Source of the DNA: Alphaproteobacteria bacterium | GTDB lineage: Bacteria > Pseudomonadota > Alphaproteobacteria > Paracaedibacterales > VGCI01 | Direction of reading: 5' to 3' | Length of the DNA: 64,000 nt | NCBI GenBank assembly: GCA_016870095.1 | Contig: VGCI01000003.1 | Coordinates: 78,607 to 142,606 of the forward strand | Part shown: one piece after another, positions 1 to 64,000 of the stretch | Numbering within the stretch: the stretch's first letter is position 1 | How the letters are laid out: the number at the start of each line of letters is the position of its first letter | Program-made: the position numbers and the translations under genes | The notes under the pieces: model-generated | Database searches by the model: none | What the model saw: only the letters and a program-made list of their open reading frames with translations | Told to the model about the DNA's origin: nothing

Positions 1-1141
1 GAGCACCCGTTACACGTCTTATACGCGCTGATTCTATAAAATTTTCTGAGGTAATAACGCATTCCCTTACCCAATCAATCATTTCATTGGCATCCATAGT
101 TTGTGGAATACGTACACCGATGAGGATACTTCCTTCTTCCCATACATGAGGAAGCTTGTGATAAAATAACCGATCGTTTTGCAGAAAAGGGATTATGGAG
201 TATGTTTGCTCAATGCTTTGAATTATACGTTCCATCCACTCCAGAATTGGATTGATTGTATTGAAAATTTCATTATGTTTGTATGCAGAAAATGAGGGAA
301 TTGTTTGACTAAACCGTAAAGTTGCTAGGCGACCTGCAATCGTACATAAAGTTAAGTATAGATCGTAAGGGTGCGCCTTTCCCGTTCCGACAACAGCTTC
401 AAATAAAGGGAGAGATTCGGCAAGTGGCCTGAGCAATTCACCTGTTTCTCTTAAAATTTCACTGCCAATCTGATTTTGCCATTTCTCGATTAAGTAGGAA
501 GATTTTTCCCGCATTTTCAGGGCTAGGGATGCACAGCGAGTGCCTAGAGGAGAATTTTGATGAACCATAAAACAAGGCGGCATATACGGTGTCAAAAGAA
601 AAGCTTCATCCTGATAAATAATGCGCGCAAGAGGAATATATTCATACCGAGCTGGGGGGACAACGCCCATCACTAGAGCTATTTTTGGTAACAACCTTGG
701 AATCTGGATGATATTGTCGGGTGTATTTTCGTCTACGACTTCAGGACCATCGCTTGATGTATATCGAGGCCATTCTCCAATTACAGAGGAGCTTGTCCCT
801 GTTCGCTCTGGAACAACGAGATACAGGGTCATGGCTTCTTTTGAAAGATCTTCTTTTAAGGGAGTGAGATCTAGTTCTAAGGGAATTTCATTGTCACTAG
901 ATCGATTTACAATAAGTCCGTCTGGCATGACAGCTTCAATTTCTAGAACACGTATAAGTCCAGTACTTAAAACAACAGGATCAAGCTTAAAATGATGGAT
1001 GCCCCAATAAAAAGGAGTCAATCGATGCAAATGGTAGGACATGATTTGCTGATTACGCAATTCCATTTGCTGAAAATGTTGAGGGGATAATAGCATTCCT
1101 TCATGCCACTGAATTTCTGGTATTACAGGCGCTTTAGTCAT
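1..1141 (-). CDS. tssK: Type VI secretion system baseplate subunit TssK (ImpJ/VasE family). N-terminal ~380 aa only; the 3' part runs off the left edge of the window.
   Basis: Absent from the ORF track because it has no stop codon inside the window. My own minus-strand translation from the ATG at 1141..1139 gives MTKAPVIPEIQWHEGMLLSPQHFQQMELRNQQIMSYHLHR... I hand-checked the first ~60 codons. Openness to position 1 is inferred because no minus-strand ORF fragment is listed here. The W-x-EGM-x-L-x-PQHFQQ N-terminus and a later HPYDLYLTLCTIAGRLATL segment match TssK proteins as I remember them. The 621..995 + ORF is its antisense shadow. Confidence 0.8.
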   Translation of the reverse strand, partial: MTKAPVIPEIQWHEGMLLSPQHFQQMELRNQQIMSYHLHRLTPFYWGIHHFKLDPVVLSTGLIRVLEIEAVMPDGLIVNRSSDNEIPLELDLTPLKEDLSKEAMTLYLVVPERTGTSSSVIGEWPRYTSSDGPEVVDENTPDNIIQIPRLLPKIALVMGVVPPARYEYIPLARIIYQDEAFLLTPYMPPCFMVHQNSPLGTRCASLALKMREKSSYLIEKWQNQIGSEILRETGELLRPLAESLPLFEAVVGTGKAHPYDLYLTLCTIAGRLATLRFSQTIPSFSAYKHNEIFNTINPILEWMERIIQSIEQTYSIIPFLQNDRLFYHKLPHVWEEGSILIGVRIPQTMDANEMIDWVRECVITSENFIESARIRRVTGA

Positions 1142-1188
1142 CCTGTCATTCTCCCCTTTGCACAAGATGTTAAAAACATCTATTTAAA

Positions 1189-1281
1189 ATTTTACAAAAA
1201 TCCTTTCTTACTAGTATGAGCAGATTAATCAACTGAGACAAGGGTGTAAACTAAGGAAAGTGCATATTATTTTACAAAAAT
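1189..1281. repeat. 13-bp direct repeat ATTTTACAAAAAT, two copies (1189..1201 and 1269..1281) exactly 80 bp apart, in the region upstream of tssK
   Basis: Both copies read directly in the sequence. They lie in the 295-bp spacer between the skp stop and the tssK start. The function is unknown. Confidence 0.5.
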
Positions 1282-1436
1282 TTTTTATCATTTAATTGTG
1301 CTTAGCAAAAACAATTGCTTTTGCCAATATTGTGTTTAGGGAAAAGCGCCTATTTCCCTCAATTTTTGGCATAAGGTAATCAACAAACGATTAAAAAAAT
1401 AGTTTAGAGACTACACAAAAAGTTTGGGCTAATAAG

Positions 1437-2042
1437 TTACTTATCCAGCCGTTTGATGACTTCATCTGTGAGATCTAACCCATCATTACAGTAAAGAACA
1501 ATTGATTGATCCATTTGATTACCGTCGCCAATCGATGTATTCAAGATAATTTTTAAGTTCAAGGTTTTACCCAGATCATCTATAATCTCTTTGAGATCTT
1601 GTTTAATTTTTACGAGCCCACTTGTATATTCCTGATCTAACTCTTCTCGGCGACTTCGAACAATCTTTTCAAGCTCAGCAACCTTTTTATCAAATTCTGC
1701 CCGTTGTTTATGGTTTTCTTGAGTTGGCTCTTTACCTTCTTCATCACTTTTTTTAAATTGTTCGTACTCTGCGCTAAGTTTTGTTTCTCTTTGTAAAATT
1801 TCCTGATGAATTTTAGCATTCAGATTGTCTAAAGCATTTTTAAATTTTTGAAAAACTTTAGAGTTGGATTTTATGCGATTTATGTCCACAACACCTATGG
1901 ATATAGTGGTGGGAAATTTTGTATTTGTGCGTTTAAAAAGAGAAAAAGATGTGGATGGGAAATGACTCCCAATCCACATAAAAATTCCAGCGCTACATAG
2001 CAATACCAACAAAAATAATAAAATGTTCTTTCGCTGGGTCAT
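1437..2042 (-). CDS. skp: OmpH/Skp family periplasmic chaperone
   Basis: 201-aa ORF immediately downstream of bamA on the same strand. It has an N-terminal hydrophobic signal (ILLFLLVLLCSAGIFMW) and a K/E-rich helical body. bamA-skp adjacency is conserved in proteobacteria. Confidence 0.7.
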   Translation of the reverse strand: MTQRKNILLFLLVLLCSAGIFMWIGSHFPSTSFSLFKRTNTKFPTTISIGVVDINRIKSNSKVFQKFKNALDNLNAKIHQEILQRETKLSAEYEQFKKSDEEGKEPTQENHKQRAEFDKKVAELEKIVRSRREELDQEYTSGLVKIKQDLKEIIDDLGKTLNLKIILNTSIGDGNQMDQSIVLYCNDGLDLTDEVIKRLDK

Positions 2043-2063
2043 TCTTTCTCCTAAAGTCTTGCA

Positions 2064-4331
2064 CTACCAGCGTGAGCTAAATCCAAACAGAAAGCGTTGT
2101 GTATCGTCATATTTCTCTCTCTTCACAGGGATTGCATAATCAATCTTTAGAGGTCCAAAAGGCGATGTCCAGGACAAACCGATACCAACTGAGGCACGAA
2201 TCGTTCGTCTATCGATAACTTGCGGACCTGTTTGGCCCGCTTTCCATGTTGTACCGAAGTCAGTAAATATGGCACCTTTGACGCCAAATTCATTGGGAAG
2301 ACCAATTGGGAAAAGGGTTTCAATAGTACCTGTCCAGGATCGCGTGCCTCCCATAGGGTCTCTTGTAATACTATCTCGTGGTCCAATACCACCCCAGGCA
2401 AATCCGCGGAAGGAATCTGCACCTAATTGAATACTATCCACAATACGAATAGGCTTTTTGCCCGCGCGTAATATTGCTGAAACGTTACCTCTTACGTTGA
2501 TAACAACATCTTCAATAGGTGAATAAAACCATGTTGCGCCAATAGAATTCTTTAGGAAGTTTACTTTTCCTCCTAGACCTGCATACTGGTTACTTAAGCT
2601 TAAGAGATAGCCAGAGGTTGGATCAATACGACTATCACGTCGATCATATGCCAAGGTTTGCCCCACAGCTGATGTTACGAACTTTCCAGCTTGCTGTTTA
2701 ATGATGGCAGAGGCATCATTTGCAATATGAGAAATATGATCATTTTTTAAGGTGTAAGTGAGAGTTTGGCCCAAATATTCCGTAATAGAATAAGCAATAT
2801 GGGGTGAAAAACCATTTGTCGATGAAATAAAGTGTGACAGACGCGTTGAGCGCAGACGGAATAGATCTATACCGGCTTCAAGATTGTAACCTAGGAAATA
2901 GGGATCTGTGATACCTACATCATATTCTTGTGCGCGACGAGCAAGAGTAACGTTCGCATGAACAATTCGTCCTGTTCCCATAAAATTCCGCTCAGCGAAT
3001 TTAACGTTACCCAAAATACCATCAAGGGTTGAGAAACCAGCGGCAACACCCATTTCACCAGTTGGCTGCTCCTCAAGTTTGACCACGAGGCGCGCCTTAT
3101 CTGGTGCTGTGCCTTGTTCTGTCTGAATCTCAGATTTTTTGAAATAACCTAAGTCTTTTAAGTTCTTCTCGGCTTTCTTAAGTTTTGTTGAGTTATAGGC
3201 ATCACCTTCGAGCATACCCAGTTCGCGTCGAATAACTTCGTCACGGGTGCGATCGTTCCCAACGACATCAATACGCTCAATATAGACTCGAGGACCTTCC
3301 CGAACTTCGAAGATGAGATCGATAGTTTTCTTTTCCCTATTTTTTTCAATTCGGGGTTGAATATCAGCAAATGCATATCCGTAGGTGCCGACATGGGTAT
3401 TAAGAGAGGTAACATTACGTTCAATTTGTTTGCGAGAAAACTTAGCGCCACTTTGGATGTCGACAAGCGTCTTTAGTTCTTCGGCATTAACTTGTTTAAG
3501 GTGAGATATTACGTCAATTTTACCAAAAGTGTAAAGCTCACCTTCATCTACGGTAAAAGTAAGATAGAAGTCTTTATGATCTGGGCTCAATTCCGCAACG
3601 GCAGAAACTAATCGATAGTCCGGATATCCCATATCAAAATAATATTGTTGAAGATTTTGTTGATCAGCTGTGAAACGATCCGGGTCAAAGGTATCATCGC
3701 TTGCCCACAAACGGAACCAACGTGCCCGTTTTGTAAACAGCTGCTCTTCTAATCGTGATGAAGAGAAGTGCTTATTCCCAATAAAATTTATTTTGCGAAC
3801 ATAGGTGACTTCGCCTTCATTAATTTCAAAAACCAAATCAACACGATTTTCTTCTAAACGGATAACTTTAGGTTCAACCGTTGCATCAAATCGTCCCATA
3901 CGACGATAAATTTCTAAAATACGTTGTTGAGCAGCTTGAATCTTTGTGCGGGAAAGAACTTCCCGTGGGCGCAATTGAATTTCCTCAGTTAGTTTATCTT
4001 CTTTCAATTTTGAATTGCCCTCAAAAGAAATACGGTTAATTAGGCTATTTTCCGTAACTTCAACGAGCAAACCATTATTCTGACGATGAATTTTAACGTC
4101 AGCAAAATAACCTGTGGCAAAGAGATCTTTTAATGCTTGATTCAGTTGAATATCGTCGAAAGAATCTCCAACCTTAAGGGGTAAGTTAGAAATAACTGTT
4201 TCTGATTCAATACGTTTGTTGCCAGTTACTTGTATCCCTTGAATGGTATTGGCAAACGCAGAAGATGCGAGAGTTGTGGTGACCAAGAAACCTGTTGCAA
4301 AAGACTTTATTGTTTTGGTTGCTGAAAGCAT
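2064..4331 (-). CDS. bamA: Outer membrane protein assembly factor BamA
   Basis: 755 aa with a signal peptide ending SSAFA. A POTRA-repeat region is followed by a beta-barrel ending in the aromatic terminus FGFSSRW. It sits between rseP and skp. Confidence 0.95.
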   Translation of the reverse strand: MLSATKTIKSFATGFLVTTTLASSAFANTIQGIQVTGNKRIESETVISNLPLKVGDSFDDIQLNQALKDLFATGYFADVKIHRQNNGLLVEVTENSLINRISFEGNSKLKEDKLTEEIQLRPREVLSRTKIQAAQQRILEIYRRMGRFDATVEPKVIRLEENRVDLVFEINEGEVTYVRKINFIGNKHFSSSRLEEQLFTKRARWFRLWASDDTFDPDRFTADQQNLQQYYFDMGYPDYRLVSAVAELSPDHKDFYLTFTVDEGELYTFGKIDVISHLKQVNAEELKTLVDIQSGAKFSRKQIERNVTSLNTHVGTYGYAFADIQPRIEKNREKKTIDLIFEVREGPRVYIERIDVVGNDRTRDEVIRRELGMLEGDAYNSTKLKKAEKNLKDLGYFKKSEIQTEQGTAPDKARLVVKLEEQPTGEMGVAAGFSTLDGILGNVKFAERNFMGTGRIVHANVTLARRAQEYDVGITDPYFLGYNLEAGIDLFRLRSTRLSHFISSTNGFSPHIAYSITEYLGQTLTYTLKNDHISHIANDASAIIKQQAGKFVTSAVGQTLAYDRRDSRIDPTSGYLLSLSNQYAGLGGKVNFLKNSIGATWFYSPIEDVVINVRGNVSAILRAGKKPIRIVDSIQLGADSFRGFAWGGIGPRDSITRDPMGGTRSWTGTIETLFPIGLPNEFGVKGAIFTDFGTTWKAGQTGPQVIDRRTIRASVGIGLSWTSPFGPLKIDYAIPVKREKYDDTQRFLFGFSSRW

Positions 4332-4347
4332 TATTTCTACCCTTTAT

Positions 4348-5451
4348 TTATTTCAGTATGAGACGAACAACATCATTCCATGTGGACATGAGCATGACAC
4401 TTACGACTATCGCTAACCCAGCCATGAAAGCATATTCTTGTATCTTTTCTGGAACAGGTTTGCCGCGAATGGCTTCAATGCCATAAAATAAGAGATGTCC
4501 CCCATCAAGAACGGGAATGGGGAGAAGATTGATAAGACCTAAATTAATTGATAAGAAAGCCATGAAGACTAAAAGAGCGGCGATACCCCCTTTAGCACTT
4601 TTCCCAGCCATGTCTCCGATGGATAAAAGGCCGCCTAATTCTTCAGAAGATCGTTTTCCGACAAGCATCTGCCCAATGCCTGTAAGGGCTTCAACGCAAG
4701 TTGTCCATGTTTTTTCAACAGCATGGGTGACGGCTGTTAGGGGATTAACTTTATGGTATTCGGGAAGGGAAGGTTTAATGCCTATCACACCAATAGGTTT
4801 TTGATTGCCTGCAGCATCGGTTTCAACCATTTTAATTTGAATAGTTTGCTCAGCACCATCTCGTGTAAAGCGGACGTCTACATCTTTCCCTTTGTTATTG
4901 ATAATGAGATCCCGCAAATCATAAAAATCTTTTGCGACAATACCATTAAGGCTTATCAGTTTATCTCCAGCCTTGAGGCCTGATTTTTCTGCAATTTTTC
5001 CGGGGACAACTTCGCCGATTACCGCTGGAAGAATGGGTTCACCTTTTATGACAAATAAAGCAGAGAATATGGCGATGGCAAATAGGAAATTTGCCATAGG
5101 TCCAGCTACTGCTACAGCCATGCGTTGCCCAACTCTCTTGCTATGGAGACTCATAGATTTTTCTTCTGAGTTCATTTTCTCTAAAGAGTTAGCGTCAGGA
5201 CGGCTACTCGCATCTGCGTCTCCAAAGAAACGAACATAGCCACCTAACGGAATTGCGCTTATTTTCCAACGTGTACCGGCGCTGTCATTCCATCCAAACA
5301 ACTCAGGTCCAAATCCAATAGAGAAGACTTCAATCTTAACTTTATTATAACGGGCGATAAGATAGTGACCAAGTTCGTGAACAAATACAAGGATTGTTAG
5401 TACAATGAGAAAGGGAATCACATGTTGGGCAAAACTAAGCAGTGAGGTCAT
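4348..5451 (-). CDS. rseP: RIP zinc metalloprotease RseP
   Basis: HELGHY zinc motif in the first TM segment (VHELGHYLIA). Central PDZ-like region and a C-terminal NLLPIPVLDGGH motif. Confidence 0.92.
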   Translation of the reverse strand: MTSLLSFAQHVIPFLIVLTILVFVHELGHYLIARYNKVKIEVFSIGFGPELFGWNDSAGTRWKISAIPLGGYVRFFGDADASSRPDANSLEKMNSEEKSMSLHSKRVGQRMAVAVAGPMANFLFAIAIFSALFVIKGEPILPAVIGEVVPGKIAEKSGLKAGDKLISLNGIVAKDFYDLRDLIINNKGKDVDVRFTRDGAEQTIQIKMVETDAAGNQKPIGVIGIKPSLPEYHKVNPLTAVTHAVEKTWTTCVEALTGIGQMLVGKRSSEELGGLLSIGDMAGKSAKGGIAALLVFMAFLSINLGLINLLPIPVLDGGHLLFYGIEAIRGKPVPEKIQEYAFMAGLAIVVSVMLMSTWNDVVRLILK

Positions 5452-5530
5452 AGATTAAATTCCCGTTCCAAAAAGTTTAATTATTTGCAACCTTAGCTGA
5501 TTCTGGGCGTTATGAAAATGTGCAAAAGCA

Positions 5531-6691
5531 CTAGAAGGCAATTTTTTTGTGAATAACTTTTAAAGCTTCATTGCGAGCTTGTTGATCTATTTGTAAAACT
5601 TCATCAAGAGACCCTAAACGTGACTCGGGCATTTTTTCTAAAACTTCTCGGGAAATATTGACAATATCAAGGTAAGAAATTTTTTCTTCAACAAAAGCCT
5701 GTACGGCAATTTCATTTGCAGCATTAAGAACTGTAGGGCGGTCCCTTCCTATTTTTAAAGCTTGTCTTGCTAACAGAATTGCGGGAAATTTATTGGTATC
5801 CGGCTGCTCGAAAGTAAGCTGCCCAATTGAGGGTAAATCCAATCGTGGAAGATCTGTTTTGATGCGATTTGGCCAGGCGAGAGTATAAGCAATAGGAACG
5901 CGCATATCATGAATACCAAGCTGAGCAAGAACGGAACCATCTTGAAAGGAAAGTAAGGAATGTACGATGGATTGAGGGTGAATCAATATATCAATCTGCT
6001 CTTCAGAAAATCCAAAAATATAGGAAGCTTCAATCATTTCCAATCCTTTGTTCATTAAATTTGAACAATCGATGGTAACTTTTGGCCCCATAGCCCAGTT
6101 GGGGTGCTTTAAAGCTTGCGCAACGGTTACTGCTTTCATTTCCTGCACAGACAGCGTTCGAAAAGGGCCACCTGAGGCCGTTAAAATTAATTTTTCCACA
6201 TAGGAACGATGCGGCTCATGGAAGACTTGAAAAATTGCATTATGCTCTGAATCAACCGGTAAGAGTGTGGCGTTATGATCTTTTATGGCTTTAAGCATTA
6301 CAGGGCCTGCGGAAATCATGGACTCTTTATTGGCTAAAGCAATAATAGCTCCTCGCTCAATAGCCGCATATGTGGGTCGTAATCCTGCTGTTCCCACAAT
6401 CGCAGACATGACCCATTGGGCAGGGGCTTGTGCCGCTTCAATGACAGCCGCCTTTCCTGCAGCAACAGTTATTCCTGTTCCCCCCAAGGCATTTTTCAAA
6501 TTTATATATTGAGATTCGTCTTCTACAACCGCTAGTTTGGCTTTCAGAATCTTACTTTGGGCTGCAAGTGTCCCCACATCTTTTTGGGCAACCAGTGCTT
6601 CAACAGTAAATTGTTCCGGATTTTTTGATAGAAGGTCAACGGTACTCCTCCCAATTGAGCCAGTACTCCCTAAAATCGTAATGGAGCGCAT
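5531..6691 (-). CDS. dxr: 1-deoxy-D-xylulose 5-phosphate reductoisomerase
   Basis: 386 aa with the N-terminal ITILGSTGSIGRST nucleotide-binding motif and LPVDSEHNAIFQ. It occupies the conserved position between cdsA and rseP. Confidence 0.95.
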   Translation of the reverse strand: MRSITILGSTGSIGRSTVDLLSKNPEQFTVEALVAQKDVGTLAAQSKILKAKLAVVEDESQYINLKNALGGTGITVAAGKAAVIEAAQAPAQWVMSAIVGTAGLRPTYAAIERGAIIALANKESMISAGPVMLKAIKDHNATLLPVDSEHNAIFQVFHEPHRSYVEKLILTASGGPFRTLSVQEMKAVTVAQALKHPNWAMGPKVTIDCSNLMNKGLEMIEASYIFGFSEEQIDILIHPQSIVHSLLSFQDGSVLAQLGIHDMRVPIAYTLAWPNRIKTDLPRLDLPSIGQLTFEQPDTNKFPAILLARQALKIGRDRPTVLNAANEIAVQAFVEEKISYLDIVNISREVLEKMPESRLGSLDEVLQIDQQARNEALKVIHKKIAF

Positions 6692-6703
6692 AATTTAGGT
6701 TCC

Positions 6704-7522
6704 TCAAAAAAGCTTAAAAAATTTGAGGCCGACAAAGAAAATGGCCACCAGTAAGAGACTGTCAATTCGATCTAAAAGCCCCCCGTGGCCAGGTATAATA
6801 TGACTAGAATCTTTAACTTTGAAAAGCCGTTTAGCGGCTGATTCTAAGATATCTCCTGTGTGACCCACGAATGTCGTCAATAGTGTCAGACAAAAGAGTA
6901 TGGCTTGGCTTTTTATCCCCAATTCGCAATAAGGAGCAAGAGTTATCCCTATAGCCGTGCCGAGCATAGATCCTCCCATAAATCCGGACCATGTTTTCCC
7001 CGGACTAATGGTGGGGACCAATTTTGCTCCTCCCACAAGGCTTCCTACAACATAAGCGCTAATATCCGTTGTCCAAACAATTATGAGGGCCCATAACAAA
7101 GTAAGAGGGGTGAATTTTGCCAGATTTAAGATAGCTATCATTCCCAGACCAATATAAAGAGGTCCTGAAAGAAGTATTAGCGATGGGATGAGTCTGGTAC
7201 CTAAGCGTTTGTGATAATAAAGAATAAATCCAAAGCCCCCCAGTGTGAAACAAAAAGGAATGACAAAACTGCCTGTTCCCATGATAGCCCACATCATTAG
7301 AAGACTGACAAGAAGATTAATGGGGTGCGTTAAGGGTAGGCCAGACATTTTTGACCATTCCCATAAAAGAATACCCAGTAAAAAGATAGTCAAAATATCA
7401 ACGTAAGGGGATCCGAGGAGGACCGCACCAATTACCAGGGGCCCCCCAATGGCGGTTGATAATGTACGTTTTCCAAAATTACTCTGGTCAAAACTACTTT
7501 TTGGAGGCGATAACTGCACCAT
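6704..7522 (-). CDS. cdsA: Phosphatidate cytidylyltransferase
   Basis: Multi-TM protein with the C-terminal signature SAAKRLFKVKDSSHIIPGHGGLLDRIDS. The longest ORF starts at 7609, inside uppS. I prefer the ATG at 7522 (MVQLSPP...), but the start is uncertain. Confidence 0.85.
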   Translation of the reverse strand: MVQLSPPKSSFDQSNFGKRTLSTAIGGPLVIGAVLLGSPYVDILTIFLLGILLWEWSKMSGLPLTHPINLLVSLLMMWAIMGTGSFVIPFCFTLGGFGFILYYHKRLGTRLIPSLILLSGPLYIGLGMIAILNLAKFTPLTLLWALIIVWTTDISAYVVGSLVGGAKLVPTISPGKTWSGFMGGSMLGTAIGITLAPYCELGIKSQAILFCLTLLTTFVGHTGDILESAAKRLFKVKDSSHIIPGHGGLLDRIDSLLLVAIFFVGLKFFKLF

Positions 7523-8252
7523 AACGACGCTCTCTTTGTTGATAGGTTTCAAGGGCTTGATCAAAATCTTCGGGTGAAAAATCTGGCCACAGTGTAGGTG
7601 AAAACACAAATTCTGTATATGCCATTTGCCACAAAAGGAAATTACTTATTCTTTTTTCACCGCTGGTCCGAATCAGCAAATCTGGATCTGGAATCTCTGT
7701 TGTATAAAGGTTATGACTGAAAATATCTGTGGAGATCTCTTCTACCTTTAATGTACCTGCTTTGACTTGCTCGGCAAGCTTTTTTGCTGTGCTGACGATT
7801 TCATCACGACCACCATAACTGAGAGCCATTATAAGTGTGATTCGGTTGTTTTCCTTTGTGAGGTCTTCGCTATCTTCGATAAGTTTTACTATATCATCGG
7901 GAAGTTTTGTCCGGTCGCCAATGACTTTTAAACGAACACCATTCTCAGCTAAATCCTTAACTTGATTTTTTAAGTTATAACGCAATAGTCCCATAAGTTC
8001 ATCCACCCAACCTTGAGGGCGCAGCCAATTTTCAGCAGAGAAAGCATAAAGGGTTAAATAAGCAATGCCGCGCGAAGCCGCATGATGCACAATTTTACGT
8101 GTCACCTCAGCACCTTTGCGGTGGCCTGATATGGTGGACACACTATTTTTATCCGCCCAACGACCATTTCCATCCATAATAATGGCAACGTGTCGAGGGA
8201 GTGGCGAGCGGGCTATTGCCTCAATATGTGTTTGTGTCAAAGTTTCAGGCAT
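7494..8252 (-). CDS. uppS: Undecaprenyl (isoprenyl) diphosphate synthase
   Basis: HVAIIMDGNGRWA motif, a RTSGEKRISNFLLWQ motif, and a C-terminal ERRYG. Confidence 0.95.
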   Translation of the reverse strand: MPETLTQTHIEAIARSPLPRHVAIIMDGNGRWADKNSVSTISGHRKGAEVTRKIVHHAASRGIAYLTLYAFSAENWLRPQGWVDELMGLLRYNLKNQVKDLAENGVRLKVIGDRTKLPDDIVKLIEDSEDLTKENNRITLIMALSYGGRDEIVSTAKKLAEQVKAGTLKVEEISTDIFSHNLYTTEIPDPDLLIRTSGEKRISNFLLWQMAYTEFVFSPTLWPDFSPEDFDQALETYQQRERRYGAVIASKK

Positions 8253-8406
8253 AACCCTTACAAACCATTAAGAACATTTTTAAAACTATACCTATAAAGC
8301 ATGCTTTTGAATCACTCGTCAATGAAAAGGCAATTGTTTCCTTATCTTTTCTGGAGTAAATGTAAGAAGAAACAAATTCGGTCATGTGAATTAAGAGAAA
8401 ATCCTG

Positions 8407-9177
8407 ATGAAATCTAAAACCAAAATAGGAATCTCAGCGATCGTTGTTTTTATAGCTGCCACAAGCTTATATATATATCCCATTTTCTTGAGCCAACCCC
8501 TGCCATCCGTATTGGTAAAAAAACAACTTTTCGCATCGGCCTTGTCCCCGCAAAGTATTTGGAGTCAAAAGTTTTTAGACCGCAATCCGTTGGTAAAGAG
8601 TAAAATTATTCAATTTGAAGCGGGCACTATATGTCAGAATTTAAAGACATTAAATACAAAATTATTGACTCATGAACAAATTTCTAATGAATTGAAAAAT
8701 AGGGGATATATTTGTGTTTCGCGTCCCTTATCTGTCAATCCGAAAGCACCCATTAAAAAGTATTTGAAGATTGATAAAACCATCACAGAAAATCCAGAGG
8801 AGTCGGGAGTGGCTTACCAGGAAGTTTGTTATGATGCGGCACAACGGGAATGTGTAATTCGAATCAAGCGGGATGGTTTTCCCTTGAACAGGCGATCCAA
8901 TCCTCATTCGTCAAAAGCGGTGTTGTTGGATGCTGAGGCGGATCCAGCGAGTTATGAAAATGAGGCTTTTAAGATTGGGGGAGACGGGCAAGCCATTCCC
9001 AAAGGGCCCCATAAATTTGGCTTGAAGAAGTGCCCTTATAAAATTAGCCAGAATCAAAATTATACAGCGTTATGTGAGGAATGGGTTGATCTCATTATGG
9101 AGCAAGCTCACCCAACTCTGAGGGAGCCAAAGAGGACGCAGAATTTATCTATCAAAACCGTGACGAAAGCCAAATAG
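8407..9177 (+). CDS. Hypothetical membrane-anchored or exported protein; no family recognised
   Basis: 256-aa ORF with one N-terminal hydrophobic segment (IGISAIVVFIAATSLYIYPIFL) and six scattered Cys. Its 3' end overlaps the convergent coq7 by 26 nt. Confidence 0.5.
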   Translation: MKSKTKIGISAIVVFIAATSLYIYPIFLSQPLPSVLVKKQLFASALSPQSIWSQKFLDRNPLVKSKIIQFEAGTICQNLKTLNTKLLTHEQISNELKNRGYICVSRPLSVNPKAPIKKYLKIDKTITENPEESGVAYQEVCYDAAQRECVIRIKRDGFPLNRRSNPHSSKAVLLDAEADPASYENEAFKIGGDGQAIPKGPHKFGLKKCPYKISQNQNYTALCEEWVDLIMEQAHPTLREPKRTQNLSIKTVTKAK

Positions 9178-9736
9178 CTGTTCGAGATATTTTTTTAATG
9201 GTTGAGGTTAAGAACTGATATGCTGGGGCGTCATGTCCCCCAAGTTCGATGGCTGTCTCTTTGTGTGCTATCTCATCTTGCCGACATTCTTCAATAAGGG
9301 TGATTAAAGCGTCATGATGATCTGTTGTTTTTTTTAATTCCTTCAATTGGCTTTGATAATGCTCAGCTATAACTTCTTCAACGGCAATCGTGCAGGCATG
9401 GGCGGCTTTCTCGCCTATGATGGCTGTAATCATCCCAAGAGCATACCCACCGACATGCCACAGAGGTTGTAAAATTGTCGGGCGGACTTGGTTTTCTATT
9501 ATAAGGCGGTTAAATTTTTGTAAATGCTCTGCTTCTTCAGCGGCCATTGCAGTCAAGCTTTCCTCTGCAGGCGTATCTTTTAAAATGGCAAGTTGTCCTG
9601 CATAAATTCTCGAAGCTCCATATTCACCAGCTTGATTAACCCGGATCATTGACTTGATTTCGCTAGAGATTTCGACTGTACGATCGTTTTGTCTTGTCGA
9701 TGATATGATCTGAGGGGGTGTTTTCCTTGAATTCAT
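9152..9736 (-). CDS. coq7: Demethoxyubiquinone hydroxylase (Coq7 family di-iron hydroxylase)
   Basis: RVNQAGEYGASRIYAGQLAIL matches the Coq7 N-terminal signature. Repeated E..H carboxylate motifs are present (EEAEH, DEIAH). Confidence 0.85.
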   Translation of the reverse strand: MNSRKTPPQIISSTRQNDRTVEISSEIKSMIRVNQAGEYGASRIYAGQLAILKDTPAEESLTAMAAEEAEHLQKFNRLIIENQVRPTILQPLWHVGGYALGMITAIIGEKAAHACTIAVEEVIAEHYQSQLKELKKTTDHHDALITLIEECRQDEIAHKETAIELGGHDAPAYQFLTSTIKKISRTAIWLSSRF

Positions 9737-10102
9737 AGCTTAATTAATTCCTTTAACGATAACTCTTAAGGTGACTATATCAGAGAATTAATTGGTTAAG
9801 GACTTAGATTTTTGTAGAAATTTTTAACAGGAAAATTACGGGGCTAATTTTTTTATTTTTTTTATCATAGCCCCTGGCTATTAGATAATCCAAAAGCCAA
9901 TTCGGTTGCAATGATAATTGTATAATTATGAATTAGAAAACGCTTAAAATGAAAGAATAATTTTATATAAGACTTAAATAACTTATTGAAAATAAATGAT
10001 AAAAATAGTAAAAAAATTGAATTTGCGACAAAAGATCACACTCACTTTATTGATGATCATTTATAACTGAAATGAAGATTTTCGTGAAGACAAAACCATT
10101 TT

Positions 10103-11905
10103 CTATCGTCGTCCAAAGAGTTTTTCAATTTCTGGTCTTTGTAGCTTGATATAAGTTGGTCGTCCATGATTGCACTGTCCGGAATAAGGTGTTGCTTCCA
10201 TTTGGCGTAAGAGGGCATTCATTTCGTCCAATGAAAGTTGACGGCCGGCCCGCACACTATTGTGGCAGGCAAGAGTTCCCATAATCTCATTTAGTTGCTC
10301 AGATAATTGTAAGGTAGTGTCCATATCCAAAATCTCAGAACTTAAATCATAGATGAGCTGTTTCCAGTCAGCTTTTCCTAATATAGCAGGGACTTCCCGC
10401 ACCATGATGGCTGTAAGACCAAATTTATCTATAACCAGTCCAAGCTGATGCAGATCTTGTTGGCGAGAAAGAATGGCTTTTAAAGCCTCATCGGGGAGAT
10501 CAACAATTTCCGGTAATAGTAAAGTTTGTCGCTTAATGCCGGCTGAAGCCTGTTCTTGTTTCATTTTTTCGTAAACAAGGCGTTCATGGGCTGCATGCTG
10601 ATCAACTATAACAAGACTTTCAGGGGTTTCACTTAAAATATAGGTGCCATGAATTTGTGCACGTGCAAATCCAAGTGGATACTTATCTGAGGGTTCTGGA
10701 GCTGATTCAGGGATTGTAATTGCAGATAAGGGAGCGGCATGATAGGTAGCAATGGTTTCATCTAATCCCGGGGCTAAGTGCTGTTCAGGAAAAGAAAGCC
10801 GGACGGAATGAGAGGGAGCTGATCTCAAAGAAGGTCCGGAATATTGTTTCCCTGTCCAAGCACCTGGAGTCATGGTTGGCCGTTGGAAAGCAACAATAGC
10901 TTCTTTAGAAATTGTTGTTGAGCTTTGATGCGCGGCTTCCTGTAACGCGTTTTTAAGGGCACTGATCATCGTCCCTCTCACCAACCCTGCATCTCTAAAG
11001 CGAACTTCAGCTTTTGCAGGATGAACATTTATATCAACTTCAGCAGGGTCTATATCTAAAAATAGCGCCAAAACTGGGTGACGATTGCTTGCAAGAAAGT
11101 CCTGATAAGCCACGCGCACGGCAGCAGATAAAAGTTTATCTTTCACCGGGCGACCATTAACAAATAAATATTGAGTTGCCGCAGAACTCCGGTTAAATGT
11201 TGGCACACTGATTTTCCCTTTTAGTGTGAGTCCTTCTCGAACCATGAGCACAGGGCAAGAATTTTCAAGAAAATCCTTTCCTAAAATGGCACTAATGCGG
11301 TCCATGTTATTGGTGTAGGAAAATACTTGGCGTTCTCCATCAAATAAAGAAAAGTGAATTTCGGGATGAGCTAAGGCTAAACGGCTCAGTATATCGACAA
11401 TGTGGGATAACTCCGTTGAGGGGGATTTCAAAAATTTGAGCCGTGCAGGGGTTGCATAAAAAAGGTCTCTGACTTCAACGCGTGTACCACAACCAAAGGA
11501 CGTGGGGGAGAGTGCACTTTTACTGCCTCCCTCAACAGTTAGACGCCAGGCTGAATCATCATTTTTTGTTCGGCTGATAATTGTTAAGCGGCTTACGGCA
11601 CCGATTGAGGGCAGGGCTTCCCCTCTAAATCCCAAGGTTCGAATATTAAATAAGTCGCTATCGGGTATTTTTGAAGTCGCATGTCGCTCCACGCTTAAAT
11701 TTAAGTCGTTTTGGCTCATGCCTTGACCATTATCTGTAATAGAAATTAACGTACGACCCCCTTCGCGAACCACTATATCTATTTTCGTGGCTTGTGCATC
11801 AATGGCATTCTCAACCAACTCCTTAATAGCAGATGCGGGTCTTTCAATGACTTCACCCGCAGCAATCTGGTTAATGAGAGTGGGATCAAGAAACCTAACA
11901 TTCAT
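10103..11905 (-). CDS. mutL: DNA mismatch repair endonuclease MutL
   Basis: GHKL ATPase N-terminus INQIAAGEVIERPASAIKELVENAIDA. 600 aa with a C-terminal dimerisation/endonuclease region. Confidence 0.95.
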   Translation of the reverse strand: MNVRFLDPTLINQIAAGEVIERPASAIKELVENAIDAQATKIDIVVREGGRTLISITDNGQGMSQNDLNLSVERHATSKIPDSDLFNIRTLGFRGEALPSIGAVSRLTIISRTKNDDSAWRLTVEGGSKSALSPTSFGCGTRVEVRDLFYATPARLKFLKSPSTELSHIVDILSRLALAHPEIHFSLFDGERQVFSYTNNMDRISAILGKDFLENSCPVLMVREGLTLKGKISVPTFNRSSAATQYLFVNGRPVKDKLLSAAVRVAYQDFLASNRHPVLALFLDIDPAEVDINVHPAKAEVRFRDAGLVRGTMISALKNALQEAAHQSSTTISKEAIVAFQRPTMTPGAWTGKQYSGPSLRSAPSHSVRLSFPEQHLAPGLDETIATYHAAPLSAITIPESAPEPSDKYPLGFARAQIHGTYILSETPESLVIVDQHAAHERLVYEKMKQEQASAGIKRQTLLLPEIVDLPDEALKAILSRQQDLHQLGLVIDKFGLTAIMVREVPAILGKADWKQLIYDLSSEILDMDTTLQLSEQLNEIMGTLACHNSVRAGRQLSLDEMNALLRQMEATPYSGQCNHGRPTYIKLQRPEIEKLFGRR

Positions 11906-13161
11906 GCGATTTTACTCAAATAGTGTTGAGTCAAAATTTTTCCTTCTTCAACGGCGGGTTGGTCGAAAGGGTTTACGCCCAAAAGATGAGACATTGCAAG
12001 GGTTTCAAGAATATAATGCATCATCAATCCTCCCAAAGTTTTGGCGTCCAATTTTTCAAGTTCAATGACGCGCGTTGGGCATTTGTGACGTCGCAAAGTA
12101 TCGATGGTGGCTTTTTGTTCAGCCATCATTAAATTGCCCATTGATTTTCCCTGAAAAAGATCTACGGCTGGATGCCCTACGGGAGGTATTGCTATTTTAA
12201 ATATGTCATCAAAATGGTTTAACGTAATAAGGGTATAGACTTTATCACGGGGTCCATCTAGATAAAGTTGGAGTTGTGAATGCTGATCGACAGTTCCTAA
12301 AGCTTGAATGGGTGTAATGCCTTGAGCATTATTAGCCTTATCTTTTTTTCCTAAACTTTCTGCCCACAGTTGTCGAAACCACAAGGAGAAAGTGTTGAGT
12401 CGATCTATATAAGGCATCATTACAGTTTGAGTGATTCCCTCCTGGCTTAAACGTATATGTGCAAGAGCTCCCTGAAGAATTTGGCACTCTTGTGTATTAA
12501 TTGCTGCTAAATTAGAATTCAAAATATCACGGGCACCATTTCGTATCTCTTTTGCATTTACACCCGCAATAAGGGCGGGTAGCATTCCCACAACGGTAAA
12601 TACAGCAAAACGCCCCCCGATATTTGTCGGGTGATCTAAGCAAGCAATGTTGTAGGCAGTTGCCAATTGACGAATACCATTTTCAAAAGGTTCGCTGATG
12701 ACAACAAAACAATCTTTAATAATTTTTTCATAACCTAAATCAACCCAATATTGCAGGCAAACTAAGAGTTGCATTAATGTTTCAGCGGTATTGCCTGATT
12801 TCGAAATGGCAATGATACCGGTCTTGGAGGGATCGATTTTATTGAGAGAATTTTTAAAAGTATGGGGATCAATATTGTCTAGGAAATGAAATCTCGGAAT
12901 ACATTTGTTGGCATCTCTTAAGCAAAGAAGGGTTTGCCCTCCTAAGCTAGATCCTCCCGTTCCCAAAATGAAAATATCTTCGAAATTCTGAAATTGATCG
13001 ACTACAGGCTTTAATTGGGACAATAAATCATCAGATTGTAGTTCAATAAATAAGGGGAGGGTTGCATTGAGTGTTTGCAAATAGGATAAAGTTTCCGGAG
13101 CTTCTTCTAGAGAAGGGATTCCATCTAGGTTTTGGGTGAACAAAGTATTTTGCAAAATCAC
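11902..13161 (-). CDS. pgi: Glucose-6-phosphate isomerase (short form)
   Basis: Motifs ISKSGNTAETL, NIGGRFAVF and VNPFDQPAVEEGK correspond to the PGI signatures. 419 aa. Confidence 0.85.
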   Translation of the reverse strand: MILQNTLFTQNLDGIPSLEEAPETLSYLQTLNATLPLFIELQSDDLLSQLKPVVDQFQNFEDIFILGTGGSSLGGQTLLCLRDANKCIPRFHFLDNIDPHTFKNSLNKIDPSKTGIIAISKSGNTAETLMQLLVCLQYWVDLGYEKIIKDCFVVISEPFENGIRQLATAYNIACLDHPTNIGGRFAVFTVVGMLPALIAGVNAKEIRNGARDILNSNLAAINTQECQILQGALAHIRLSQEGITQTVMMPYIDRLNTFSLWFRQLWAESLGKKDKANNAQGITPIQALGTVDQHSQLQLYLDGPRDKVYTLITLNHFDDIFKIAIPPVGHPAVDLFQGKSMGNLMMAEQKATIDTLRRHKCPTRVIELEKLDAKTLGGLMMHYILETLAMSHLLGVNPFDQPAVEEGKILTQHYLSKIA

Positions 13162-13191
13162 AAGCTAAGTCCTTATTTTTAAAACTATTAG

Positions 13192-14628
13192 TTATTTCTT
13201 ATTTGTTTCATTCTGAGGAATTGGGGGTACAGTTACGTTATTTTGATTTTGCCTTAGTTGCGTGCATTGTAGTTCTTCAAGTTTTTGTTTTTCTTTGTAT
13301 CCTTCGGGGTAAATTGTAGCAATGGCTACTGGATTTTTGGATAAGACAAAATTTGCGGCTTCTTGAACTTGCGTAGGTGTCACAGCGTTTATTTTACTGG
13401 GTAAGTTATCGATTTGTTCCACAGTAAATCCGACACCCAAACGAGTAAATGCCATAACACTGCTATTATTTCCATCTCTTGCGAAAGCAAGATTTGCAAG
13501 AATATCTCTTTTAGCATCCGCAAGCTCTTTATGAGTCACCCCTTTTTTAATAACATCTGAAATATGCTTTTGTATGGCGACTTTTAGAGCTGTAAGGGAG
13601 GCATCGGGGGCCAGTGTAGCGGAAAAAGAAAATTTCTCAGGGTCATAACTATCATCATCATAAGAACAGTAGGCACTCACAGCAATTTTCTGTTCATCAA
13701 CAAGGCTTTTATAGAGTCGACTTGTATCATTGCCTCCCAAAATTTGTTCAAGAACAATTAGGGGATAGTAATGCTCGGCATTGGGGGCACGATGGTTAGG
13801 AGCGGCAAAATTCCACTGAACGGTCACTTGACTAACCCGCGGATTTTCTTGTTCAACTGTGATAGTAACTCCTTTATGATCTGGTTCTTTTATGCGAACA
13901 CGCTGAGGAATAGGCTGAGACGGTATCATGCCAAAATGCTTTTCAACCATGGGTTTGAGTTTTTCCATAGTGATGTCCCCGGCAATAACAAGTATAGCAT
14001 TATTGGGTGCATACCATTTTTTATAATGTTCATAGGTTGCTTCTCGTGTATAGGCAGCTATATGTTGAGGATATCCAATGGGGGGAATACCATAGGGATG
14101 ATACCAGAAAGTTGCACGTAATAGAGATTCATAAGCCAAATTAAATGGGTTGTTATCCTGGCGCATCAAGCGTTCTTCTTGAACGACTTTCTGTTCTTCT
14201 TTCAATTCTCTTTCATTCAAAACCAAATTTTGCATTCGGTCGGCTTCAAGTTTGAGATAGAAATCTAAAAATTCAATAGCAATGTCACACGTGTAGGCTG
14301 TGAGGTCAGGCGTTGTGAAAGCATTAATTTGCCCTCCGTTGCTGGTGATAATCTTGCGAAATTGATCTGTGGGAATTTCTTTTGTACCTTTAAACATTAA
14401 GTGCTCAAGGAAGTGAGAGATGCCATGCATCGCTTCAGGGTCATCTGCTGTACCCACTTTATAAATTAAATTAACTGAAACCACTGGAGCCAAGTGATTT
14501 TCGATTAAAACAACTTGAAGACCATTTGGTAAAGATAATGTAGAGGGGTGAAAAATACCCTCTGCAGAAATAGGCGATAGGATGGAGTGAATGAAAAGTG
14601 TAACGGCCAAAATAATCCATTTTTTCAT
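13192..14628 (-). CDS. M16 family zinc peptidase (pitrilysin-like, catalytic subunit)
   Basis: Signal peptide plus the inverted zinc motif HxxEH (HFLEHLMFKGT). Confidence 0.85.
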   Translation of the reverse strand: MKKWIILAVTLFIHSILSPISAEGIFHPSTLSLPNGLQVVLIENHLAPVVSVNLIYKVGTADDPEAMHGISHFLEHLMFKGTKEIPTDQFRKIITSNGGQINAFTTPDLTAYTCDIAIEFLDFYLKLEADRMQNLVLNERELKEEQKVVQEERLMRQDNNPFNLAYESLLRATFWYHPYGIPPIGYPQHIAAYTREATYEHYKKWYAPNNAILVIAGDITMEKLKPMVEKHFGMIPSQPIPQRVRIKEPDHKGVTITVEQENPRVSQVTVQWNFAAPNHRAPNAEHYYPLIVLEQILGGNDTSRLYKSLVDEQKIAVSAYCSYDDDSYDPEKFSFSATLAPDASLTALKVAIQKHISDVIKKGVTHKELADAKRDILANLAFARDGNNSSVMAFTRLGVGFTVEQIDNLPSKINAVTPTQVQEAANFVLSKNPVAIATIYPEGYKEKQKLEELQCTQLRQNQNNVTVPPIPQNETNKK

Positions 14629-16106
14629 TATGAGCTTGCTCCTATTTGTTTTCCTTGAATTATATTTTGGCTGGAAAGTTCTTTAGGGTCACCAACAATA
14701 ACGAATGTCAATTGGTCGGGTTTTAAAAGAGTTTTTGCAACAGCATTAACCTCCTTAAGGGTGACAGCAGAGATAATTTCATTCCGTTTATTGATGTAAT
14801 CTAATCCGAGGTTATCTATTTGATAAACTAATAACGCTTTGGCAATTTTCATAGTTGAGCTGAAATTTAAAGCAAAGCTCCCAATTAGGCGCTTCTTAAT
14901 AAAATCGAGCTCGGCCTGTGTTGCGCCTTCCGCCATGTCTGTCCATATTTTTCGAATCAGAGTGATCATTTCTTTGACACTCTTACTTTTTGTTGATGTA
15001 TCTCCCGCTAGCAGAGAGGAATGCTGTGACCAGGTCAAATTCGCATCAATATCATAAGTTAGCCCCCGTTTTTCACGAATCTCATTCCATAAGCGAGATT
15101 CATATTGGCCTTCTCCCAAGATTTTAAGGAGAAGAAAGGCGGGGTAAAAGTTAGGGTCGGAGCGGGGAATTCCGGGTTGGGCAAACCGGATAAAACTTTG
15201 GGGAATATTAAGAGGCTCAATAACAGTCGTCCCCATTTTGGGTAGAATGGCCCTATCAATGTCATAAGGAACAGCTTTTGGTGGCAAATCTCCAAAAGTG
15301 GTATCCAAATAGTCCTTGACTTCGTTTGCGGAAATATCACCGACAATAGAGATGATTAACTGATCTTGGGCAAATCGGTCTTTCATAAATTGACGTAACT
15401 GAATATCAGTGATTTTTGAAAATTCCTTCAAGGTTTGTTGAACAGTTGTTCCATACGGATGGTTGGCAAAAAGGATCGTATTAAGTTTATTTGTAGCTAT
15501 TGTGCGTTCGCTGTGGAGCGATTGTTCCAATATGGTTAGAATTTGATTTTTGACGCGGATAAGGGCCATTTTGTCAAAGCGAGGCTTTGTTAATATGTCT
15601 TTTAAAATATGAAAGGCTTGATGTATATTTTTTTTGACGGCTCGAATGCTAATTTGAAAGAAATCTTGAGAAGAGGCGATTGTTAGTTCAATATTATTTT
15701 TCAGCAATTCTGCCTTAAATTCTTGGCTATCCCAGTTTCCTGCGCCCTCATCTAATGTGCTTGATAATAAATAGGTAAGACCAGAAAATCCCTTGGGATC
15801 AGAAGCATTGCCGGCATTTTTAAAAGCCAAAGCAACGGAAACAACAGGAATATCATGGGTTTCTACCATCCACGCGCGTAGACCCTTTTTCCCTCTAACT
15901 TCTTGCACATTAATGGGCTTCGATTTGGGTTGGTGTGTCGGCGACGGTAAAGAAGATTGTCCGTGAGCAATACTTACCGAACAATAGAAACCCAAGACAA
16001 TAATACAAGCAAAAAATGCTTTTATGAGTGACTGCTGCAGTAAACTGAGCAATAAACTAGAGTCAGAAATCCTTTTACAAAAAATTCGGGATTTTATCCT
16101 CATCAT
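14628..16106 (-). CDS. M16 family peptidase-like protein (no HxxEH motif; probable non-catalytic partner)
   Basis: 492 aa with M16 two-domain architecture. The equivalent motif position reads GLTYLLSSTLDEG. It abuts the catalytic M16 gene with a 1-nt overlap. Confidence 0.78.
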   Translation of the reverse strand: MMRIKSRIFCKRISDSSLLLSLLQQSLIKAFFACIIVLGFYCSVSIAHGQSSLPSPTHQPKSKPINVQEVRGKKGLRAWMVETHDIPVVSVALAFKNAGNASDPKGFSGLTYLLSSTLDEGAGNWDSQEFKAELLKNNIELTIASSQDFFQISIRAVKKNIHQAFHILKDILTKPRFDKMALIRVKNQILTILEQSLHSERTIATNKLNTILFANHPYGTTVQQTLKEFSKITDIQLRQFMKDRFAQDQLIISIVGDISANEVKDYLDTTFGDLPPKAVPYDIDRAILPKMGTTVIEPLNIPQSFIRFAQPGIPRSDPNFYPAFLLLKILGEGQYESRLWNEIREKRGLTYDIDANLTWSQHSSLLAGDTSTKSKSVKEMITLIRKIWTDMAEGATQAELDFIKKRLIGSFALNFSSTMKIAKALLVYQIDNLGLDYINKRNEIISAVTLKEVNAVAKTLLKPDQLTFVIVGDPKELSSQNIIQGKQIGASS

Positions 16107-16666
16107 TCTCCTTCTTTCTCTGGGGGGGTCGTTTTTTTGCCAGCGTCAAGATTATTTTCAACTTTTTGATCTGTGGTGTTAGGCCGTGATAAAGTCAAAT
16201 TTTCAGAGGCTTCTTTTTTCCAATTTTTTATTTGTGTGATTATTTTCTCAGAGACGTTGCCATCAATCTGGGCTTCTTCATCAACTTTTTTACGAATATC
16301 TGCAGGAACTTCCTGGTTTTCTGATGCCTTTTCAATGAGTTCTTTCTCTCCTTGTGAAGAAGTACGAGCTGAATCAATATGATAATCATCTCCTAAAATT
16401 GTTTTTTGGGCTTTTGCCGTTTCGGGAATAGCGTGCGGATTAGGTTTCCCTGGTGTAGGAGGTGGCAGCTTGGGGCGTGAAGCAAAGTCAGGGGGCAAAA
16501 TAAGGCCTGGACTTGGTTCTGCGGTGTTCCATTCGTTAGGACTTGAGTGGTCTAAACCTAAAGCATTTCGGAAGCTATCGCATCCTCCTAAAATAAGAGT
16601 GTTTAATAGAAAGCCTGTTAAAAAGTACTTTTTATAACTTAATTGTTTTTCAGAAATTATCTTCAT
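16103..16666 (-). CDS. DUF3035-like lipoprotein
   Basis: Lipobox LILGGC, then a P-rich segment (PSPGLILPPDFASRPKLPPPTPGKPNP) resembling DUF3035. It holds the conserved alphaproteobacterial position between lspA and the M16 pair. Confidence 0.6.
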   Translation of the reverse strand: MKIISEKQLSYKKYFLTGFLLNTLILGGCDSFRNALGLDHSSPNEWNTAEPSPGLILPPDFASRPKLPPPTPGKPNPHAIPETAKAQKTILGDDYHIDSARTSSQGEKELIEKASENQEVPADIRKKVDEEAQIDGNVSEKIITQIKNWKKEASENLTLSRPNTTDQKVENNLDAGKKTTPPEKEGE

Positions 16667-16692
16667 TTTTTTACCTAGTTAATGTTTATTAT

Positions 16693-17250
16693 TTATTTTT
16701 GGAACCACATTTCTTTTAAATGCTCAATAATCACGAGACCAACGCCGACAACAATGCCAATGTCTGCAATATTAAATGTATACCAATGATAGCCATGAAC
16801 ATGAAAATCAAGGAAATCTGTAACCGCACCAAAACGAAGACGGTCTATTAAGTTACCAACAGCACCTCCCAAGACCATACCAAATGCAATGGCGAGCATC
16901 TTTGAATCAGACCGCCAAATCCAGGCTATCAGAACAAAAGCAAATGCAAAAGCAATTGAAGCTAGAATCCATACTCCATAAGGATTGTTGCTCGAGAGAA
17001 GTCCAAAACTAACCCCACGATTCCAGGCTAAGATAATATTCAGAAATGAAGTAACCCTTAAATTTTGAGGAGGAACCATGAGGTGATTCAAAACAATCCA
17101 TTTGGAAAGTTGATCTAAAACAAAAATAATTCCCGCAAGTCCCAGGCCCATAAAAGGCCAAATACAAGGCAACGAATGAGAACGCAGCGTTTTTGCGTCA
17201 CTTGACTTTTCTCCAGTTAACTCTTTTTTAATTTTTGCTTTTTTTGTCAT
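16693..17250 (-). CDS. lspA: Lipoprotein signal peptidase (signal peptidase II)
   Basis: Four-TM protein with motifs NRGVSFGL and FNIADIGIVVG. The longest ORF starts at a TTG (17280) inside ileS. The ATG at 17250 lies just after the ileS stop and is preferred. Confidence 0.9.
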   Translation of the reverse strand: MTKKAKIKKELTGEKSSDAKTLRSHSLPCIWPFMGLGLAGIIFVLDQLSKWIVLNHLMVPPQNLRVTSFLNIILAWNRGVSFGLLSSNNPYGVWILASIAFAFAFVLIAWIWRSDSKMLAIAFGMVLGGAVGNLIDRLRFGAVTDFLDFHVHGYHWYTFNIADIGIVVGVGLVIIEHLKEMWFQK

Positions 17251-17252
17251 CT

Positions 17253-20042
17253 TTACACTTCCTCTACGACATCCAGGCAACGTTTACATAAGTCTTCATG
17301 GATGCGTCCGACTTCTTCTAAAACTTTCCAACATCGACTACATTTTTGTCCCTCAGCCAAATTGACTATGACGCCTATATTTGTGACATCTTCGAGAACA
17401 AAAGCACCGGGAGGAGGTTGGGCAATGATTAGTGTTGCTTGAGAGGTAATGGAAAGTTCGGCTAACTCTGGGTCACTCATATCAAGCGATTTAAGAGTTT
17501 CGGCAATCTCAGGGGTTACGTAAATGGCGACATTGGCTTGTAAGCTAGACCCAATTGTTTTCGCGGTCCTTTCAACTTCTAAGGCACCTGTAATGACTCG
17601 TCGCACATCTCGAATAATTTCCCATTGAGAAGCTAAGGCAGCGTTAGTCCAGCTGAAGGGAATATCGGGAAAAACTTGCAAATGGATACTGTCCACATCT
17701 TCTCCATAGCGAGCTTGACGAGCCTCTTCAGTTGTGAAACTTAATACCGGAGCTAACCAATGGGTTAAGCAAGCAAAAATATGGTCCATAACGGTACGTA
17801 CTGCGCGACGTTTTAGGGAAGACGGGGAGTCGCAATAGAGGCAATCTTTGCGTAAATCAAAGTAGAATGCGGATAAGTCAACAGCACAGAAAGTATGTAA
17901 GCTGGCATAAAAGTTCATAAAATCAAAAGTTTCGGCACTCTTTCGCAACGCCAAATCTAATTCAGCCAGACGATGTAAAATCAATTGCTCAAGTTTAGGC
18001 ATATCATTGAAGGGAACTTGTTCTTCTGGGGTGAAGCCATCAAGGGCACCTAACAAATAGCGCAATGTATTGCGTAAGCGGCGGTAAATATCTTCTTGAT
18101 ATTTCAGAATTTCAGTCCCAATGCGCATATCTTCTGTATAATCGACGGATATAACCCATAAACGCAATATATCAGCCCCCATGGTATCAATAATGGTAAT
18201 AGGGGCTAGAGCATTACCTTCCGATTTGGACATTTTAAGTCCTTTTTCATTTAAGGTAAAACCATGCGTTAAGACTTGGCGATAAGGAGCGTTTCCTGTT
18301 GTTCCGCAAGCTTCCATCAACGAGGACATAAACCAACCGCGGTGCTGGTCTGACCCTTCAAGATAAAGGTCGGCTGGCCAAGCTAATTCAGGACGATCTT
18401 TCAAAACAAATTCATGTGTACAGCCGCTATCAAACCATACATCCAGAATATCCATAACTTTGTCGTAATCATTAGGGTTGTATTTGGGAGCTAAAAAGCG
18501 ACTGGCTTCGCTGGTGTACCAAGTATCACCACCCTCTTTAGCAACGGCTTCGACAATGCGGGCATGCACGTCAGCATCCCGTAAAACTTCCCCTGTTTCT
18601 TTGTGAATAAATAACGTCATGGGCGTTCCCCACGCACGTTGGCGCGACAAGTTCCAATCTGGACGGCTTTCGACCATGGAGCGAATACGATTTTTGCCAA
18701 TGGTCGGTAACCAAGTGACTTCATCAATTGCCTTCAAAGATTTCGCACGCAAGTCATTTTTTTCCATGCTGATAAACCATTGTGCCGTTGTGCGAAAAAT
18801 TAGCGGTGCCTTAGATCTCCATGAATGAGGATAACTATGAATGATTTTTGTGGCATGAAGAAGGAGGCCGACTTCTTGAATCGCTTCAATGACTTTGGCA
18901 TTGGCTTTAAAGACAAATGTTCCGGCAAATAAGGGAACATTGGCATAATAGTGACCATCATCCGCAACGGTTCTAGGAATTTCAAGACCATGTTTTTTGC
19001 CAACTTCAAAGTCTTCTAGTCCATGACCTGGTGCTGTATGAACAAGGCCAGTTCCGGCTTCGGTGGTGACATGCTCCGCGTTAAGGAGAGGAACCGGAAA
19101 ATCATACCCCTTTCCTTGTAAAGGATGAGAACAAATTACCCCGGCTAACTCCTTGCCACTAAGAGTTCCAAGTACGTGGTGTGTCTCAACATCTAATTTG
19201 GCGAGAAAGTCGGCAACCAAATCAGTTGCTACAAGGAAAGCCTGGTCATGCTTATCAGACTTAATGACGGAATACTCGATACTTTCTCCATATGCGATGG
19301 CTCGATTTCCGGGGAGGGTCCAAGGTGTCGTGGTCCAAATGACGGCAGCCACATTATTCAAAATAGGCAAGTGCGTTTCCTTGACAGGAAAAGCAACATA
19401 AATAGAGTCTGAGGTGTGATCTTTGTATTCAATTTCTGCTTCAGCCAATGTTGTTTTTTCAACAACGGACCACATAACTGGTTTTTGTCCCCGGTATAAA
19501 CTTCCATTCAGAAGAAAACATCCTAATTGTTCAATAATTCGGGCTTCTGTTTTGAAATTCATGGTGGAGTAGGGATCATCCCAGTCCGCAACGATTCCCA
19601 ACCGTTTGAATTCTTCCCGTTGAATATCAACCCACTTGGCGGCAAAGGTTCGGCATTCGGCTCGGAATTCTAATACATCAACATCATCTTTGTTAAGGCC
19701 TGCATCTCGATAGCTTTCCTCAATTTTCCATTCAATAGGTAAACCATGGCAGTCCCAACCGGGAACTAAAGGAGCGTCATAGCCAAGCATTTGGTATGTT
19801 TTATTGACAACGTCTTTTAAAGTTTCTGTGAGGGCGTGCCCAATATGAATGTGACCATTGGCATAGGGAGGGCCAAAATGAAGAATAAATTTTTTCCGGC
19901 CTTTAGATTGGGAGCGCAAGGTTTTGTATAGGTCAATTTTTTTCCAATAATTCAAAAAATCAACTTCACGTTTTGCCAAATTTGCCTTCATGGCAAAATT
20001 TGTTTTGGGGAGAAAAACTGTATTTTTATAATCGACTTTCAT
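17253..20042 (-). CDS. ileS: Isoleucine--tRNA ligase
   Basis: 929 aa with a HIGH motif (NGHIHIGHAL), a KMSKS motif (LKMSKSEGN) and a C-terminal Cys cluster (CSRCW...CKRC). Confidence 0.97.
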   Translation of the reverse strand: MKVDYKNTVFLPKTNFAMKANLAKREVDFLNYWKKIDLYKTLRSQSKGRKKFILHFGPPYANGHIHIGHALTETLKDVVNKTYQMLGYDAPLVPGWDCHGLPIEWKIEESYRDAGLNKDDVDVLEFRAECRTFAAKWVDIQREEFKRLGIVADWDDPYSTMNFKTEARIIEQLGCFLLNGSLYRGQKPVMWSVVEKTTLAEAEIEYKDHTSDSIYVAFPVKETHLPILNNVAAVIWTTTPWTLPGNRAIAYGESIEYSVIKSDKHDQAFLVATDLVADFLAKLDVETHHVLGTLSGKELAGVICSHPLQGKGYDFPVPLLNAEHVTTEAGTGLVHTAPGHGLEDFEVGKKHGLEIPRTVADDGHYYANVPLFAGTFVFKANAKVIEAIQEVGLLLHATKIIHSYPHSWRSKAPLIFRTTAQWFISMEKNDLRAKSLKAIDEVTWLPTIGKNRIRSMVESRPDWNLSRQRAWGTPMTLFIHKETGEVLRDADVHARIVEAVAKEGGDTWYTSEASRFLAPKYNPNDYDKVMDILDVWFDSGCTHEFVLKDRPELAWPADLYLEGSDQHRGWFMSSLMEACGTTGNAPYRQVLTHGFTLNEKGLKMSKSEGNALAPITIIDTMGADILRLWVISVDYTEDMRIGTEILKYQEDIYRRLRNTLRYLLGALDGFTPEEQVPFNDMPKLEQLILHRLAELDLALRKSAETFDFMNFYASLHTFCAVDLSAFYFDLRKDCLYCDSPSSLKRRAVRTVMDHIFACLTHWLAPVLSFTTEEARQARYGEDVDSIHLQVFPDIPFSWTNAALASQWEIIRDVRRVITGALEVERTAKTIGSSLQANVAIYVTPEIAETLKSLDMSDPELAELSITSQATLIIAQPPPGAFVLEDVTNIGVIVNLAEGQKCSRCWKVLEEVGRIHEDLCKRCLDVVEEV

Positions 20043-20145
20043 AAGCTTACAAGCTGACCTTCATTCCCTATGTGGTTTACGAGTAATTTTTTACTCACAT
20101 AAAAATATACTAACCTTTTTGTATGAATGACAAAAGGGAGTTCGT

Positions 20146-20592
20146 CTATTTTGATGGTTTTTTGCTGCTTAGCCGCCCAAAGTTACTAAATACTTCACGC
20201 AAAACGCCAGTTTCATACCCTGTCGTTTCAGTTTTACGGTCAATCGGTTTAATATTTTTTGCCTCTTCACCGGAGTATGTTTTAATATCGCTTACTGTGT
20301 TACTTTTATCAAAATTAATTACGGTAACTTGTTGTTCCAGAACTTCTGGCGTAAAGAAGGATGTTGTTGCGGTTTTCTTAGAAACATAATACCAAGTATT
20401 TTGGTCAAAAGTAGAAATAGTGGACGGGCTTCCTAAAAGATCTTGCACTTGTTTCTTTGTTTGAACGCCTGGTTTAATTTGAGTAAATTGAACATTTTCT
20501 GCATTGAATCCCCGGGATTCTATAGTTGGGGCACAGCCAATTAAAAAACTTGAAAATATGAAAGAAGAAAAGAGAGATGCATTGCACTTCAT
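20146..20592 (-). CDS. bamE: Outer membrane protein assembly factor BamE (SmpA/OmlA lipoprotein)
   Basis: Lipobox FLIGC followed by a SmpA/OmlA-like core (KKQVQDLLGSPSTISTFDQNTWYYV). Confidence 0.75.
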   Translation of the reverse strand: MKCNASLFSSFIFSSFLIGCAPTIESRGFNAENVQFTQIKPGVQTKKQVQDLLGSPSTISTFDQNTWYYVSKKTATTSFFTPEVLEQQVTVINFDKSNTVSDIKTYSGEEAKNIKPIDRKTETTGYETGVLREVFSNFGRLSSKKPSK

Positions 20593-20683
20593 GAGTTGGT
20601 AACCTAAAATAACTCTAATAATGTAAAATGAAAAACTACACTACATTTGACATCAACTCTTCAAACTGTCAATCATAAAGGTC

Positions 20684-21229
20684 TTGATGATCATGAAAAT
20701 TTTGAATAAAACACAACCTAAAATGACTGATTTAGCTGCTGACCTCTATGCAAGTGTAACAAGTCAAGCCAGACAATATATATTTTTTGTGGATTATCAA
20801 ATTCCTGATACACCGCAAGGTCGATTTGAGATCTTGGCACTCCATTTGGCTTTAATGTTACGAAGACTGAAATTTCCTTGGCCGAATGAGGTTGAGATGT
20901 GTCCCGAACTGAGCCAAAGTTTATGCAATTGGGTTGTGGCTGATATTGAGGAATCAATTAGATCCATGAAAGTAAGTGAATTGAAGATTACGCGCCATTT
21001 GAAGAGACTTATGGAAGGCTTCTATGGTCGACTCGTTGCCTATGACAAAGCGCTGGAATTGAATGATAAGGACATGCTAGAACAGACTATTCGTCGCAAT
21101 GTCTATGGAATTGCTGATAAAATTGTGGATGATATCGTCATGGGTTTGGTTGCTTACACGCGTCAGACCTGGGATTGGATGCTAGAGACAAGCATTTCCC
21201 AAATTATCGTTGATTTAAAAGGAGATTAA
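20684..21229 (+). CDS. Ubiquinol-cytochrome c chaperone (Cbp3-like) family protein
   Basis: 181 aa. Called mainly from its conserved alphaproteobacterial position (bamE, this gene, yceD, rpmF) and general resemblance. No sharp motif was verified. Confidence 0.55.
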   Translation: MMIMKILNKTQPKMTDLAADLYASVTSQARQYIFFVDYQIPDTPQGRFEILALHLALMLRRLKFPWPNEVEMCPELSQSLCNWVVADIEESIRSMKVSELKITRHLKRLMEGFYGRLVAYDKALELNDKDMLEQTIRRNVYGIADKIVDDIVMGLVAYTRQTWDWMLETSISQIIVDLKGD

Positions 21230-21236
21230 GTAGGAG

Positions 21237-21764
21237 ATGGAGTCGGATCCAAATATTGAATTCAGTCGAATTGTCCTTTTTGATGAAATCGGGGCAACAG
21301 GTGCAAAATATCACATAGAAGCCAAAGAGGAAGAGTGTCGAGGTCTGACAAGACGGTTTCAACTCGTGGCTATTCACTTTTTGAAAGCTGATTTTGAATT
21401 GTTTCAGGAATCAGAGCCTGGCTGTTACCGAATTGAGGGAACAGTCGTTGGGGATGTCATTCAAAGTTGTGTATCAACACTTAAAGATGTGCCGGCCCAA
21501 GTTCATGTGATTGTTAATATTCTGTTACGTCCTTCTCGGGAAGAAAATAAGGATGAAGAGTTTATCATTGACTTAGAAGATGAACGCGACATTGAGTATT
21601 ATACTTCAGAATCCATTGATTTAGGTGAGACAGCTGCTCAATATCTTTATTTAAATTTAGATCCTTTTCCCCATGCACCTGGCGCCCCAGAATTTTCTCA
21701 AGACGAGAGTAAAGAGACCTTAAGTCCCTTAGCGCAAGCATTAGAAGTATTAAAAAAGAAGTAG
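21237..21764 (+). CDS. YceD/DUF177 family protein
   Basis: 175-aa acidic protein upstream of rpmF-plsX-fabH, the classical yceD position. Confidence 0.65.
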   Translation: MESDPNIEFSRIVLFDEIGATGAKYHIEAKEEECRGLTRRFQLVAIHFLKADFELFQESEPGCYRIEGTVVGDVIQSCVSTLKDVPAQVHVIVNILLRPSREENKDEEFIIDLEDERDIEYYTSESIDLGETAAQYLYLNLDPFPHAPGAPEFSQDESKETLSPLAQALEVLKKK

Positions 21765-22276
21765 AAAGAATGATAGTAGATAAAAATTTAAGAGATGATT
21801 TTATTATAACTATTAATATTAAAAAGTTTTTTAAGGGGTTCAAAACTTGCTTCAGAGACATCAACATAAATATATAAATTTCTCATTCTCTGTTTCTTTG
21901 TATTCACTAGTGTTCCAGTAAGTTATGGCCTTGAAAGTCCTGATGAATCTGAAAGGGCCAATGCGGATCAAATTACTTTACCCCAGTGAATGCTCCCTCA
22001 GTCCAAAGTAAACTGAATCTCCAACAACGGGGAGGTGTGATCAACAGGTTTTTACAGGGGTATTTTAATAACTCAGAAGAGGGAGATTCATTTTTTTAAA
22101 TTGTTCGTCTAGAATTTAAAAGCCCGATTTTAAGGTCTTATAGGGTTAACTTTAAGCTTTTATCTAAGTTTTCTTTTTTGTTTTGAATTGCCTTTTGTGC
22201 TTGCTCTTTGGGTGAATTTGCGATAAAAACTGTAGCAAGACTGTCTGAAATCTATGTTATCTGGAGTTTTAAAAGA

Positions 22277-22480
22277 ATGGCTGTTCCAAAGAAAAAAACA
22301 TCAAAGTCTCGTAGAGATATGCGCCGTGCGCATCATGCTCTGACATCGATTCATAGTGGTGAATGCCCAAATTGTGGTGCTCGTAAGCTTCCGCATCATA
22401 TTTGTGGATCTTGTGGCCATTACAAAGGGCGGCAGGTTGTTTCCAAGTTGGAAGCTCAAGCTGACCAACAAGACACATAA
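22277..22480 (+). CDS. rpmF: 50S ribosomal protein L32
   Basis: [22 protein letters not shown] plus a CPNCG...CGSCG zinc ribbon. The ORF-track start at 22208 is an upstream extension; the ATG at 22277 is preferred. Confidence 0.95.
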
Positions 22481-22510
22481 GGTGATCTTTCCTTTGGGAG
22501 GAACCTTATA

Positions 22511-23527
22511 ATGTCATTTGTAATATCATTGGATGCAATGGGGGGAGATTCAGCTCCCCAAATTGTTATTGATGGAGCCGCCAAAGCTCTTTCCAATGGC
22601 TTAAAATGTACTTTTCTCGTATTTGGTGACGAGCATAAAATTAATCCTTTCCTATTAAAACATCCCCAGTACAAACAATATTTTAAGATTATTCATACGG
22701 ATGAAGTCATTACAAATGAAATGAAAGTGGTTGTAGCGATTCGCACTCTTCCCAAATCAAGTATGCGTATGGCTATTGATGCTGTCGCGAAAGGTGAAGC
22801 TGCCGCTGTCGTTTCTGCGGGAAATACGGGTGCCTACATGGCTTTAAGCAAGTTGCTACTTAAAACTTTCGAGGGGATTGATCGCCCCGCTCTGGCTACG
22901 ACGATCCCAACTTTGACGGGTCAAGCTCTTGTCATGGATTTTGGCGCAAACGTAGAGTGTACCTCTGAAAATATCACTCAATTTGCAATTTTAGGTCATG
23001 TCTTTGGTCAAAGGTTATTAAAAAAGGCCAGTCCAACGATTGGATTGCTGAACGTGGGTACGGAAGAAGTAAAGGGCAATGCCATTGTTCAAGAAGCGGC
23101 ACAAAAAATACGTAACTTGAAGCATTTGAATTTCCATGGATTTGTGGAAGGTGATGACATTACATCTGGCACGACAGATATAGTCGTGACAGACGGATTT
23201 ACGGGTAATGTTGCTTTGAAGACCATGGAAGGCACAGCAAAACTCATTCAAAAAATGTTAGAACAGTCTTTGCGCCAATCTTGGCGTGGTAAATTGGGGT
23301 ATTTAATGGCTAAAGGTGCCTTTCAAAATATGAAAAATCGTATTGATCCTCGTATGCACAATGGCGCCCTATTTTTAGGCTTAAAAGGAATAGCTGTGAA
23401 AAGTCACGGGGGTATGGATGCATTTGGATTCGCCAATGCAATTCGTGTTGCAGCTTCTCTAGCTTCAGATGCAGCCTCAGGGCAAATTGCAGAGGATTTA
23501 GAACGCTTTTTAAAAGAAGAAAAATAA
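22511..23527 (+). CDS. plsX: Phosphate acyltransferase PlsX
   Basis: 338 aa. [13 protein letters not shown]-terminus and a [16 protein letters not shown] motif. Confidence 0.95.
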
Positions 23528-23531
23528 TACA

Positions 23532-24512
23532 ATGGCTATTCGATCAGTTGTCAAAGGGTGTGGGGCCTATCTTCCTAAGCAAATTGTTACAAATCATGAT
23601 TTGGCTGCAACAATGGATACCACCCACGAATGGATTGTAGAACGTACCGGCATTCACCAACGTCATGTAGCTGCAGAAGGAGAGATGACTTCTGATTTAG
23701 CAACCCAAGCGGCATCTCAAGCTCTCCAGCGAGCAGGCATCCAAGCCGACAATATAGATTTAATTGTTTTGGCGACCACAACAGCTGATGATACCTTTCC
23801 AGCTGCTGCTGTTACTGTCCAAAAAAAGCTAGGGGCACATAACGCTTTTGCATTTGACGTTCAAGCGGTCTGTTCTGGTTTTGTTTATGCTTTAAGTGTT
23901 GCTGATAATTTTATCCGTTGTGGTCAAATTAAAACCGCTCTCGTGATTGGGGCCGAAACGATGTCACGGTTGCTTGATCCGACAGACCGGGGAACAGCAG
24001 TCTTGTTTGGGGATGGAGCAGGAGCTCTTGTCCTTCAAGCTGAGCAAAATGCTGACTCTGAATCATTTTCTCAGCGAGGCATTTTGTCCACACATCTTTA
24101 TTCAGATGGACGATGTCGAGATGCATTATATGTTGATGGAGGCCCGGGTCGAGGCGGCTCAATTGGATACATAAGGATGCAGGGTCGTGAAGTTATGAAG
24201 TGCGCCGTAGAAAAAATTGGGGGTGCTGTTAAAAAAGCACTTGAATTTCATGGGCTTACCCCTCAAGATATCGACTGGTTCGTCCCTCACCAAGCGAACA
24301 TACGAATCATAAATGCTGTAGCAAAGCATTTTGATTTGCCACCGGAGCGTGTTGTCATAACCGTTGATAAACACGCGAATACATCTGCGGCTTCCATCCC
24401 CTTAGCTCTGGCTCAGGCAGAAGCAGATGGAAAAATTTTAACGGGGCAGTTGGTTGTTATTGAAGCAATGGGTGGTGGATTTACCTGGGGATCTGCCTTA
24501 ATAAGGTGGTAA
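23532..24512 (+). CDS. fabH: 3-oxoacyl-ACP synthase III
   Basis: Active-site Cys context [10 protein letters not shown], then HQANIRII and GGGFTWGS. Confidence 0.95.
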
Positions 24513-24538
24513 TGAATAACTAAAAAGAATGGAGAATT

Positions 24539-24832
24539 ATGATGACAGCTGAGACAGTAACTCGGGCTGATTTAATTAACAAAATAACCCAAGATAATAA
24601 ATTGACACGTCAACAAGCTTCTGAAATTTTGAAAAAAACCTTAGAAGAAATTGAAAAAGCTTTGGCTAAGGGAGATCATGTGAAAATTTCCTCTTTTGGA
24701 ACGTTTTCTATTCTTCAAAAGAAAGAACGAGTTGGGCGTAATCCTCGCACGGGCAAAGATGCTAAAATCTCACCTCGTCAAGTGATTAGCTTTCGAGCCT
24801 CTCCTGTTTTCAAAAAGTCCGTCGGAAAATAA
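24539..24832 (+). CDS. ihfA: Integration host factor subunit alpha
   Basis: 97-aa HU/IHF fold with FGTFSILQKKERVGRNPRTGKDAKISPRQVISFRAS. It holds the conserved position after fabH. Confidence 0.9.
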   Translation: MMTAETVTRADLINKITQDNKLTRQQASEILKKTLEEIEKALAKGDHVKISSFGTFSILQKKERVGRNPRTGKDAKISPRQVISFRASPVFKKSVGK

Positions 24833-24876
24833 TTTTTTCTGGATTTTTGAAACGGCACTCTAAAAAGTTATAAGCA

Positions 24877-24908
24877 TTGACCAACTACCCTATAAAATTA
24901 TATATAAT
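24877..24908 (+). promoter_or_regulatory. Possible sigma-70-type promoter for the zeta-like gene
   Basis: TTGACC (24877..24882), an 18-nt spacer, then TATATA (24901..24906); an overlapping TATAAT lies at 24903..24908. This is a visual match only, and -10-like hexamers are common in AT-rich spacers. Confidence 0.3.
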
Positions 24909-24971
24909 ATCATCTAAATTTAAATTTAAGATTACTCAACAAAATATTTAAACCCGTAAGGAAAATAAAAT

Positions 24972-25883
24972 ATGAAACTCCTTAATTTAAACAAACTGCT
25001 TTCCATAATTTCCCTATCAATTATTTTAATGAACTCAGTTTTAGGCAATACGCCTGAACTCATTCCAGGTCAATTTGTAGATGGGCACCTCAAAAATTAC
25101 TCCGAGGAAGAGCGTCGACTTATTGATGATGAGCTTAACAATATCAGCCAACTTTGTTTTCGGGGTCAAAAACCTTCTGTGAATCAGTTAATTTACGTTG
25201 CGACAGCGGGAGGGCCTGGTGCGAGTAAGTCAACAATTCTGGAAACGTATTTGCAAGAAAACTCTGAGTTTGTTTATGCCGATCCTGATCAAAGAGCATT
25301 GAAATTTATGATTAATACATATCTTCAGTCTCTAACGAATTATCAAATCAGCAGAACACCTTCTTATCGACTTTTACTAAATTCAGCTTATGAAAAGTGG
25401 CGTGCTGGTTCAAATTACATAGCATGCAAGATTCTAAATAATGCATATACGCAAAATTACAATATTGCGCATGGAACAACCTCCACAGCCAAAGAAATAA
25501 GTAGTCTCTACGAGAGATTAAAAGAGAGAAAATATAAAATTATTTTGCTGTTATGCGGGTCAACGGATCAAAATCGAATCAATGCGTTGCGTACACGGGC
25601 AGAAACGCAAGGATTTGTCCAAAGTTCGGATGAGGATACTATTAATAAAGGAAAAGCTTTTTGGGAAAGGCTACCCGTATATTTCCAGTATGCTGATGAA
25701 ATACAAATCTATTGGACTCAAGATTTTAAACAAGGGAATATAAAAGCCGCAACTTTTGATAGAGTAAAAGGTTTAAAGATTCTCGACCAAAAAGCCTTTG
25801 ATAGTTTTGTGAAACAGTATGAGTTAGCGCGTAGCGAAAAAAAGGAATTGGTGCCATTTAAATCGATTGTGCCGATTTTATAG
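24972..25883 (+). CDS. Signal-peptide-bearing P-loop kinase-like protein (zeta-toxin / AAA_33-like)
   Basis: N-terminal Sec-type signal (KLLSIISLSIILMNSVLG). Walker A GGPGASKST is followed by the acidic VYADPDQRALKF, as in zeta-toxin-type kinases. No adjacent antitoxin-sized ORF is present. Confidence 0.5.
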   Translation: MKLLNLNKLLSIISLSIILMNSVLGNTPELIPGQFVDGHLKNYSEEERRLIDDELNNISQLCFRGQKPSVNQLIYVATAGGPGASKSTILETYLQENSEFVYADPDQRALKFMINTYLQSLTNYQISRTPSYRLLLNSAYEKWRAGSNYIACKILNNAYTQNYNIAHGTTSTAKEISSLYERLKERKYKIILLLCGSTDQNRINALRTRAETQGFVQSSDEDTINKGKAFWERLPVYFQYADEIQIYWTQDFKQGNIKAATFDRVKGLKILDQKAFDSFVKQYELARSEKKELVPFKSIVPIL

Positions 25884-25896
25884 AATTGTAAGACAT

Positions 25897-25926
25897 TCGA
25901 TCCTGAGAAATATTTCTTAGGATCGA
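25897..25926 (+). terminator. Hairpin downstream of the zeta-like gene (possible terminator)
   Basis: TCGATCCTGAGAAA-TA-TTTCTTAGGATCGA forms a 14-bp stem with one G-U pair. It is followed by ATTTGG, which is only a weak U-tract. Confidence 0.4.
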
Positions 25927-26010
25927 ATTTGGTAGAAATAATCAAAGAATCTAATAACCGCAGGTCTTCTCTTGCAATCCCCGGGCTAGATTAGTATATT
26001 TCGAAGAAGT

Positions 26011-26087
26011 CGGAACGTAGCGCAGCCTGGTAGCGCACTATTCTGGGGGGATAGGGGTCGTGGGTTCAAATCCCGCCGTTCCGACCA
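26011..26087 (+). tRNA. tRNA-Pro (anticodon GGG)
   Basis: Hand-folded 77-nt cloverleaf. Acceptor stem CGGAACG/CGTTCCG; D stem GCGC/GCGC; anticodon stem CTATT/GATAG with loop CTGGGGG; T arm GTGGG-TTCAAAT-CCCGC; encoded CCA end. Confidence 0.9.
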
Positions 26088-26177
26088 TTTACCCTCAATT
26101 TCATTTTTCATAATACTTTCATAGAATCTTAATGAATTTTTCTCTATTATTTAATCACAAGATCTCTAAATGGTTGA

Positions 26178-27398
26178 ATGAATATGACTCAAACTAAGAT
26201 CACATTATCATTTAATGACAATGATATTGTTATTACAGCGGCAAAACGTACTCCTATGGGTGCATTTCAAGGAGCCCTTTCGGCTTTACAAGCTCCCCAG
26301 TTGGGAAGTATTGCCATTGAAGGGGCTTTTCAGGCATCTGCTTTAGATCCAAAAGATATTAATGAAGTGATTATGGGATGTGTTTTACCTGCCGGAATAG
26401 GCCAAGCTCCTGCTCGCCAAGCTGCAATTGGAGCCGGTGTCTCCAACACAACACCTTGTACAACGATTAATAAAGTTTGTGGTTCTGGTATGAAAGCGGT
26501 CATGAACGCGCATGATCAGATCTGTCTTGATAATCGTCGAATCATCATTGCAGGTGGCATGGAGAGTATGACAAATGCCCCCTATTTGCTGGATCGTGCC
26601 CGAGGAGGCTATCGCTTAGGTCACGGAAAAGTGGTGGATCATCTTCTTTATGATGGTTTAGAAGATCCCTATCATCCCGGAAAATTGATGGGGAACTTTG
26701 CAGAAGATACGGCAACACACTTCCAAGTGACTCGCCAAGCTCAAGATGATTATGCCATGGAGTCTTATCGTCGGGTACAATTAGCCGCATCAAAGGGATA
26801 TTTTCAGGCAGAAATAGCTCCCATTGATCTTATTATGGGAAAAAATCGCTTAGAAATACATCAAGATGAGACACCGAGCAAAGTTAAAATTGATAAAATT
26901 CCTCATCTCAAGCCTGCATTTCAAGCCAATGGAACGGTGACAGCAGCTAACTCCTCATCCCTTGCGGATGGGGCAGCTGCACTTGTGCTGATGTCGGCGG
27001 GAGAGTCAAAGAGACGAGGATTGGAGGCAAAAGCTGTCATCCGAGGGCATGTTTCTCACGCCCAAGAGCCAGAATGGTTTACAACCGCTCCTATAAAAGC
27101 TATCGAAAAATTGCTTGAAAACCTAAATTGGTCAACGGAAGATGTTGATTTATTTGAAATTAACGAAGCATTTGCCGTCGTAACAATGGCGGCGATGAAA
27201 AAACTAAATATTCCCCACGAGAAAGTTAATATTTGGGGGGGAGCGACAGCCTTAGGTCATCCTTTGGGTGCCAGTGGAGCTCGCATTCTAGTGACGTTGA
27301 CGCACGCTTTAGAAAAAACGAGGCGTTCGAAAGGAATTGCTGCCTTATGTATAGGTGGAGGCGAAGCGACTGCCATCGCTATTGAACGATTGTCATAA
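26178..27398 (+). CDS. Acetyl-CoA C-acetyltransferase (thiolase II)
   Basis: Active-site Cys context NKVCGSGMKA and C-terminal thiolase signature GIAALCIGGGEATA. 406 aa. Confidence 0.9.
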   Translation: MNMTQTKITLSFNDNDIVITAAKRTPMGAFQGALSALQAPQLGSIAIEGAFQASALDPKDINEVIMGCVLPAGIGQAPARQAAIGAGVSNTTPCTTINKVCGSGMKAVMNAHDQICLDNRRIIIAGGMESMTNAPYLLDRARGGYRLGHGKVVDHLLYDGLEDPYHPGKLMGNFAEDTATHFQVTRQAQDDYAMESYRRVQLAASKGYFQAEIAPIDLIMGKNRLEIHQDETPSKVKIDKIPHLKPAFQANGTVTAANSSSLADGAAALVLMSAGESKRRGLEAKAVIRGHVSHAQEPEWFTTAPIKAIEKLLENLNWSTEDVDLFEINEAFAVVTMAAMKKLNIPHEKVNIWGGATALGHPLGASGARILVTLTHALEKTRRSKGIAALCIGGGEATAIAIERLS

Positions 27399-27408
27399 GC
27401 CTGTATCT

Positions 27409-28650
27409 TTAGTTTTTGGCTAAGACTTTGGGCTGATAAAGATTTGGAAATTTGCTCTTAAGAATATTTTTTGCGGCTTCTCCATCTGCAACCAGAATCT
27501 CTTTAAAGAGTTTTTCTTGGTCCCCAATCGGCATCTGCAAAACCGTTTGGAAGAGCTTGTTTAGATGGTCTAAATATTCCTTGTCAATCCCTTTAACCCA
27601 CATGCCCCCGATAGGCGCTGGAAAAGCACATTGTCGTTCTTTTAGGAGTGGTAACATTTTTTGTCCGCCCATAAGGGAAGGAAGATTTTCACTACTAACA
27701 AAACCACTTTTAGCGGTATGTTTATTGCCATACATGTTACTGCACGTTGTGCATGGCATACTTCCTTCTATTCCCACCATTAATGCGGATCTGTTTTTAT
27801 TAAAATTACTGACCTGTAAGTAAGCATGACCGTGTTGAACTTTTGGAGAAACCGTCTTTGTTGAATTATCATACCGAAATCCTTCGGGAGCAATTTCCTG
27901 ATTAAATTTATCAGGATTACCCACCCCGCCAATAGCAATATTAACTCCCCGATGTTTTCCTGTAATTCCGAGCATCATATTTTTAGGTAAATTTTTCAAT
28001 CCGCCTAATTTTTTTTCTTTTATTTCTAGTTTTCCATTGAGCATTTCAGCACTAAAACCATGGCTTGCTCCAAGTCGTGTCATATCAATTTGCGGAATTT
28101 TCGAAAAATCCCCAGTTAACAAAAGATTATAGAGTGTATTCCCATCTCCAATTTCCATATCAAAAAGAATTCTTTGACCGTGAGATAAAGCGACAGCTAA
28201 CGGATAAGGCCAGGTTTTTAGAGAAGGTATGTTGTTTGCCTGTTCTGTGAATTGTAAAGGCGCATCTGCTAAAATGAGAAATAGCCTTTTTACAAAATTT
28301 TGACGCTCATCTTCTATCATTAATTTTTTGTCGAGACAGGCTTGTGATTTTTGTTGTGCCGGTATAGCCCGTTTGCAAGTGTGAATAGATTTTTCTCGCT
28401 CATTTGAGGGAAACATCGTGTTAAAAAAAACAACAATATCTGCTGTAAATTGTTTTGTAAGGGAAAGGGAATCCTTTTTTTCCATTTCAGGCTTTCCTGT
28501 TCCCCAGGTTCCGGGAGCAATTTTCCAATCTTGTATTGTAATTTTTGGAGTGCAGACGGGTTGGCTAGTCATAATGGATTGGTCATTAATCTTAGCACTT
28601 CCTGTAGAAATTAGGCTTGTAAAAAAGATTATTAAAAGGTTACGTTTCAT
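27409..28650 (-). CDS. Hypothetical exported protein; no family recognised
   Basis: About 413 aa with an N-terminal signal (LLIIFFTSLISTGSA). GGGAAG lies 5 nt upstream of the ATG at 28650; the ORF track starts two codons earlier at a GTG. Convergent with the thiolase gene across a 10-nt gap. Confidence 0.55.
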   Translation of the reverse strand: MKRNLLIIFFTSLISTGSAKINDQSIMTSQPVCTPKITIQDWKIAPGTWGTGKPEMEKKDSLSLTKQFTADIVVFFNTMFPSNEREKSIHTCKRAIPAQQKSQACLDKKLMIEDERQNFVKRLFLILADAPLQFTEQANNIPSLKTWPYPLAVALSHGQRILFDMEIGDGNTLYNLLLTGDFSKIPQIDMTRLGASHGFSAEMLNGKLEIKEKKLGGLKNLPKNMMLGITGKHRGVNIAIGGVGNPDKFNQEIAPEGFRYDNSTKTVSPKVQHGHAYLQVSNFNKNRSALMVGIEGSMPCTTCSNMYGNKHTAKSGFVSSENLPSLMGGQKMLPLLKERQCAFPAPIGGMWVKGIDKEYLDHLNKLFQTVLQMPIGDQEKLFKEILVADGEAAKNILKSKFPNLYQPKVLAKN

Positions 28651-28873
28651 GTTCACTTCCCGAATTTATGTCGGCACAACTATAAAAATATTATGGGCAC
28701 AAAAACTTTAATGAGAAGTGAATATTGGTAATATTCTAAGGATGAGAAAAAATTGTTTAAAGGGTTAAATTCATGATTTTTCCAAAATAATTAAAGAAAA
28801 AACCCATTCACTTGTTGCGCAAGACCTTAAATCCGTCTATAAAAAAGTCAGTGATTTTCCAAGGGGAGTATAG

Positions 28874-29464
28874 GTGAAAATCGTGAATGAATCTCAAATA
28901 AGACGGGCAGAAAATAGATTGTTTTTTCGTCGGTGGGTACAAAATCCTCGTCAATTGGGTACACTTGCCCCTATATCAGTAAAATTATCCCTACTGGCAG
29001 CCAAGCAAGCCGTGAAAAGCTATGTGCCCGGAACCCCTGTCGTTGAGATTGGAGCGGGTACAGGTCGACTCACTCGGGCATTACTGCAGTGCGGTGTTCA
29101 ACCTCAAGATCTTACCGTAGTAGAACTTGATGGTGAGATGTGTGATTTCATGCGCAAATCTCTTCCCCTTATTACCGTTATAGAAGGGGATGCGAATCAG
29201 CTTGCGGAATTAATTAATTCAAAAATTTGTGAAAAAGTTGGGGTTGTTGTATCTGCAATCCCTTTAATGTACTTACCTGAAATTTTACGCAAGTCCCTTA
29301 TAAATGCAGCATTCGCGGTATTAAAACCCAGTGCAAAAATTATTCATGTTACTTATAGCCCTGTATCTCCCTTAAAGTTTTGGGATGCCATTCAGCAAAG
29401 GTGCATTGAGTCAACTTGGATGAATATTCCCCCGGGTTTCGTTTGGCAGTTTCAACAACAATGA
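28874..29464 (+). CDS. Class I SAM-dependent methyltransferase, PmtA-like (COG3963-type phospholipid N-methyltransferase), copy 1
   Basis: GTG start preceded by the RBS GGGGAG. SAM motif VVEIGAGTGRLTRALL. N-terminal FFRRWVQNPRQLGTLAPIS and C-terminal NIPPGFVWQF resemble the Sinorhizobium-type PmtA as I recall it. Confidence 0.68.
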   Translation: MKIVNESQIRRAENRLFFRRWVQNPRQLGTLAPISVKLSLLAAKQAVKSYVPGTPVVEIGAGTGRLTRALLQCGVQPQDLTVVELDGEMCDFMRKSLPLITVIEGDANQLAELINSKICEKVGVVVSAIPLMYLPEILRKSLINAAFAVLKPSAKIIHVTYSPVSPLKFWDAIQQRCIESTWMNIPPGFVWQFQQQ

Positions 29465-30147
29465 CGTATAGCGCTCAAGCCAAAAAGGATATTGCACAAG
29501 CCAAGCGAGATGAAAATCTCCTTTTTTTCAAACGTCTTTTAAAGAATCCCAAGGCTTTGGGAGCTGTTACACCCAGCTCGCTGGCTTTGGCTAATTTTAT
29601 TTGTCGTCATGTGGAATCTACCCCTGAAAGTTTTGTGGTTGAAATCGGGGCAGGGACGGGAAGATTCACTCGGGCGTTATTGCGCTATGGCGTCACCCCT
29701 ACGCAGATTTATGTTGTGGAAATGGACCCAGAGCTTTGCAAATTTTTAACCCAACATTTTCCCCAAGTGACCGTTATTAATGGAGATGCAAGAAATCTTT
29801 TGGATATTCTTCCGGCTCACATTATTGGAAAAGTGAGTACGGTCATTTCTGGCATTCCCCTTGTTAATTTGTCCGAAACCATTCAAGCCCATATTGCTGA
29901 TGCCTGTTTTGCTGTACTTGCCGAAGGTGGGCAAATGTTACAGTTTACTTACGGCCCTATTTCTCCTTTATCCAGTCGCAAACTGGGTTTGCATAAAAAG
30001 CGTTTAGGAAGCGTATTTTGGAATTTTCCGCCAGCAGTAATCTGGGCATATAAACGTGCAGAAATGCAAGAAGAAAAATCTCAAGTTTTCATTCGCCGAT
30101 TACGGAATTTGCGTCGCAAAATTTTGATTAAAGTGAAGCAGAGTTAA
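29461..30147 (+). CDS. Class I SAM-dependent methyltransferase, PmtA-like (COG3963-type phospholipid N-methyltransferase), copy 2
   Basis: The ATG overlaps the copy-1 stop (ATGA at 29461..29464). Motifs FFKRLLKNPKALGAVTPSS, VVEIGAGTGRFTRALL and NFPPAVIWAYKR. The ORF-track start at 29416 is an upstream extension. Confidence 0.72.
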   Translation: MTYSAQAKKDIAQAKRDENLLFFKRLLKNPKALGAVTPSSLALANFICRHVESTPESFVVEIGAGTGRFTRALLRYGVTPTQIYVVEMDPELCKFLTQHFPQVTVINGDARNLLDILPAHIIGKVSTVISGIPLVNLSETIQAHIADACFAVLAEGGQMLQFTYGPISPLSSRKLGLHKKRLGSVFWNFPPAVIWAYKRAEMQEEKSQVFIRRLRNLRRKILIKVKQS

Positions 30148-30319
30148 CCTATAAAAACAGGTTAAAGGCACTGAGTCGTATTTAATGAGCATATTTTTTC
30201 TCGTTTTAGCACAATCCGCGCCCCATTGGCGGTAAGCAAATCTCGTGCTAATGTCATATTAATTACAAGTTTTTAGAAGTTTATTGTTGAGTTATTAATG
30301 ACGCCATGAAAGGGAAGGA

Positions 30320-32302
30320 ATGAATTTATTTCATATTGCTGAAATGGCGCTCATTTCACCATTGGTTGGGTTTGTCATTGCCGGTCTTGGAAGTTTAAAT
30401 CCCCAAAGCTTTACGGAAGAAGGGTTAGACTTTGGAGATCGATTATTTCAAGTCGTTACTTGTACCTTAATGGGTATTTGTGTTTTGGCGTCTCTTATTT
30501 TGTTTCAACAAGTTGGGCTTGGGCACCTGGAGGCTTCAACATTGACGTTGCCCTGGATTCATACGGACCAATTTACTGTTTCGTGGGGCATTAAGCTTGA
30601 CGCATTAAGTGTCACGATGATGCTTATTGTTTCTCTTGTTTCTTTTCTTGTTCATATTTATTCCATCGGTTACATGAAAAACGATAATTGTATTCCTCGA
30701 TTTATGGCCTACCTTAGTTTTTTTACTTTTGCCATGTTGGCGCTTGTTACGGCTCCGAACCTGCTCCAGCTTTTTTTTGGTTGGGAAGGTGTAGGGCTCG
30801 CGTCTTATTTGCTCATTGGGTTTTGGTACGAAAAGCCTTCAGCAGGGGCGGCTGCTATAAAAGCTTTTGTAATGAATCGGATTGGAGATGTAGGGTTGGC
30901 TCTAGGGATATGTGCTATCTTTACTATATTCCAAACCATGGATTTTGAAATACTTTTTAAAGAATTAGCGACTTACTCCACCGGTTCTGCGGGTCGTCCT
31001 ATTTTTAACTATTTAGGGTTTCCTGTTGACGCCTTAAATTTGATTGGTGCTTTGCTCCTAATTGGTGCAATGGGGAAGTCGGCGCAGCTAGGGCTTCATA
31101 CGTGGTTGCCAGATGCTATGGAAGGACCTACGCCCGTATCTGCTTTGATTCATGCGGCAACAATGGTAACTGCAGGCGTTTTTTTACTTGTGAGAATGTC
31201 GCCCTTATATGAATTAACTCCTCTCATACGGGATTTTATCTGTATTATCGGAGCCTTAACGGCGTTCTTTGCGGCAGCTATAGCGGTTACTCAAAATGAT
31301 ATTAAACGCATCATTGCTTATTCGACATGCAGTCAATTAGGATATATGTTTTTTGCAGTGGGCGTTTCTGCCTATGGTGCGGCCATGTTCCACCTCGTAA
31401 CCCATGCTTTTTTTAAGGCTCTTCTCTTTTTAGGCTCAGGTGCTGTTATTCACGCTATGTCAGATGAACAAGACATTCGTCGCATGGGGGGAATTCGTGC
31501 TATGGTTCCTATTACCTATACAATGATGTGGGTGGGCAATCTGTCATTAGCGGGCATTCCCTTTTTTGCAGGTTATTATTCTAAAGACGCAATATTAGAA
31601 GCGGCCTATCTTAAAGGTACTGTTGTTGGTGAAATTGCTTTTGTTTTGGGACTTTTTGTGGCCATAATGACCGCATTTTATTCCTGGCGATTGTTGCTCC
31701 TTACATTTCATGGAACTCCCCGTGCGGATGACCGTGTCATGGCCCATGTGCATGAAGTGTCTCAATCCATGAAAATTCCATTATATATCCTAGCCTTGGG
31801 GGCGATGGTATCCGGCTATCTGGGGCAAGATTTATTTTTAAACACCGGGTTCTGGGGACATGCTATTCCTTCGGCAAGTTTACATCACGGCGGGGCAAAC
31901 TTGTTGTCGTATGTGGTGCGGTTTCTGCCCCTTGTATGTGCTATTATGGGAATTTCTATCGCTTACCTATTCTATTATCAAAATCAAATTATTCCTGATC
32001 GTTTAGCCCTAAAATGGCCTCGTTTATATAGTTTTTCTCTTAATAAAGGATTTGTAGACGAGGTTTATAATCGGTTGTTTGTGGCTCGGGCTCTAGCCTT
32101 GGGTTGGGTATTCTGGAAAAAAGGAGATGAAAAAATTATTGATCGCTATGGTCCGGATGGATTCACAACGGTCTCTATGTTTATTGCCCACCTTGCGGCC
32201 CGTTTGCAAACGGGATATGTTACCCATTATGCCTTTGCTATGTTGTTAGGTATTGTTGCTTTAACAACGTGGCTATTAATTTCAAAAGTTTATAACCTAT
32301 GA
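30320..32302 (+). CDS. nuoL: NADH-quinone oxidoreductase subunit L
   Basis: 660-aa polytopic antiporter-like subunit (WEGVGLASYLLIGFW, HAATMVTAGVFL). Followed by nuoM with an ATGA overlap. Confidence 0.95.
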   Translation: MNLFHIAEMALISPLVGFVIAGLGSLNPQSFTEEGLDFGDRLFQVVTCTLMGICVLASLILFQQVGLGHLEASTLTLPWIHTDQFTVSWGIKLDALSVTMMLIVSLVSFLVHIYSIGYMKNDNCIPRFMAYLSFFTFAMLALVTAPNLLQLFFGWEGVGLASYLLIGFWYEKPSAGAAAIKAFVMNRIGDVGLALGICAIFTIFQTMDFEILFKELATYSTGSAGRPIFNYLGFPVDALNLIGALLLIGAMGKSAQLGLHTWLPDAMEGPTPVSALIHAATMVTAGVFLLVRMSPLYELTPLIRDFICIIGALTAFFAAAIAVTQNDIKRIIAYSTCSQLGYMFFAVGVSAYGAAMFHLVTHAFFKALLFLGSGAVIHAMSDEQDIRRMGGIRAMVPITYTMMWVGNLSLAGIPFFAGYYSKDAILEAAYLKGTVVGEIAFVLGLFVAIMTAFYSWRLLLLTFHGTPRADDRVMAHVHEVSQSMKIPLYILALGAMVSGYLGQDLFLNTGFWGHAIPSASLHHGGANLLSYVVRFLPLVCAIMGISIAYLFYYQNQIIPDRLALKWPRLYSFSLNKGFVDEVYNRLFVARALALGWVFWKKGDEKIIDRYGPDGFTTVSMFIAHLAARLQTGYVTHYAFAMLLGIVALTTWLLISKVYNL

Positions 32303-33891
32303 ACAATCTTCCCCTCCTTTCCGCAATTATCTTTCTCCCCTTAGTTGGCAGTCTTTTTATTTTTGCTATGAAAGGGCAAGAGTCGACCATTGCAAGCAAT
32401 GCAAGAAATGTAGCCATTTGGACATCTTTTCTAACCTTTGCTTTGTCAATTATTTTATGGATAAATTTTGATGTGAGCCAAATATCATATCAATTTGTTG
32501 AAAAGACAAATTGGGTTAAGGATTTAGGTATTCGGTATCATTTAGGAATTGATGGTGTTTCCTTATTTTTTGTATTATTAACAACTTTTTTAACACCTTT
32601 ATGTATTTTAGCCAGTTGGGATTCTATCCAATTTCGTGTACGGGAATATATGATGGTATTTTTACTGCTAGAAACATTCATGATTGGCATGTTTTGTGCC
32701 CTAGATCTCGTCCTGTTCTATGTCTTCTTTGAAGGTGTGCTCATTCCCATGTTCTTAATTATTGGTATCTGGGGAGGGGAGCGTCGAATTTATTCTTGTT
32801 TTAAATTCTTTTTGTATACTTTTTTTGGCTCCGTCTTAATGTTAATAGCTATTTTATCTATCTATTACATTACGGGAAGCACAGACCTTCAAGTCGTCAT
32901 GGACTTCTCCTTTACATTGGCAGCGCAGAGATGGTTATGGTTGGCCTTTTTTGCCTCTTTTGCCGTCAAAATTCCTATGTGGCCTGTTCATACATGGTTG
33001 CCGGATGCTCACGTCGAGGCTCCAACGGCAGGATCTGTTATTTTAGCAGGAATCTTATTGAAAATGGGGGCTTATGGATTCTTAAGATTTTCGATTCCAT
33101 TGTTTCCAGGTGCAACAGTTGTTTTTACTCCATTGATCATGGTTCTCAGCATCATCGCCATTCTTTATGCATCTTTAATAGCTCTTGTCCAAACAGATAT
33201 GAAAAAATTGATAGCCTATTCTTCTATTGCTCATATGGGTTTTGTGACTTTAGGAATTTTTACACTCAACACCCAAGGGGTGACGGGGGCGATTATTCAA
33301 ATGCTGAGTCATGGTATTGTTGCCGGGGCTTTATTCTTGTGTGTAGGAGTGGTTTATGACCGACTTCATACCCGGGAAATTGATCGATACGGAGGGCTCG
33401 TGTCCCGTATGCCTTTTTATGCACTATTCTTTTTAATTTTTACCCTTGCGGCCATCGGATTGCCCGGAACAAGTGGATTTGTGGGAGAATTCTTGGTGCT
33501 TGTGGGTGCATTCCAAATGAATACGCTGGTTGCAACTCTTGCCTCAATCGGTATGGTTTTGGGGGCAAGTTATGCGTTGTGGTTATACCGAAGAGTCATT
33601 TTTGGAAAATTAGTTCACGCAGATTTAAAAACGATATTAGACCTCAATTTGCGGGAAGGCATAATTCTAGGCTCACTGGCAGTTTTGGTGTTGTGGTTGG
33701 GAATTTATCCGCAGCCATTCTTAAATATTATCAATCCCGCAGTTAAAGAGTTGGTTGAAAATCATAAGGCTTGGGTTCAAGAAGAAGCCTCAAATGTAAT
33801 AGAAAAAGCGAATGAAAAGGAAAGTTTGAGCCTTCATAAAATTGCGATGCCCAATCCTGATTCTTCGTTTGTGTGGGGAGCGTCTTTATGA
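32299..33891 (+). CDS. nuoM: NADH-quinone oxidoreductase subunit M
   Basis: 530 aa with WLPDAHVEAPTAGSVILAGILLKMG, typical of NuoM/ND4. Confidence 0.95.
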   Translation: MNNLPLLSAIIFLPLVGSLFIFAMKGQESTIASNARNVAIWTSFLTFALSIILWINFDVSQISYQFVEKTNWVKDLGIRYHLGIDGVSLFFVLLTTFLTPLCILASWDSIQFRVREYMMVFLLLETFMIGMFCALDLVLFYVFFEGVLIPMFLIIGIWGGERRIYSCFKFFLYTFFGSVLMLIAILSIYYITGSTDLQVVMDFSFTLAAQRWLWLAFFASFAVKIPMWPVHTWLPDAHVEAPTAGSVILAGILLKMGAYGFLRFSIPLFPGATVVFTPLIMVLSIIAILYASLIALVQTDMKKLIAYSSIAHMGFVTLGIFTLNTQGVTGAIIQMLSHGIVAGALFLCVGVVYDRLHTREIDRYGGLVSRMPFYALFFLIFTLAAIGLPGTSGFVGEFLVLVGAFQMNTLVATLASIGMVLGASYALWLYRRVIFGKLVHADLKTILDLNLREGIILGSLAVLVLWLGIYPQPFLNIINPAVKELVENHKAWVQEEASNVIEKANEKESLSLHKIAMPNPDSSFVWGASL

Positions 33892-35360
33892 ATTTGGCTT
33901 TTGAGGGTGTAGATTTAAACCTTATTTTTCCAGAACTTGTTCTATTGGGAGTGGCTTTTGTTCTTCTTGTGTTGGGTTTGTATAGGGGCGATTATGCTTT
34001 TAATCGCGTAATGCTATTATCCAAAATTGCTTTAGGGGCGGTTCTCGTTCTTGTTTGTGTGATGCCAGCAGAACGTGAAATTGGTTTCCAAGGGGCTTTT
34101 GTGAGTGATAGTTTTTCAATCTTGATGAAAGCCCTTATTATATCTTCAGCTCTTATTGTGTTAATGGTGAGCCGAAAGTCTCTAACTTCAGAAGATATTG
34201 CTCAATACGAATACCCAATCTTGATCCTGTTTGCTGTTTTGGGAATGATGGTTATGATTTCGGCAAACGACTTGATCAGTTTGTTTATGGGACTTGAATT
34301 ACAAAGTCTAAGTCTATACGTATTGACGACATTACGTCGAGACGATGCCAAAGCTTCAGAAGCTGGAATGAAGTATTTTGTTCTGGGAGCTCTGTCCACG
34401 AGTTTGCTGCTATATGGTTGTTCGTTAATTTATGGATACACAGGAACAACGAATTTTGATGTTATAGCTCATGTCTTGAAAGGAATTCATGATGTTCCTT
34501 TGTCTATAATGGTTGGGTTGGTTTTCCTGATGGCTGGGTTGGTTTTTAAAATTTCTGCGGTTCCTTTTCACATGTGGACCCCAGATGTGTATGAAGGATC
34601 GCCTATTTCCATTACAACATTTTTGGCCTCAGCTCCCAAAATTGCAGGTTTTGCTCTCATTACACGCGTTTTTATATCCCCTTTTTTGCATTTCGTGGGA
34701 CAATGGCAACTTATGCTGGGGGCGATCGCAATAGCCTCAATGATTTTAGGAGCATTTGCAGCTCTAACACAACGGAACATCAAACGTCTTTTGGCATATA
34801 GTTCTATTGGGAATATGGGATATGCGCTTATTGGCATCGTTGTGGGCACTGAAGAAGGGGTAACAGCAAGTACGTTATATATGCTGTTATATCTCATCAT
34901 GATTATTGGGGTGTTTGCGTGTCTTCTCAACATTACACGCCGAAGTCAGGAAACAAATAACATTCAAGATCTTAAAGGACTCGTTCGTTTTTATCCAGGA
35001 ACTTCATTTATTTTAAGTTTTCTCCTATTCTCAATGGCTGGCATTCCCCCTCTTGCAGGATTTCTAGGGAAATTGTACGTATTTAAAGCAGCCGTTGCCG
35101 CAAATTTTTACTTTTTGGCAATTGTTGGCGTTCTGACGAGCGTCGTTGCTGCGGCTTACTATCTTTGGATTATCAAAGCTATTCTTATGGATGCCCCAGA
35201 TTTGGACCGATGGGCGGAGCATTATCGTACTTATCGAAGGGAGCCAGCCATGACTTTTGTTTTGTTGGGGACGGTTGCAGGTCTTCTTTGGATCTTTATT
35301 TTCCCGAATCCTATTATTCGCATCACGAACGATGCTGTTGCTTCTCTATTTGATATGTAG
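33888..35360 (+). CDS. nuoN: NADH-quinone oxidoreductase subunit N
   Basis: About 490-aa polytopic protein (FHMWTPDVYEGSP). The ATG at 33888 overlaps the nuoM stop (ATGA). The ORF-track start at 33873 is five codons upstream. Confidence 0.93.
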   Translation: MNLAFEGVDLNLIFPELVLLGVAFVLLVLGLYRGDYAFNRVMLLSKIALGAVLVLVCVMPAEREIGFQGAFVSDSFSILMKALIISSALIVLMVSRKSLTSEDIAQYEYPILILFAVLGMMVMISANDLISLFMGLELQSLSLYVLTTLRRDDAKASEAGMKYFVLGALSTSLLLYGCSLIYGYTGTTNFDVIAHVLKGIHDVPLSIMVGLVFLMAGLVFKISAVPFHMWTPDVYEGSPISITTFLASAPKIAGFALITRVFISPFLHFVGQWQLMLGAIAIASMILGAFAALTQRNIKRLLAYSSIGNMGYALIGIVVGTEEGVTASTLYMLLYLIMIIGVFACLLNITRRSQETNNIQDLKGLVRFYPGTSFILSFLLFSMAGIPPLAGFLGKLYVFKAAVAANFYFLAIVGVLTSVVAAAYYLWIIKAILMDAPDLDRWAEHYRTYRREPAMTFVLLGTVAGLLWIFIFPNPIIRITNDAVASLFDM

Positions 35361-35368
35361 AGGATTTA

Positions 35369-36097
35369 TTGTTGAATTACATTCTTCATGAATATCCTGT
35401 TGTTGAAAGTACGAATGATGTTGCTAAGAACCTTTTAAAGGAAGGCGCAGGAGAAGGCACAGTTGTTCGAGCGGACCGCCAAACAGCGGGGCGAGGTCGA
35501 CGAGGACGTGAGTGGGTATCTAATTCCGGTAATTTATACTGTTCTTTTATCCTAAAGCCGCACTGTCCTTTGAGCCAAGTCAATCAACTTTCATTTGTTA
35601 TGGCTTTAGCCGTTGGCGAGACGATTTTATCTTTCCTATCCTTGCCCGAGAGTTTGTCTTATAAATGGCCAAATGACTTACTTTTAAATAAAGAAAAGGT
35701 TGGCGGGATATTGATTGAAACAGAGTCCAGTGGGGGAAAACAAGTTGAAAGTTGTGTGGTCGGTATTGGTGTGAATCTTCTATCAAGCCCTTCTCATATG
35801 GCTTATCCCGTGACATCTTTAAAACGGCATGCAAAAGTGACGCCAATTTTAGAGATTTTATTTTCTGAACTTTTGGATCAAATCAAAACTTTCTATCATA
35901 TGTGGAAACAAGACGGTTTCGAGCTTATTCGAGAAAAGTGGCTGCAAAGAGCTTATTGTCTTGGAGAAGATCTATCTATAGTTGTGGGAGAAAACAAAAT
36001 CCGCGGAAAGTTTATTGGATTAGATCCCAGCGGTGGGCTTCTTATTAAAAGAGAAGATAATAGCATTGAAACTCTATTGTCGGCTGAAATTTCATGA
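35369..36097 (+). CDS. birA: Biotin--[acetyl-CoA-carboxylase] ligase (no N-terminal repressor domain)
   Basis: ESTNDVAK near the N-terminus and QTAGRGRRGREW (the GRGRRGR biotin-binding loop). TTG start. Conserved position after nuoN. Confidence 0.87.
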   Translation: MLNYILHEYPVVESTNDVAKNLLKEGAGEGTVVRADRQTAGRGRRGREWVSNSGNLYCSFILKPHCPLSQVNQLSFVMALAVGETILSFLSLPESLSYKWPNDLLLNKEKVGGILIETESSGGKQVESCVVGIGVNLLSSPSHMAYPVTSLKRHAKVTPILEILFSELLDQIKTFYHMWKQDGFELIREKWLQRAYCLGEDLSIVVGENKIRGKFIGLDPSGGLLIKREDNSIETLLSAEIS

Positions 36098-36238
36098 AAT
36101 TTATAGAGCTAGAGGTTATTTCAAGATAAGTTCGTTCCTAAACTTTTATAAAGACTTGAAATGGCTTTCTGAACAGCCTATTTAATGAGTAGTGCTCTTG
36201 TATCAAAAACAAAAATTTAATCTAGGTATAAAATATAA

Positions 36239-37888
36239 GTGAAATATAATCCAACCAAAAAAGATCTATGGTTTCTTCCTCTTGGAGGATCAGGCGAGAT
36301 CGGTATGAATCTCAATCTCTATGGTCACGATAACGAATGGATTATGGTAGACTTAGGAATAACTTTTGGAGATCGGTTAGGTGTGGATATTATTACACCT
36401 GATCCGGCTTTCATTGCTGAGCGTCGAGATTCACTAGTTGGAATTATTATTACGCATGCGCATGAAGATCATATAGGGGCTGTTCCCTACCTGTGGCAAC
36501 ATTTGCAGTGTCCCGTTTATGCAACTCCCTTCACCGCGAGCATTTTACGTCAAAAACTTAAAGATATTTCGTGGGGCAAGAAAGTTCCGATTATTGAAGT
36601 TCCCCTTTCAAGTACCATCCAGGTTGGAAAATTTTCTGTAGAATTCATTACTTTGACTCACTCTATTCCGGAGCCAAACGCTTTGGCGATTACGACACCT
36701 CTCGGCACAATTCTGCATACAGGGGATTGGAAAATTGACAGCAGTCCTTTTGTGGGAGAAGTTACCGATCATAAGCGTCTTAAAGCCTTGGGTGATAAGG
36801 GTATTTTGGCCATGGTTTGTGATTCCACAAACGTTCTTAACGAAGGAAGTTCAGGTTCTGAACAGGGCGTAAGAGAAGAACTTACGGATTTGATTCGTCG
36901 TCATCCGAATGGTCGTGTTGCTGTGGCTTGTTTTGCGTCGAACGTTGCTCGTTTAGAGACAGCTGCATTGGCTGCACGGGCAAACGGTCGTCAACCCGTA
37001 TTGGTGGGCCGTTCCTTAATACGTATGGAAGAAGCAGCACGTCAAAATGGATACCTGACGGACATTCCCCGATTTCTTAATGAAGAAACGGCAGACGGAT
37101 TGCCCCGGGATAGGATTTTGCTTATCGCTACAGGTTCTCAAGGAGAGCCTCGTTCAGCGCTTTCACGTATTGCCTCAGGACAGCATCCAGCTATAGAACT
37201 TGATGCTGGAGATACAGTTATATTTTCATCTCGAATGATTCCGGGTAATGAACGGAGTATTAGTGCGTTGCAAAATCGTCTTGTCTTAAAAGGCGTAAAA
37301 GTCATTACGGCTCATGAGGAAGATATTCACGTATCTGGACATCCTGCTCAGGATGAGCTTCGGCAAATGTATGAATGGGTTCGGCCTGAAATCCTAGTCC
37401 CGGTTCATGGAGAGGCTCGCCATCTTCAAGCCCATGCAGCCTTTGGTTTAGAATGCGGTATTGCTCAATCTATTACGCCAGAAAATGGAACGTTAATTCG
37501 TCTGGCGCCGGGTTCGCCTGAGATCGTTGATAATGTGCCAACGGGGCGAAAAGGTTTTGATGGCAATCGGTTAATTTCTATGGATAGTCTGATGCTTCGT
37601 GATCGTTATCGTTTGTCTATTCAAGGAACAATTGTGGTAACCATTGCACTTGATAAGGTTGGACAGCCGGCTCGTCCGATGCACCTTACGATGTTAGGTG
37701 TTGCCGAACCGGGAGAGGAAATGGATGAATTGTCACGGGATATTAACCGAGTCATACGCCAAACATTATTAGATAATCATAAAAATGAAGAGGTGCTAAC
37801 GGAGGCACTTCGTGTTGCAATTCGCCGAGTTGTGAATACTCGGCTAGGCAAGAAGCCTCTAACTGAAGTACATTTAATACAAGTGTAA
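36239..37888 (+). CDS. rnj: Ribonuclease J (beta-CASP metallo-beta-lactamase)
   Basis: 549 aa with the HAHEDHIGA MBL motif and a beta-CASP region. Conserved alphaproteobacterial position after birA. Confidence 0.9.
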   Translation: MKYNPTKKDLWFLPLGGSGEIGMNLNLYGHDNEWIMVDLGITFGDRLGVDIITPDPAFIAERRDSLVGIIITHAHEDHIGAVPYLWQHLQCPVYATPFTASILRQKLKDISWGKKVPIIEVPLSSTIQVGKFSVEFITLTHSIPEPNALAITTPLGTILHTGDWKIDSSPFVGEVTDHKRLKALGDKGILAMVCDSTNVLNEGSSGSEQGVREELTDLIRRHPNGRVAVACFASNVARLETAALAARANGRQPVLVGRSLIRMEEAARQNGYLTDIPRFLNEETADGLPRDRILLIATGSQGEPRSALSRIASGQHPAIELDAGDTVIFSSRMIPGNERSISALQNRLVLKGVKVITAHEEDIHVSGHPAQDELRQMYEWVRPEILVPVHGEARHLQAHAAFGLECGIAQSITPENGTLIRLAPGSPEIVDNVPTGRKGFDGNRLISMDSLMLRDRYRLSIQGTIVVTIALDKVGQPARPMHLTMLGVAEPGEEMDELSRDINRVIRQTLLDNHKNEEVLTEALRVAIRRVVNTRLGKKPLTEVHLIQV

Positions 37889-37960
37889 AACCTACAAAAC
37901 TGCCTATCAATAAGCAGGGTCACTTTTACATGTAGGCAAATCAGGGGAGTGAAAATTTAA

Positions 37961-38362
37961 ATGCTGAATCGATTAAATCATGTAGCAATTGCGGTACCTG
38001 ATTTAGGTGCAGCTGTTACGTTTTATCGAGATGTTTTGGGGGCAGAAGTCTCTGAAGCTATGGACTTGTGGGAACACGGAGTGACCTCAGTTTTTGTTTA
38101 CCTATCTAATACGAAACTTGAACTGATAACACCTTTAGGAGACCACTCACCCATTGCAGGGTTCCTAACCAAAAATCCTGCAGGGGGTTTGCATCATCTT
38201 TGTTTTGAAGTACAAGATATTCATATGTCATCGGATAAAGTTAACGCGGCGCACGTGAGACTTATTGATGTTCCTAAACAAGGAAGTCAAGGTAAGCCCG
38301 TTGTTTTTATGCATCCTAAAGATGTTTTTGGATGTTTATTAGAGTTAGAAGAATCAGCATAA
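37961..38362 (+). CDS. mce: Methylmalonyl-CoA epimerase (VOC family)
   Basis: 133 aa with LNHVAIAVPDL, NTKLELITPLG and GGLHHLCFEV. Conserved position after rnj. Confidence 0.85.
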   Translation: MLNRLNHVAIAVPDLGAAVTFYRDVLGAEVSEAMDLWEHGVTSVFVYLSNTKLELITPLGDHSPIAGFLTKNPAGGLHHLCFEVQDIHMSSDKVNAAHVRLIDVPKQGSQGKPVVFMHPKDVFGCLLELEESA

Positions 38363-38374
38363 AAGGTAAAATAA

Positions 38375-38548
38375 ATGTGGAAATATGCTTTTTTGATAGG
38401 GCTTAGCACTTTGGTAAGTTCTTGTGGAAAAAAAGGTCCCGTGGAGCCTTTAGAGCCCAGCAGTTATCCTCATACTTATCCCAAACCTAAAATTATAGAC
38501 CAGGAAATTGTTAAAAATTTAAAAAATGAGGATGTTAATGACGACTAA
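38375..38548 (+). CDS. Small lipoprotein, LptM (YifL)-like; 57 aa and below the ORF-track size cut-off
   Basis: My translation: MWKYAFLIGLSTLVSSCGKKGPVEPLEPSSYPHTYPKPKIIDQEIVKNLKNEDVNDD. The lipobox LVSSC is followed by GKKGP..P, like the C-G-x-K-G-P-L pattern of LptM/YifL small lipoproteins. Confidence 0.45.
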   Translation: MWKYAFLIGLSTLVSSCGKKGPVEPLEPSSYPHTYPKPKIIDQEIVKNLKNEDVNDD

Positions 38549-39266
38549 GCCACTTATTCTAATAACACTCGACGTGGAAGAGCCGGGCGGTTATTCAAAA
38601 ATGCCTTGGTTTGCTTTGCGCAAGAATTATTGTGATGCTATTTTAGCTGCGGGAGGCATTCCTTTGCCTGTTCCCCACTATGAGGAGCTAGATGAACATT
38701 ATGCATCTCTAGCCGATGGTTTTGTATTTACAGGTGGAGATTTTGATATTGATCCCGCGTTGTACGGCGAGGCCCACCGTCACGAGACTGTAAGGACCAA
38801 ACAAAACAGAACAACTTTCGAATGGCGTTTATTGGAGTTAGCTCTCGAGAAAAAGAAACCGGTACTCGGTATTTGTGGAGGAATGCAACTTGTGAATGTT
38901 GTTTTAGGGGGAAGCCTGATTCAACATATTCCAGATGAAATCAATAATGGCTTACCTCATGAACAACCCAATCCACGAACTGAGGCAGGGCATGATGTGC
39001 AAATTTATGAAGATACGCTGTTACACAGACTTGTTTATTCTACAATAGTGGAAGGCAATATTCCCGTGAATAGTGCTCACCATCAAGCCATTAAGACATT
39101 AGGGAATGGACTTGTTATTAATGCAATGGCTTCTGATGGCATCATAGAGGGAATTGAAGATACACAACGGCCTTTCTGCTTAGGTATTCAATGGCACCCG
39201 GAATATCATATTAGTCATGCGGATAAAAATATTTTTCAAGGGCTTGTAGAGGCTGCAAAACAATGA
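38526..39266 (+). CDS. Class I glutamine amidotransferase-like / peptidase C26 (gamma-glutamyl-GABA hydrolase family)
   Basis: Nucleophile elbow GICGGMQL and a catalytic-type WHPE motif (GIQWHPEY). The start may be one of the Met codons a few residues downstream. Confidence 0.8.
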   Translation: MRMLMTTKPLILITLDVEEPGGYSKMPWFALRKNYCDAILAAGGIPLPVPHYEELDEHYASLADGFVFTGGDFDIDPALYGEAHRHETVRTKQNRTTFEWRLLELALEKKKPVLGICGGMQLVNVVLGGSLIQHIPDEINNGLPHEQPNPRTEAGHDVQIYEDTLLHRLVYSTIVEGNIPVNSAHHQAIKTLGNGLVINAMASDGIIEGIEDTQRPFCLGIQWHPEYHISHADKNIFQGLVEAAKQ

Positions 39267-40018
39267 CGACATCTTTGACTGCACAGCCGATTGTAGGAGA
39301 ACGCATTGCCAAACGCATGGCCCGAGCGGGTCTTTGTTCTCGACGTGATGCGGAGCGTTGGATCTTTGAGGGTCGCGTAACGATTGACGGAGAAATTCTA
39401 ACCACCCCCGCCATAGTTGTGACGGATAAAATGAAAATTATGGTGGATGGAAAACTCATAACAGAAGTGCCAGAACCTCGACTTTGGTTATACCATAAGC
39501 CTGTTGATCTTTTAACAACTCATCATGATCCACAGGGTCGTCCCACAATCTTTGAAAACTTACCGTCATCCATGCCGAGAGTAATTTCTATTGGGCGTTT
39601 GGATTTAAATTCTGAAGGATTGCTTCTTCTCACCAATGATGGGGAATTATCGCGATATGCTGAGCTTCCTGCAACAGGATGGGCAAGGTCTTATCAGGTT
39701 CGTGTTTATGGAGAAGTTGATGAAAATGCGCTAGCAGATCTTGTGCATGGTGTTACAATAGATGGTATTTCGTACGGCCGCATTGAAGCTCAATTAGAAG
39801 ATCCAAGTCACAATACGCGCTCAAATACTTGGCTCTTTATGACACTTTACGAGGGAAAAAATCGTGAAATCCGAAAAGTTATGGAATACTTAGGGCTTAG
39901 AGTGAACCGTTTGATTCGAGTGAGTTATGGTCCTTTTTCTTTGGAAGACTTAAACCCAGGTCAGGTTAAGGAAATTCCTCGAAGAGATTTTCTAAACGTG
40001 TTTAATGTTAATAAATAA
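39263..40018 (+). CDS. Pseudouridine synthase, RsuA/RluB family
   Basis: N-terminal S4 domain (RIAKRMARAGLCSRRDAERWI). Catalytic Asp motif GRLDLNSEGLLLLTNDG. Confidence 0.85.
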   Translation: MTTSLTAQPIVGERIAKRMARAGLCSRRDAERWIFEGRVTIDGEILTTPAIVVTDKMKIMVDGKLITEVPEPRLWLYHKPVDLLTTHHDPQGRPTIFENLPSSMPRVISIGRLDLNSEGLLLLTNDGELSRYAELPATGWARSYQVRVYGEVDENALADLVHGVTIDGISYGRIEAQLEDPSHNTRSNTWLFMTLYEGKNREIRKVMEYLGLRVNRLIRVSYGPFSLEDLNPGQVKEIPRRDFLNVFNVNK

Positions 40019-40037
40019 GAAAATAATAGGATTATAC

Positions 40038-40607
40038 ATGCCAAATATTAAGTACCCCCTTCTTAAAGGTATTCTTGATTTCTGGTTTTCTGCAGAAGTC
40101 GAGCCATTTTGGTTTTCCAAAAATGATGACTTTGATACAACCATCGTGAAACAATATGGCATGTTATATGAAGAAATGGCGGCGGATTATCGAGATAAAA
40201 AACTTGATGAGATTAAAAGTGGCCAAGAAGCGTTGGCCCTTGTTATTCTTTTCGATCAATTTTCCCGCAATATGTTTCGAAATTCCCCCAAAGCATTTGC
40301 AACGGATGACCTAGCCCTTACCATTTCTAAAAGGGCTGTAGAGAGAGGATTTGATAGAGAATTAACATCTCTCGCACATCACAATTTCTTATATATGCCT
40401 TTTATGCACAGTGAAAATTTAGACGACCAAGAGGAAGGAATTCGTCTTTTTTCAGGTTTGCCGGGAAATGAACAAACAGTTTCTTATGCACGTCATCACA
40501 GGGATATTATTGCAAAGTTTGGCCGTTTTCCTCATCGCAATATTGATCTGGGGCGAAAACCTACCCCTGAAGAGGTTGAATTTGGAAAGACTTTTACAGG
40601 CTTTTAA
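40038..40607 (+). CDS. DUF924 family protein
   Basis: ILDFWF...FWF N-terminus, LVILFDQFSRNMFR and MPFMHSE motifs. The ATG at 40038 is preferred over the track start at 40005. Confidence 0.75.
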   Translation: MPNIKYPLLKGILDFWFSAEVEPFWFSKNDDFDTTIVKQYGMLYEEMAADYRDKKLDEIKSGQEALALVILFDQFSRNMFRNSPKAFATDDLALTISKRAVERGFDRELTSLAHHNFLYMPFMHSENLDDQEEGIRLFSGLPGNEQTVSYARHHRDIIAKFGRFPHRNIDLGRKPTPEEVEFGKTFTGF

Positions 40608-40610
40608 TAA

Positions 40611-41993
40611 TCAAGTTGCTGGTGAGGGAGATATTTTTTCTAAGTTTTCTGGATATTCCTGACTTTGCTTAATAAACAAAGAAAGAATGACTGAAATACA
40701 AGTTACAAATAAAATCACGCCAAAGGCGACCTGATAAGTATGAATGGAGTAGGCGCGAATGCCTGCTTCTGTCATTTGTCCTTCCCAAAAATAGTCAAGA
40801 ACTTGTCCTACATATTGTTGAATCATGGCGGCGGCCAGACTGACGATTCCATTTAGAAATCCTGTCATTGTTCCGGCAACTTCTGGTCCCATGATTGTGC
40901 AAGCGGCAATGAAACACAAAATTTCAGCTCCTGTACAAATTCCAACTGAAAATAAAATAGTATTGCCGAGCCAAATAGGAATATTTGGGACAAATACAAT
41001 ATAGGCTAGAAGCGCAACTATACCAACGCCCCCAAGAATGATTGCCTGCTTTACAGAGCCCAAAAGACGACTTATCCAAGCAAATAAGGGGCAGCCACAG
41101 GCTGTTCCAAAATAAATATAGGATACCATTTGTGCGGCCTCTTGCCGGTTAATATCAAATTTTTCCTCCATGAAGGAAACACCCCATAAATCTGCGACGA
41201 CAGCGATGGAAAGATACAAACCAATAGCAACAAGAGCAAACAACCATGCCTGACCACTTTTGAATACGGATAACACTGATTGGAATGAGGCGTGTTCTTC
41301 TCCAGGTATAATCTCTTTTGTTTTTTTTGAAGCACGGGGGAGAATAAAGAAATTCAGCAGCAAAACAAGAGATCCAATAGCAGCCAGAATCATTAAACTT
41401 GCTCGCCAGCCTTGACTTTCAATGAGCATGACAAGCGGTCGACCTCCTAAGTAAGCCCCAAAGGTGCCAAATGTGGCTGTTAAGCCCATCATGAGACCTT
41501 TCCGATTATCTGGAAACCATTCATTTACAATCTTACTAACAGAAAGAAATGCGCACGCAGATCCGGTGCCCATCATCATGCGGGCTAGATATCCAAACAG
41601 CAATTGTTCACTGTGAGAAAAGAGAAGCACGCCTGAAACGCACAGAGCAATAGAGGATAAGATCATGCGGCGGGTTCCGTATCGATCAACTAACATCCCC
41701 ACAGGTATTTGCATGAGCGCATAACAATAAAGAGCAAAAGAAGATAAGCTACTGAAGCCGCCGGCGGTCACGTCGAAAGCGATCATCAAATCGTCTTTCA
41801 TGACACTAGGAGATACTCTAATAATGTATTGATACAAGTAGAATAAAACTGCACAAAGCCAAAGGAAATATGCAGAAGGAATTCGCCGCAATAACATAAT
41901 TTTTAAATTCTCTTGGTAAATGATACTTTCTTTTTGATAAGTTGTATTGCTGAAGATTGCAAGATTTTTATATAGCGTCTCAAGAATCGGCAA
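40611..41993 (-). CDS. MFS transporter
   Basis: 12-TM-type profile with MFS motif A (VDRYGTRRMIL). The real start is possibly the ATG at 41897 (MLLRRIPSAYF...); the first 32 codons of the long ORF look like translated spacer. Confidence 0.8.
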   Translation of the reverse strand: MPILETLYKNLAIFSNTTYQKESIIYQENLKIMLLRRIPSAYFLWLCAVLFYLYQYIIRVSPSVMKDDLMIAFDVTAGGFSSLSSFALYCYALMQIPVGMLVDRYGTRRMILSSIALCVSGVLLFSHSEQLLFGYLARMMMGTGSACAFLSVSKIVNEWFPDNRKGLMMGLTATFGTFGAYLGGRPLVMLIESQGWRASLMILAAIGSLVLLLNFFILPRASKKTKEIIPGEEHASFQSVLSVFKSGQAWLFALVAIGLYLSIAVVADLWGVSFMEEKFDINRQEAAQMVSYIYFGTACGCPLFAWISRLLGSVKQAIILGGVGIVALLAYIVFVPNIPIWLGNTILFSVGICTGAEILCFIAACTIMGPEVAGTMTGFLNGIVSLAAAMIQQYVGQVLDYFWEGQMTEAGIRAYSIHTYQVAFGVILFVTCISVILSLFIKQSQEYPENLEKISPSPAT

Positions 41994-42154
41994 TCAAATT
42001 AAGTCCTAATAATTTTATAAGGTATAGCCTCTTTCACTAAAACAGCAAAGGCAGAAAACCATAGATATACTCGGATCAAGGTGTTAATTCAATTGCAACT
42101 TAGCTCTTCATCCATTAGAAGTTGATATAATATTTGTTTAACTGAGTAAAAATT

Positions 42155-43255
42155 ATGGGATTTAATTGTGGAATTGTGGGGCTTCCGAATGTTGGAAAGT
42201 CCACTCTATTTAATGCACTAACAGCAACGGCAGCAGCTGAGGCTGCGAATTACCCTTTTTGTACGATTGAACCCAACATAGGTCGTGTGGGGGTACCGGA
42301 TTCGCGGTTAGATAAGCTTGCCCTTATGGCCGGTTCGCAAAAGGTCATTCCAACTCAATTAGAGATTGTTGACATCGCTGGACTTGTGAGGGGAGCTAGC
42401 AAAGGCGAAGGATTGGGCAATCAATTCTTGGGTCATATCCGGAGTGTCGACGCGGTTATTCATGTTTTAAGATGCTTTGAAAATGATGATATTACCCATG
42501 TAGATGGTAGTGTTGATCCCATACGGGATTTGACAACCATAGAAACAGAATTAATGCTTGCTGATTTGGAAAGTTTAGAGCGACGGATGCAAGCTGGAGC
42601 CAAAAAGGCCAAAGGGGGGGATCTGGAAGCTAAAGCTCTCTTAGCGTTAATGGAGCAAGCGAAAAATCATTTGGAGCAAGGGAAACCTGCAAAAACAATG
42701 GTTGTTTCTAAAGAAGACGCGGATCTCTTTCAGCAAATTCAGCTTTTATCGGCTAAGCCAATGCTATACGTATGTAATGTATCTGAAGGCGAAGCCAGTA
42801 CCGGCAATGAATGGACAGCAAAAGTGGACGACTATGCAAAGAATCATGACGCACGGGCTGTTGTGATATCTGCTGCCATAGAGTCTGAAGTCGCTGGGTT
42901 AGATAACGAACAGGATCAACGAGAATTCCTTCAGTCTCTTGGTTTAAAAGAAACAGGCTTAAAGCGCGTCATTCACGAGGGATATGGTTTGCTAAATCTC
43001 TTAACATTTTTCACTGTTGGTCCGAAAGAAGCTCGAGCGTGGACTACCCATCAAGGGTCCAAAGCTCCCCAAGCAGCAGGCGTCATACATACAGATTTTG
43101 AGCGTGGATTTATTTGTGCAGAGACAATTTCTTATGAAGATTATGTTGCATGTGAAGGGGAAGCGGGCGCAAAAGCGGCCGGTAAATTGCGTCTTGAGGG
43201 GCGTGACTATTTGGTAAAAGATGGGGATGTATTTCACTTTCGTTTTAATGTTTAG
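42155..43255 (+). CDS. ychF: Redox-regulated ATPase YchF
   Basis: MGFNCGIVGLPNVGKSTLFNALT P-loop. 366 aa with a C-terminal TGS-like region (IHTDFERGFI). Confidence 0.95.
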   Translation: MGFNCGIVGLPNVGKSTLFNALTATAAAEAANYPFCTIEPNIGRVGVPDSRLDKLALMAGSQKVIPTQLEIVDIAGLVRGASKGEGLGNQFLGHIRSVDAVIHVLRCFENDDITHVDGSVDPIRDLTTIETELMLADLESLERRMQAGAKKAKGGDLEAKALLALMEQAKNHLEQGKPAKTMVVSKEDADLFQQIQLLSAKPMLYVCNVSEGEASTGNEWTAKVDDYAKNHDARAVVISAAIESEVAGLDNEQDQREFLQSLGLKETGLKRVIHEGYGLLNLLTFFTVGPKEARAWTTHQGSKAPQAAGVIHTDFERGFICAETISYEDYVACEGEAGAKAAGKLRLEGRDYLVKDGDVFHFRFNV

Positions 43256-43304
43256 CCTTGCCGGTAATTAAATACAAACTCAAGGCATATAAGGTTATAG
43301 TAAT

Positions 43305-44519
43305 ATGAAAAGCATTCTTCTTCCTCGACGAAGACTTTTGGCAGTATTAATAATGTTAGCCGTTGCCTTAATGGTCTCGAGTATGGATATTTTCTTGCCC
43401 GCGTTGCCAATGATGCGTGATTATTTTGGTACAACAGAATACCTCATGCAACTCAGTTTGATGATTAGCCCGCTTGCAAGCGCCCTCGTAGCTCTTATTT
43501 TTGGGCGCATATCTGACATTTATGGTCGTCGACCGATTCTCTTTGCTTCTTTTGCTTTCTTCTTAATTGGCGGTCTTGGATGTTGTTTTGCCCATACAAT
43601 GGAATCCTTTATGGTTAGTCGTTTTATTCAAGCCATTGGGTGTGGGGGCTTAAGTGTTGTTGGTGTTGTAATCATTGCAGATATGTTTCATGGTATCGAT
43701 TATGCAAGATATATGAGTATATATGGGTCTTTATTTCCGCTCGTGTTCGCAATTTCACCTATACTTGGAGCTCATATAACAGAGCATTTTGGTTGGCGAT
43801 TCTGTTTTATCCTAAACTTTTTGTCCATGTTGATCGTTACCCTATTTCTTCGTGCTCTTTTGCCGGAAACAATAAAAAAGGGTGCCCATGCCAATCAGGG
43901 TGGATTTCGAGAATTACTTGAAAAAACGACGATGCTTCTCACGAGTGCTGAATATTTGTTGATGGTTCTAGGGCACGCGCTTCCTATCACCCTCACAGGA
44001 TTATTTTTGGCAAACGGCTCTTTCATTTTTATTGATGGTTTTGGATATACGCCCACTCTATTTTCCCTATACCAAGCTGTCCCTATTACTCTCAATTTTT
44101 TATCCTCATTACTCTATCGACGGTACATTGGCCGTTTAGGATTGAAGGGTGCCTTGCGGGTGGGTGCAGTAGGAATGTTTGGATTTGTCCTAGGTTCCTT
44201 AGCTTTGGTCACGCATCAAGTCCCCAGTACAGCTATAATAATTCTTGCCATTTTCTGTTTAAGTAATATAGCCATGCCTTTTGTGGTTGCGACTTGTGCG
44301 ACGCGTGCTATAGAAATTTTTCCCGATGATCGGGGTTTGTCGGTATCCATTATGGCCATGGTGAGAAACATATTTCTAGCCGTGATTGTGAGCACAGCAG
44401 GACTTTTCTTTAATGGCACAATTTTACCGGTATATATTGCAATGATGTTGGTCGTTATCGTGGTGCTGGGTATTGTCTTCTTAGCATTACAGCGTCCTCT
44501 CGTTTTTGCAGGGGAGTGA
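43305..44519 (+). CDS. MFS transporter (Bcr/CflA drug-resistance subfamily-like)
   Basis: 12-TM profile with motif A GRISDIYGRRPIL. Confidence 0.8.
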   Translation: MKSILLPRRRLLAVLIMLAVALMVSSMDIFLPALPMMRDYFGTTEYLMQLSLMISPLASALVALIFGRISDIYGRRPILFASFAFFLIGGLGCCFAHTMESFMVSRFIQAIGCGGLSVVGVVIIADMFHGIDYARYMSIYGSLFPLVFAISPILGAHITEHFGWRFCFILNFLSMLIVTLFLRALLPETIKKGAHANQGGFRELLEKTTMLLTSAEYLLMVLGHALPITLTGLFLANGSFIFIDGFGYTPTLFSLYQAVPITLNFLSSLLYRRYIGRLGLKGALRVGAVGMFGFVLGSLALVTHQVPSTAIIILAIFCLSNIAMPFVVATCATRAIEIFPDDRGLSVSIMAMVRNIFLAVIVSTAGLFFNGTILPVYIAMMLVVIVVLGIVFLALQRPLVFAGE

Positions 44520-44525
44520 GAGTCT

Positions 44526-44993
44526 ATGGAATCTATTTCGCTTCTTCCCCCTGAAAACTTTCACCCTAAGATTGAGGTTGCGGGTTGTTATTGTGAATAC
44601 GAGAACAAAATTCTTCTGTTAAAGCGGGCCCCGCATAAACTTCAAGGAATGACATGGGGTATTCCCGGAGGTAAATTAGAGTCGGAGGAAACACCAGTTG
44701 AGGGAGTTATCCGAGAAGTTTTTGAAGAAATTGGGCTGAAAATTGATGCAAATAAATTAAGTGAAATTGATACATTGTATGTTCGGCGTTCGTCAATTGA
44801 CTATATATTTTATAGGTTTCGAGCCCACCTATCCTCTTTGCCCGTACTTCATTTAAATCTTGAGGAACATGTGGAAGCACGATGGGTTACCCTCGAGGAA
44901 GCTTTAGATTTGCCCCTCATTTATGGGGGTGCAGAAGCATTGGTAAATTATAGGACATTTCTAGAGGATAAGGTAAATCTAAAAGGCTCATAA
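44526..44993 (+). CDS. NUDIX hydrolase
   Basis: Nudix box GGKLESEETPVEGVIREVFEEIGL. Confidence 0.82.
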   Translation: MESISLLPPENFHPKIEVAGCYCEYENKILLLKRAPHKLQGMTWGIPGGKLESEETPVEGVIREVFEEIGLKIDANKLSEIDTLYVRRSSIDYIFYRFRAHLSSLPVLHLNLEEHVEARWVTLEEALDLPLIYGGAEALVNYRTFLEDKVNLKGS

Positions 44994-45066
44994 TCGTCCT
45001 TGGCGTATCCTTTACATCAGGCTATAAAAGAGAAGCGTTACACTTCTAATAAAGATTTCTGCAGTC

Positions 45067-48000
45067 ATGACTCCATTCGTTCATTTACGTGTTCATACCG
45101 CTTATTCCCTCGCAGAAGGGGCTATTAAGCTGAAAGATTTGGCCAAGCAGTGTCGCGAATATTCTATGCCTGCTGTGGCAATCACGGATACGGCTAATCT
45201 TTTTGGAGCTCTCGAGTTTTCCATGAGTTGCGCTGAAAATGGTATTCAACCTATTATTGGGTGCCAAATCCATTTGCGCCGATCTTCCCCATCTTCCCCC
45301 GGGAATCAAAAACCTATTGAGCCGGATCAACTTGTTTTGATTGCTCAAAATGAGGAGGGATATCGCAATCTTCTTCATTTGGTTAGTGATTCTTATTTAT
45401 CAGCGGCAAGTGGTGAATTACCTCAAATGACTCTTGAAGCTTTAAAAGAGCGAAGTGCGGGGTTAATAACTTTAACAGGGGGGCCAGCCGGTCCTATTGG
45501 TCGTTTGATTGCAGAAGGTCAACGAAGCGCTGCGGAAGAACTTCTTCTCACCTTAAAAGCCATTTTTCCCAATCATCTCTATGTTGAAATTATGCGACAT
45601 GGATTAGCAATTGAAGATCAAATTGAGCCTATACTGGTTGATTTAGCCTATCAACATGATCTTCCTTTGGTAGCGACCAATGAGGTTTTTTTTAAAGACC
45701 CCGATATGTATGAAGCGCACGACGCTCTTTTGTGTATTGCAGAAGGTAGATATTTGAATCAAGATGATCGCCGACGCGTAACGCCTCATCATTTTTTCAA
45801 GACTGCCCAAGAAATGATAGAGATATTTTCAGACTTGCCTGAAGCCATTCACAATACAGTGGTAATTGCAAAGCGCTGTTCCTATATGCCTATCCCGCGT
45901 CATCCTATTTTACCACCCTATCCGACGGAATCGGGGCGTTCTGAAGGTGAGGAGCTCCGCGATATGGCAGAAAAAGGCTTACACGGGCGCTTGGAGCGTC
46001 AAGTCTATGATTTGACAGATTCTGCTGAAACCAAAATCGAGAAGCGTCAAATTTACTTGGATCGCCTAAACTATGAAATCAATGTCATTGAGAAAATGGG
46101 ATTTCCCGGGTACTTCCTTGTCGTTGCAGATTTTATACAATGGGCAAAAAGTCAAGGTATACCTGTTGGTCCTGGTCGTGGGTCGGGTGCGGGCTCTTTG
46201 GTAGCGTGGGCTTTGACAATTACGGATATAGATCCCATTCGATTTGGATTATTGTTTGAGCGTTTCTTGAATCCAGAACGCGTTTCTATGCCTGACTTTG
46301 ATATCGATTTTTGCCAAGAACGTCGCGATGAAGTGATTACTTACGTTCGTCGCAAATATGGCGACGATCGTGTTGCTCACATTATCACTTTTGGAAAGAT
46401 GCAAGCCAAAATGGTTCTGCGAGACGTGGGACGTGTGCTCCAACTCCCCTATGGTCAGATTGACAGAATTTCTAAGCTTGTCCCCAACAATCCAGCCAAT
46501 CCAGTAACGCTAGAGCAAGCCCTGGAAATGGAACCTTTATTGCGAGAAGCTCGTGATACAGATCCCGCAGTTGCAACGATGATGGATATGGGCATGAAGC
46601 TGGAAGGTTTATATCGTCATGCTTCAACCCATGCTGCAGGCGTCGTGATCGGAGATCGTCCCTTAGCTGACTTGGTGCCGCTTTATAAAGATGAAGGATC
46701 TATATTGCCGGCAACTCAATTCAGCATGAAATATGTGGAATTAGCGGGTTTATTAAAATTCGACTTTTTGGGTTTAAAAACATTAACAATTATTGAAAAT
46801 TGTTGTCAGCGTCTGAAGACAAATGGAATTTCGATTGATATTGCTCAAATTCCCCTTGATGATCCTAAGACTTTTGAACTTCTTCAAAAGGTTGAAACAG
46901 TTGGTGTTTTCCAAGTTGAAGGTGCGGGCATGCGGGACGTGCTGCGCAAGCTTCGACCCGATCGCTTTGAAGACTTAATTGCTTTGGTCGCTCTTTATCG
47001 TCCAGGCCCTATGGATGATATCCCCCGATATCTGGCTTGTAAACATGGTGAAGAGAAAGTGACCTATCTTCACCCCCAATTGCAGTCCATACTGGAGCCA
47101 ACATATGGGGTTATGGTTTATCAAGAACAGGTTATGCAAATTGCTCAAGTTTTAGGTGGATATACATTGGGTGCCGCAGATCTATTGCGTCGAGCCATGG
47201 GAAAGAAAATTAAGTCAGAAATGAATGCCCAGCGTGCTCAGTTTGTTGAAGGGGCAATTAAAAATGGTTTGATACCTGATATTGCCAGTCAAATTTTTGA
47301 TCAAATGGCCAAGTTTGCCGGATATGGTTTTAACAAATCCCACTCTGCCCCTTATGCTCTATTGACTTATCAAACCGCCTATTTAAAAGCGAACCATCCT
47401 CTGGAATTTTTTGCAGCATCCATGACATATGATGTGAATAATACCGATAAACTAAATGTATTTCGTCAAGATATGGACCGATTAAAAATTGCTCTACTGC
47501 CCCCAGATATGAACGCTTCAGAAGTTTCGTTTTGTGTTGAAGGCAATGGCATTCGCTATGCATTAGCGGCTATTAAGGGTGTTGGTGAAGCGGGAATGAA
47601 AATAGTTCGACACGATCGTCAACTTCACGGACCTTTTAAAAGTTTGCTAGAATTTGCCCAGCGAATCGGCACGTGTGGAGCCAGTAGCGCGTTAAACAAG
47701 CGTCAATTGGAAAATCTTGTTTCCGCGGGAGCGTTCGATGGGTTAAATGCCAATCGCAAGCAAACCCATGGTGCAATTGAGAGCATGTTGAGACAGGCGG
47801 CACTTTCAGCTCAAGAAAAACAGAGCCAACAACATAGTTTGTTTGGATTTTCGGCATCTCAAAACCATCAAACTCTTTTGCTTCCTCCCATGAATGATTG
47901 GGGATCTCTTGAAAAATTACAGAATGAGTTTGACGCTCTCGGATTTTTCCTCTCCGCTCATCCTTTGGATATTTATGGATCTTCTCTGGCACGTCTCGGG

Positions 48001-48540
48001 GTGACGTCTAGCGAAACTGTAAAGGAAATGGGAGATGGGGCCACAGTAAAGTTGGCAGGAATTGTATTGGTCAAGCAAGAGCGAACTTCCAAAACCGGTC
48101 AAAAATTTGCTTTTGTAAAACTGTCTGATGCCCAAGGGGTTTTTGAAGTTGCCGTATTTTCAGAAGTCTACAGTCGCAGCCGGGATCTTTTAGAGCCAGG
48201 AAAGCCTTTGCTGGTGAGTGCAATTTTAAAGCAAGAATCGGAAGGTCCGGGAGGTGAGAGAAACTTTCGCTTAACAGGCCAGGGCGTGCAACTTTTAGAT
48301 GAAGCGATGCAATCTTTGACAAAAATGATTAGGGTGCGCGTGAATGAAACGGCAAAAGCCGATGATTTACGTCAAATATTTAAAAGTGCTCCTGCCGGTA
48401 ATGCCCGTGTGAGTATTGAAGTGATTTTTACCTCGACGCCGACCATTCAAATATTGTTGCCTGATAGTTACCACATCCATGCAGAAACACGCTCTCAGCT
48501 TTTGGGAGTGCCAGGCATTATAGGGATTGAGGATTTATAA
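45067..48540 (+). CDS. dnaE: DNA polymerase III subunit alpha
   Basis: 1157 aa. N-terminal PHP domain (FVHLRVHTAYSLAEGA), polymerase core (GRGSGAGSLVAWALTITDIDP, PDFDIDF) and a C-terminal OB fold. Confidence 0.97.
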   Translation: MTPFVHLRVHTAYSLAEGAIKLKDLAKQCREYSMPAVAITDTANLFGALEFSMSCAENGIQPIIGCQIHLRRSSPSSPGNQKPIEPDQLVLIAQNEEGYRNLLHLVSDSYLSAASGELPQMTLEALKERSAGLITLTGGPAGPIGRLIAEGQRSAAEELLLTLKAIFPNHLYVEIMRHGLAIEDQIEPILVDLAYQHDLPLVATNEVFFKDPDMYEAHDALLCIAEGRYLNQDDRRRVTPHHFFKTAQEMIEIFSDLPEAIHNTVVIAKRCSYMPIPRHPILPPYPTESGRSEGEELRDMAEKGLHGRLERQVYDLTDSAETKIEKRQIYLDRLNYEINVIEKMGFPGYFLVVADFIQWAKSQGIPVGPGRGSGAGSLVAWALTITDIDPIRFGLLFERFLNPERVSMPDFDIDFCQERRDEVITYVRRKYGDDRVAHIITFGKMQAKMVLRDVGRVLQLPYGQIDRISKLVPNNPANPVTLEQALEMEPLLREARDTDPAVATMMDMGMKLEGLYRHASTHAAGVVIGDRPLADLVPLYKDEGSILPATQFSMKYVELAGLLKFDFLGLKTLTIIENCCQRLKTNGISIDIAQIPLDDPKTFELLQKVETVGVFQVEGAGMRDVLRKLRPDRFEDLIALVALYRPGPMDDIPRYLACKHGEEKVTYLHPQLQSILEPTYGVMVYQEQVMQIAQVLGGYTLGAADLLRRAMGKKIKSEMNAQRAQFVEGAIKNGLIPDIASQIFDQMAKFAGYGFNKSHSAPYALLTYQTAYLKANHPLEFFAASMTYDVNNTDKLNVFRQDMDRLKIALLPPDMNASEVSFCVEGNGIRYALAAIKGVGEAGMKIVRHDRQLHGPFKSLLEFAQRIGTCGASSALNKRQLENLVSAGAFDGLNANRKQTHGAIESMLRQAALSAQEKQSQQHSLFGFSASQNHQTLLLPPMNDWGSLEKLQNEFDALGFFLSAHPLDIYGSSLARLGVTSSETVKEMGDGATVKLAGIVLVKQERTSKTGQKFAFVKLSDAQGVFEVAVFSEVYSRSRDLLEPGKPLLVSAILKQESEGPGGERNFRLTGQGVQLLDEAMQSLTKMIRVRVNETAKADDLRQIFKSAPAGNARVSIEVIFTSTPTIQILLPDSYHIHAETRSQLLGVPGIIGIEDL

Positions 48541-48544
48541 ATAT

Positions 48545-48570
48545 AAAAAACCCCTCTCGAAAGAGAGGGG
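48545..48570 (-). terminator. Rho-independent terminator of the WCA-protein gene
   Basis: Stem CCCCTCTC (48551..48558), loop GAAA, stem GAGAGGGG (48563..48570). On the minus strand it is followed by a T6 run (A-run 48545..48550 on plus). On the plus strand the trailing sequence CTCATTT is only weakly U-rich, so a role in dnaE termination is uncertain. Confidence 0.75.
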
Positions 48571-48597
48571 CTCATTTAATCTATAAAATTTTTATTT

Positions 48598-49827
48598 TTA
48601 TTTCCAATCATCATCATCAGTTTTAGGGGTTTCTTTTGATTCGATCTTTCCTATAATAGCACCCCTCCTTTGAGACAGGGCTTTAGATAATACGCTTTGC
48701 ACTGTATTAGAATTATCGCCTTGATGTGTCTCTTTACTGTCGGGATGAGGCACGGTATTATCTACTTTCTTAAGCACTTTTCCACCTTGAATTTGAGCTA
48801 ACAGGTTCCCACGAGGGGTAGGTTGAGTTAAAGGTTGCGAGGTAGCAGAATTTTTATCACTCGCGGGCGGTGGGGGGGCTGCAGGTATATCAGATGCCGT
48901 TGAGGGGGCATTGTTGGTCATGCTTTTTGCAGGAAGCTGAGTCGTTCTGAGTTTCTTTGCTTGGATCTGATCCAATAATGGATTGGGTGCCCGTGTTTCT
49001 TCCACCGGTGAGACAGGATCGGTGGAATGTTCAGTGGATGAAGAAGCAGGTATTGACTCATTGAGGGCTGTATTAGGAGGATTGTTTGGTGTTCGATGTT
49101 GCCCCAATTTGGGGGTAGAAGCATCACTTCCAAGGGCGGTTGATGAATGACCTGGAGCTGCGCGTACAAACCCTCCGTCTTTACCGGCAGGAGATAATGA
49201 CTTAGAATCTGAAGACGCTTCTACCGCATTAGACAGACCTAATCGCTCCTTTTCTTTGGTAGTTAGCACATTGAGAAGCTGCTTTTCTTTATCACTCAGC
49301 TTCGTTGGGTCGATACCCGCAGGCACCAAATTGGATGTTGGGACAACACTTCGTGAAGTGGGTGTCATTTCACAATTTTTCATCTGTTTCGCAACTAAAT
49401 CTGCTTTATCCGTCAAAGTTTTGCTTTTTTTCTGGTAGTCATTTAAATACTTTTTCCCACGGGAGTCCGTTGCTTTTTCAAACCGTGTAATATTCTCTTG
49501 GTTATCTTTAATTGCAGTCTCATAACCCATTTTTTCGTCTTCCAATATCTTTTGTAAATTTGCTTTGTTTGTTGGGTTTAAATTCTTACAAAATGCAAGA
49601 AGAGCATCTTTAATTTTTGTGTTATCGCAGTTTGCGGCACAATCATTCACATTTTTTTGAAAATCTTTAGAAGATCGATTTGCCAGCACTGTTTTTCCAC
49701 ATTTTAGCTTGCAAGTTGCTACATTCCACGCAGCTTCTGTTTTTTGTGTGCTTAAACATGTAAATGTTAAAGTTCCTAAAACTAAGCTTAAAATCGAAAT
49801 TGTATTGCGCATAGTTACTTTTTCCAT
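48598..49827 (-). CDS. Exported eukaryote-like actin nucleation-promoting-factor candidate: signal peptide, twin-CX3C domain, poly-Pro, 2x WH2, C helix and acidic/Trp tail
   Basis: ORF 48598..49845; in-frame Met at residues 1, 4, 7 and 12. I prefer Met7 (49827), which has AGGA 8 nt upstream. Residue numbers are those of the 415-aa track ORF. Signal: ISILSLVLGTLTFTCLSTQKTEA. WH2-1: NPLLDQIQAKKLRTT (aa 288-302). PAAPPPPA: aa 321-328. WH2-2: GNLLAQIQGGKVLKKVD (aa 346-362). C-like helix: VQSVLSKALSQRRGAII. Terminus: TDDDDWK. Confidence 0.7.
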   Translation of the reverse strand: MEKVTMRNTISILSLVLGTLTFTCLSTQKTEAAWNVATCKLKCGKTVLANRSSKDFQKNVNDCAANCDNTKIKDALLAFCKNLNPTNKANLQKILEDEKMGYETAIKDNQENITRFEKATDSRGKKYLNDYQKKSKTLTDKADLVAKQMKNCEMTPTSRSVVPTSNLVPAGIDPTKLSDKEKQLLNVLTTKEKERLGLSNAVEASSDSKSLSPAGKDGGFVRAAPGHSSTALGSDASTPKLGQHRTPNNPPNTALNESIPASSSTEHSTDPVSPVEETRAPNPLLDQIQAKKLRTTQLPAKSMTNNAPSTASDIPAAPPPPASDKNSATSQPLTQPTPRGNLLAQIQGGKVLKKVDNTVPHPDSKETHQGDNSNTVQSVLSKALSQRRGAIIGKIESKETPKTDDDDWK

Positions 49828-50012
49828 TGTTTTCATCCTTATCATCTATTATGTCGCCTATAAATTATTATGAGCTAAGAGAATTAAAAAAATCTTAACT
49901 ATTTTAAATCTCTATTTTTTGGATATTTCATAAGGTTCTGAAAGGTATTCAATTCGCAAATAAACTTTTTCAAGTTTAGGAGCTGTGCCTGTTTGGAGAG
50001 CAACTTATTTAT

Positions 50013-50038
50013 AAAAAAAACCCCTCCGAAGGGAGGGG
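50013..50038 (-). terminator. Rho-independent terminator of the second WH2-protein gene
   Basis: Stem CCCCTCC (50021..50027), loop GAAG, stem GGAGGGG (50032..50038), followed on the minus strand by a T8 run (50013..50020). Near-identical design to the 48545..48570 terminator. Confidence 0.75.
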
Positions 50039-50063
50039 TATCTTACATAATTTAAATCTTAGT

Positions 50064-51005
50064 TTAATTACCGTTAGCGGCTGCGGCAGCAGCGGCTTCT
50101 CTTTTTGCTTTCATGGCGAGCGCAGCTTTCTGTATTTCGTTGATACTTGACCCTTGATCGGTGTTCGTTGCTGGTTTAGGTGTACCATTTGCAGATGGAG
50201 TGGGTAGAGAACCCAATCTGCGAGTAGGTGAAGTAGTATCGGGCGCTCCTACAGGATTTGCTGCAACTGGAGAAGTTGTTGCCTTAACATCTGTCTCATT
50301 TTTTTTAAGTTCTCTACCTTTTCGAATGTCAGCTAACAAATCTGCAGGTTGAGTTTTGTTTGCTGGAGAAGGTGCTGTTGCAGGTACTGCTGCTTTTGCA
50401 GAAGCTGGAGGTGGTGGCGGTGGCGGAGCAGGCGGCACATTAGATGGTGCAGTATTCACATCCGCTGGTGACGGAGCTGGTTCAGGCCTAAACATTGGTG
50501 TTGGGACTGGAGGTACAGCTGGAGCTCCGGCCGGAGCTGTTATTGCGGGAGTGGCAACATCCAATGCAACAGGGCATTTCTTCATTTGATCCGCAACGGC
50601 TTTAATCTTAGTGTCTAATAATTTATCTTTACTCGTATATTCTTTTGTGAGTTTTTTCCCTCTATAGTCTGATGCATTTTTAAATTGATCTATTTTACTT
50701 TGATTTGCTTTTTTTTCTTCTTCATAACCGAGTTTTTGTTTACTTAAATCATCATTTAATTTTTTCTTATCTACCAACTTATCGCAGTTAGCGAGAAGAA
50801 CATCCTTAATGATCGCATTATCACAATTTCTAGCACACTCATTCAGAGTTTTCGTCTTGTTTCCTACCACGTACTTATTACATCTTACTTTGCACTCTGC
50901 AGGGCTCCAAGCCACTGTATTCTGAGTGCCTAGACTCATAATTGTTAAAGTTCCCATAATTAAGCTAAGTGTGGAAACTCTGTTTTTGGAAATTAATTTT
51001 TGCAT
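50064..51005 (-). CDS. Exported WH2 / poly-proline protein, paralog of 48598..49827 lacking the acidic/Trp tail
   Basis: Track ORF 50064..51044. The ATG at 51005 (MQKLISKNRVSTLSLIMGTL...) has AAAGGA upstream. It shares the twin-CX3C domain with its neighbour. PPAPPPPPPP at aa 204-213 and WH2 ADLLADIRKGRELKKNE at aa 233-249, numbered on the 326-aa ORF. It ends ...EIQKAALAMKAKREAAAAAAANGN. Confidence 0.7.
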   Translation of the reverse strand: MQKLISKNRVSTLSLIMGTLTIMSLGTQNTVAWSPAECKVRCNKYVVGNKTKTLNECARNCDNAIIKDVLLANCDKLVDKKKLNDDLSKQKLGYEEEKKANQSKIDQFKNASDYRGKKLTKEYTSKDKLLDTKIKAVADQMKKCPVALDVATPAITAPAGAPAVPPVPTPMFRPEPAPSPADVNTAPSNVPPAPPPPPPPASAKAAVPATAPSPANKTQPADLLADIRKGRELKKNETDVKATTSPVAANPVGAPDTTSPTRRLGSLPTPSANGTPKPATNTDQGSSINEIQKAALAMKAKREAAAAAAANGN

Positions 51006-51221
51006 TTTTTTATCCTTTAAATTATATAAACAATACAAATTCATTGTAATTATTAAATAATTAAAAAAATATTAAAAATATATATTAAAAAAATTTTTGA
51101 AATTAACAATTATTAGAATGTCTATAAATTAATATTATTTTAAGATTTTTCATGGAACATAGAATTATAGGTTAGATTTACTAAAAGTTTACAAACTCTC
51201 AAAATAGTTTGGCAAAATAAA

Positions 51222-52754
51222 ATGCAAAAAATTCTGAACCAGCTCGAAGAAAAACGCAAAGCTTGTTATTTAGGGGGCGGCCAGGAGCGTATTGATCGTC
51301 AACATGGTAAGGGAAAATTGACCGCACGCGAACGTTTAGATATTCTTTTAGATGAGGGATCGTTTGAAGAGTGGGGGCTTTTTGTTGAGCATCGATCTCA
51401 AGATTTTGGGTTGGATAAACTAACCATTCCGGGAGACGGAGTGGTGACTGGTTATGGCACTATTAATGGCAGGCTGGTGTTCGTATTTTCCCAAGACTTT
51501 ACCGTTTTTGGTGGCTCATTAGGCGAAGCCCACGCCGAAAAAATTGCCAAAATTATGGACAAGGCCATACAAGTGGGAGCTCCCCTTATTGGGTTAAACG
51601 ATTCTGGAGGGGCGCGCATTCAAGAAGGTGTCGATTCTCTTGCAGGTTATGCAGAAGTTTTTCAACGAAATGTTTTGGCCTCTGGCGTGATCCCCCAACT
51701 ATCTTTAATTATGGGGCCGTGCGCAGGGGGTGCTGTCTATTCACCCGCGATGACAGATTTTATTTTTATGGTAAAACAGACAGCCTACATGTTTGTGACA
51801 GGTCCCGATGTTGTCAAAACTGTAACTAACGAGACCGTTAGCGCAGAAGATTTAGGAGGTGCTAAAGTTCATACGACCCAATCCGGCGTTGCCGATTTGG
51901 CGCCTCCAAATGATATAGATGCTCTTATGCAAGCGCGTCGATTGATCGATTTTTTGCCGCTTTCAAATCGGGAATCTCCGCCCCTTCGTAAAACGTCAGA
52001 TGCGCCAAATCGTCTCGATCCGGCACTGGATACCTTGATTCCCCCTAATCCAAATCTTCCCTATGACATGAGGGAGCTCATCCATAGCGTGCTTGATGAT
52101 GGAGATTTCTTTGAAATGCAGCCTGAATTTGCGCCCAATATTCTCATTGGATTTGGTCGCATGGATGGTCGATCGGTAGGTATTGTTGCTAATCAGCCTA
52201 TGGTTTTAGCAGGCTGTTTGGATATTAATGCATCTCGAAAGGCGGCTCGATTCGTTCGGTTTTGCGATTGTTTTAACATTCCCTTGCTAACCTTCGTCGA
52301 TGTGCCGGGATTCTTACCCGGTATTGAACAGGAGCAGGGCGGTATCATTAAACACGGGGCAAAATTATTATTTGCTTTTGCTGAAGCAACGGTTCCTAAA
52401 GTCACACTTATTACACGGAAGGCTTACGGGGGGGCTTATGATGTTATGAGCTCAAAGCATATTCGCGCAGATGTCAATTTCGCGTGGCCAACGTCAGAAA
52501 TTGCCGTTATGGGCCCTAAGGGTGCTGTAGAGATTATTTTTCGTGGGGATTTAAGTTCGCCTGAAAGCATGGCGTGCCGCGAGGAAGAATACCGAGATAA
52601 GTTTGCAAATCCCTTGATTGCAGCCCATCGTGGATTTATTGATGATATTATTCAACCACGAGAAACACGATTGCGAATGTGCCGTTCCTTAGACATGTTG
52701 GCGAATAAAACACTTGTCAATCCGTCAAAGAAGCACGACAATATCCCATTATGA
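51222..52754 (+). CDS. pccB: Propionyl-CoA carboxylase beta chain (carboxyltransferase)
   Basis: 510 aa. N-terminus [33 protein letters not shown] is typical of PccB and the methylmalonyl-CoA carboxyltransferase 12S subunit. Partnered with pccA downstream, and mce is in the same window. Confidence 0.88.
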
Positions 52755-52894
52755 CTCTCTCACAAAGCACAAGAGTGTCAGTTTAGGCATTAGAAGTTTT
52801 AAGGAACTTCATATCAGACTTAGCTGGCAAATAGGAAGCTGTGACTGAGACGGTTTTTTGGGAACATAAATTGAAATGTTAGGGAGATAACCAA

Positions 52895-53227
52895 ATGGAT
52901 AAAGAAGCACAAGTCAGAGAACGTGTTCGTGAATTACGGGTATATTATACCAATCTGGTCGTTTATGCAGGAGTAACAGCCGGATGTATTCTGGTTTGGT
53001 TGCTCAATGGTGCTGGTGCCTTTTGGCCTATTTGGCCCATTATGGCTTTTGGAATTGCTGCTGCTTTACAAGGCGCGCGTCTTGGACAATTAAAAGCTCT
53101 AGAAGAATGGTTCCCTTTTTTAAGTCCAGAGTGGGAAGAAAATCAGGTTAAGACACTCATTAAGGGACGTAAAGAAGATAAAAAATCAAAGCCCACTGGA
53201 AAATTAACTGACGATATGAACGATTAA
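52895..53227 (+). CDS. Small 2TM-domain membrane protein
   Basis: 110 aa with two adjacent hydrophobic helices (LVVYAGVTAGCILVWLL / FWPIWPIMAFGIAAAL) and a K-rich tail. Located between pccB and pccA. Confidence 0.55.
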   Translation: MDKEAQVRERVRELRVYYTNLVVYAGVTAGCILVWLLNGAGAFWPIWPIMAFGIAAALQGARLGQLKALEEWFPFLSPEWEENQVKTLIKGRKEDKKSKPTGKLTDDMND

Positions 53228-53232
53228 GTTTC

Positions 53233-55152
53233 TTGTTTAGCAAGATTCTGATTGCAAATCGGGGGGAGATTGCTTGCCGGATCATGCGCACATGTCGGCA
53301 AATGGGTATTGGTACGGTCGCCATTTACTCCCAAGCAGACTCAAGAGCTCTACATACACATTCGGCTGATGAGTCCTATCTCATTGGCCCACCTACCCCC
53401 AGTCAAAGTTATCTTAATGCACAAATTATAATTGAAACGGCTTTAGCCGCTGGGGCTCAAGCCATTCATCCTGGGTATGGTTTTTTATCAGAAAATGCAG
53501 ATTTTGCAAAAGCGGTTGAAGAGGCAGGCCTCACGTTTATTGGCCCTCTCTCACGTGTTATTCGGATCATGGGTGATAAACTTCAAGCTAAAACTTTAGC
53601 TCGCCAGGCCGGTGTATCCATTTTGCCGGGTAGTGAAAGTGCAGTGACCACTAAAGATGAGGTTCAACGTTATGCAGATCTCGTTGGCTACCCTTTGTTG
53701 TTAAAAGCAGCAGCGGGGGGTGGCGGCAAAGGTATGCGGATTGTCTATGACGAAAGTCAGATAAACGATAATTTAAATCATGCTATGCATGAAGCTTTTT
53801 CAAGCTTTGGGGATGGGCGGGTATTTGTTGAAAAATATGTGCAATCTCCTCGGCATATCGAAATTCAAATTTTAGGAGACCATCAGGGAAATATTGTCCA
53901 TTTGGGGGAGCGGGATTGCTCCCTTCAAAGGCGCCATCAAAAAGTTATTGAAGAAACTCCCAGTTGTTTTATTACGGCGGATGTGCGCCAAAGGATGGTC
54001 GATCAAGCAATCTCTTTAGCTCGTCAAGTGGGATATACGTCTGCTGGAACGATAGAGTTTATGGTTGCGCCCAATAAGGAATTCTATTTCCTTGAAATGA
54101 ATACACGACTTCAAGTTGAACATCCAATTACAGAAATGGTCACAGGTCTTGATCTTGTTGAACAAATGATTCGTATTGCAGCAGGAGAACCTTTATCTTT
54201 TTCTCAAAGCCAAATTACATTCACAGGTCATGCGATTGAAGCCCGCCTATACGCTGAAGATTCCTGGCAAGGCTTTTTGCCATCGAGTGGTCGAGTTACA
54301 CAATTCATTCCTCCAGTGCTTTCAGACAATCTACGCTTGGATACGGGAATAGAAGCGGGGTCAGAAATTAGTATTTATTATGATCCCATGATTGCAAAAC
54401 TCATTGCATGGGCTCCTAAGCGCCATGAGGCCATTAAAAACTTGAAGCAGGGATTGACACAATTTATTATTGAAGGACCGGTCCATAACACGGGGTTTTT
54501 AGAGCAGCTCCTCCATCAACAAAAAGTAAAAGATGGAGACTATTCTACTCACTTTATAGAAAAAGAGATGAGCCAGAACATACCAGACTGTCAGAAAAAT
54601 TTGGTATCGGCAATTGCCGTCATGATCTATCAGAAAATTTATGTACATGATATTTCATCTGAATGGATTGTGGTGGAAAACGGGCAGGGAACTCTTGTTA
54701 AAATTCAAGATCATTTTATTTGTGTAGGAGAATATAAGACCGAGTTGTATCTTGACTGGGAACCTAAAGAAAAATTGTTTGTTGTGAAAAGTCCTGAAGA
54801 AACTTTTTCCGGCAAAGTGCAGATTACAGGCATAAACTTGACTATTAGTCTTTTTGGCTTTGAATATAAGGTTCAAATTATGCGTCCCAAAACCTGGGAC
54901 TTATATTCACATGTTCAGCCCCCGAAGGCCGTGCCAGATAATCTCCTAGTGAAAGCTCCTATGCCGGGCATTTTGATTTCAATGCCTATAACAACAGGAG
55001 ATCGCGTCAAATTGGGCCAGACTCTCCTTGTTATTGAGGCTATGAAAATGGAAAATGTCATTAAAGCGCCGACACAAGGGGTCGTGAGGGAAGTCTTTGT
55101 TCGTGTCGGCGATACTCTTCTACGAGATCAAATCCTTATAAAACTTGTTTAG
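53233..55152 (+). CDS. pccA: Propionyl-CoA carboxylase alpha chain (biotin carboxylase + BCCP domain)
   Basis: TTG start. N-terminus KILIANRGEIACRI, ATP-grasp GGGGKGMR, and C-terminal biotinylation motif EAMKMEN. Confidence 0.88.
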   Translation: MFSKILIANRGEIACRIMRTCRQMGIGTVAIYSQADSRALHTHSADESYLIGPPTPSQSYLNAQIIIETALAAGAQAIHPGYGFLSENADFAKAVEEAGLTFIGPLSRVIRIMGDKLQAKTLARQAGVSILPGSESAVTTKDEVQRYADLVGYPLLLKAAAGGGGKGMRIVYDESQINDNLNHAMHEAFSSFGDGRVFVEKYVQSPRHIEIQILGDHQGNIVHLGERDCSLQRRHQKVIEETPSCFITADVRQRMVDQAISLARQVGYTSAGTIEFMVAPNKEFYFLEMNTRLQVEHPITEMVTGLDLVEQMIRIAAGEPLSFSQSQITFTGHAIEARLYAEDSWQGFLPSSGRVTQFIPPVLSDNLRLDTGIEAGSEISIYYDPMIAKLIAWAPKRHEAIKNLKQGLTQFIIEGPVHNTGFLEQLLHQQKVKDGDYSTHFIEKEMSQNIPDCQKNLVSAIAVMIYQKIYVHDISSEWIVVENGQGTLVKIQDHFICVGEYKTELYLDWEPKEKLFVVKSPEETFSGKVQITGINLTISLFGFEYKVQIMRPKTWDLYSHVQPPKAVPDNLLVKAPMPGILISMPITTGDRVKLGQTLLVIEAMKMENVIKAPTQGVVREVFVRVGDTLLRDQILIKLV

Positions 55153-55300
55153 CATAGCTTTTTTCCAATGAATCTCTCCCCTTTTTTGTTTAAAATACAA
55201 GCTCATGTGTGATATGGTTTTGACAGTTTTAAAGTAACGCAAAAGTTACCCTAGGTGTGGTGAAAAGACTGATAATTTGAGCAAGGGGATATCCATAAAA

Positions 55301-56320
55301 ATGGCTGACGAACGTTTCTATCAAAAATCTGGACCTTACACTGTACAGGATATTGCCGTCATTTGTGGAATTGAATTAACTCCAAATGTAGATGGCAATC
55401 AAGTTATTACAGATGTTTCTCCTTTGCATAAAGCTGGTTTTGGGCATATTAGTTGTTTTCATAACCCCAAATATCTAGAGCAATTTAAAGTTACAAAAGC
55501 TTCGGTATGTTTGGTGGCATCTGAGTATGCTAAATATGCCCCTAAAAACCTTGTCGTGCTGATAACCCCCAAGCCATACCGGGCTTATGGACAGGTAGCA
55601 GCCCTTTTTTACCCTCCTATTAAGAAAATGGGGGGGATTTCATCTCAAGCAGCAATTCATTCGACTGCAAAAATAGGCAAAAATTGTTATATTGGTCCTT
55701 TTGCCGTCATTGAGGAAAATGTTCAGATTGGTGATGGTTGCGAAATTGGTGCCAATTCTTTTATTGAAGCAAATGTTGAACTGGGTGCTGAATGCAGAAT
55801 TTCCACACATGTTTCCATAAGCCATGCGCTGCTCGGAAAGCGGGTAGTCGTGAAATCTGGTGCTCGAATTGGTCAAAAAGGTTTTGGTTTTCATATGGAT
55901 GAAGATGGCCACTTAAATATTCCCCAACTTGGACGTGTTGTTATTGGTGATGATGTAGAAATTGGTTCAAATACGACAATTGATAGAGGAGCAGAAACAG
56001 ATACGTTTATCGGATGCGGCACACGAATTGATAATCTTGTCCAAATTGCTCACAATGTACAAATTGGTGAAAATTGTGTTATCGTTGCCCAATGTGGAAT
56101 TGCAGGGAGTACGCAGCTCGGTAGGTTCGTTATTGCTGCAGGTCAAGTTGGTATTGCGGGTCACCTTGTTATTGGTGATGGAGTCAAAATTGCAGCAAAA
56201 AGCGGTGTCTACAGCAATATTGAAAAAGGTCTGACTGTTGGTGGCTTCCCAAGTATACCTATTCGAGATTGGCATCGTCAAAGCGTGGCATTAAAAAAAC
56301 TTGTTAATAAGGGAAAATAA
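55301..56320 (+). CDS. lpxD: UDP-3-O-acylglucosamine N-acyltransferase
   Basis: Left-handed beta-helix hexapeptide repeats (IGDGCEIGANSFI, IGDDVEIGSNTTIDRG) and LpxD-type length. ATG at 55301 is preferred over the TTG at 55277. Confidence 0.92.
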   Translation: MADERFYQKSGPYTVQDIAVICGIELTPNVDGNQVITDVSPLHKAGFGHISCFHNPKYLEQFKVTKASVCLVASEYAKYAPKNLVVLITPKPYRAYGQVAALFYPPIKKMGGISSQAAIHSTAKIGKNCYIGPFAVIEENVQIGDGCEIGANSFIEANVELGAECRISTHVSISHALLGKRVVVKSGARIGQKGFGFHMDEDGHLNIPQLGRVVIGDDVEIGSNTTIDRGAETDTFIGCGTRIDNLVQIAHNVQIGENCVIVAQCGIAGSTQLGRFVIAAGQVGIAGHLVIGDGVKIAAKSGVYSNIEKGLTVGGFPSIPIRDWHRQSVALKKLVNKGK

Positions 56321-56326
56321 AGAAAA

Positions 56327-56830
56327 ATGACTCAATCTTCTGTTATCATTCATAATTTTCAAAAGGAAGATCAAACCATGAAAGATGTAAAGTCTTCTAA
56401 CGTTGCTCATATCGAAGAAATAATGTCTCTTATTCCGCATCGTTACCCCATGCTACTCATCGATCGCGTTGAGGACATTGAACCCGGAGAGTCGGCGGTA
56501 GGAGTTAAAAATGTTTCATTAAATGAATGGTATTTTCAAGGACATTTCCCTGGCAGGCCGATATTGCCAGGTGTATTAATCGTTGAAGCTATGGCGCAAA
56601 CTGCTGCTGTCGCAGTCATGAGAAATATCAGTGGAAATGATAAAAGTGTTTTCTTTATGTCTATTGATGAAGCTAAATTTCGCAAACCCGTCGTCCCGGG
56701 AGATGTCTTAAAATTAAAAGTTACAAAAGAAAGAAGTCGGGGTACTGTTTGGAAATTTAAAGGTGAAGCTACCGTTGATGGCACATTAGTTGCTGAAGCT
56801 AGTGTTACAGCAATGATTGGGGATAAGTAA
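56327..56830 (+). CDS. fabZ: 3-hydroxyacyl-ACP dehydratase FabZ
   Basis: [14 protein letters not shown] and [22 protein letters not shown] motifs. The start may be the internal Met at 56378. Confidence 0.93.
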
Positions 56831-56932
56831 CACTTTGTAACATTCCATTGTTTGCCCTCAATTCATTGTTGAGACATCCTATATATATGCAACAAATTCA
56901 CTGCCCTCATTTTACTATTGGGAACTGTTATT

Positions 56933-57733
56933 ATGAATCAAATTCATCCTTCTGCAATTATTGATAGCAAAGCTCAACTGGGCACAGGAATAGAAATTGG
57001 TCCATTTTGTTATGTAGGACCTGAAGTTATTATTGGTGATAATGTTCATTTAGTCTCGCATGTTACGATTTCTGGGCGAACAGAGATCGGGGCGAATTGT
57101 AAGTTTTATCCTTTTTCCTCCATTGGTCATTACCCCCAAGATTTAAAATATAATGGTGAACCTTCGCAGCTTTTTATTGGGGTGAATAATACTATTCGCG
57201 AGTATGTGACCATCCAGCCAGGAACAGAAGGGGGAGGCATGGTTACAAAAGTTGGTGATAATAATCTATTTATGGCTTCTGCCCATGTCGCTCACGACTG
57301 TCGAGTCGGAAATAACGTCATTATGGCAAATTGTGCAACCTTAGGAGGACACGTCACCCTTGAAGATTATGCTTTCGTTGGAGGTTTAGCCGCTGTTCAT
57401 CAATTTGTCCGCGTTGGGGCACATTCCATTATTGGTGGTTTGTCTGCTGTTGTGCAGGATGTCATTCCCTATGGACATGTAAAAGGAGAGCGGGCCCATC
57501 TTGCTGGGCTCAATTTAGTTGGGCTAAAGCGTCGAGGTTTTTCAACGGCAACTATTCAAGAACTTCGCAGTGCTTACGACGATTTATTTGATGTCGCTAC
57601 ACCATCTTTATCAGAGCGAATTGAGGTTGTTGCAAAGAAATATACTCAAAATGAAGACGTTATGCAACTTATTGGGTTTATCAAACAAGAGTCTCGCCGA
57701 AGTCTTTGTTTACCTGAATCTATGGCAGGTTAA
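56933..57733 (+). CDS. lpxA: Acyl-ACP--UDP-N-acetylglucosamine O-acyltransferase
   Basis: MNQIHPSAIID N-terminus, hexapeptide repeats and a C-terminal helical domain. The track start at 56918 is five codons upstream. Confidence 0.93.
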   Translation: MNQIHPSAIIDSKAQLGTGIEIGPFCYVGPEVIIGDNVHLVSHVTISGRTEIGANCKFYPFSSIGHYPQDLKYNGEPSQLFIGVNNTIREYVTIQPGTEGGGMVTKVGDNNLFMASAHVAHDCRVGNNVIMANCATLGGHVTLEDYAFVGGLAAVHQFVRVGAHSIIGGLSAVVQDVIPYGHVKGERAHLAGLNLVGLKRRGFSTATIQELRSAYDDLFDVATPSLSERIEVVAKKYTQNEDVMQLIGFIKQESRRSLCLPESMAG

Positions 57734-57738
57734 ACGTC

Positions 57739-58602
57739 GTGGCTCGTATCCTTGCTCTTTTTGCAGGTCAGGGAGATCTTCCCTCTAAAATCATCCATGA
57801 GTGTCATGCAAAAGGTCTGCCTCTTTTCCTTATTGCTTTTGAAGGACAAACAGATCCAGATCTTATCGATCAAAATCAATCTCTTATTCTGGGCCATATT
57901 TGGATTCATTTTGGAGCCATTGGTAAAATGCTGAATTATATGAAAACCAATAAAGTTACTCATATTATTATGGCGGGTAGTATGCGTCGACCGGCTTGGT
58001 CGGAGCTCAAACCTGATTGGAAAGCCGCCCAATGGCTTACAAGGATAAGTCTTACAAAGTTGGCAGGTGCTAAACTTGCGATAAGTGCTGCGGGTGATGA
58101 TGGTTTATTAAAAACGATTATGACTTTTTTGCGCGAAGAAGGGTTTGAATTTATGAGTTCTGCAGACATTCTTGACAATCTTTTGGCACCTGAAGGAGTT
58201 ATGGGAATGTACGAACCTAACGAAACAGACTGGCAAAATATAACACGGGGAAAAGAAGTTATTCATCTTTTAGGAGCTGGAGATATTGGCCAAGCTGTGG
58301 TGGTTCAAGAAGACCTCGTTTTGGGAGTTGAAGCTATTGAAGGAACAGAAGGATTGCTTTCCCGTTGTGGGTTGCTTCGGCGTGAAGGTCGTGGGGGGGT
58401 TTTGATTAAAATGGCGAAGCCGAACCAAAGCCGCATGGCCGACTTGCCTACCATTGGTGTTGCCACTATTCATCAAGCACAAGCTGCGGGTTTATCGGGT
58501 ATAGCTATAGAGGCTGGATCAACTCAAATCCTAGATCAAAATGCGGTTATAGCAGCTGCAGATAAAGCAGGTCTCTTTCTCATTGGTGTTACATATTCAT
58601 GA
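57739..58602 (+). CDS. lpxI: UDP-2,3-diacylglucosamine diphosphatase LpxI (DUF1009)
   Basis: 287 aa between lpxA and lpxB, the alphaproteobacterial LpxI position. Motif MADLPTIGVATI. GTG start. Confidence 0.85.
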   Translation: MARILALFAGQGDLPSKIIHECHAKGLPLFLIAFEGQTDPDLIDQNQSLILGHIWIHFGAIGKMLNYMKTNKVTHIIMAGSMRRPAWSELKPDWKAAQWLTRISLTKLAGAKLAISAAGDDGLLKTIMTFLREEGFEFMSSADILDNLLAPEGVMGMYEPNETDWQNITRGKEVIHLLGAGDIGQAVVVQEDLVLGVEAIEGTEGLLSRCGLLRREGRGGVLIKMAKPNQSRMADLPTIGVATIHQAQAAGLSGIAIEAGSTQILDQNAVIAAADKAGLFLIGVTYS

Positions 58603-59765
58603 AAAAATACAAGGTTTTCTTGTCTGCAGGTGAACCATCAGGCGATTTTTTAGGGAGTCATCTTATGAGTTCCCTGAAATGGCAGTTCAATAACAATATT
58701 GAATTTGTTGGCCTGGGAGGTTCCTTAATGGAGGAAGAAGGAATGTCTTCTCTATTCCCCATTGATGAATTATCCATCATGGGCCTTGCGGAAATTATTC
58801 CTCATATTTGGCGGATTCGTAAACGCATCTTCCAAACAGTTGATGCGATTGAGAAAATCAATCCTGATATTATCGTAACGATTGACTCTCCGGGGTTTAA
58901 TTTTCGTGTTGGAAAAATACTCAAGAAGAGAGGTAAAGCCATCCCACTTGTACACTATGTTGCCCCTTCTGTTTGGGCATGGCGTCCAGGTAGAGCAAAA
59001 TCAATTGCAAAATTTCTCAATCATTTACTAGTTTTGTTTCCTTTTGAACCTCGCTATTTCCTAAAAGAAGGGTTGCCGACCCAATTTGTGGGGCATCCCG
59101 TGGTTGAGCTGGGATTAATAAATACGGCGCACTCTTCATTTCGACAGCGACATAATATTCCCCTATCCGCTTCAATTTTGACTGTTCTTCCCGGAAGTCG
59201 CCGAGGGGAAATTTCTCGACTTTTACCCATCTTTCAAAAAACGATTTTAAAGCTTCAACAAAATGACCCTAATTTACATGTTGTAATTCCAACTTTGCCT
59301 CACTTAGTGAATCAAATTCACCAGCAATTGACTGTGCCAGCAACAATAGTCACGACACAATTGGAAAAGATTTCGGCTTTACAGGAAAGTCGAGGTGCAT
59401 TAGCTGCGAGTGGTACAGTTTCCTTAGAATTAGGGGCAGCAGGTTTACCAAGTGTTATTGCTTATAAAATAAATCCATTTACGCATTTTGTGATAAATTT
59501 CATGATAAAAGTAAAGTATGCGTGTCTACTTAACATACTGATGAATAAAGAAATTGTTCCGGAACGATTGCAGCAAAAATGCACATCTGAAAATTTAGCA
59601 TTAGCTGTCAAAGAAATTTTATATAACGACAAAGTTCGTGAATCAATGAAAATAGAAATGAAAAGAGCCTTGAGTATGCTTAAAGCTCCTTCAAAAGATT
59701 TGTCCCCAAGTCAGTGTGCCGCTCAATATATAGCCCAAGTCTTAAACATTAATGGTCCTAATTAA
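58599..59765 (+). CDS. lpxB: Lipid-A-disaccharide synthase
   Basis: 388 aa with GEPSGDFLGSHLM N-terminus, IDSPGFNFRV and ASGTVSLELG motifs. Confidence 0.93.
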   Translation: MKKYKVFLSAGEPSGDFLGSHLMSSLKWQFNNNIEFVGLGGSLMEEEGMSSLFPIDELSIMGLAEIIPHIWRIRKRIFQTVDAIEKINPDIIVTIDSPGFNFRVGKILKKRGKAIPLVHYVAPSVWAWRPGRAKSIAKFLNHLLVLFPFEPRYFLKEGLPTQFVGHPVVELGLINTAHSSFRQRHNIPLSASILTVLPGSRRGEISRLLPIFQKTILKLQQNDPNLHVVIPTLPHLVNQIHQQLTVPATIVTTQLEKISALQESRGALAASGTVSLELGAAGLPSVIAYKINPFTHFVINFMIKVKYACLLNILMNKEIVPERLQQKCTSENLALAVKEILYNDKVRESMKIEMKRALSMLKAPSKDLSPSQCAAQYIAQVLNINGPN

Positions 59766-60717
59766 AGATGCCGACTCCAGCTTTGCAGAGGAGCTGAACA
59801 TAGCCAACAAATCCACGATTCATGCGTCCTTGAATGCACCCCCCTCTCGTGAGATGACCTTCTAGAACTTGATCAAATATCATCTGAATATAAGAAAAAT
59901 TTTGGTTTTTGTTGTAAAGATTTATGGCTAACGACCACGCACGAGACCAGACTTCACGAGCTGCAGGGCAGAGGCTTATTTCTGAATCCATTCGCGCAAA
60001 ATGATTATTGAGATAGGTCAAAATTGTGTCAATATCAACAGGCCTTTCTAAATATTTATAGGCAGCAAAAAATTTATCGTTGTTTAACACAAATTCACAC
60101 ATTTGTTGACCCACTTGAGCTAAAGTCAAATTTGGATTGTCAATACTATACAAGTTTCCAATGTCTAAAAGATGGCGGATGTTGTTGCCACCTCCAAATA
60201 CATAATCATCTAAAATATGAACGTCAGAATCGGCGTAAATTTGACTTAAATAATTGAATATTCGCATAAAATTTTCAAGAATAGGTCTTTGTTTTCCCGC
60301 TGCATATTCCCGTGATAACTTATTGGTTCGCAAGATATCTACGCTATGTCCCGGACTATCTTCAAAATTATTGTAACGTACCTGACGATGTTGAATTAAG
60401 GATACATGATCGTGAGTGCTTGTTGCAGAATGGGCCATATCCCCTCTTCTGTTTTCTTCAACCAAAAGTTTGCGAATGTAGTCTAGCGAGGCTTTCTCTT
60501 GTGGGGCAATCACTTGAGGTGGGGGGGCCGTTCTTCGAGTATCATAAAAACCTTCCCGATTGATTTCTGCTTTCAGGCCATCTCTATACTCCTTTAAGGT
60601 TAATCCTAACGAGGCGGTAAGAGCGGTATCTAAGTCATTATCTTGCTCTTGCGCGAAACTAATGGAGATAGTTCCCACAAGAATAGAAATAAAAAAAGCC
60701 CGAATAAAATTTTCCAC
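59758..60717 (-). CDS. Hypothetical exported protein; no family recognised
   Basis: 319-aa ORF with a GTG start and an N-terminal signal (FFISILVGTISISFA/QE). Its 3' end overlaps the convergent lpxB by 8 nt. Confidence 0.5.
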   Translation of the reverse strand: MENFIRAFFISILVGTISISFAQEQDNDLDTALTASLGLTLKEYRDGLKAEINREGFYDTRRTAPPPQVIAPQEKASLDYIRKLLVEENRRGDMAHSATSTHDHVSLIQHRQVRYNNFEDSPGHSVDILRTNKLSREYAAGKQRPILENFMRIFNYLSQIYADSDVHILDDYVFGGGNNIRHLLDIGNLYSIDNPNLTLAQVGQQMCEFVLNNDKFFAAYKYLERPVDIDTILTYLNNHFARMDSEISLCPAAREVWSRAWSLAINLYNKNQNFSYIQMIFDQVLEGHLTRGGCIQGRMNRGFVGYVQLLCKAGVGIFN

Positions 60718-60816
60718 GTTCTAATCTTTCACAATAAATTTTCGGATTTTCTCATTAATACGATGAGAATTATAATTTATATGAGAACGGCAATAAGGAA
60801 ATTCAAGTCATTTTAA

Positions 60817-61623
60817 TTATAAAATCAATAAAATTCCAAGACCAAGGAGAATGCGGTAGATTACAAAAGGGGTTAAAGAATGACGTGCAAGAAAGGTCAT
60901 CATCAAATGGATTGCAGCGATTCCGGCCATACCGGAGAAGATGATGGCCAAACCAATATTGTTCCAAACGAGAGGTGTCCCCTCTTTCACAACATCAATT
61001 GTTGTGAGTGTTGCGGCACCCAATATTGAGGGAATGGACATTAAAAAGGCAAAACGGGCAGCGGCAATTCTGGTAAATCCGAGACTGAGAGCCGCGCTTA
61101 TACATATTCCTGAACGGCTCACACCCGGGACAAGGGCAATAGCCTGTGCAAGACCAATAAGGAACCCTTGCTTTAAAGTTATGGCTTGGAGTGATTTTTT
61201 CTGGGGTCCAAAATGGTCGCTGGCAAACAATACCAGCCCAAACACAATGCTTGTTGTTGCAATAACTCCGACTTGACGAATTTGATCCATACCTAGTTTT
61301 TTTAAGATGAACCCTACGACGACGGCGGGGAGTGTTGCTACGACTAAACTTAAGGCGAGGCGGACTTGATCATCTAATAACGGAAGGCGAAATCCCTGGA
61401 GACAAAATCGAAAGAAATGGGTGCACATACCCCAAATATCATCACGAAAATATATTAATACAGCTAAAAGAGTTCCTACGTGGAGGGCAATATCCATTTC
61501 AAAACCCTGATTTTCCCATCCAAAATAATTGGGCAACAAAATGAGATGCCCGGATGAGGAGATAGGTAAAAATTCTGTCAGACCTTGTATCACGCTCAGA
61601 ATGAGAATATGAAGTATTGTCAT
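60817..61623 (-). CDS. uppP: Undecaprenyl-diphosphate phosphatase
   Basis: N-terminal motif VIQGLTEFLPISSSGHLIL and PGVSRSG. 8-TM profile. Confidence 0.92.
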   Translation of the reverse strand: MTILHILILSVIQGLTEFLPISSSGHLILLPNYFGWENQGFEMDIALHVGTLLAVLIYFRDDIWGMCTHFFRFCLQGFRLPLLDDQVRLALSLVVATLPAVVVGFILKKLGMDQIRQVGVIATTSIVFGLVLFASDHFGPQKKSLQAITLKQGFLIGLAQAIALVPGVSRSGICISAALSLGFTRIAAARFAFLMSIPSILGAATLTTIDVVKEGTPLVWNNIGLAIIFSGMAGIAAIHLMMTFLARHSLTPFVIYRILLGLGILLIL

Positions 61624-62378
61624 GGAAGCTCCAGGATCATTCCATCATAGGCCGGTGTAACATTAGGGGGAGTGCGGCCATTGAGGTCATCATAATCCAA
61701 ATCATGAGTCATATGCGTTAAAATAGACTGTTCTGGTTTGGCTTTATTAATCATCTTAAGGGTCTGTTCTACATTGGCATGACTAATATGGGGTTTATCG
61801 CGCAAACAATCCACTACCCAAATCTTAAGATTTTTCAAAATTTCATAACTTTCTTCTGGTAATTCAATAAGATCAGTAGAATAGGCAAAATCCCCAATCC
61901 GATAACCAAAAGAGGACCGATGACCATGATATTGAAGAAAGGGAATAATTTGAATACCATGAAAGTCTATGATTTCTTCCAGTTCGCGTCCTTCTAAAAA
62001 AGCAGGATATTGAGGATCTAAGGTTGTCAGGGCATACCGATAATTTTGTCTTAAGCGGTTCAAGGTTCCATGATCGGCATATGCGGGTATCGGTTGATTA
62101 TATTTCGCATAAATTTGACGCAAATCATCTATCCCTCCGACATGATCAGCATGGTCGTGTGTATAAAGAACCAAATCAATACTTCCTACTCCCGCATCCA
62201 AGAGCTGTGTGCGAAGATCTGGGCTGGTATCAATTAAAATATTCTTCCCTTTTGTTTGGATTAAAACAGAAGCGCGACGTCGGCGATTTTTAGGGTTATT
62301 GGGATTGCAGGAACCCCATTCTCCGGTGATTAGGGGTACACCGCCAGAAGCGCCGCATCCCAAAATCGTAATCTTCAT
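61620..62378 (-). CDS. MBL-fold metallo-hydrolase (PhnP-like)
   Basis: ILGCGASGGVP N-terminus and YTHDHADHVGG (HxHxDH) motif. 4-nt overlaps with both neighbours. Confidence 0.8.
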   Translation of the reverse strand: MKITILGCGASGGVPLITGEWGSCNPNNPKNRRRRASVLIQTKGKNILIDTSPDLRTQLLDAGVGSIDLVLYTHDHADHVGGIDDLRQIYAKYNQPIPAYADHGTLNRLRQNYRYALTTLDPQYPAFLEGRELEEIIDFHGIQIIPFLQYHGHRSSFGYRIGDFAYSTDLIELPEESYEILKNLKIWVVDCLRDKPHISHANVEQTLKMINKAKPEQSILTHMTHDLDYDDLNGRTPPNVTPAYDGMILELP

Positions 62379-63169
62379 GGTTCTAATCTCGCCTTAGTGA
62401 ACAACGAAAAAAAATTGTTCGTGGTTGCTGTTTCGATCGCACTATAACTTAAACTTTTTAAGTCCGCTAGGAGTTCTGCGGTATAGCGAGTGAAGGCTGG
62501 CTCGTTGCGTTTTCCGCGGTGAGGCACGGGAGCTAAGAAGGGCGCGTCTGTTTCGACAAGCATACGGTCGAGAGGCGTGTCTTGGACAATTTGACGCAAT
62601 CCTTCGGCATTCTTAAAAGTCACAATACCGGAGAAGGAAATATAAAATCCGAGTTCCAGGGCTTCACGCGCAAGGGCAGCACTGCCACTGAAACAATGAA
62701 AAACACCTTTGACGCGACCTTTCCCAGTTTCTTTAAGACACAAAATTGTGTCTTCGTCGGCATCTCGGGTGTGAATAATGAGAGGAAGATTTAGTTTCAT
62801 ACTCGCTAAAATGTGGTCTCGAAATGAGGAAATTTGATCCTCTCGAGGACTCTTGTTGTAATAATAATCAAGCCCAGTCTCCCCAATACCAATAACTTTA
62901 GGATGTTGTGCCAATTTAATAATTTGGTCTGTTAAGGCTTCACCTTCATAACCCTTAAAGTAATGAGTCGCATCATGGGGGTGCACACCCACAGTGCAAT
63001 ATACTTCTGAATAATGATCAGCAATCGCTTGAAGATTTTTAGCTTCTTCCAATTTTGTATTAATGGTTACCATCAATCCAATCCCATTCTCTTTTGCTCG
63101 AGAGATAACATTCTCTAAGTCAGGAGCAAAATCAGGAAAATTTAAGTGACAATGACTATCAATAAGCAT
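62375..63169 (-). CDS. TatD family metal-dependent hydrolase
   Basis: MLIDSHCHLNF N-terminus, GETGLDYYY, and a VETDAPFLAPVPHRGKRNEP motif. Confidence 0.9.
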   Translation of the reverse strand: MLIDSHCHLNFPDFAPDLENVISRAKENGIGLMVTINTKLEEAKNLQAIADHYSEVYCTVGVHPHDATHYFKGYEGEALTDQIIKLAQHPKVIGIGETGLDYYYNKSPREDQISSFRDHILASMKLNLPLIIHTRDADEDTILCLKETGKGRVKGVFHCFSGSAALAREALELGFYISFSGIVTFKNAEGLRQIVQDTPLDRMLVETDAPFLAPVPHRGKRNEPAFTRYTAELLADLKSLSYSAIETATTNNFFSLFTKARLEP

Positions 63170-63172
63170 GAG

Positions 63173-64000
63173 TTATATTTCCTTCTTTACCCAACGAGGG
63201 AATACGCCTTCAGGTGGCGGTAAAATTGTCCCCGGAGTTAGGGGAGTATCCAAATGAGCAAAGGTCCGCATTTCAGGCATAACATTCAGCTGGTCCAAAA
63301 TGCGTTGACTGGCTTGTGGAATAAGGGGTTGGGTTAATAGGGCGATTTGACGGATAGTTTCTGCCAAAACATATAAAATGGTTTTCATGCGCGTAGGGTC
63401 TTCGGTTTTTAGAGACCAGGGTTTTTGCTCATCCACATATTTGTTTGCCTCGCCAATCACATGCCAAATTTCTTCAGCGACTTTGTGCAAAGCCTGTTTT
63501 TCGATTTCACTTCTTAAAGTGGGTAAAATTTCTGTGGCTTTTAAAAGCAGGGCTTTATCTATAAGCGTTAGTTTGTCAGGTGAGGGTAAAATACCTCCAC
63601 AATTCTTAGCAATAAACGAGAGGACTCGTTGTACAAGGTTTCCATAACTATTCGCAAGATCGCTATTGAGTCGTCCAATGAGGGCTGATTCAGAGAAATC
63701 ACCGTCGTTTCCAAAAGGCACTTCTCTTATGAAAAAATAGCGAACAGCATCCCGACCATAAGTATCAACAAGTTTGATAGGATCAATGGCATTCCCTAGG
63801 GATTTTGATATTTTTTCACCTGCATTTGTCCACCAACCATGCGCAAAAACTCGGGAAGGGGCAGGTAAACCTGCGGCCATCAGAAATGCGGGCCAATAGA
63901 CGGCATGAAAACGTAAAATATCTTTGCCAACTACGTGAAGGCTTTGGGGCCAGTAAGACTTAAAATCAACATTTTCCAAATCTGGGTAGCCAAGAGCGGA
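63173..64000 (-). CDS. metG: Methionine--tRNA ligase, C-terminal ~275 aa; the 5' part lies beyond the right edge of the window
   Basis: KMSKS-type motif KISKSLGNAIDP and an anticodon-binding helical domain. The frame stays open upstream of the track's TTG start (…SALGYPDLENVDF…) to position 64000. Confidence 0.9.
   Translation of the reverse strand, partial: SALGYPDLENVDFKSYWPQSLHVVGKDILRFHAVYWPAFLMAAGLPAPSRVFAHGWWTNAGEKISKSLGNAIDPIKLVDTYGRDAVRYFFIREVPFGNDGDFSESALIGRLNSDLANSYGNLVQRVLSFIAKNCGGILPSPDKLTLIDKALLLKATEILPTLRSEIEKQALHKVAEEIWHVIGEANKYVDEQKPWSLKTEDPTRMKTILYVLAETIRQIALLTQPLIPQASQRILDQLNVMPEMRTFAHLDTPLTPGTILPPPEGVFPRWVKKEI

Follow-up and report, generated by a model that had tools for sequence, protein, structure and literature searches.

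A Sec-targeted poly-proline/WH2 protein without an acidic tail, encoded beside its VCA-type paralog in a Finniella-like bacterium

The gene at 50064..51044 on the reverse strand of the 64,000-nucleotide stretch analysed here (the window) encodes a signal peptide, a cysteine-bearing N-terminal domain (N-domain) and a C-terminal arm with a poly-proline run and one WH2 motif, which ends without the acidic/Trp tail of its relatives. We consider it somewhat more probable than an even bet that the product is a functional, Sec-exported and host-directed PRD-WH2 protein that binds actin and profilin without activating Arp2/3, and that it derives from a duplicated VCA-type gene. Bacterial mimics of actin regulators (ActA, RickA, BimA, Sca2, TarP, VopL) have informed our understanding of actin nucleation, and nearly all of them come from animal pathogens. 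If our interpretation is true, the family to which the gene belongs extends host actin mimicry to Holosporales-type protist symbionts, and the pair formed with the tailed neighbouring gene would be a natural experiment on a nucleation-promoting factor whose PRD-WH2 part operates without CA.

All evidence of the source bacterium comes from environmental metagenome assemblies, made from JGI and SRA/Logan samples. The DnaE encoded in the window shows 81% identity to its counterpart in a Ca. Finniella inopinata MAG, compared with 62-63% for Paracaedibacter and Odyssella, and the organism is probably an uncultured, Finniella-like member of the Paracaedibacteraceae belonging to a host-associated lineage. 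Finniella species are cytoplasmic symbionts (PMC11909080), and the described relatives of the source bacterium inhabit the cytoplasm of protists, namely cercozoans and ciliates. Actin-based trafficking has been observed for Holospora (cited in PMC11909080), and a 2025 review of Holosporales-type symbionts makes no mention of effectors of the WH2 or Arp2/3 type. Literature searches on WH2 in Holosporales and on VCA/WH2 in endosymbionts and amoebae, in which the Arp2/3 wording was imperfectly covered, found the family undescribed.

Start, export signal and cysteine domain

The reading frame is open over 326 aa, up to 51044, but translation probably starts at M14 (position 51005), which gives a coding sequence of 313 aa (50064..51005, reverse strand). 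This start is likely because the ribosome-binding site AAAGGAT in front of M14 is kept in three lineages, the upstream ATG of the frame is cut off by a stop codon in L007, and the start residues called for the orthologues are MQK or MRL. Downstream of the gene lies a terminator-like hairpin with a T-run, of the intrinsic type (50020..50039, reverse strand), which resembles the 3' end of the neighbouring gene, where the sequence holds a terminator-like hairpin at 48548..48573 (reverse strand). The gene appears to have a transcription unit of its own, separate from that of the neighbour. The similarity between the two 3' ends includes the terminators.

The first part of the protein (50910..51005, reverse strand) was recognised by inspection and from the family alignments as a Sec-type signal peptide, MQKLISKNRVSTLSLIMGTLTIMSLGTQNTVA, which precedes a Trp. 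Across the family the cleavage site has the consensus ...AEA before (A/S)W, a common AxA type, and the protein is predicted to be secreted by Sec and SPase I through a signal peptide with n-, h- and c-regions. A reading as lipoprotein was abandoned, since the Cys in the TFTC of the neighbour is not conserved in this protein or in the family, and there is no other conserved lipobox Cys. The N-domain that follows (50574..50909, reverse strand) consists of a twin CX3C head and a long antiparallel helical hairpin. Four Cys are invariant in the family (C38, C42, C57 and C61; M14 numbering), while C74 and C144, which close the hairpin, are either jointly present or jointly missing in all informative members; invariance and covariation together imply disulfide bonds in this domain. 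The AF2 model has a pLDDT of 83-97 over aa 31-145, and Foldseek searches of the PDB matched it only to generic helical hairpins (best E 0.98), so that the fold is uninformative. Small Tim proteins are twin CX3C helix-loop-helix proteins and offer a structural analogy only: the two CX3C motifs lie 14 residues apart on helices that two disulfides could staple, but there is no sequence or fold match, and the two differ in their context and in the hairpin attached.

In our interpretation, Sec would export the protein and the N-domain would be oxidised into a disulfide-stapled helical module, which may carry or anchor C-terminal arms directed at the host. Sec signal and disulfides predict the periplasm as location, and no device for crossing the outer membrane was found, i.e., no autotransporter barrel and no lipobox in the protein and no secretion genes in the 64-kb window. 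This poses the question by which route the protein might get into the host cytosol.

A lineage-restricted family and its tandem copies

An exhaustive search of 1.84 billion proteins with an N-domain profile returned 18 representatives, all from Finniella-like Paracaedibacteraceae and unannotated. A word-indexed search with the full-length protein, in which poly-proline words swamped the candidates, had found two orthologues and missed the neighbour; scanning GTDB yielded three MAG loci with a broader alignment and nothing with patterns made from only two sequences. With an AxA site followed by four invariant Cys in a CX3C...CX3C arrangement, the protein appears to belong to a new family. WH2 was matched by Pfam in 10 of the 18 members and is the only Pfam family above noise on either gene of the window; DUF1151 and MYG1 stayed below threshold on the neighbour. 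NCBIfam searches gave no significant family match for the neighbour, and for the tail-less protein just a 13-bit match to VapD (E 0.084), which is noise.

The commonest form of the family is one gene between pccB and dnaE whose arm carries one to three WH2 motifs, a C connector helix (defined for the family as hydrophobic-x-x-A-hydrophobic-x-x-R-R-x-A-hydrophobic) and an acidic/Trp end, and this usual arm is best read as a mimic of a WASP-type Arp2/3 activator. Since the family tails are acidic with Trp or Phe (DDDDWK, NEWR, DDGW, EDWNTH, NWDD, DWTDND, DDEWK, DWGEKDEKK), we regard the arm as an actin- and Arp2/3-directed module and the absence of the tail here as derived. Six relatives (L009, L011, L012, L014, L017 and L019) possess a single syntenic copy, and the slot between pccB (or a 2TM gene) and dnaE is occupied in these six, in the window and in L023. 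Family genes outside this slot occur in L018 and L025, the former with the same N-domain joined to a kinase-like domain.

The earlier note had taken the two adjacent genes for paralogs sharing signal peptide and Cys domain, and BLASTP bears this out with 43% identity over 176 aa (E 2e-38) spanning exactly these parts; identity within the N-domain is 43-47%. In the N-domain tree the clade of the tail-less gene is sister to that of the neighbour with 100% bootstrap, and a tandem duplication made in the lineage of the window, with the tail-less gene as the derived copy, is supported. We envisage that the whole gene including its terminator was duplicated in tandem and that the copy on the pccB side would later have lost the acidic/Trp element, whereas its FH1-like poly-proline run and a single, well-conserved WH2 were kept. 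A second duplication is found in L023, where a tail-less copy adjoins pccB and a tailed copy lies downstream toward dnaE in a conserved layout; this set seems to have arisen independently and has the same order as that of the window.

The neighbour (48598..49845, its coding part also listed as 48598..49827; reverse strand) encodes a signal peptide, the N-domain and a VCA-type arm composed, in this order, of a degenerate WH2, PPPP, a WH2, a C motif (VLSKALSQRRGAI) and the acidic/Trp end TDDDDWK-stop; Pfam gives its WH2 27 bits, above the gathering score of 23.1. Its PPPP codons contain a C7 homopolymer (48872..48878, reverse strand) whose length differs between assemblies. The tract is C7 in the window, in L003 and in L016, the last of which additionally carries an in-frame deletion of 60 nt, while L001, L002, L004, L006 and L015 have C8, i.e., the gene is frameshifted in five of the eight assemblies covering the tract, with a product ending in ...PAAPPTARE-stop. 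As C7 and C8 occur inside 2.9 kb of otherwise 100% identical sequence, the neighbour has the homopolymer signature expected of a phase-variable contingency gene: a tract inside the reading frame that varies in length between sequences with no other difference. The tail-less gene contains no homopolymer of six or more C, or of six or more G, and the labile copy of the pair is the neighbour. A division of labour within the locus, as proposed in the earlier note, fits the independent tail-less/tailed set of L023, but the truncation of the neighbour in most sampled populations complicates a strict model of cooperation. As a speculation that we hold to be rather less probable than our reading of the single gene, Finniella-like symbionts of protists might carry a hitherto undescribed, Sec-dependent actin kit: a new, disulfide-stapled N-terminal carrier or anchor with interchangeable host-directed arms (VCA, PRD-WH2 or kinase-like), whose ancestral Arp2/3 activator mimic was twice split into a tandem, in which a tail-less, constitutive feeder or elongator would work next to a VCA nucleator, in this species turned on and off by poly-C, and the tail-less arm would be spreading between strains by recombination.

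The C-terminal arm and its possible partners

The AF2 model and the sequence indicate a disordered Pro/Ala-rich arm (50346..50573, reverse strand). Its poly-proline run, PPAPPPPPPP, lies exactly where it had been reported (aa 204-213, 50406..50435, reverse strand), is two Pro longer in L007 and represents an FH1-like candidate ligand of profilin. Twenty residues further downstream follows the WH2 motif ADLLADIRKGRELKKNE (aa 234-250), a single one as had been noted, located at 50295..50345 (reverse strand), 3 nt from the earlier coordinates. It is identified by Pfam, by the family alignment and by PDB sequence matches, and the AF2 model has a short helix (223-228) there. Checking it against the profile, as had been proposed, gave a match to PF02205 with E 0.014 and 15.4-15.5 bits, short of the 23.1 bits set as gathering score. 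The core, LLADIRKGRELKK, aligns with the WH2s of other family members and closely matches those of Spire-D (LMESIRKGKELKQ) and N-WASP (LLDQIRQGIQLKK); IRKG(K/R)ELK is the same as in Spire-D. The only PDB sequences matching the C-terminal half of the protein are actin-bound WH2 constructs, those of Spire-D (3mn7) and N-WASP (3m3n). A WH2-core pattern, built in part from the two proteins themselves, matched the window in six frames only within these two genes and in none of 200 shuffles. The V element of a WASP-type VCA (defined as at least one WH2, i.e., an amphipathic helix plus an LKKV-like motif) hence appears to be present.

The acidic stretch and Trp that the earlier note had found missing are indeed missing: the C-terminal 169 aa comprise 12 D+E and 16 K+R with no W and no Y, and the last 25 aa 2 D+E and 4 K+R with 0 W. 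By this composition the A element (a C-terminal acidic cluster with a conserved Trp or Phe) is absent, and a search of every frame, including the sequence past the stop, found no acidic/Trp relic. The last element before the stop is an Ala-rich helix, SSINEIQKAALAMKAKREAAAAAAANGN (50067..50150, reverse strand), which is weakly C-motif-like and has no acidic/Trp residues after it. The suggestion that it resembles a C helix did not hold up well. The family C-motif HMM gave its AMKAKREA -3.5 bits, no more than shuffled sequences reach; Smith-Waterman comparison with 11 family tails was significant for just two of them (p 0.0015 with P0017 and p 0.03 with L019; summed p 0.075); and MAFFT places SPTRRLGSLP, not the terminal helix, under the RRGA of the family. 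The label "C helix" is therefore used here only tentatively and, because the family HMM missed the helix, we do not class the protein as "V-C". The consensus of capping-protein-interaction (CPI) motifs is LxHxTxxRPK, to which SPTRRLGSLP showed no fit by eye.

According to our interpretation, the WH2 would bind G-actin or barbed ends where host cytosolic actin can be reached, whether on the surface of the bacterium or following release, and the poly-proline run would capture profilin-actin, so that the protein might act on filaments by feeding, tethering or elongating them, or else serve as a buffer of monomers. Lacking an acidic/Trp contact, it would be unable to activate Arp2/3 on its own.

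Envelope proteins often contain Pro/Ala-rich linkers, and the arm could in principle be a spacer of the TonB/TolA kind in a protein of the periplasm or envelope, its likeness to WH2 being coincidental. The Sec signal, the disulfide-bonded domain and the apparent lack of an outer-membrane translocation device would suit this reading. We nevertheless judge it very improbable, for the relatives bear a complete WH2 + C + acidic/Trp series at their extreme C-terminus, for which we know of no periplasmic role, and the WH2 in question aligns both with theirs and with crystallised, actin-bound WH2s; moreover, the lineage is host-associated, as seen from DnaE kinship and from the literature (PMC11909080).

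BimA is among the closest known actin regulators. BimA of Burkholderia pseudomallei combines a PRD with WH2 without CA and acts as Ena/VASP-like polymerase, whereas BimA of B. thailandensis uses Arp2/3 (PMC9569871), a split that mirrors the tailed neighbour and the tail-less protein, and BimA is a surface protein that likewise depends on Sec and carries WH2 behind a Pro-rich region. The Pro-rich region and subsequent G-actin-binding WH2/GAB expected of an Ena/VASP-like mimic appear to be in place. In contrast, BimA belongs to the trimeric autotransporters and has a coiled coil and a C-terminal barrel, while the conserved module of the family is N-terminal, small, disulfide-stapled and barrel-less; the two BimA types reside in different species, while the two types here adjoin in one genome; and the tail-less protein differs from BimA in having a single WH2. 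As to the obligatory oligomerisation domain or surface anchor of the BimA kind, no barrel or autotransporter domain was found in the protein.

The resemblance of this PRD-WH2 order to the business end of BimA and Ena/VASP raises the alternative that the protein nucleates or elongates filaments independently of Arp2/3, through oligomerisation of its N-domain or dense packing on the surface, as in TarP, MavH or Ena/VASP-like proteins. Nucleation by BimA and TarP depends on oligomerisation (PMC9569871), and MavH, an effector with one WH2-like domain, drives actin polymerisation only if it is clustered on a surface (PMC10381072). The N-domain is modelled as a long coiled-coil-like hairpin, and the tail-less protein may have to work alone, since its VCA neighbour is frameshifted in most sampled populations. 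But the AF2 model is a monomer whose fold matches generic hairpins with E of about 1 or more, there is a single WH2, and no F-actin-binding element is recognisable in the protein; we regard this alternative as unlikely. Several single-WH2 arms brought together would gather actin monomers and thereby be more than a monomer-delivery cofactor.

Rickettsia RickA likewise stems from an alphaproteobacterial intracellular symbiont or pathogen, and its C-terminal Pro-rich + WH2 + C + acidic/Trp series is similar to that of the neighbour and of most family members. It has no Sec signal (PMC10002696), its helical-repeat N-terminus is unrelated to the N-domain, and the acidic/Trp element that defines its activity is lacking in the tail-less protein. 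With WASP-family proteins the latter shares a Pro-rich segment upstream of WH2, but unlike WASP, N-WASP and WAVE it has neither an acidic/Trp tail nor a GBD, WH1 or SHD, and unlike these and Spire it combines a signal peptide of bacterial type with a Cys domain. Chlamydia TarP and Legionella MavH/RavH also have one or few WH2-like elements without CA of their own and act via oligomerisation or surface clustering, not through an A motif (PMC9569871, PMC10381072, PMC13481308); they are T3SS or T4SS substrates without Sec signal or disulfide domain and show no kinship beyond WH2.

Recombination and selection

Between 49840 and 50560 the window is 92-100% identical to L007 at the nucleotide level, inside a backbone of 72-88% identity. 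This tract takes in the C-terminal half of the tail-less gene, its terminator and everything between the two genes as far as the start of the neighbour, and dS is 0.03-0.045 for the C-terminal half vs. about 1.0 for the N-domain, which likely reflects recent recombination between strains. It may alternatively be an assembly chimera; the L007 allele has, however, two additional Pro codons and private substitutions of its own and is thus not simply that of the window or L008 strain. Comparison of orthologues for a lost tail, as advised earlier, confirmed that the family is usually tailed and the loss derived; since the C-terminal half has recently recombined, the tail-less orthologues P0001 and P0002 are no independent evidence for conservation.

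Because it joins the arm of the tail-less gene to the promoter region of the neighbour, the tract also bears on whether the protein could be a regulator or competitor of its VCA paralog, which by occupying the same docking site or partner through its N-domain and competing for actin through its WH2 might tune or dampen Arp2/3-dependent assembly as dominant-negative or buffer. The paralogous N-domains, the adjacency of the genes in separate transcription units and the twofold origin of tail-less/tailed sets would agree with such a role. It appears improbable to us, given that the neighbour is already off by C8 in five of eight assemblies while the tail-less protein is invariant, so that a pure antagonist has nothing to antagonise there.

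The pseudogene scenario named in the earlier note as a possible refutation found no confirmation. Three lineages, those of the window, L007 and L008, have an uninterrupted open reading frame, the sole indel being in frame, 15 metagenome contigs encode an identical protein, and the N-domain is under purifying selection (dN/dS 0.16 at dS 1.02). For the C-terminal half dN/dS is 0.74-0.82, a value from few substitutions that is indistinguishable from neutrality, and because this half coalesces recently its intactness has been tested over little time. Together with the absent acidic/Trp tail and the statistically unrecognisable C motif, these values could speak for a degenerating duplicate that has lost its tail and perhaps its C motif, whose arm drifts and which persists only since the loss is recent. 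There is in our view little chance of this: besides the constraint on the N-domain at a dS of about 1 and the invariance among contigs, the WH2 core is unchanged, the poly-proline run is kept and the arm has made its way into a diverged lineage. The comparisons support the view that the gene is not an obviously decaying pseudogene, and the apparent poly-C switch of the neighbour and the recombining arm of the tail-less copy suggest ongoing selection at the host interface.

Gene layout and the missing tail

The 326-aa ORF at 50064..51044 (minus strand), confirmed among the window ORFs, lies between pccB (51222..52754, plus strand) and the tailed neighbour paralog (48598..49845, minus strand), which in turn abuts dnaE (45067..48540, plus strand). 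Each paralog has its own hairpin-plus-T terminator on the minus strand, at 50039..50020 for the tail-less gene and at 48573..48548 for the neighbour. M14 (51005) is likely the true start, since an AAAGGAT ribosome-binding site lies upstream of it and is kept in three lineages, the ATG upstream has no open extension in L007 (the syntenic contig of a diverged strain), and orthologues are called from MQK/MRL. From M14 the protein comprises a signal peptide (MQKLISKNRVSTLSLIMGTLTIMSLGTQNTVA, followed by W), an N-domain of ~110 aa, a disordered Pro/Ala-rich arm carrying PPAPPPPPPP (50406..50435, minus strand), a WH2 motif (ADLLADIRKGRELKKNE, 50295..50345, minus strand), ~50 disordered residues and, at the C-terminal end, an Ala-rich helix, SSINEIQKAALAMKAKREAAAAAAANGN. 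The earlier note had described the ORF, poly-proline run, WH2 and missing acidic/Trp end correctly, and its positions hold overall, apart from the WH2, which was off by 3 nt, and the start codon, for which M14 is likelier.

Taken on its own the WH2 is weak, with a Pfam score of 15.4 bits (E 0.014) that stays below the 23.1-bit gathering score, compared to 27 bits in the neighbour, but the context is strong. The motif is aligned in register with the family's ..DLLAxIxxGxxLKK.., and 10 of the 18 family members have a WH2 match. When the C-terminal half was compared with all PDB sequences, two entries only were returned, Spire-D (3mn7) and N-WASP (3m3n), both WH2 constructs known from actin co-crystals; IRKG(K/R)ELK is identical between the paralog and Spire-D. 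Across all six reading frames of the 64-kb window, a WH2-core pattern, itself partly derived from the two paralogs, matched these two only, and 200 shuffles gave no match. That we are dealing with an envelope protein whose motif is coincidental is very improbable.

The acidic/Trp element (A) is absent: of the C-terminal 169 residues 12 are acidic, 16 are basic and none is Trp or Tyr, and no acidic/Trp relic was found beyond the stop in any frame. Lacking A, the protein was rejected as a candidate VCA nucleation-promoting factor. Its end had also been called C-helix-like, and AlphaFold2 (AF2) indeed predicts a helix at residues 285-311 (pLDDT about 66), but its likeness to the family connector helix (C) is possible at best and weak. 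Scored with a profile built from eight C motifs of the family, AMKAKREA reaches -3.5 bits, inside the shuffle range. When the last 45 residues were aligned by Smith-Waterman with 11 C-A tails from the family, they exceeded composition-preserving shuffles for two only, the family protein P0017 (..QKAMKARRGA.., p 0.0015) and the single-copy gene of contig L019 (..MQKALKEAMAKRNA.., p 0.03), with p 0.075 for the summed score. In the MAFFT alignment it is SPTRRLGSLP, and not the terminal helix, that falls beneath the RRGA of the family.

A small family with a conserved N-domain

An exhaustive N-domain profile search over 1.84 billion proteins (cut-off E <= 1e-3) yielded only 18 representatives, either without named annotation or listed as "hypothetical protein" of "Alphaproteobacteria bacterium" MAGs, and our literature searches gave no description of the family. 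DnaE of the window shares 76-93% identity with those of other MAGs, 81% with a protein on a contig that the GTDB scan titles as a Candidatus Finniella inopinata MAG, and 62-63% with those of Ca. Paracaedibacter and Ca. Odyssella. The Finniella species described so far inhabit the cytoplasm of cercozoans and ciliates, and every characterised member of the Holosporales is obligately tied to a host (PMC11909080). WH2 and Arp2/3 are not mentioned in a 2025 Holosporales review. The remaining window genes are ordinary chromosomal housekeeping.

Most full-length members run from a signal peptide through the N-domain, a Pro-rich region, one to three WH2s and a C-type helix (..LxxA[LM]xxRRxA..) to an acidic end containing Trp or Phe (TDDDDWK, ETENEWR, EITDDGW, ETDEDWNTH, NFEQNWDD, DFEQDWTDND, DAEDDEWK, DFEQDWGEKDEKK), and this usual architecture is that of a WASP-type Arp2/3 activator. 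In relatives, a single gene of this type occupies the slot between pccB (or an adjacent 2TM gene) and dnaE in L009, L011, L012/L013, L014, L017 and L019. The L019 gene (3090..4625, from the Ca. Finniella inopinata MAG) encodes three WH2s, two of them within near-identical ~50-aa tandem repeats, then a C motif and the end NFEQNWDD. Another tail-less form, P0015, is encoded at a different locus near rpmG/rpsI/rplM (L025, 3001..4155); it has no clear WH2 and stops right after a C-like helix (..AEKLEKRRELEGNQ) without an acidic/Trp tail.

In the AF2 model, residues 31-145 (pLDDT 83-97) form short helices with the twin CX3C and then a long hairpin of antiparallel helices; Foldseek gave no match in the PDB better than E 0.98. 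C38, C42, C57 and C61 are invariant across the family, while C74 and C144, at the hairpin base, are both present in 10-11 members and both absent in 7, with no informative exceptions, the pattern expected of a disulfide pair. Together with the AxA-type signal-peptide site, the Cys pattern points to an exported and oxidatively folded protein. The Trp directly after the predicted signal-peptidase site (W33, 50907..50909) is kept in most members, as AEA followed by (A/S)W. In the L018 gene (966..3011), which sits at a different locus adjoining a uvrA-like gene, the signal peptide and the twin-CX3C N-domain are joined to a ~450-aa region that has kinase-like motifs (HGDLHLNN...IDTG) and replaces the actin-directed arm. 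The N-domain would thus behave as a modular carrier or anchor, and looks like a carrier for different effector arms.

Duplication, probable exchange and a variable neighbour

In a neighbour-joining tree of N-domains, the tail-less paralog and its orthologue P0002 are sister to the neighbour and the family protein P0003. All four form one clade (100% bootstrap) nested among single-copy relatives, and the pair therefore represents a lineage-specific tandem duplication. Aligned with each other, the two 3' ends (stop codon, AT-rich spacer, hairpin) score 23.5 versus -2.7 +/- 3.9 for shuffles, which suggests that the whole gene including its terminator was copied and that the tail was lost later. 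On L023 (614..4808; GCA_964424515.1, CAYRJJ010000037.1) three tandem family paralogs are found on pccB's far side, where the conserved layout has dnaE: g1, adjoining pccB, with a Pro-rich arm and without WH2, C or A; g2 with PPPPPPPPP, WH2, C and DFEQDWGEKDEKK; and g3, a short third copy. There g1 and g2 form their own clade (100% bootstrap), and this duplication is independent of the window's. Twice, then, a tail-less copy has come to lie upstream of a tailed one.

Between the window and L007 (Nei-Gojobori method), the N-domain shows a dS of 1.02 and a dN/dS of 0.16 in the tail-less paralog, and 1.27 and 0.10 in the neighbour, whose C-terminal part gives 1.13 and 0.38; for the C-terminal half of the tail-less paralog the values are 0.045 and 0.74 (6 synonymous, 12 non-synonymous changes). 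As judged from these ratios, purifying selection has long acted on the paralog, or at least on its N-domain, and a drifting duplicate, which the ratio in the arm might call to mind, is improbable. Exactly this protein is encoded on 15 contigs, which come from several samples. A sliding comparison with L007 showed 92-100% nucleotide identity from about 50560 to 49840, a tract comprising the arm, the terminator and the entire intergenic region to the neighbour start, against 72-88% in the surrounding backbone. The simplest reading is that the tail-less arm was recently exchanged by recombination between lineages; a chimeric metagenome assembly might possibly produce such a tract, but the L007 allele has private changes. 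Because of this presumed recombination, old tail-lessness gains no independent support from the ending KREAAAAAAANGN shared by the orthologues P0001 (95%) and P0002 (82%).

The neighbour is polymorphic within its PPPP codons, at a C tract (48872..48878, minus strand). The gene is intact with C7 in the window and L003, whereas C8 in L001, L002, L004, L006 and L015 causes a frameshift ending in ...PAAPPTARE, with loss of WH2-2, C and A; around the tract, 2.9 kb are otherwise about 100% identical. L016 (1003..2190) combines C7 with a 60-nt deletion, in frame, through which WH2-2 loses its N-terminal half (..DIPAAPPAPPSDQIQGGKVLKKVD..), and it retains C and the acidic/Trp tail. No C or G run of at least 7 was found in the other family genes examined. 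The tract has the look of a phase-variable switch by which the neighbour's Arp2/3-activating tail is turned on and off. Frameshifts varying across strains, in the earlier note a sign that the tail-less copy is decaying, are seen in the neighbour and not in that copy. That the tail-less protein competes with the neighbour or regulates it we regard as quite unlikely.

Proposed mode of action and other window features

We infer that the tail-less protein would cross the inner membrane by Sec, become oxidised and get to the surface of the bacterium or into the cytosol of its host. There the WH2 could bind G-actin or barbed ends, and profilin-actin could be bound by the FH1-like poly-proline run; without the acidic/Trp element, no efficient Arp2/3 activation would be expected. 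Surface-tethered PRD and WH2 segments of the WASP family can recruit profilin-actin and make barbed ends grow faster without the help of CA. Among bacterial effectors, BimA of B. pseudomallei has PRD and WH2 without CA and is an Ena/VASP-like polymerase, B. thailandensis BimA uses Arp2/3, and TarP nucleates via WH2 plus oligomerisation (PMC9569871); MavH, with a single WH2, polymerised actin only on a surface (PMC10381072). These precedents support the proposed reading. A clustering-dependent, Arp2/3-independent nucleator, as in TarP or MavH, is an unlikely though not far-fetched alternative for a protein with one WH2. In its presumed working the paralog seems closest to bacterial actin effectors of the PRD-WH2 class. 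BimA and Sca2 are autotransporters and it is not, and it carries a Sec signal, which RickA lacks (PMC10002696). The system is new in its N-terminal module, in its Sec dependence and in the side-by-side arrangement of tailed and tail-less paralogs (twice independently). In addition, the neighbour is apparently poly-C-switchable and the arm apparently recombining. Sequence and family context provide a sound basis for the idea of a putative actin effector.

Other window genes also encode products with signal-like N-termini. The 415-aa protein at 27409..28656 (minus strand) matches Pfam Ntox11 (novel toxin 11, E 1.5e-9) and is possibly a secreted polymorphic-toxin-type effector. The 303-aa protein at 24972..25883 (plus strand) has a Walker-A-like GGPGASKST and no Pfam match at E <= 1e-3, and could be a secreted P-loop kinase or zeta-toxin-like protein. 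ORFs with hydrophobic N-termini and no Pfam family lie at 8407..9177 (plus strand) and 59758..60717 (minus strand), the latter conserved as a 319-aa gene in L001 synteny. The AT skew is strongly negative (-0.15 to -0.22) at 30000..36000, coinciding with three Proton_antipo_M genes (nuoL/M/N-like), and is explained by membrane-protein composition.
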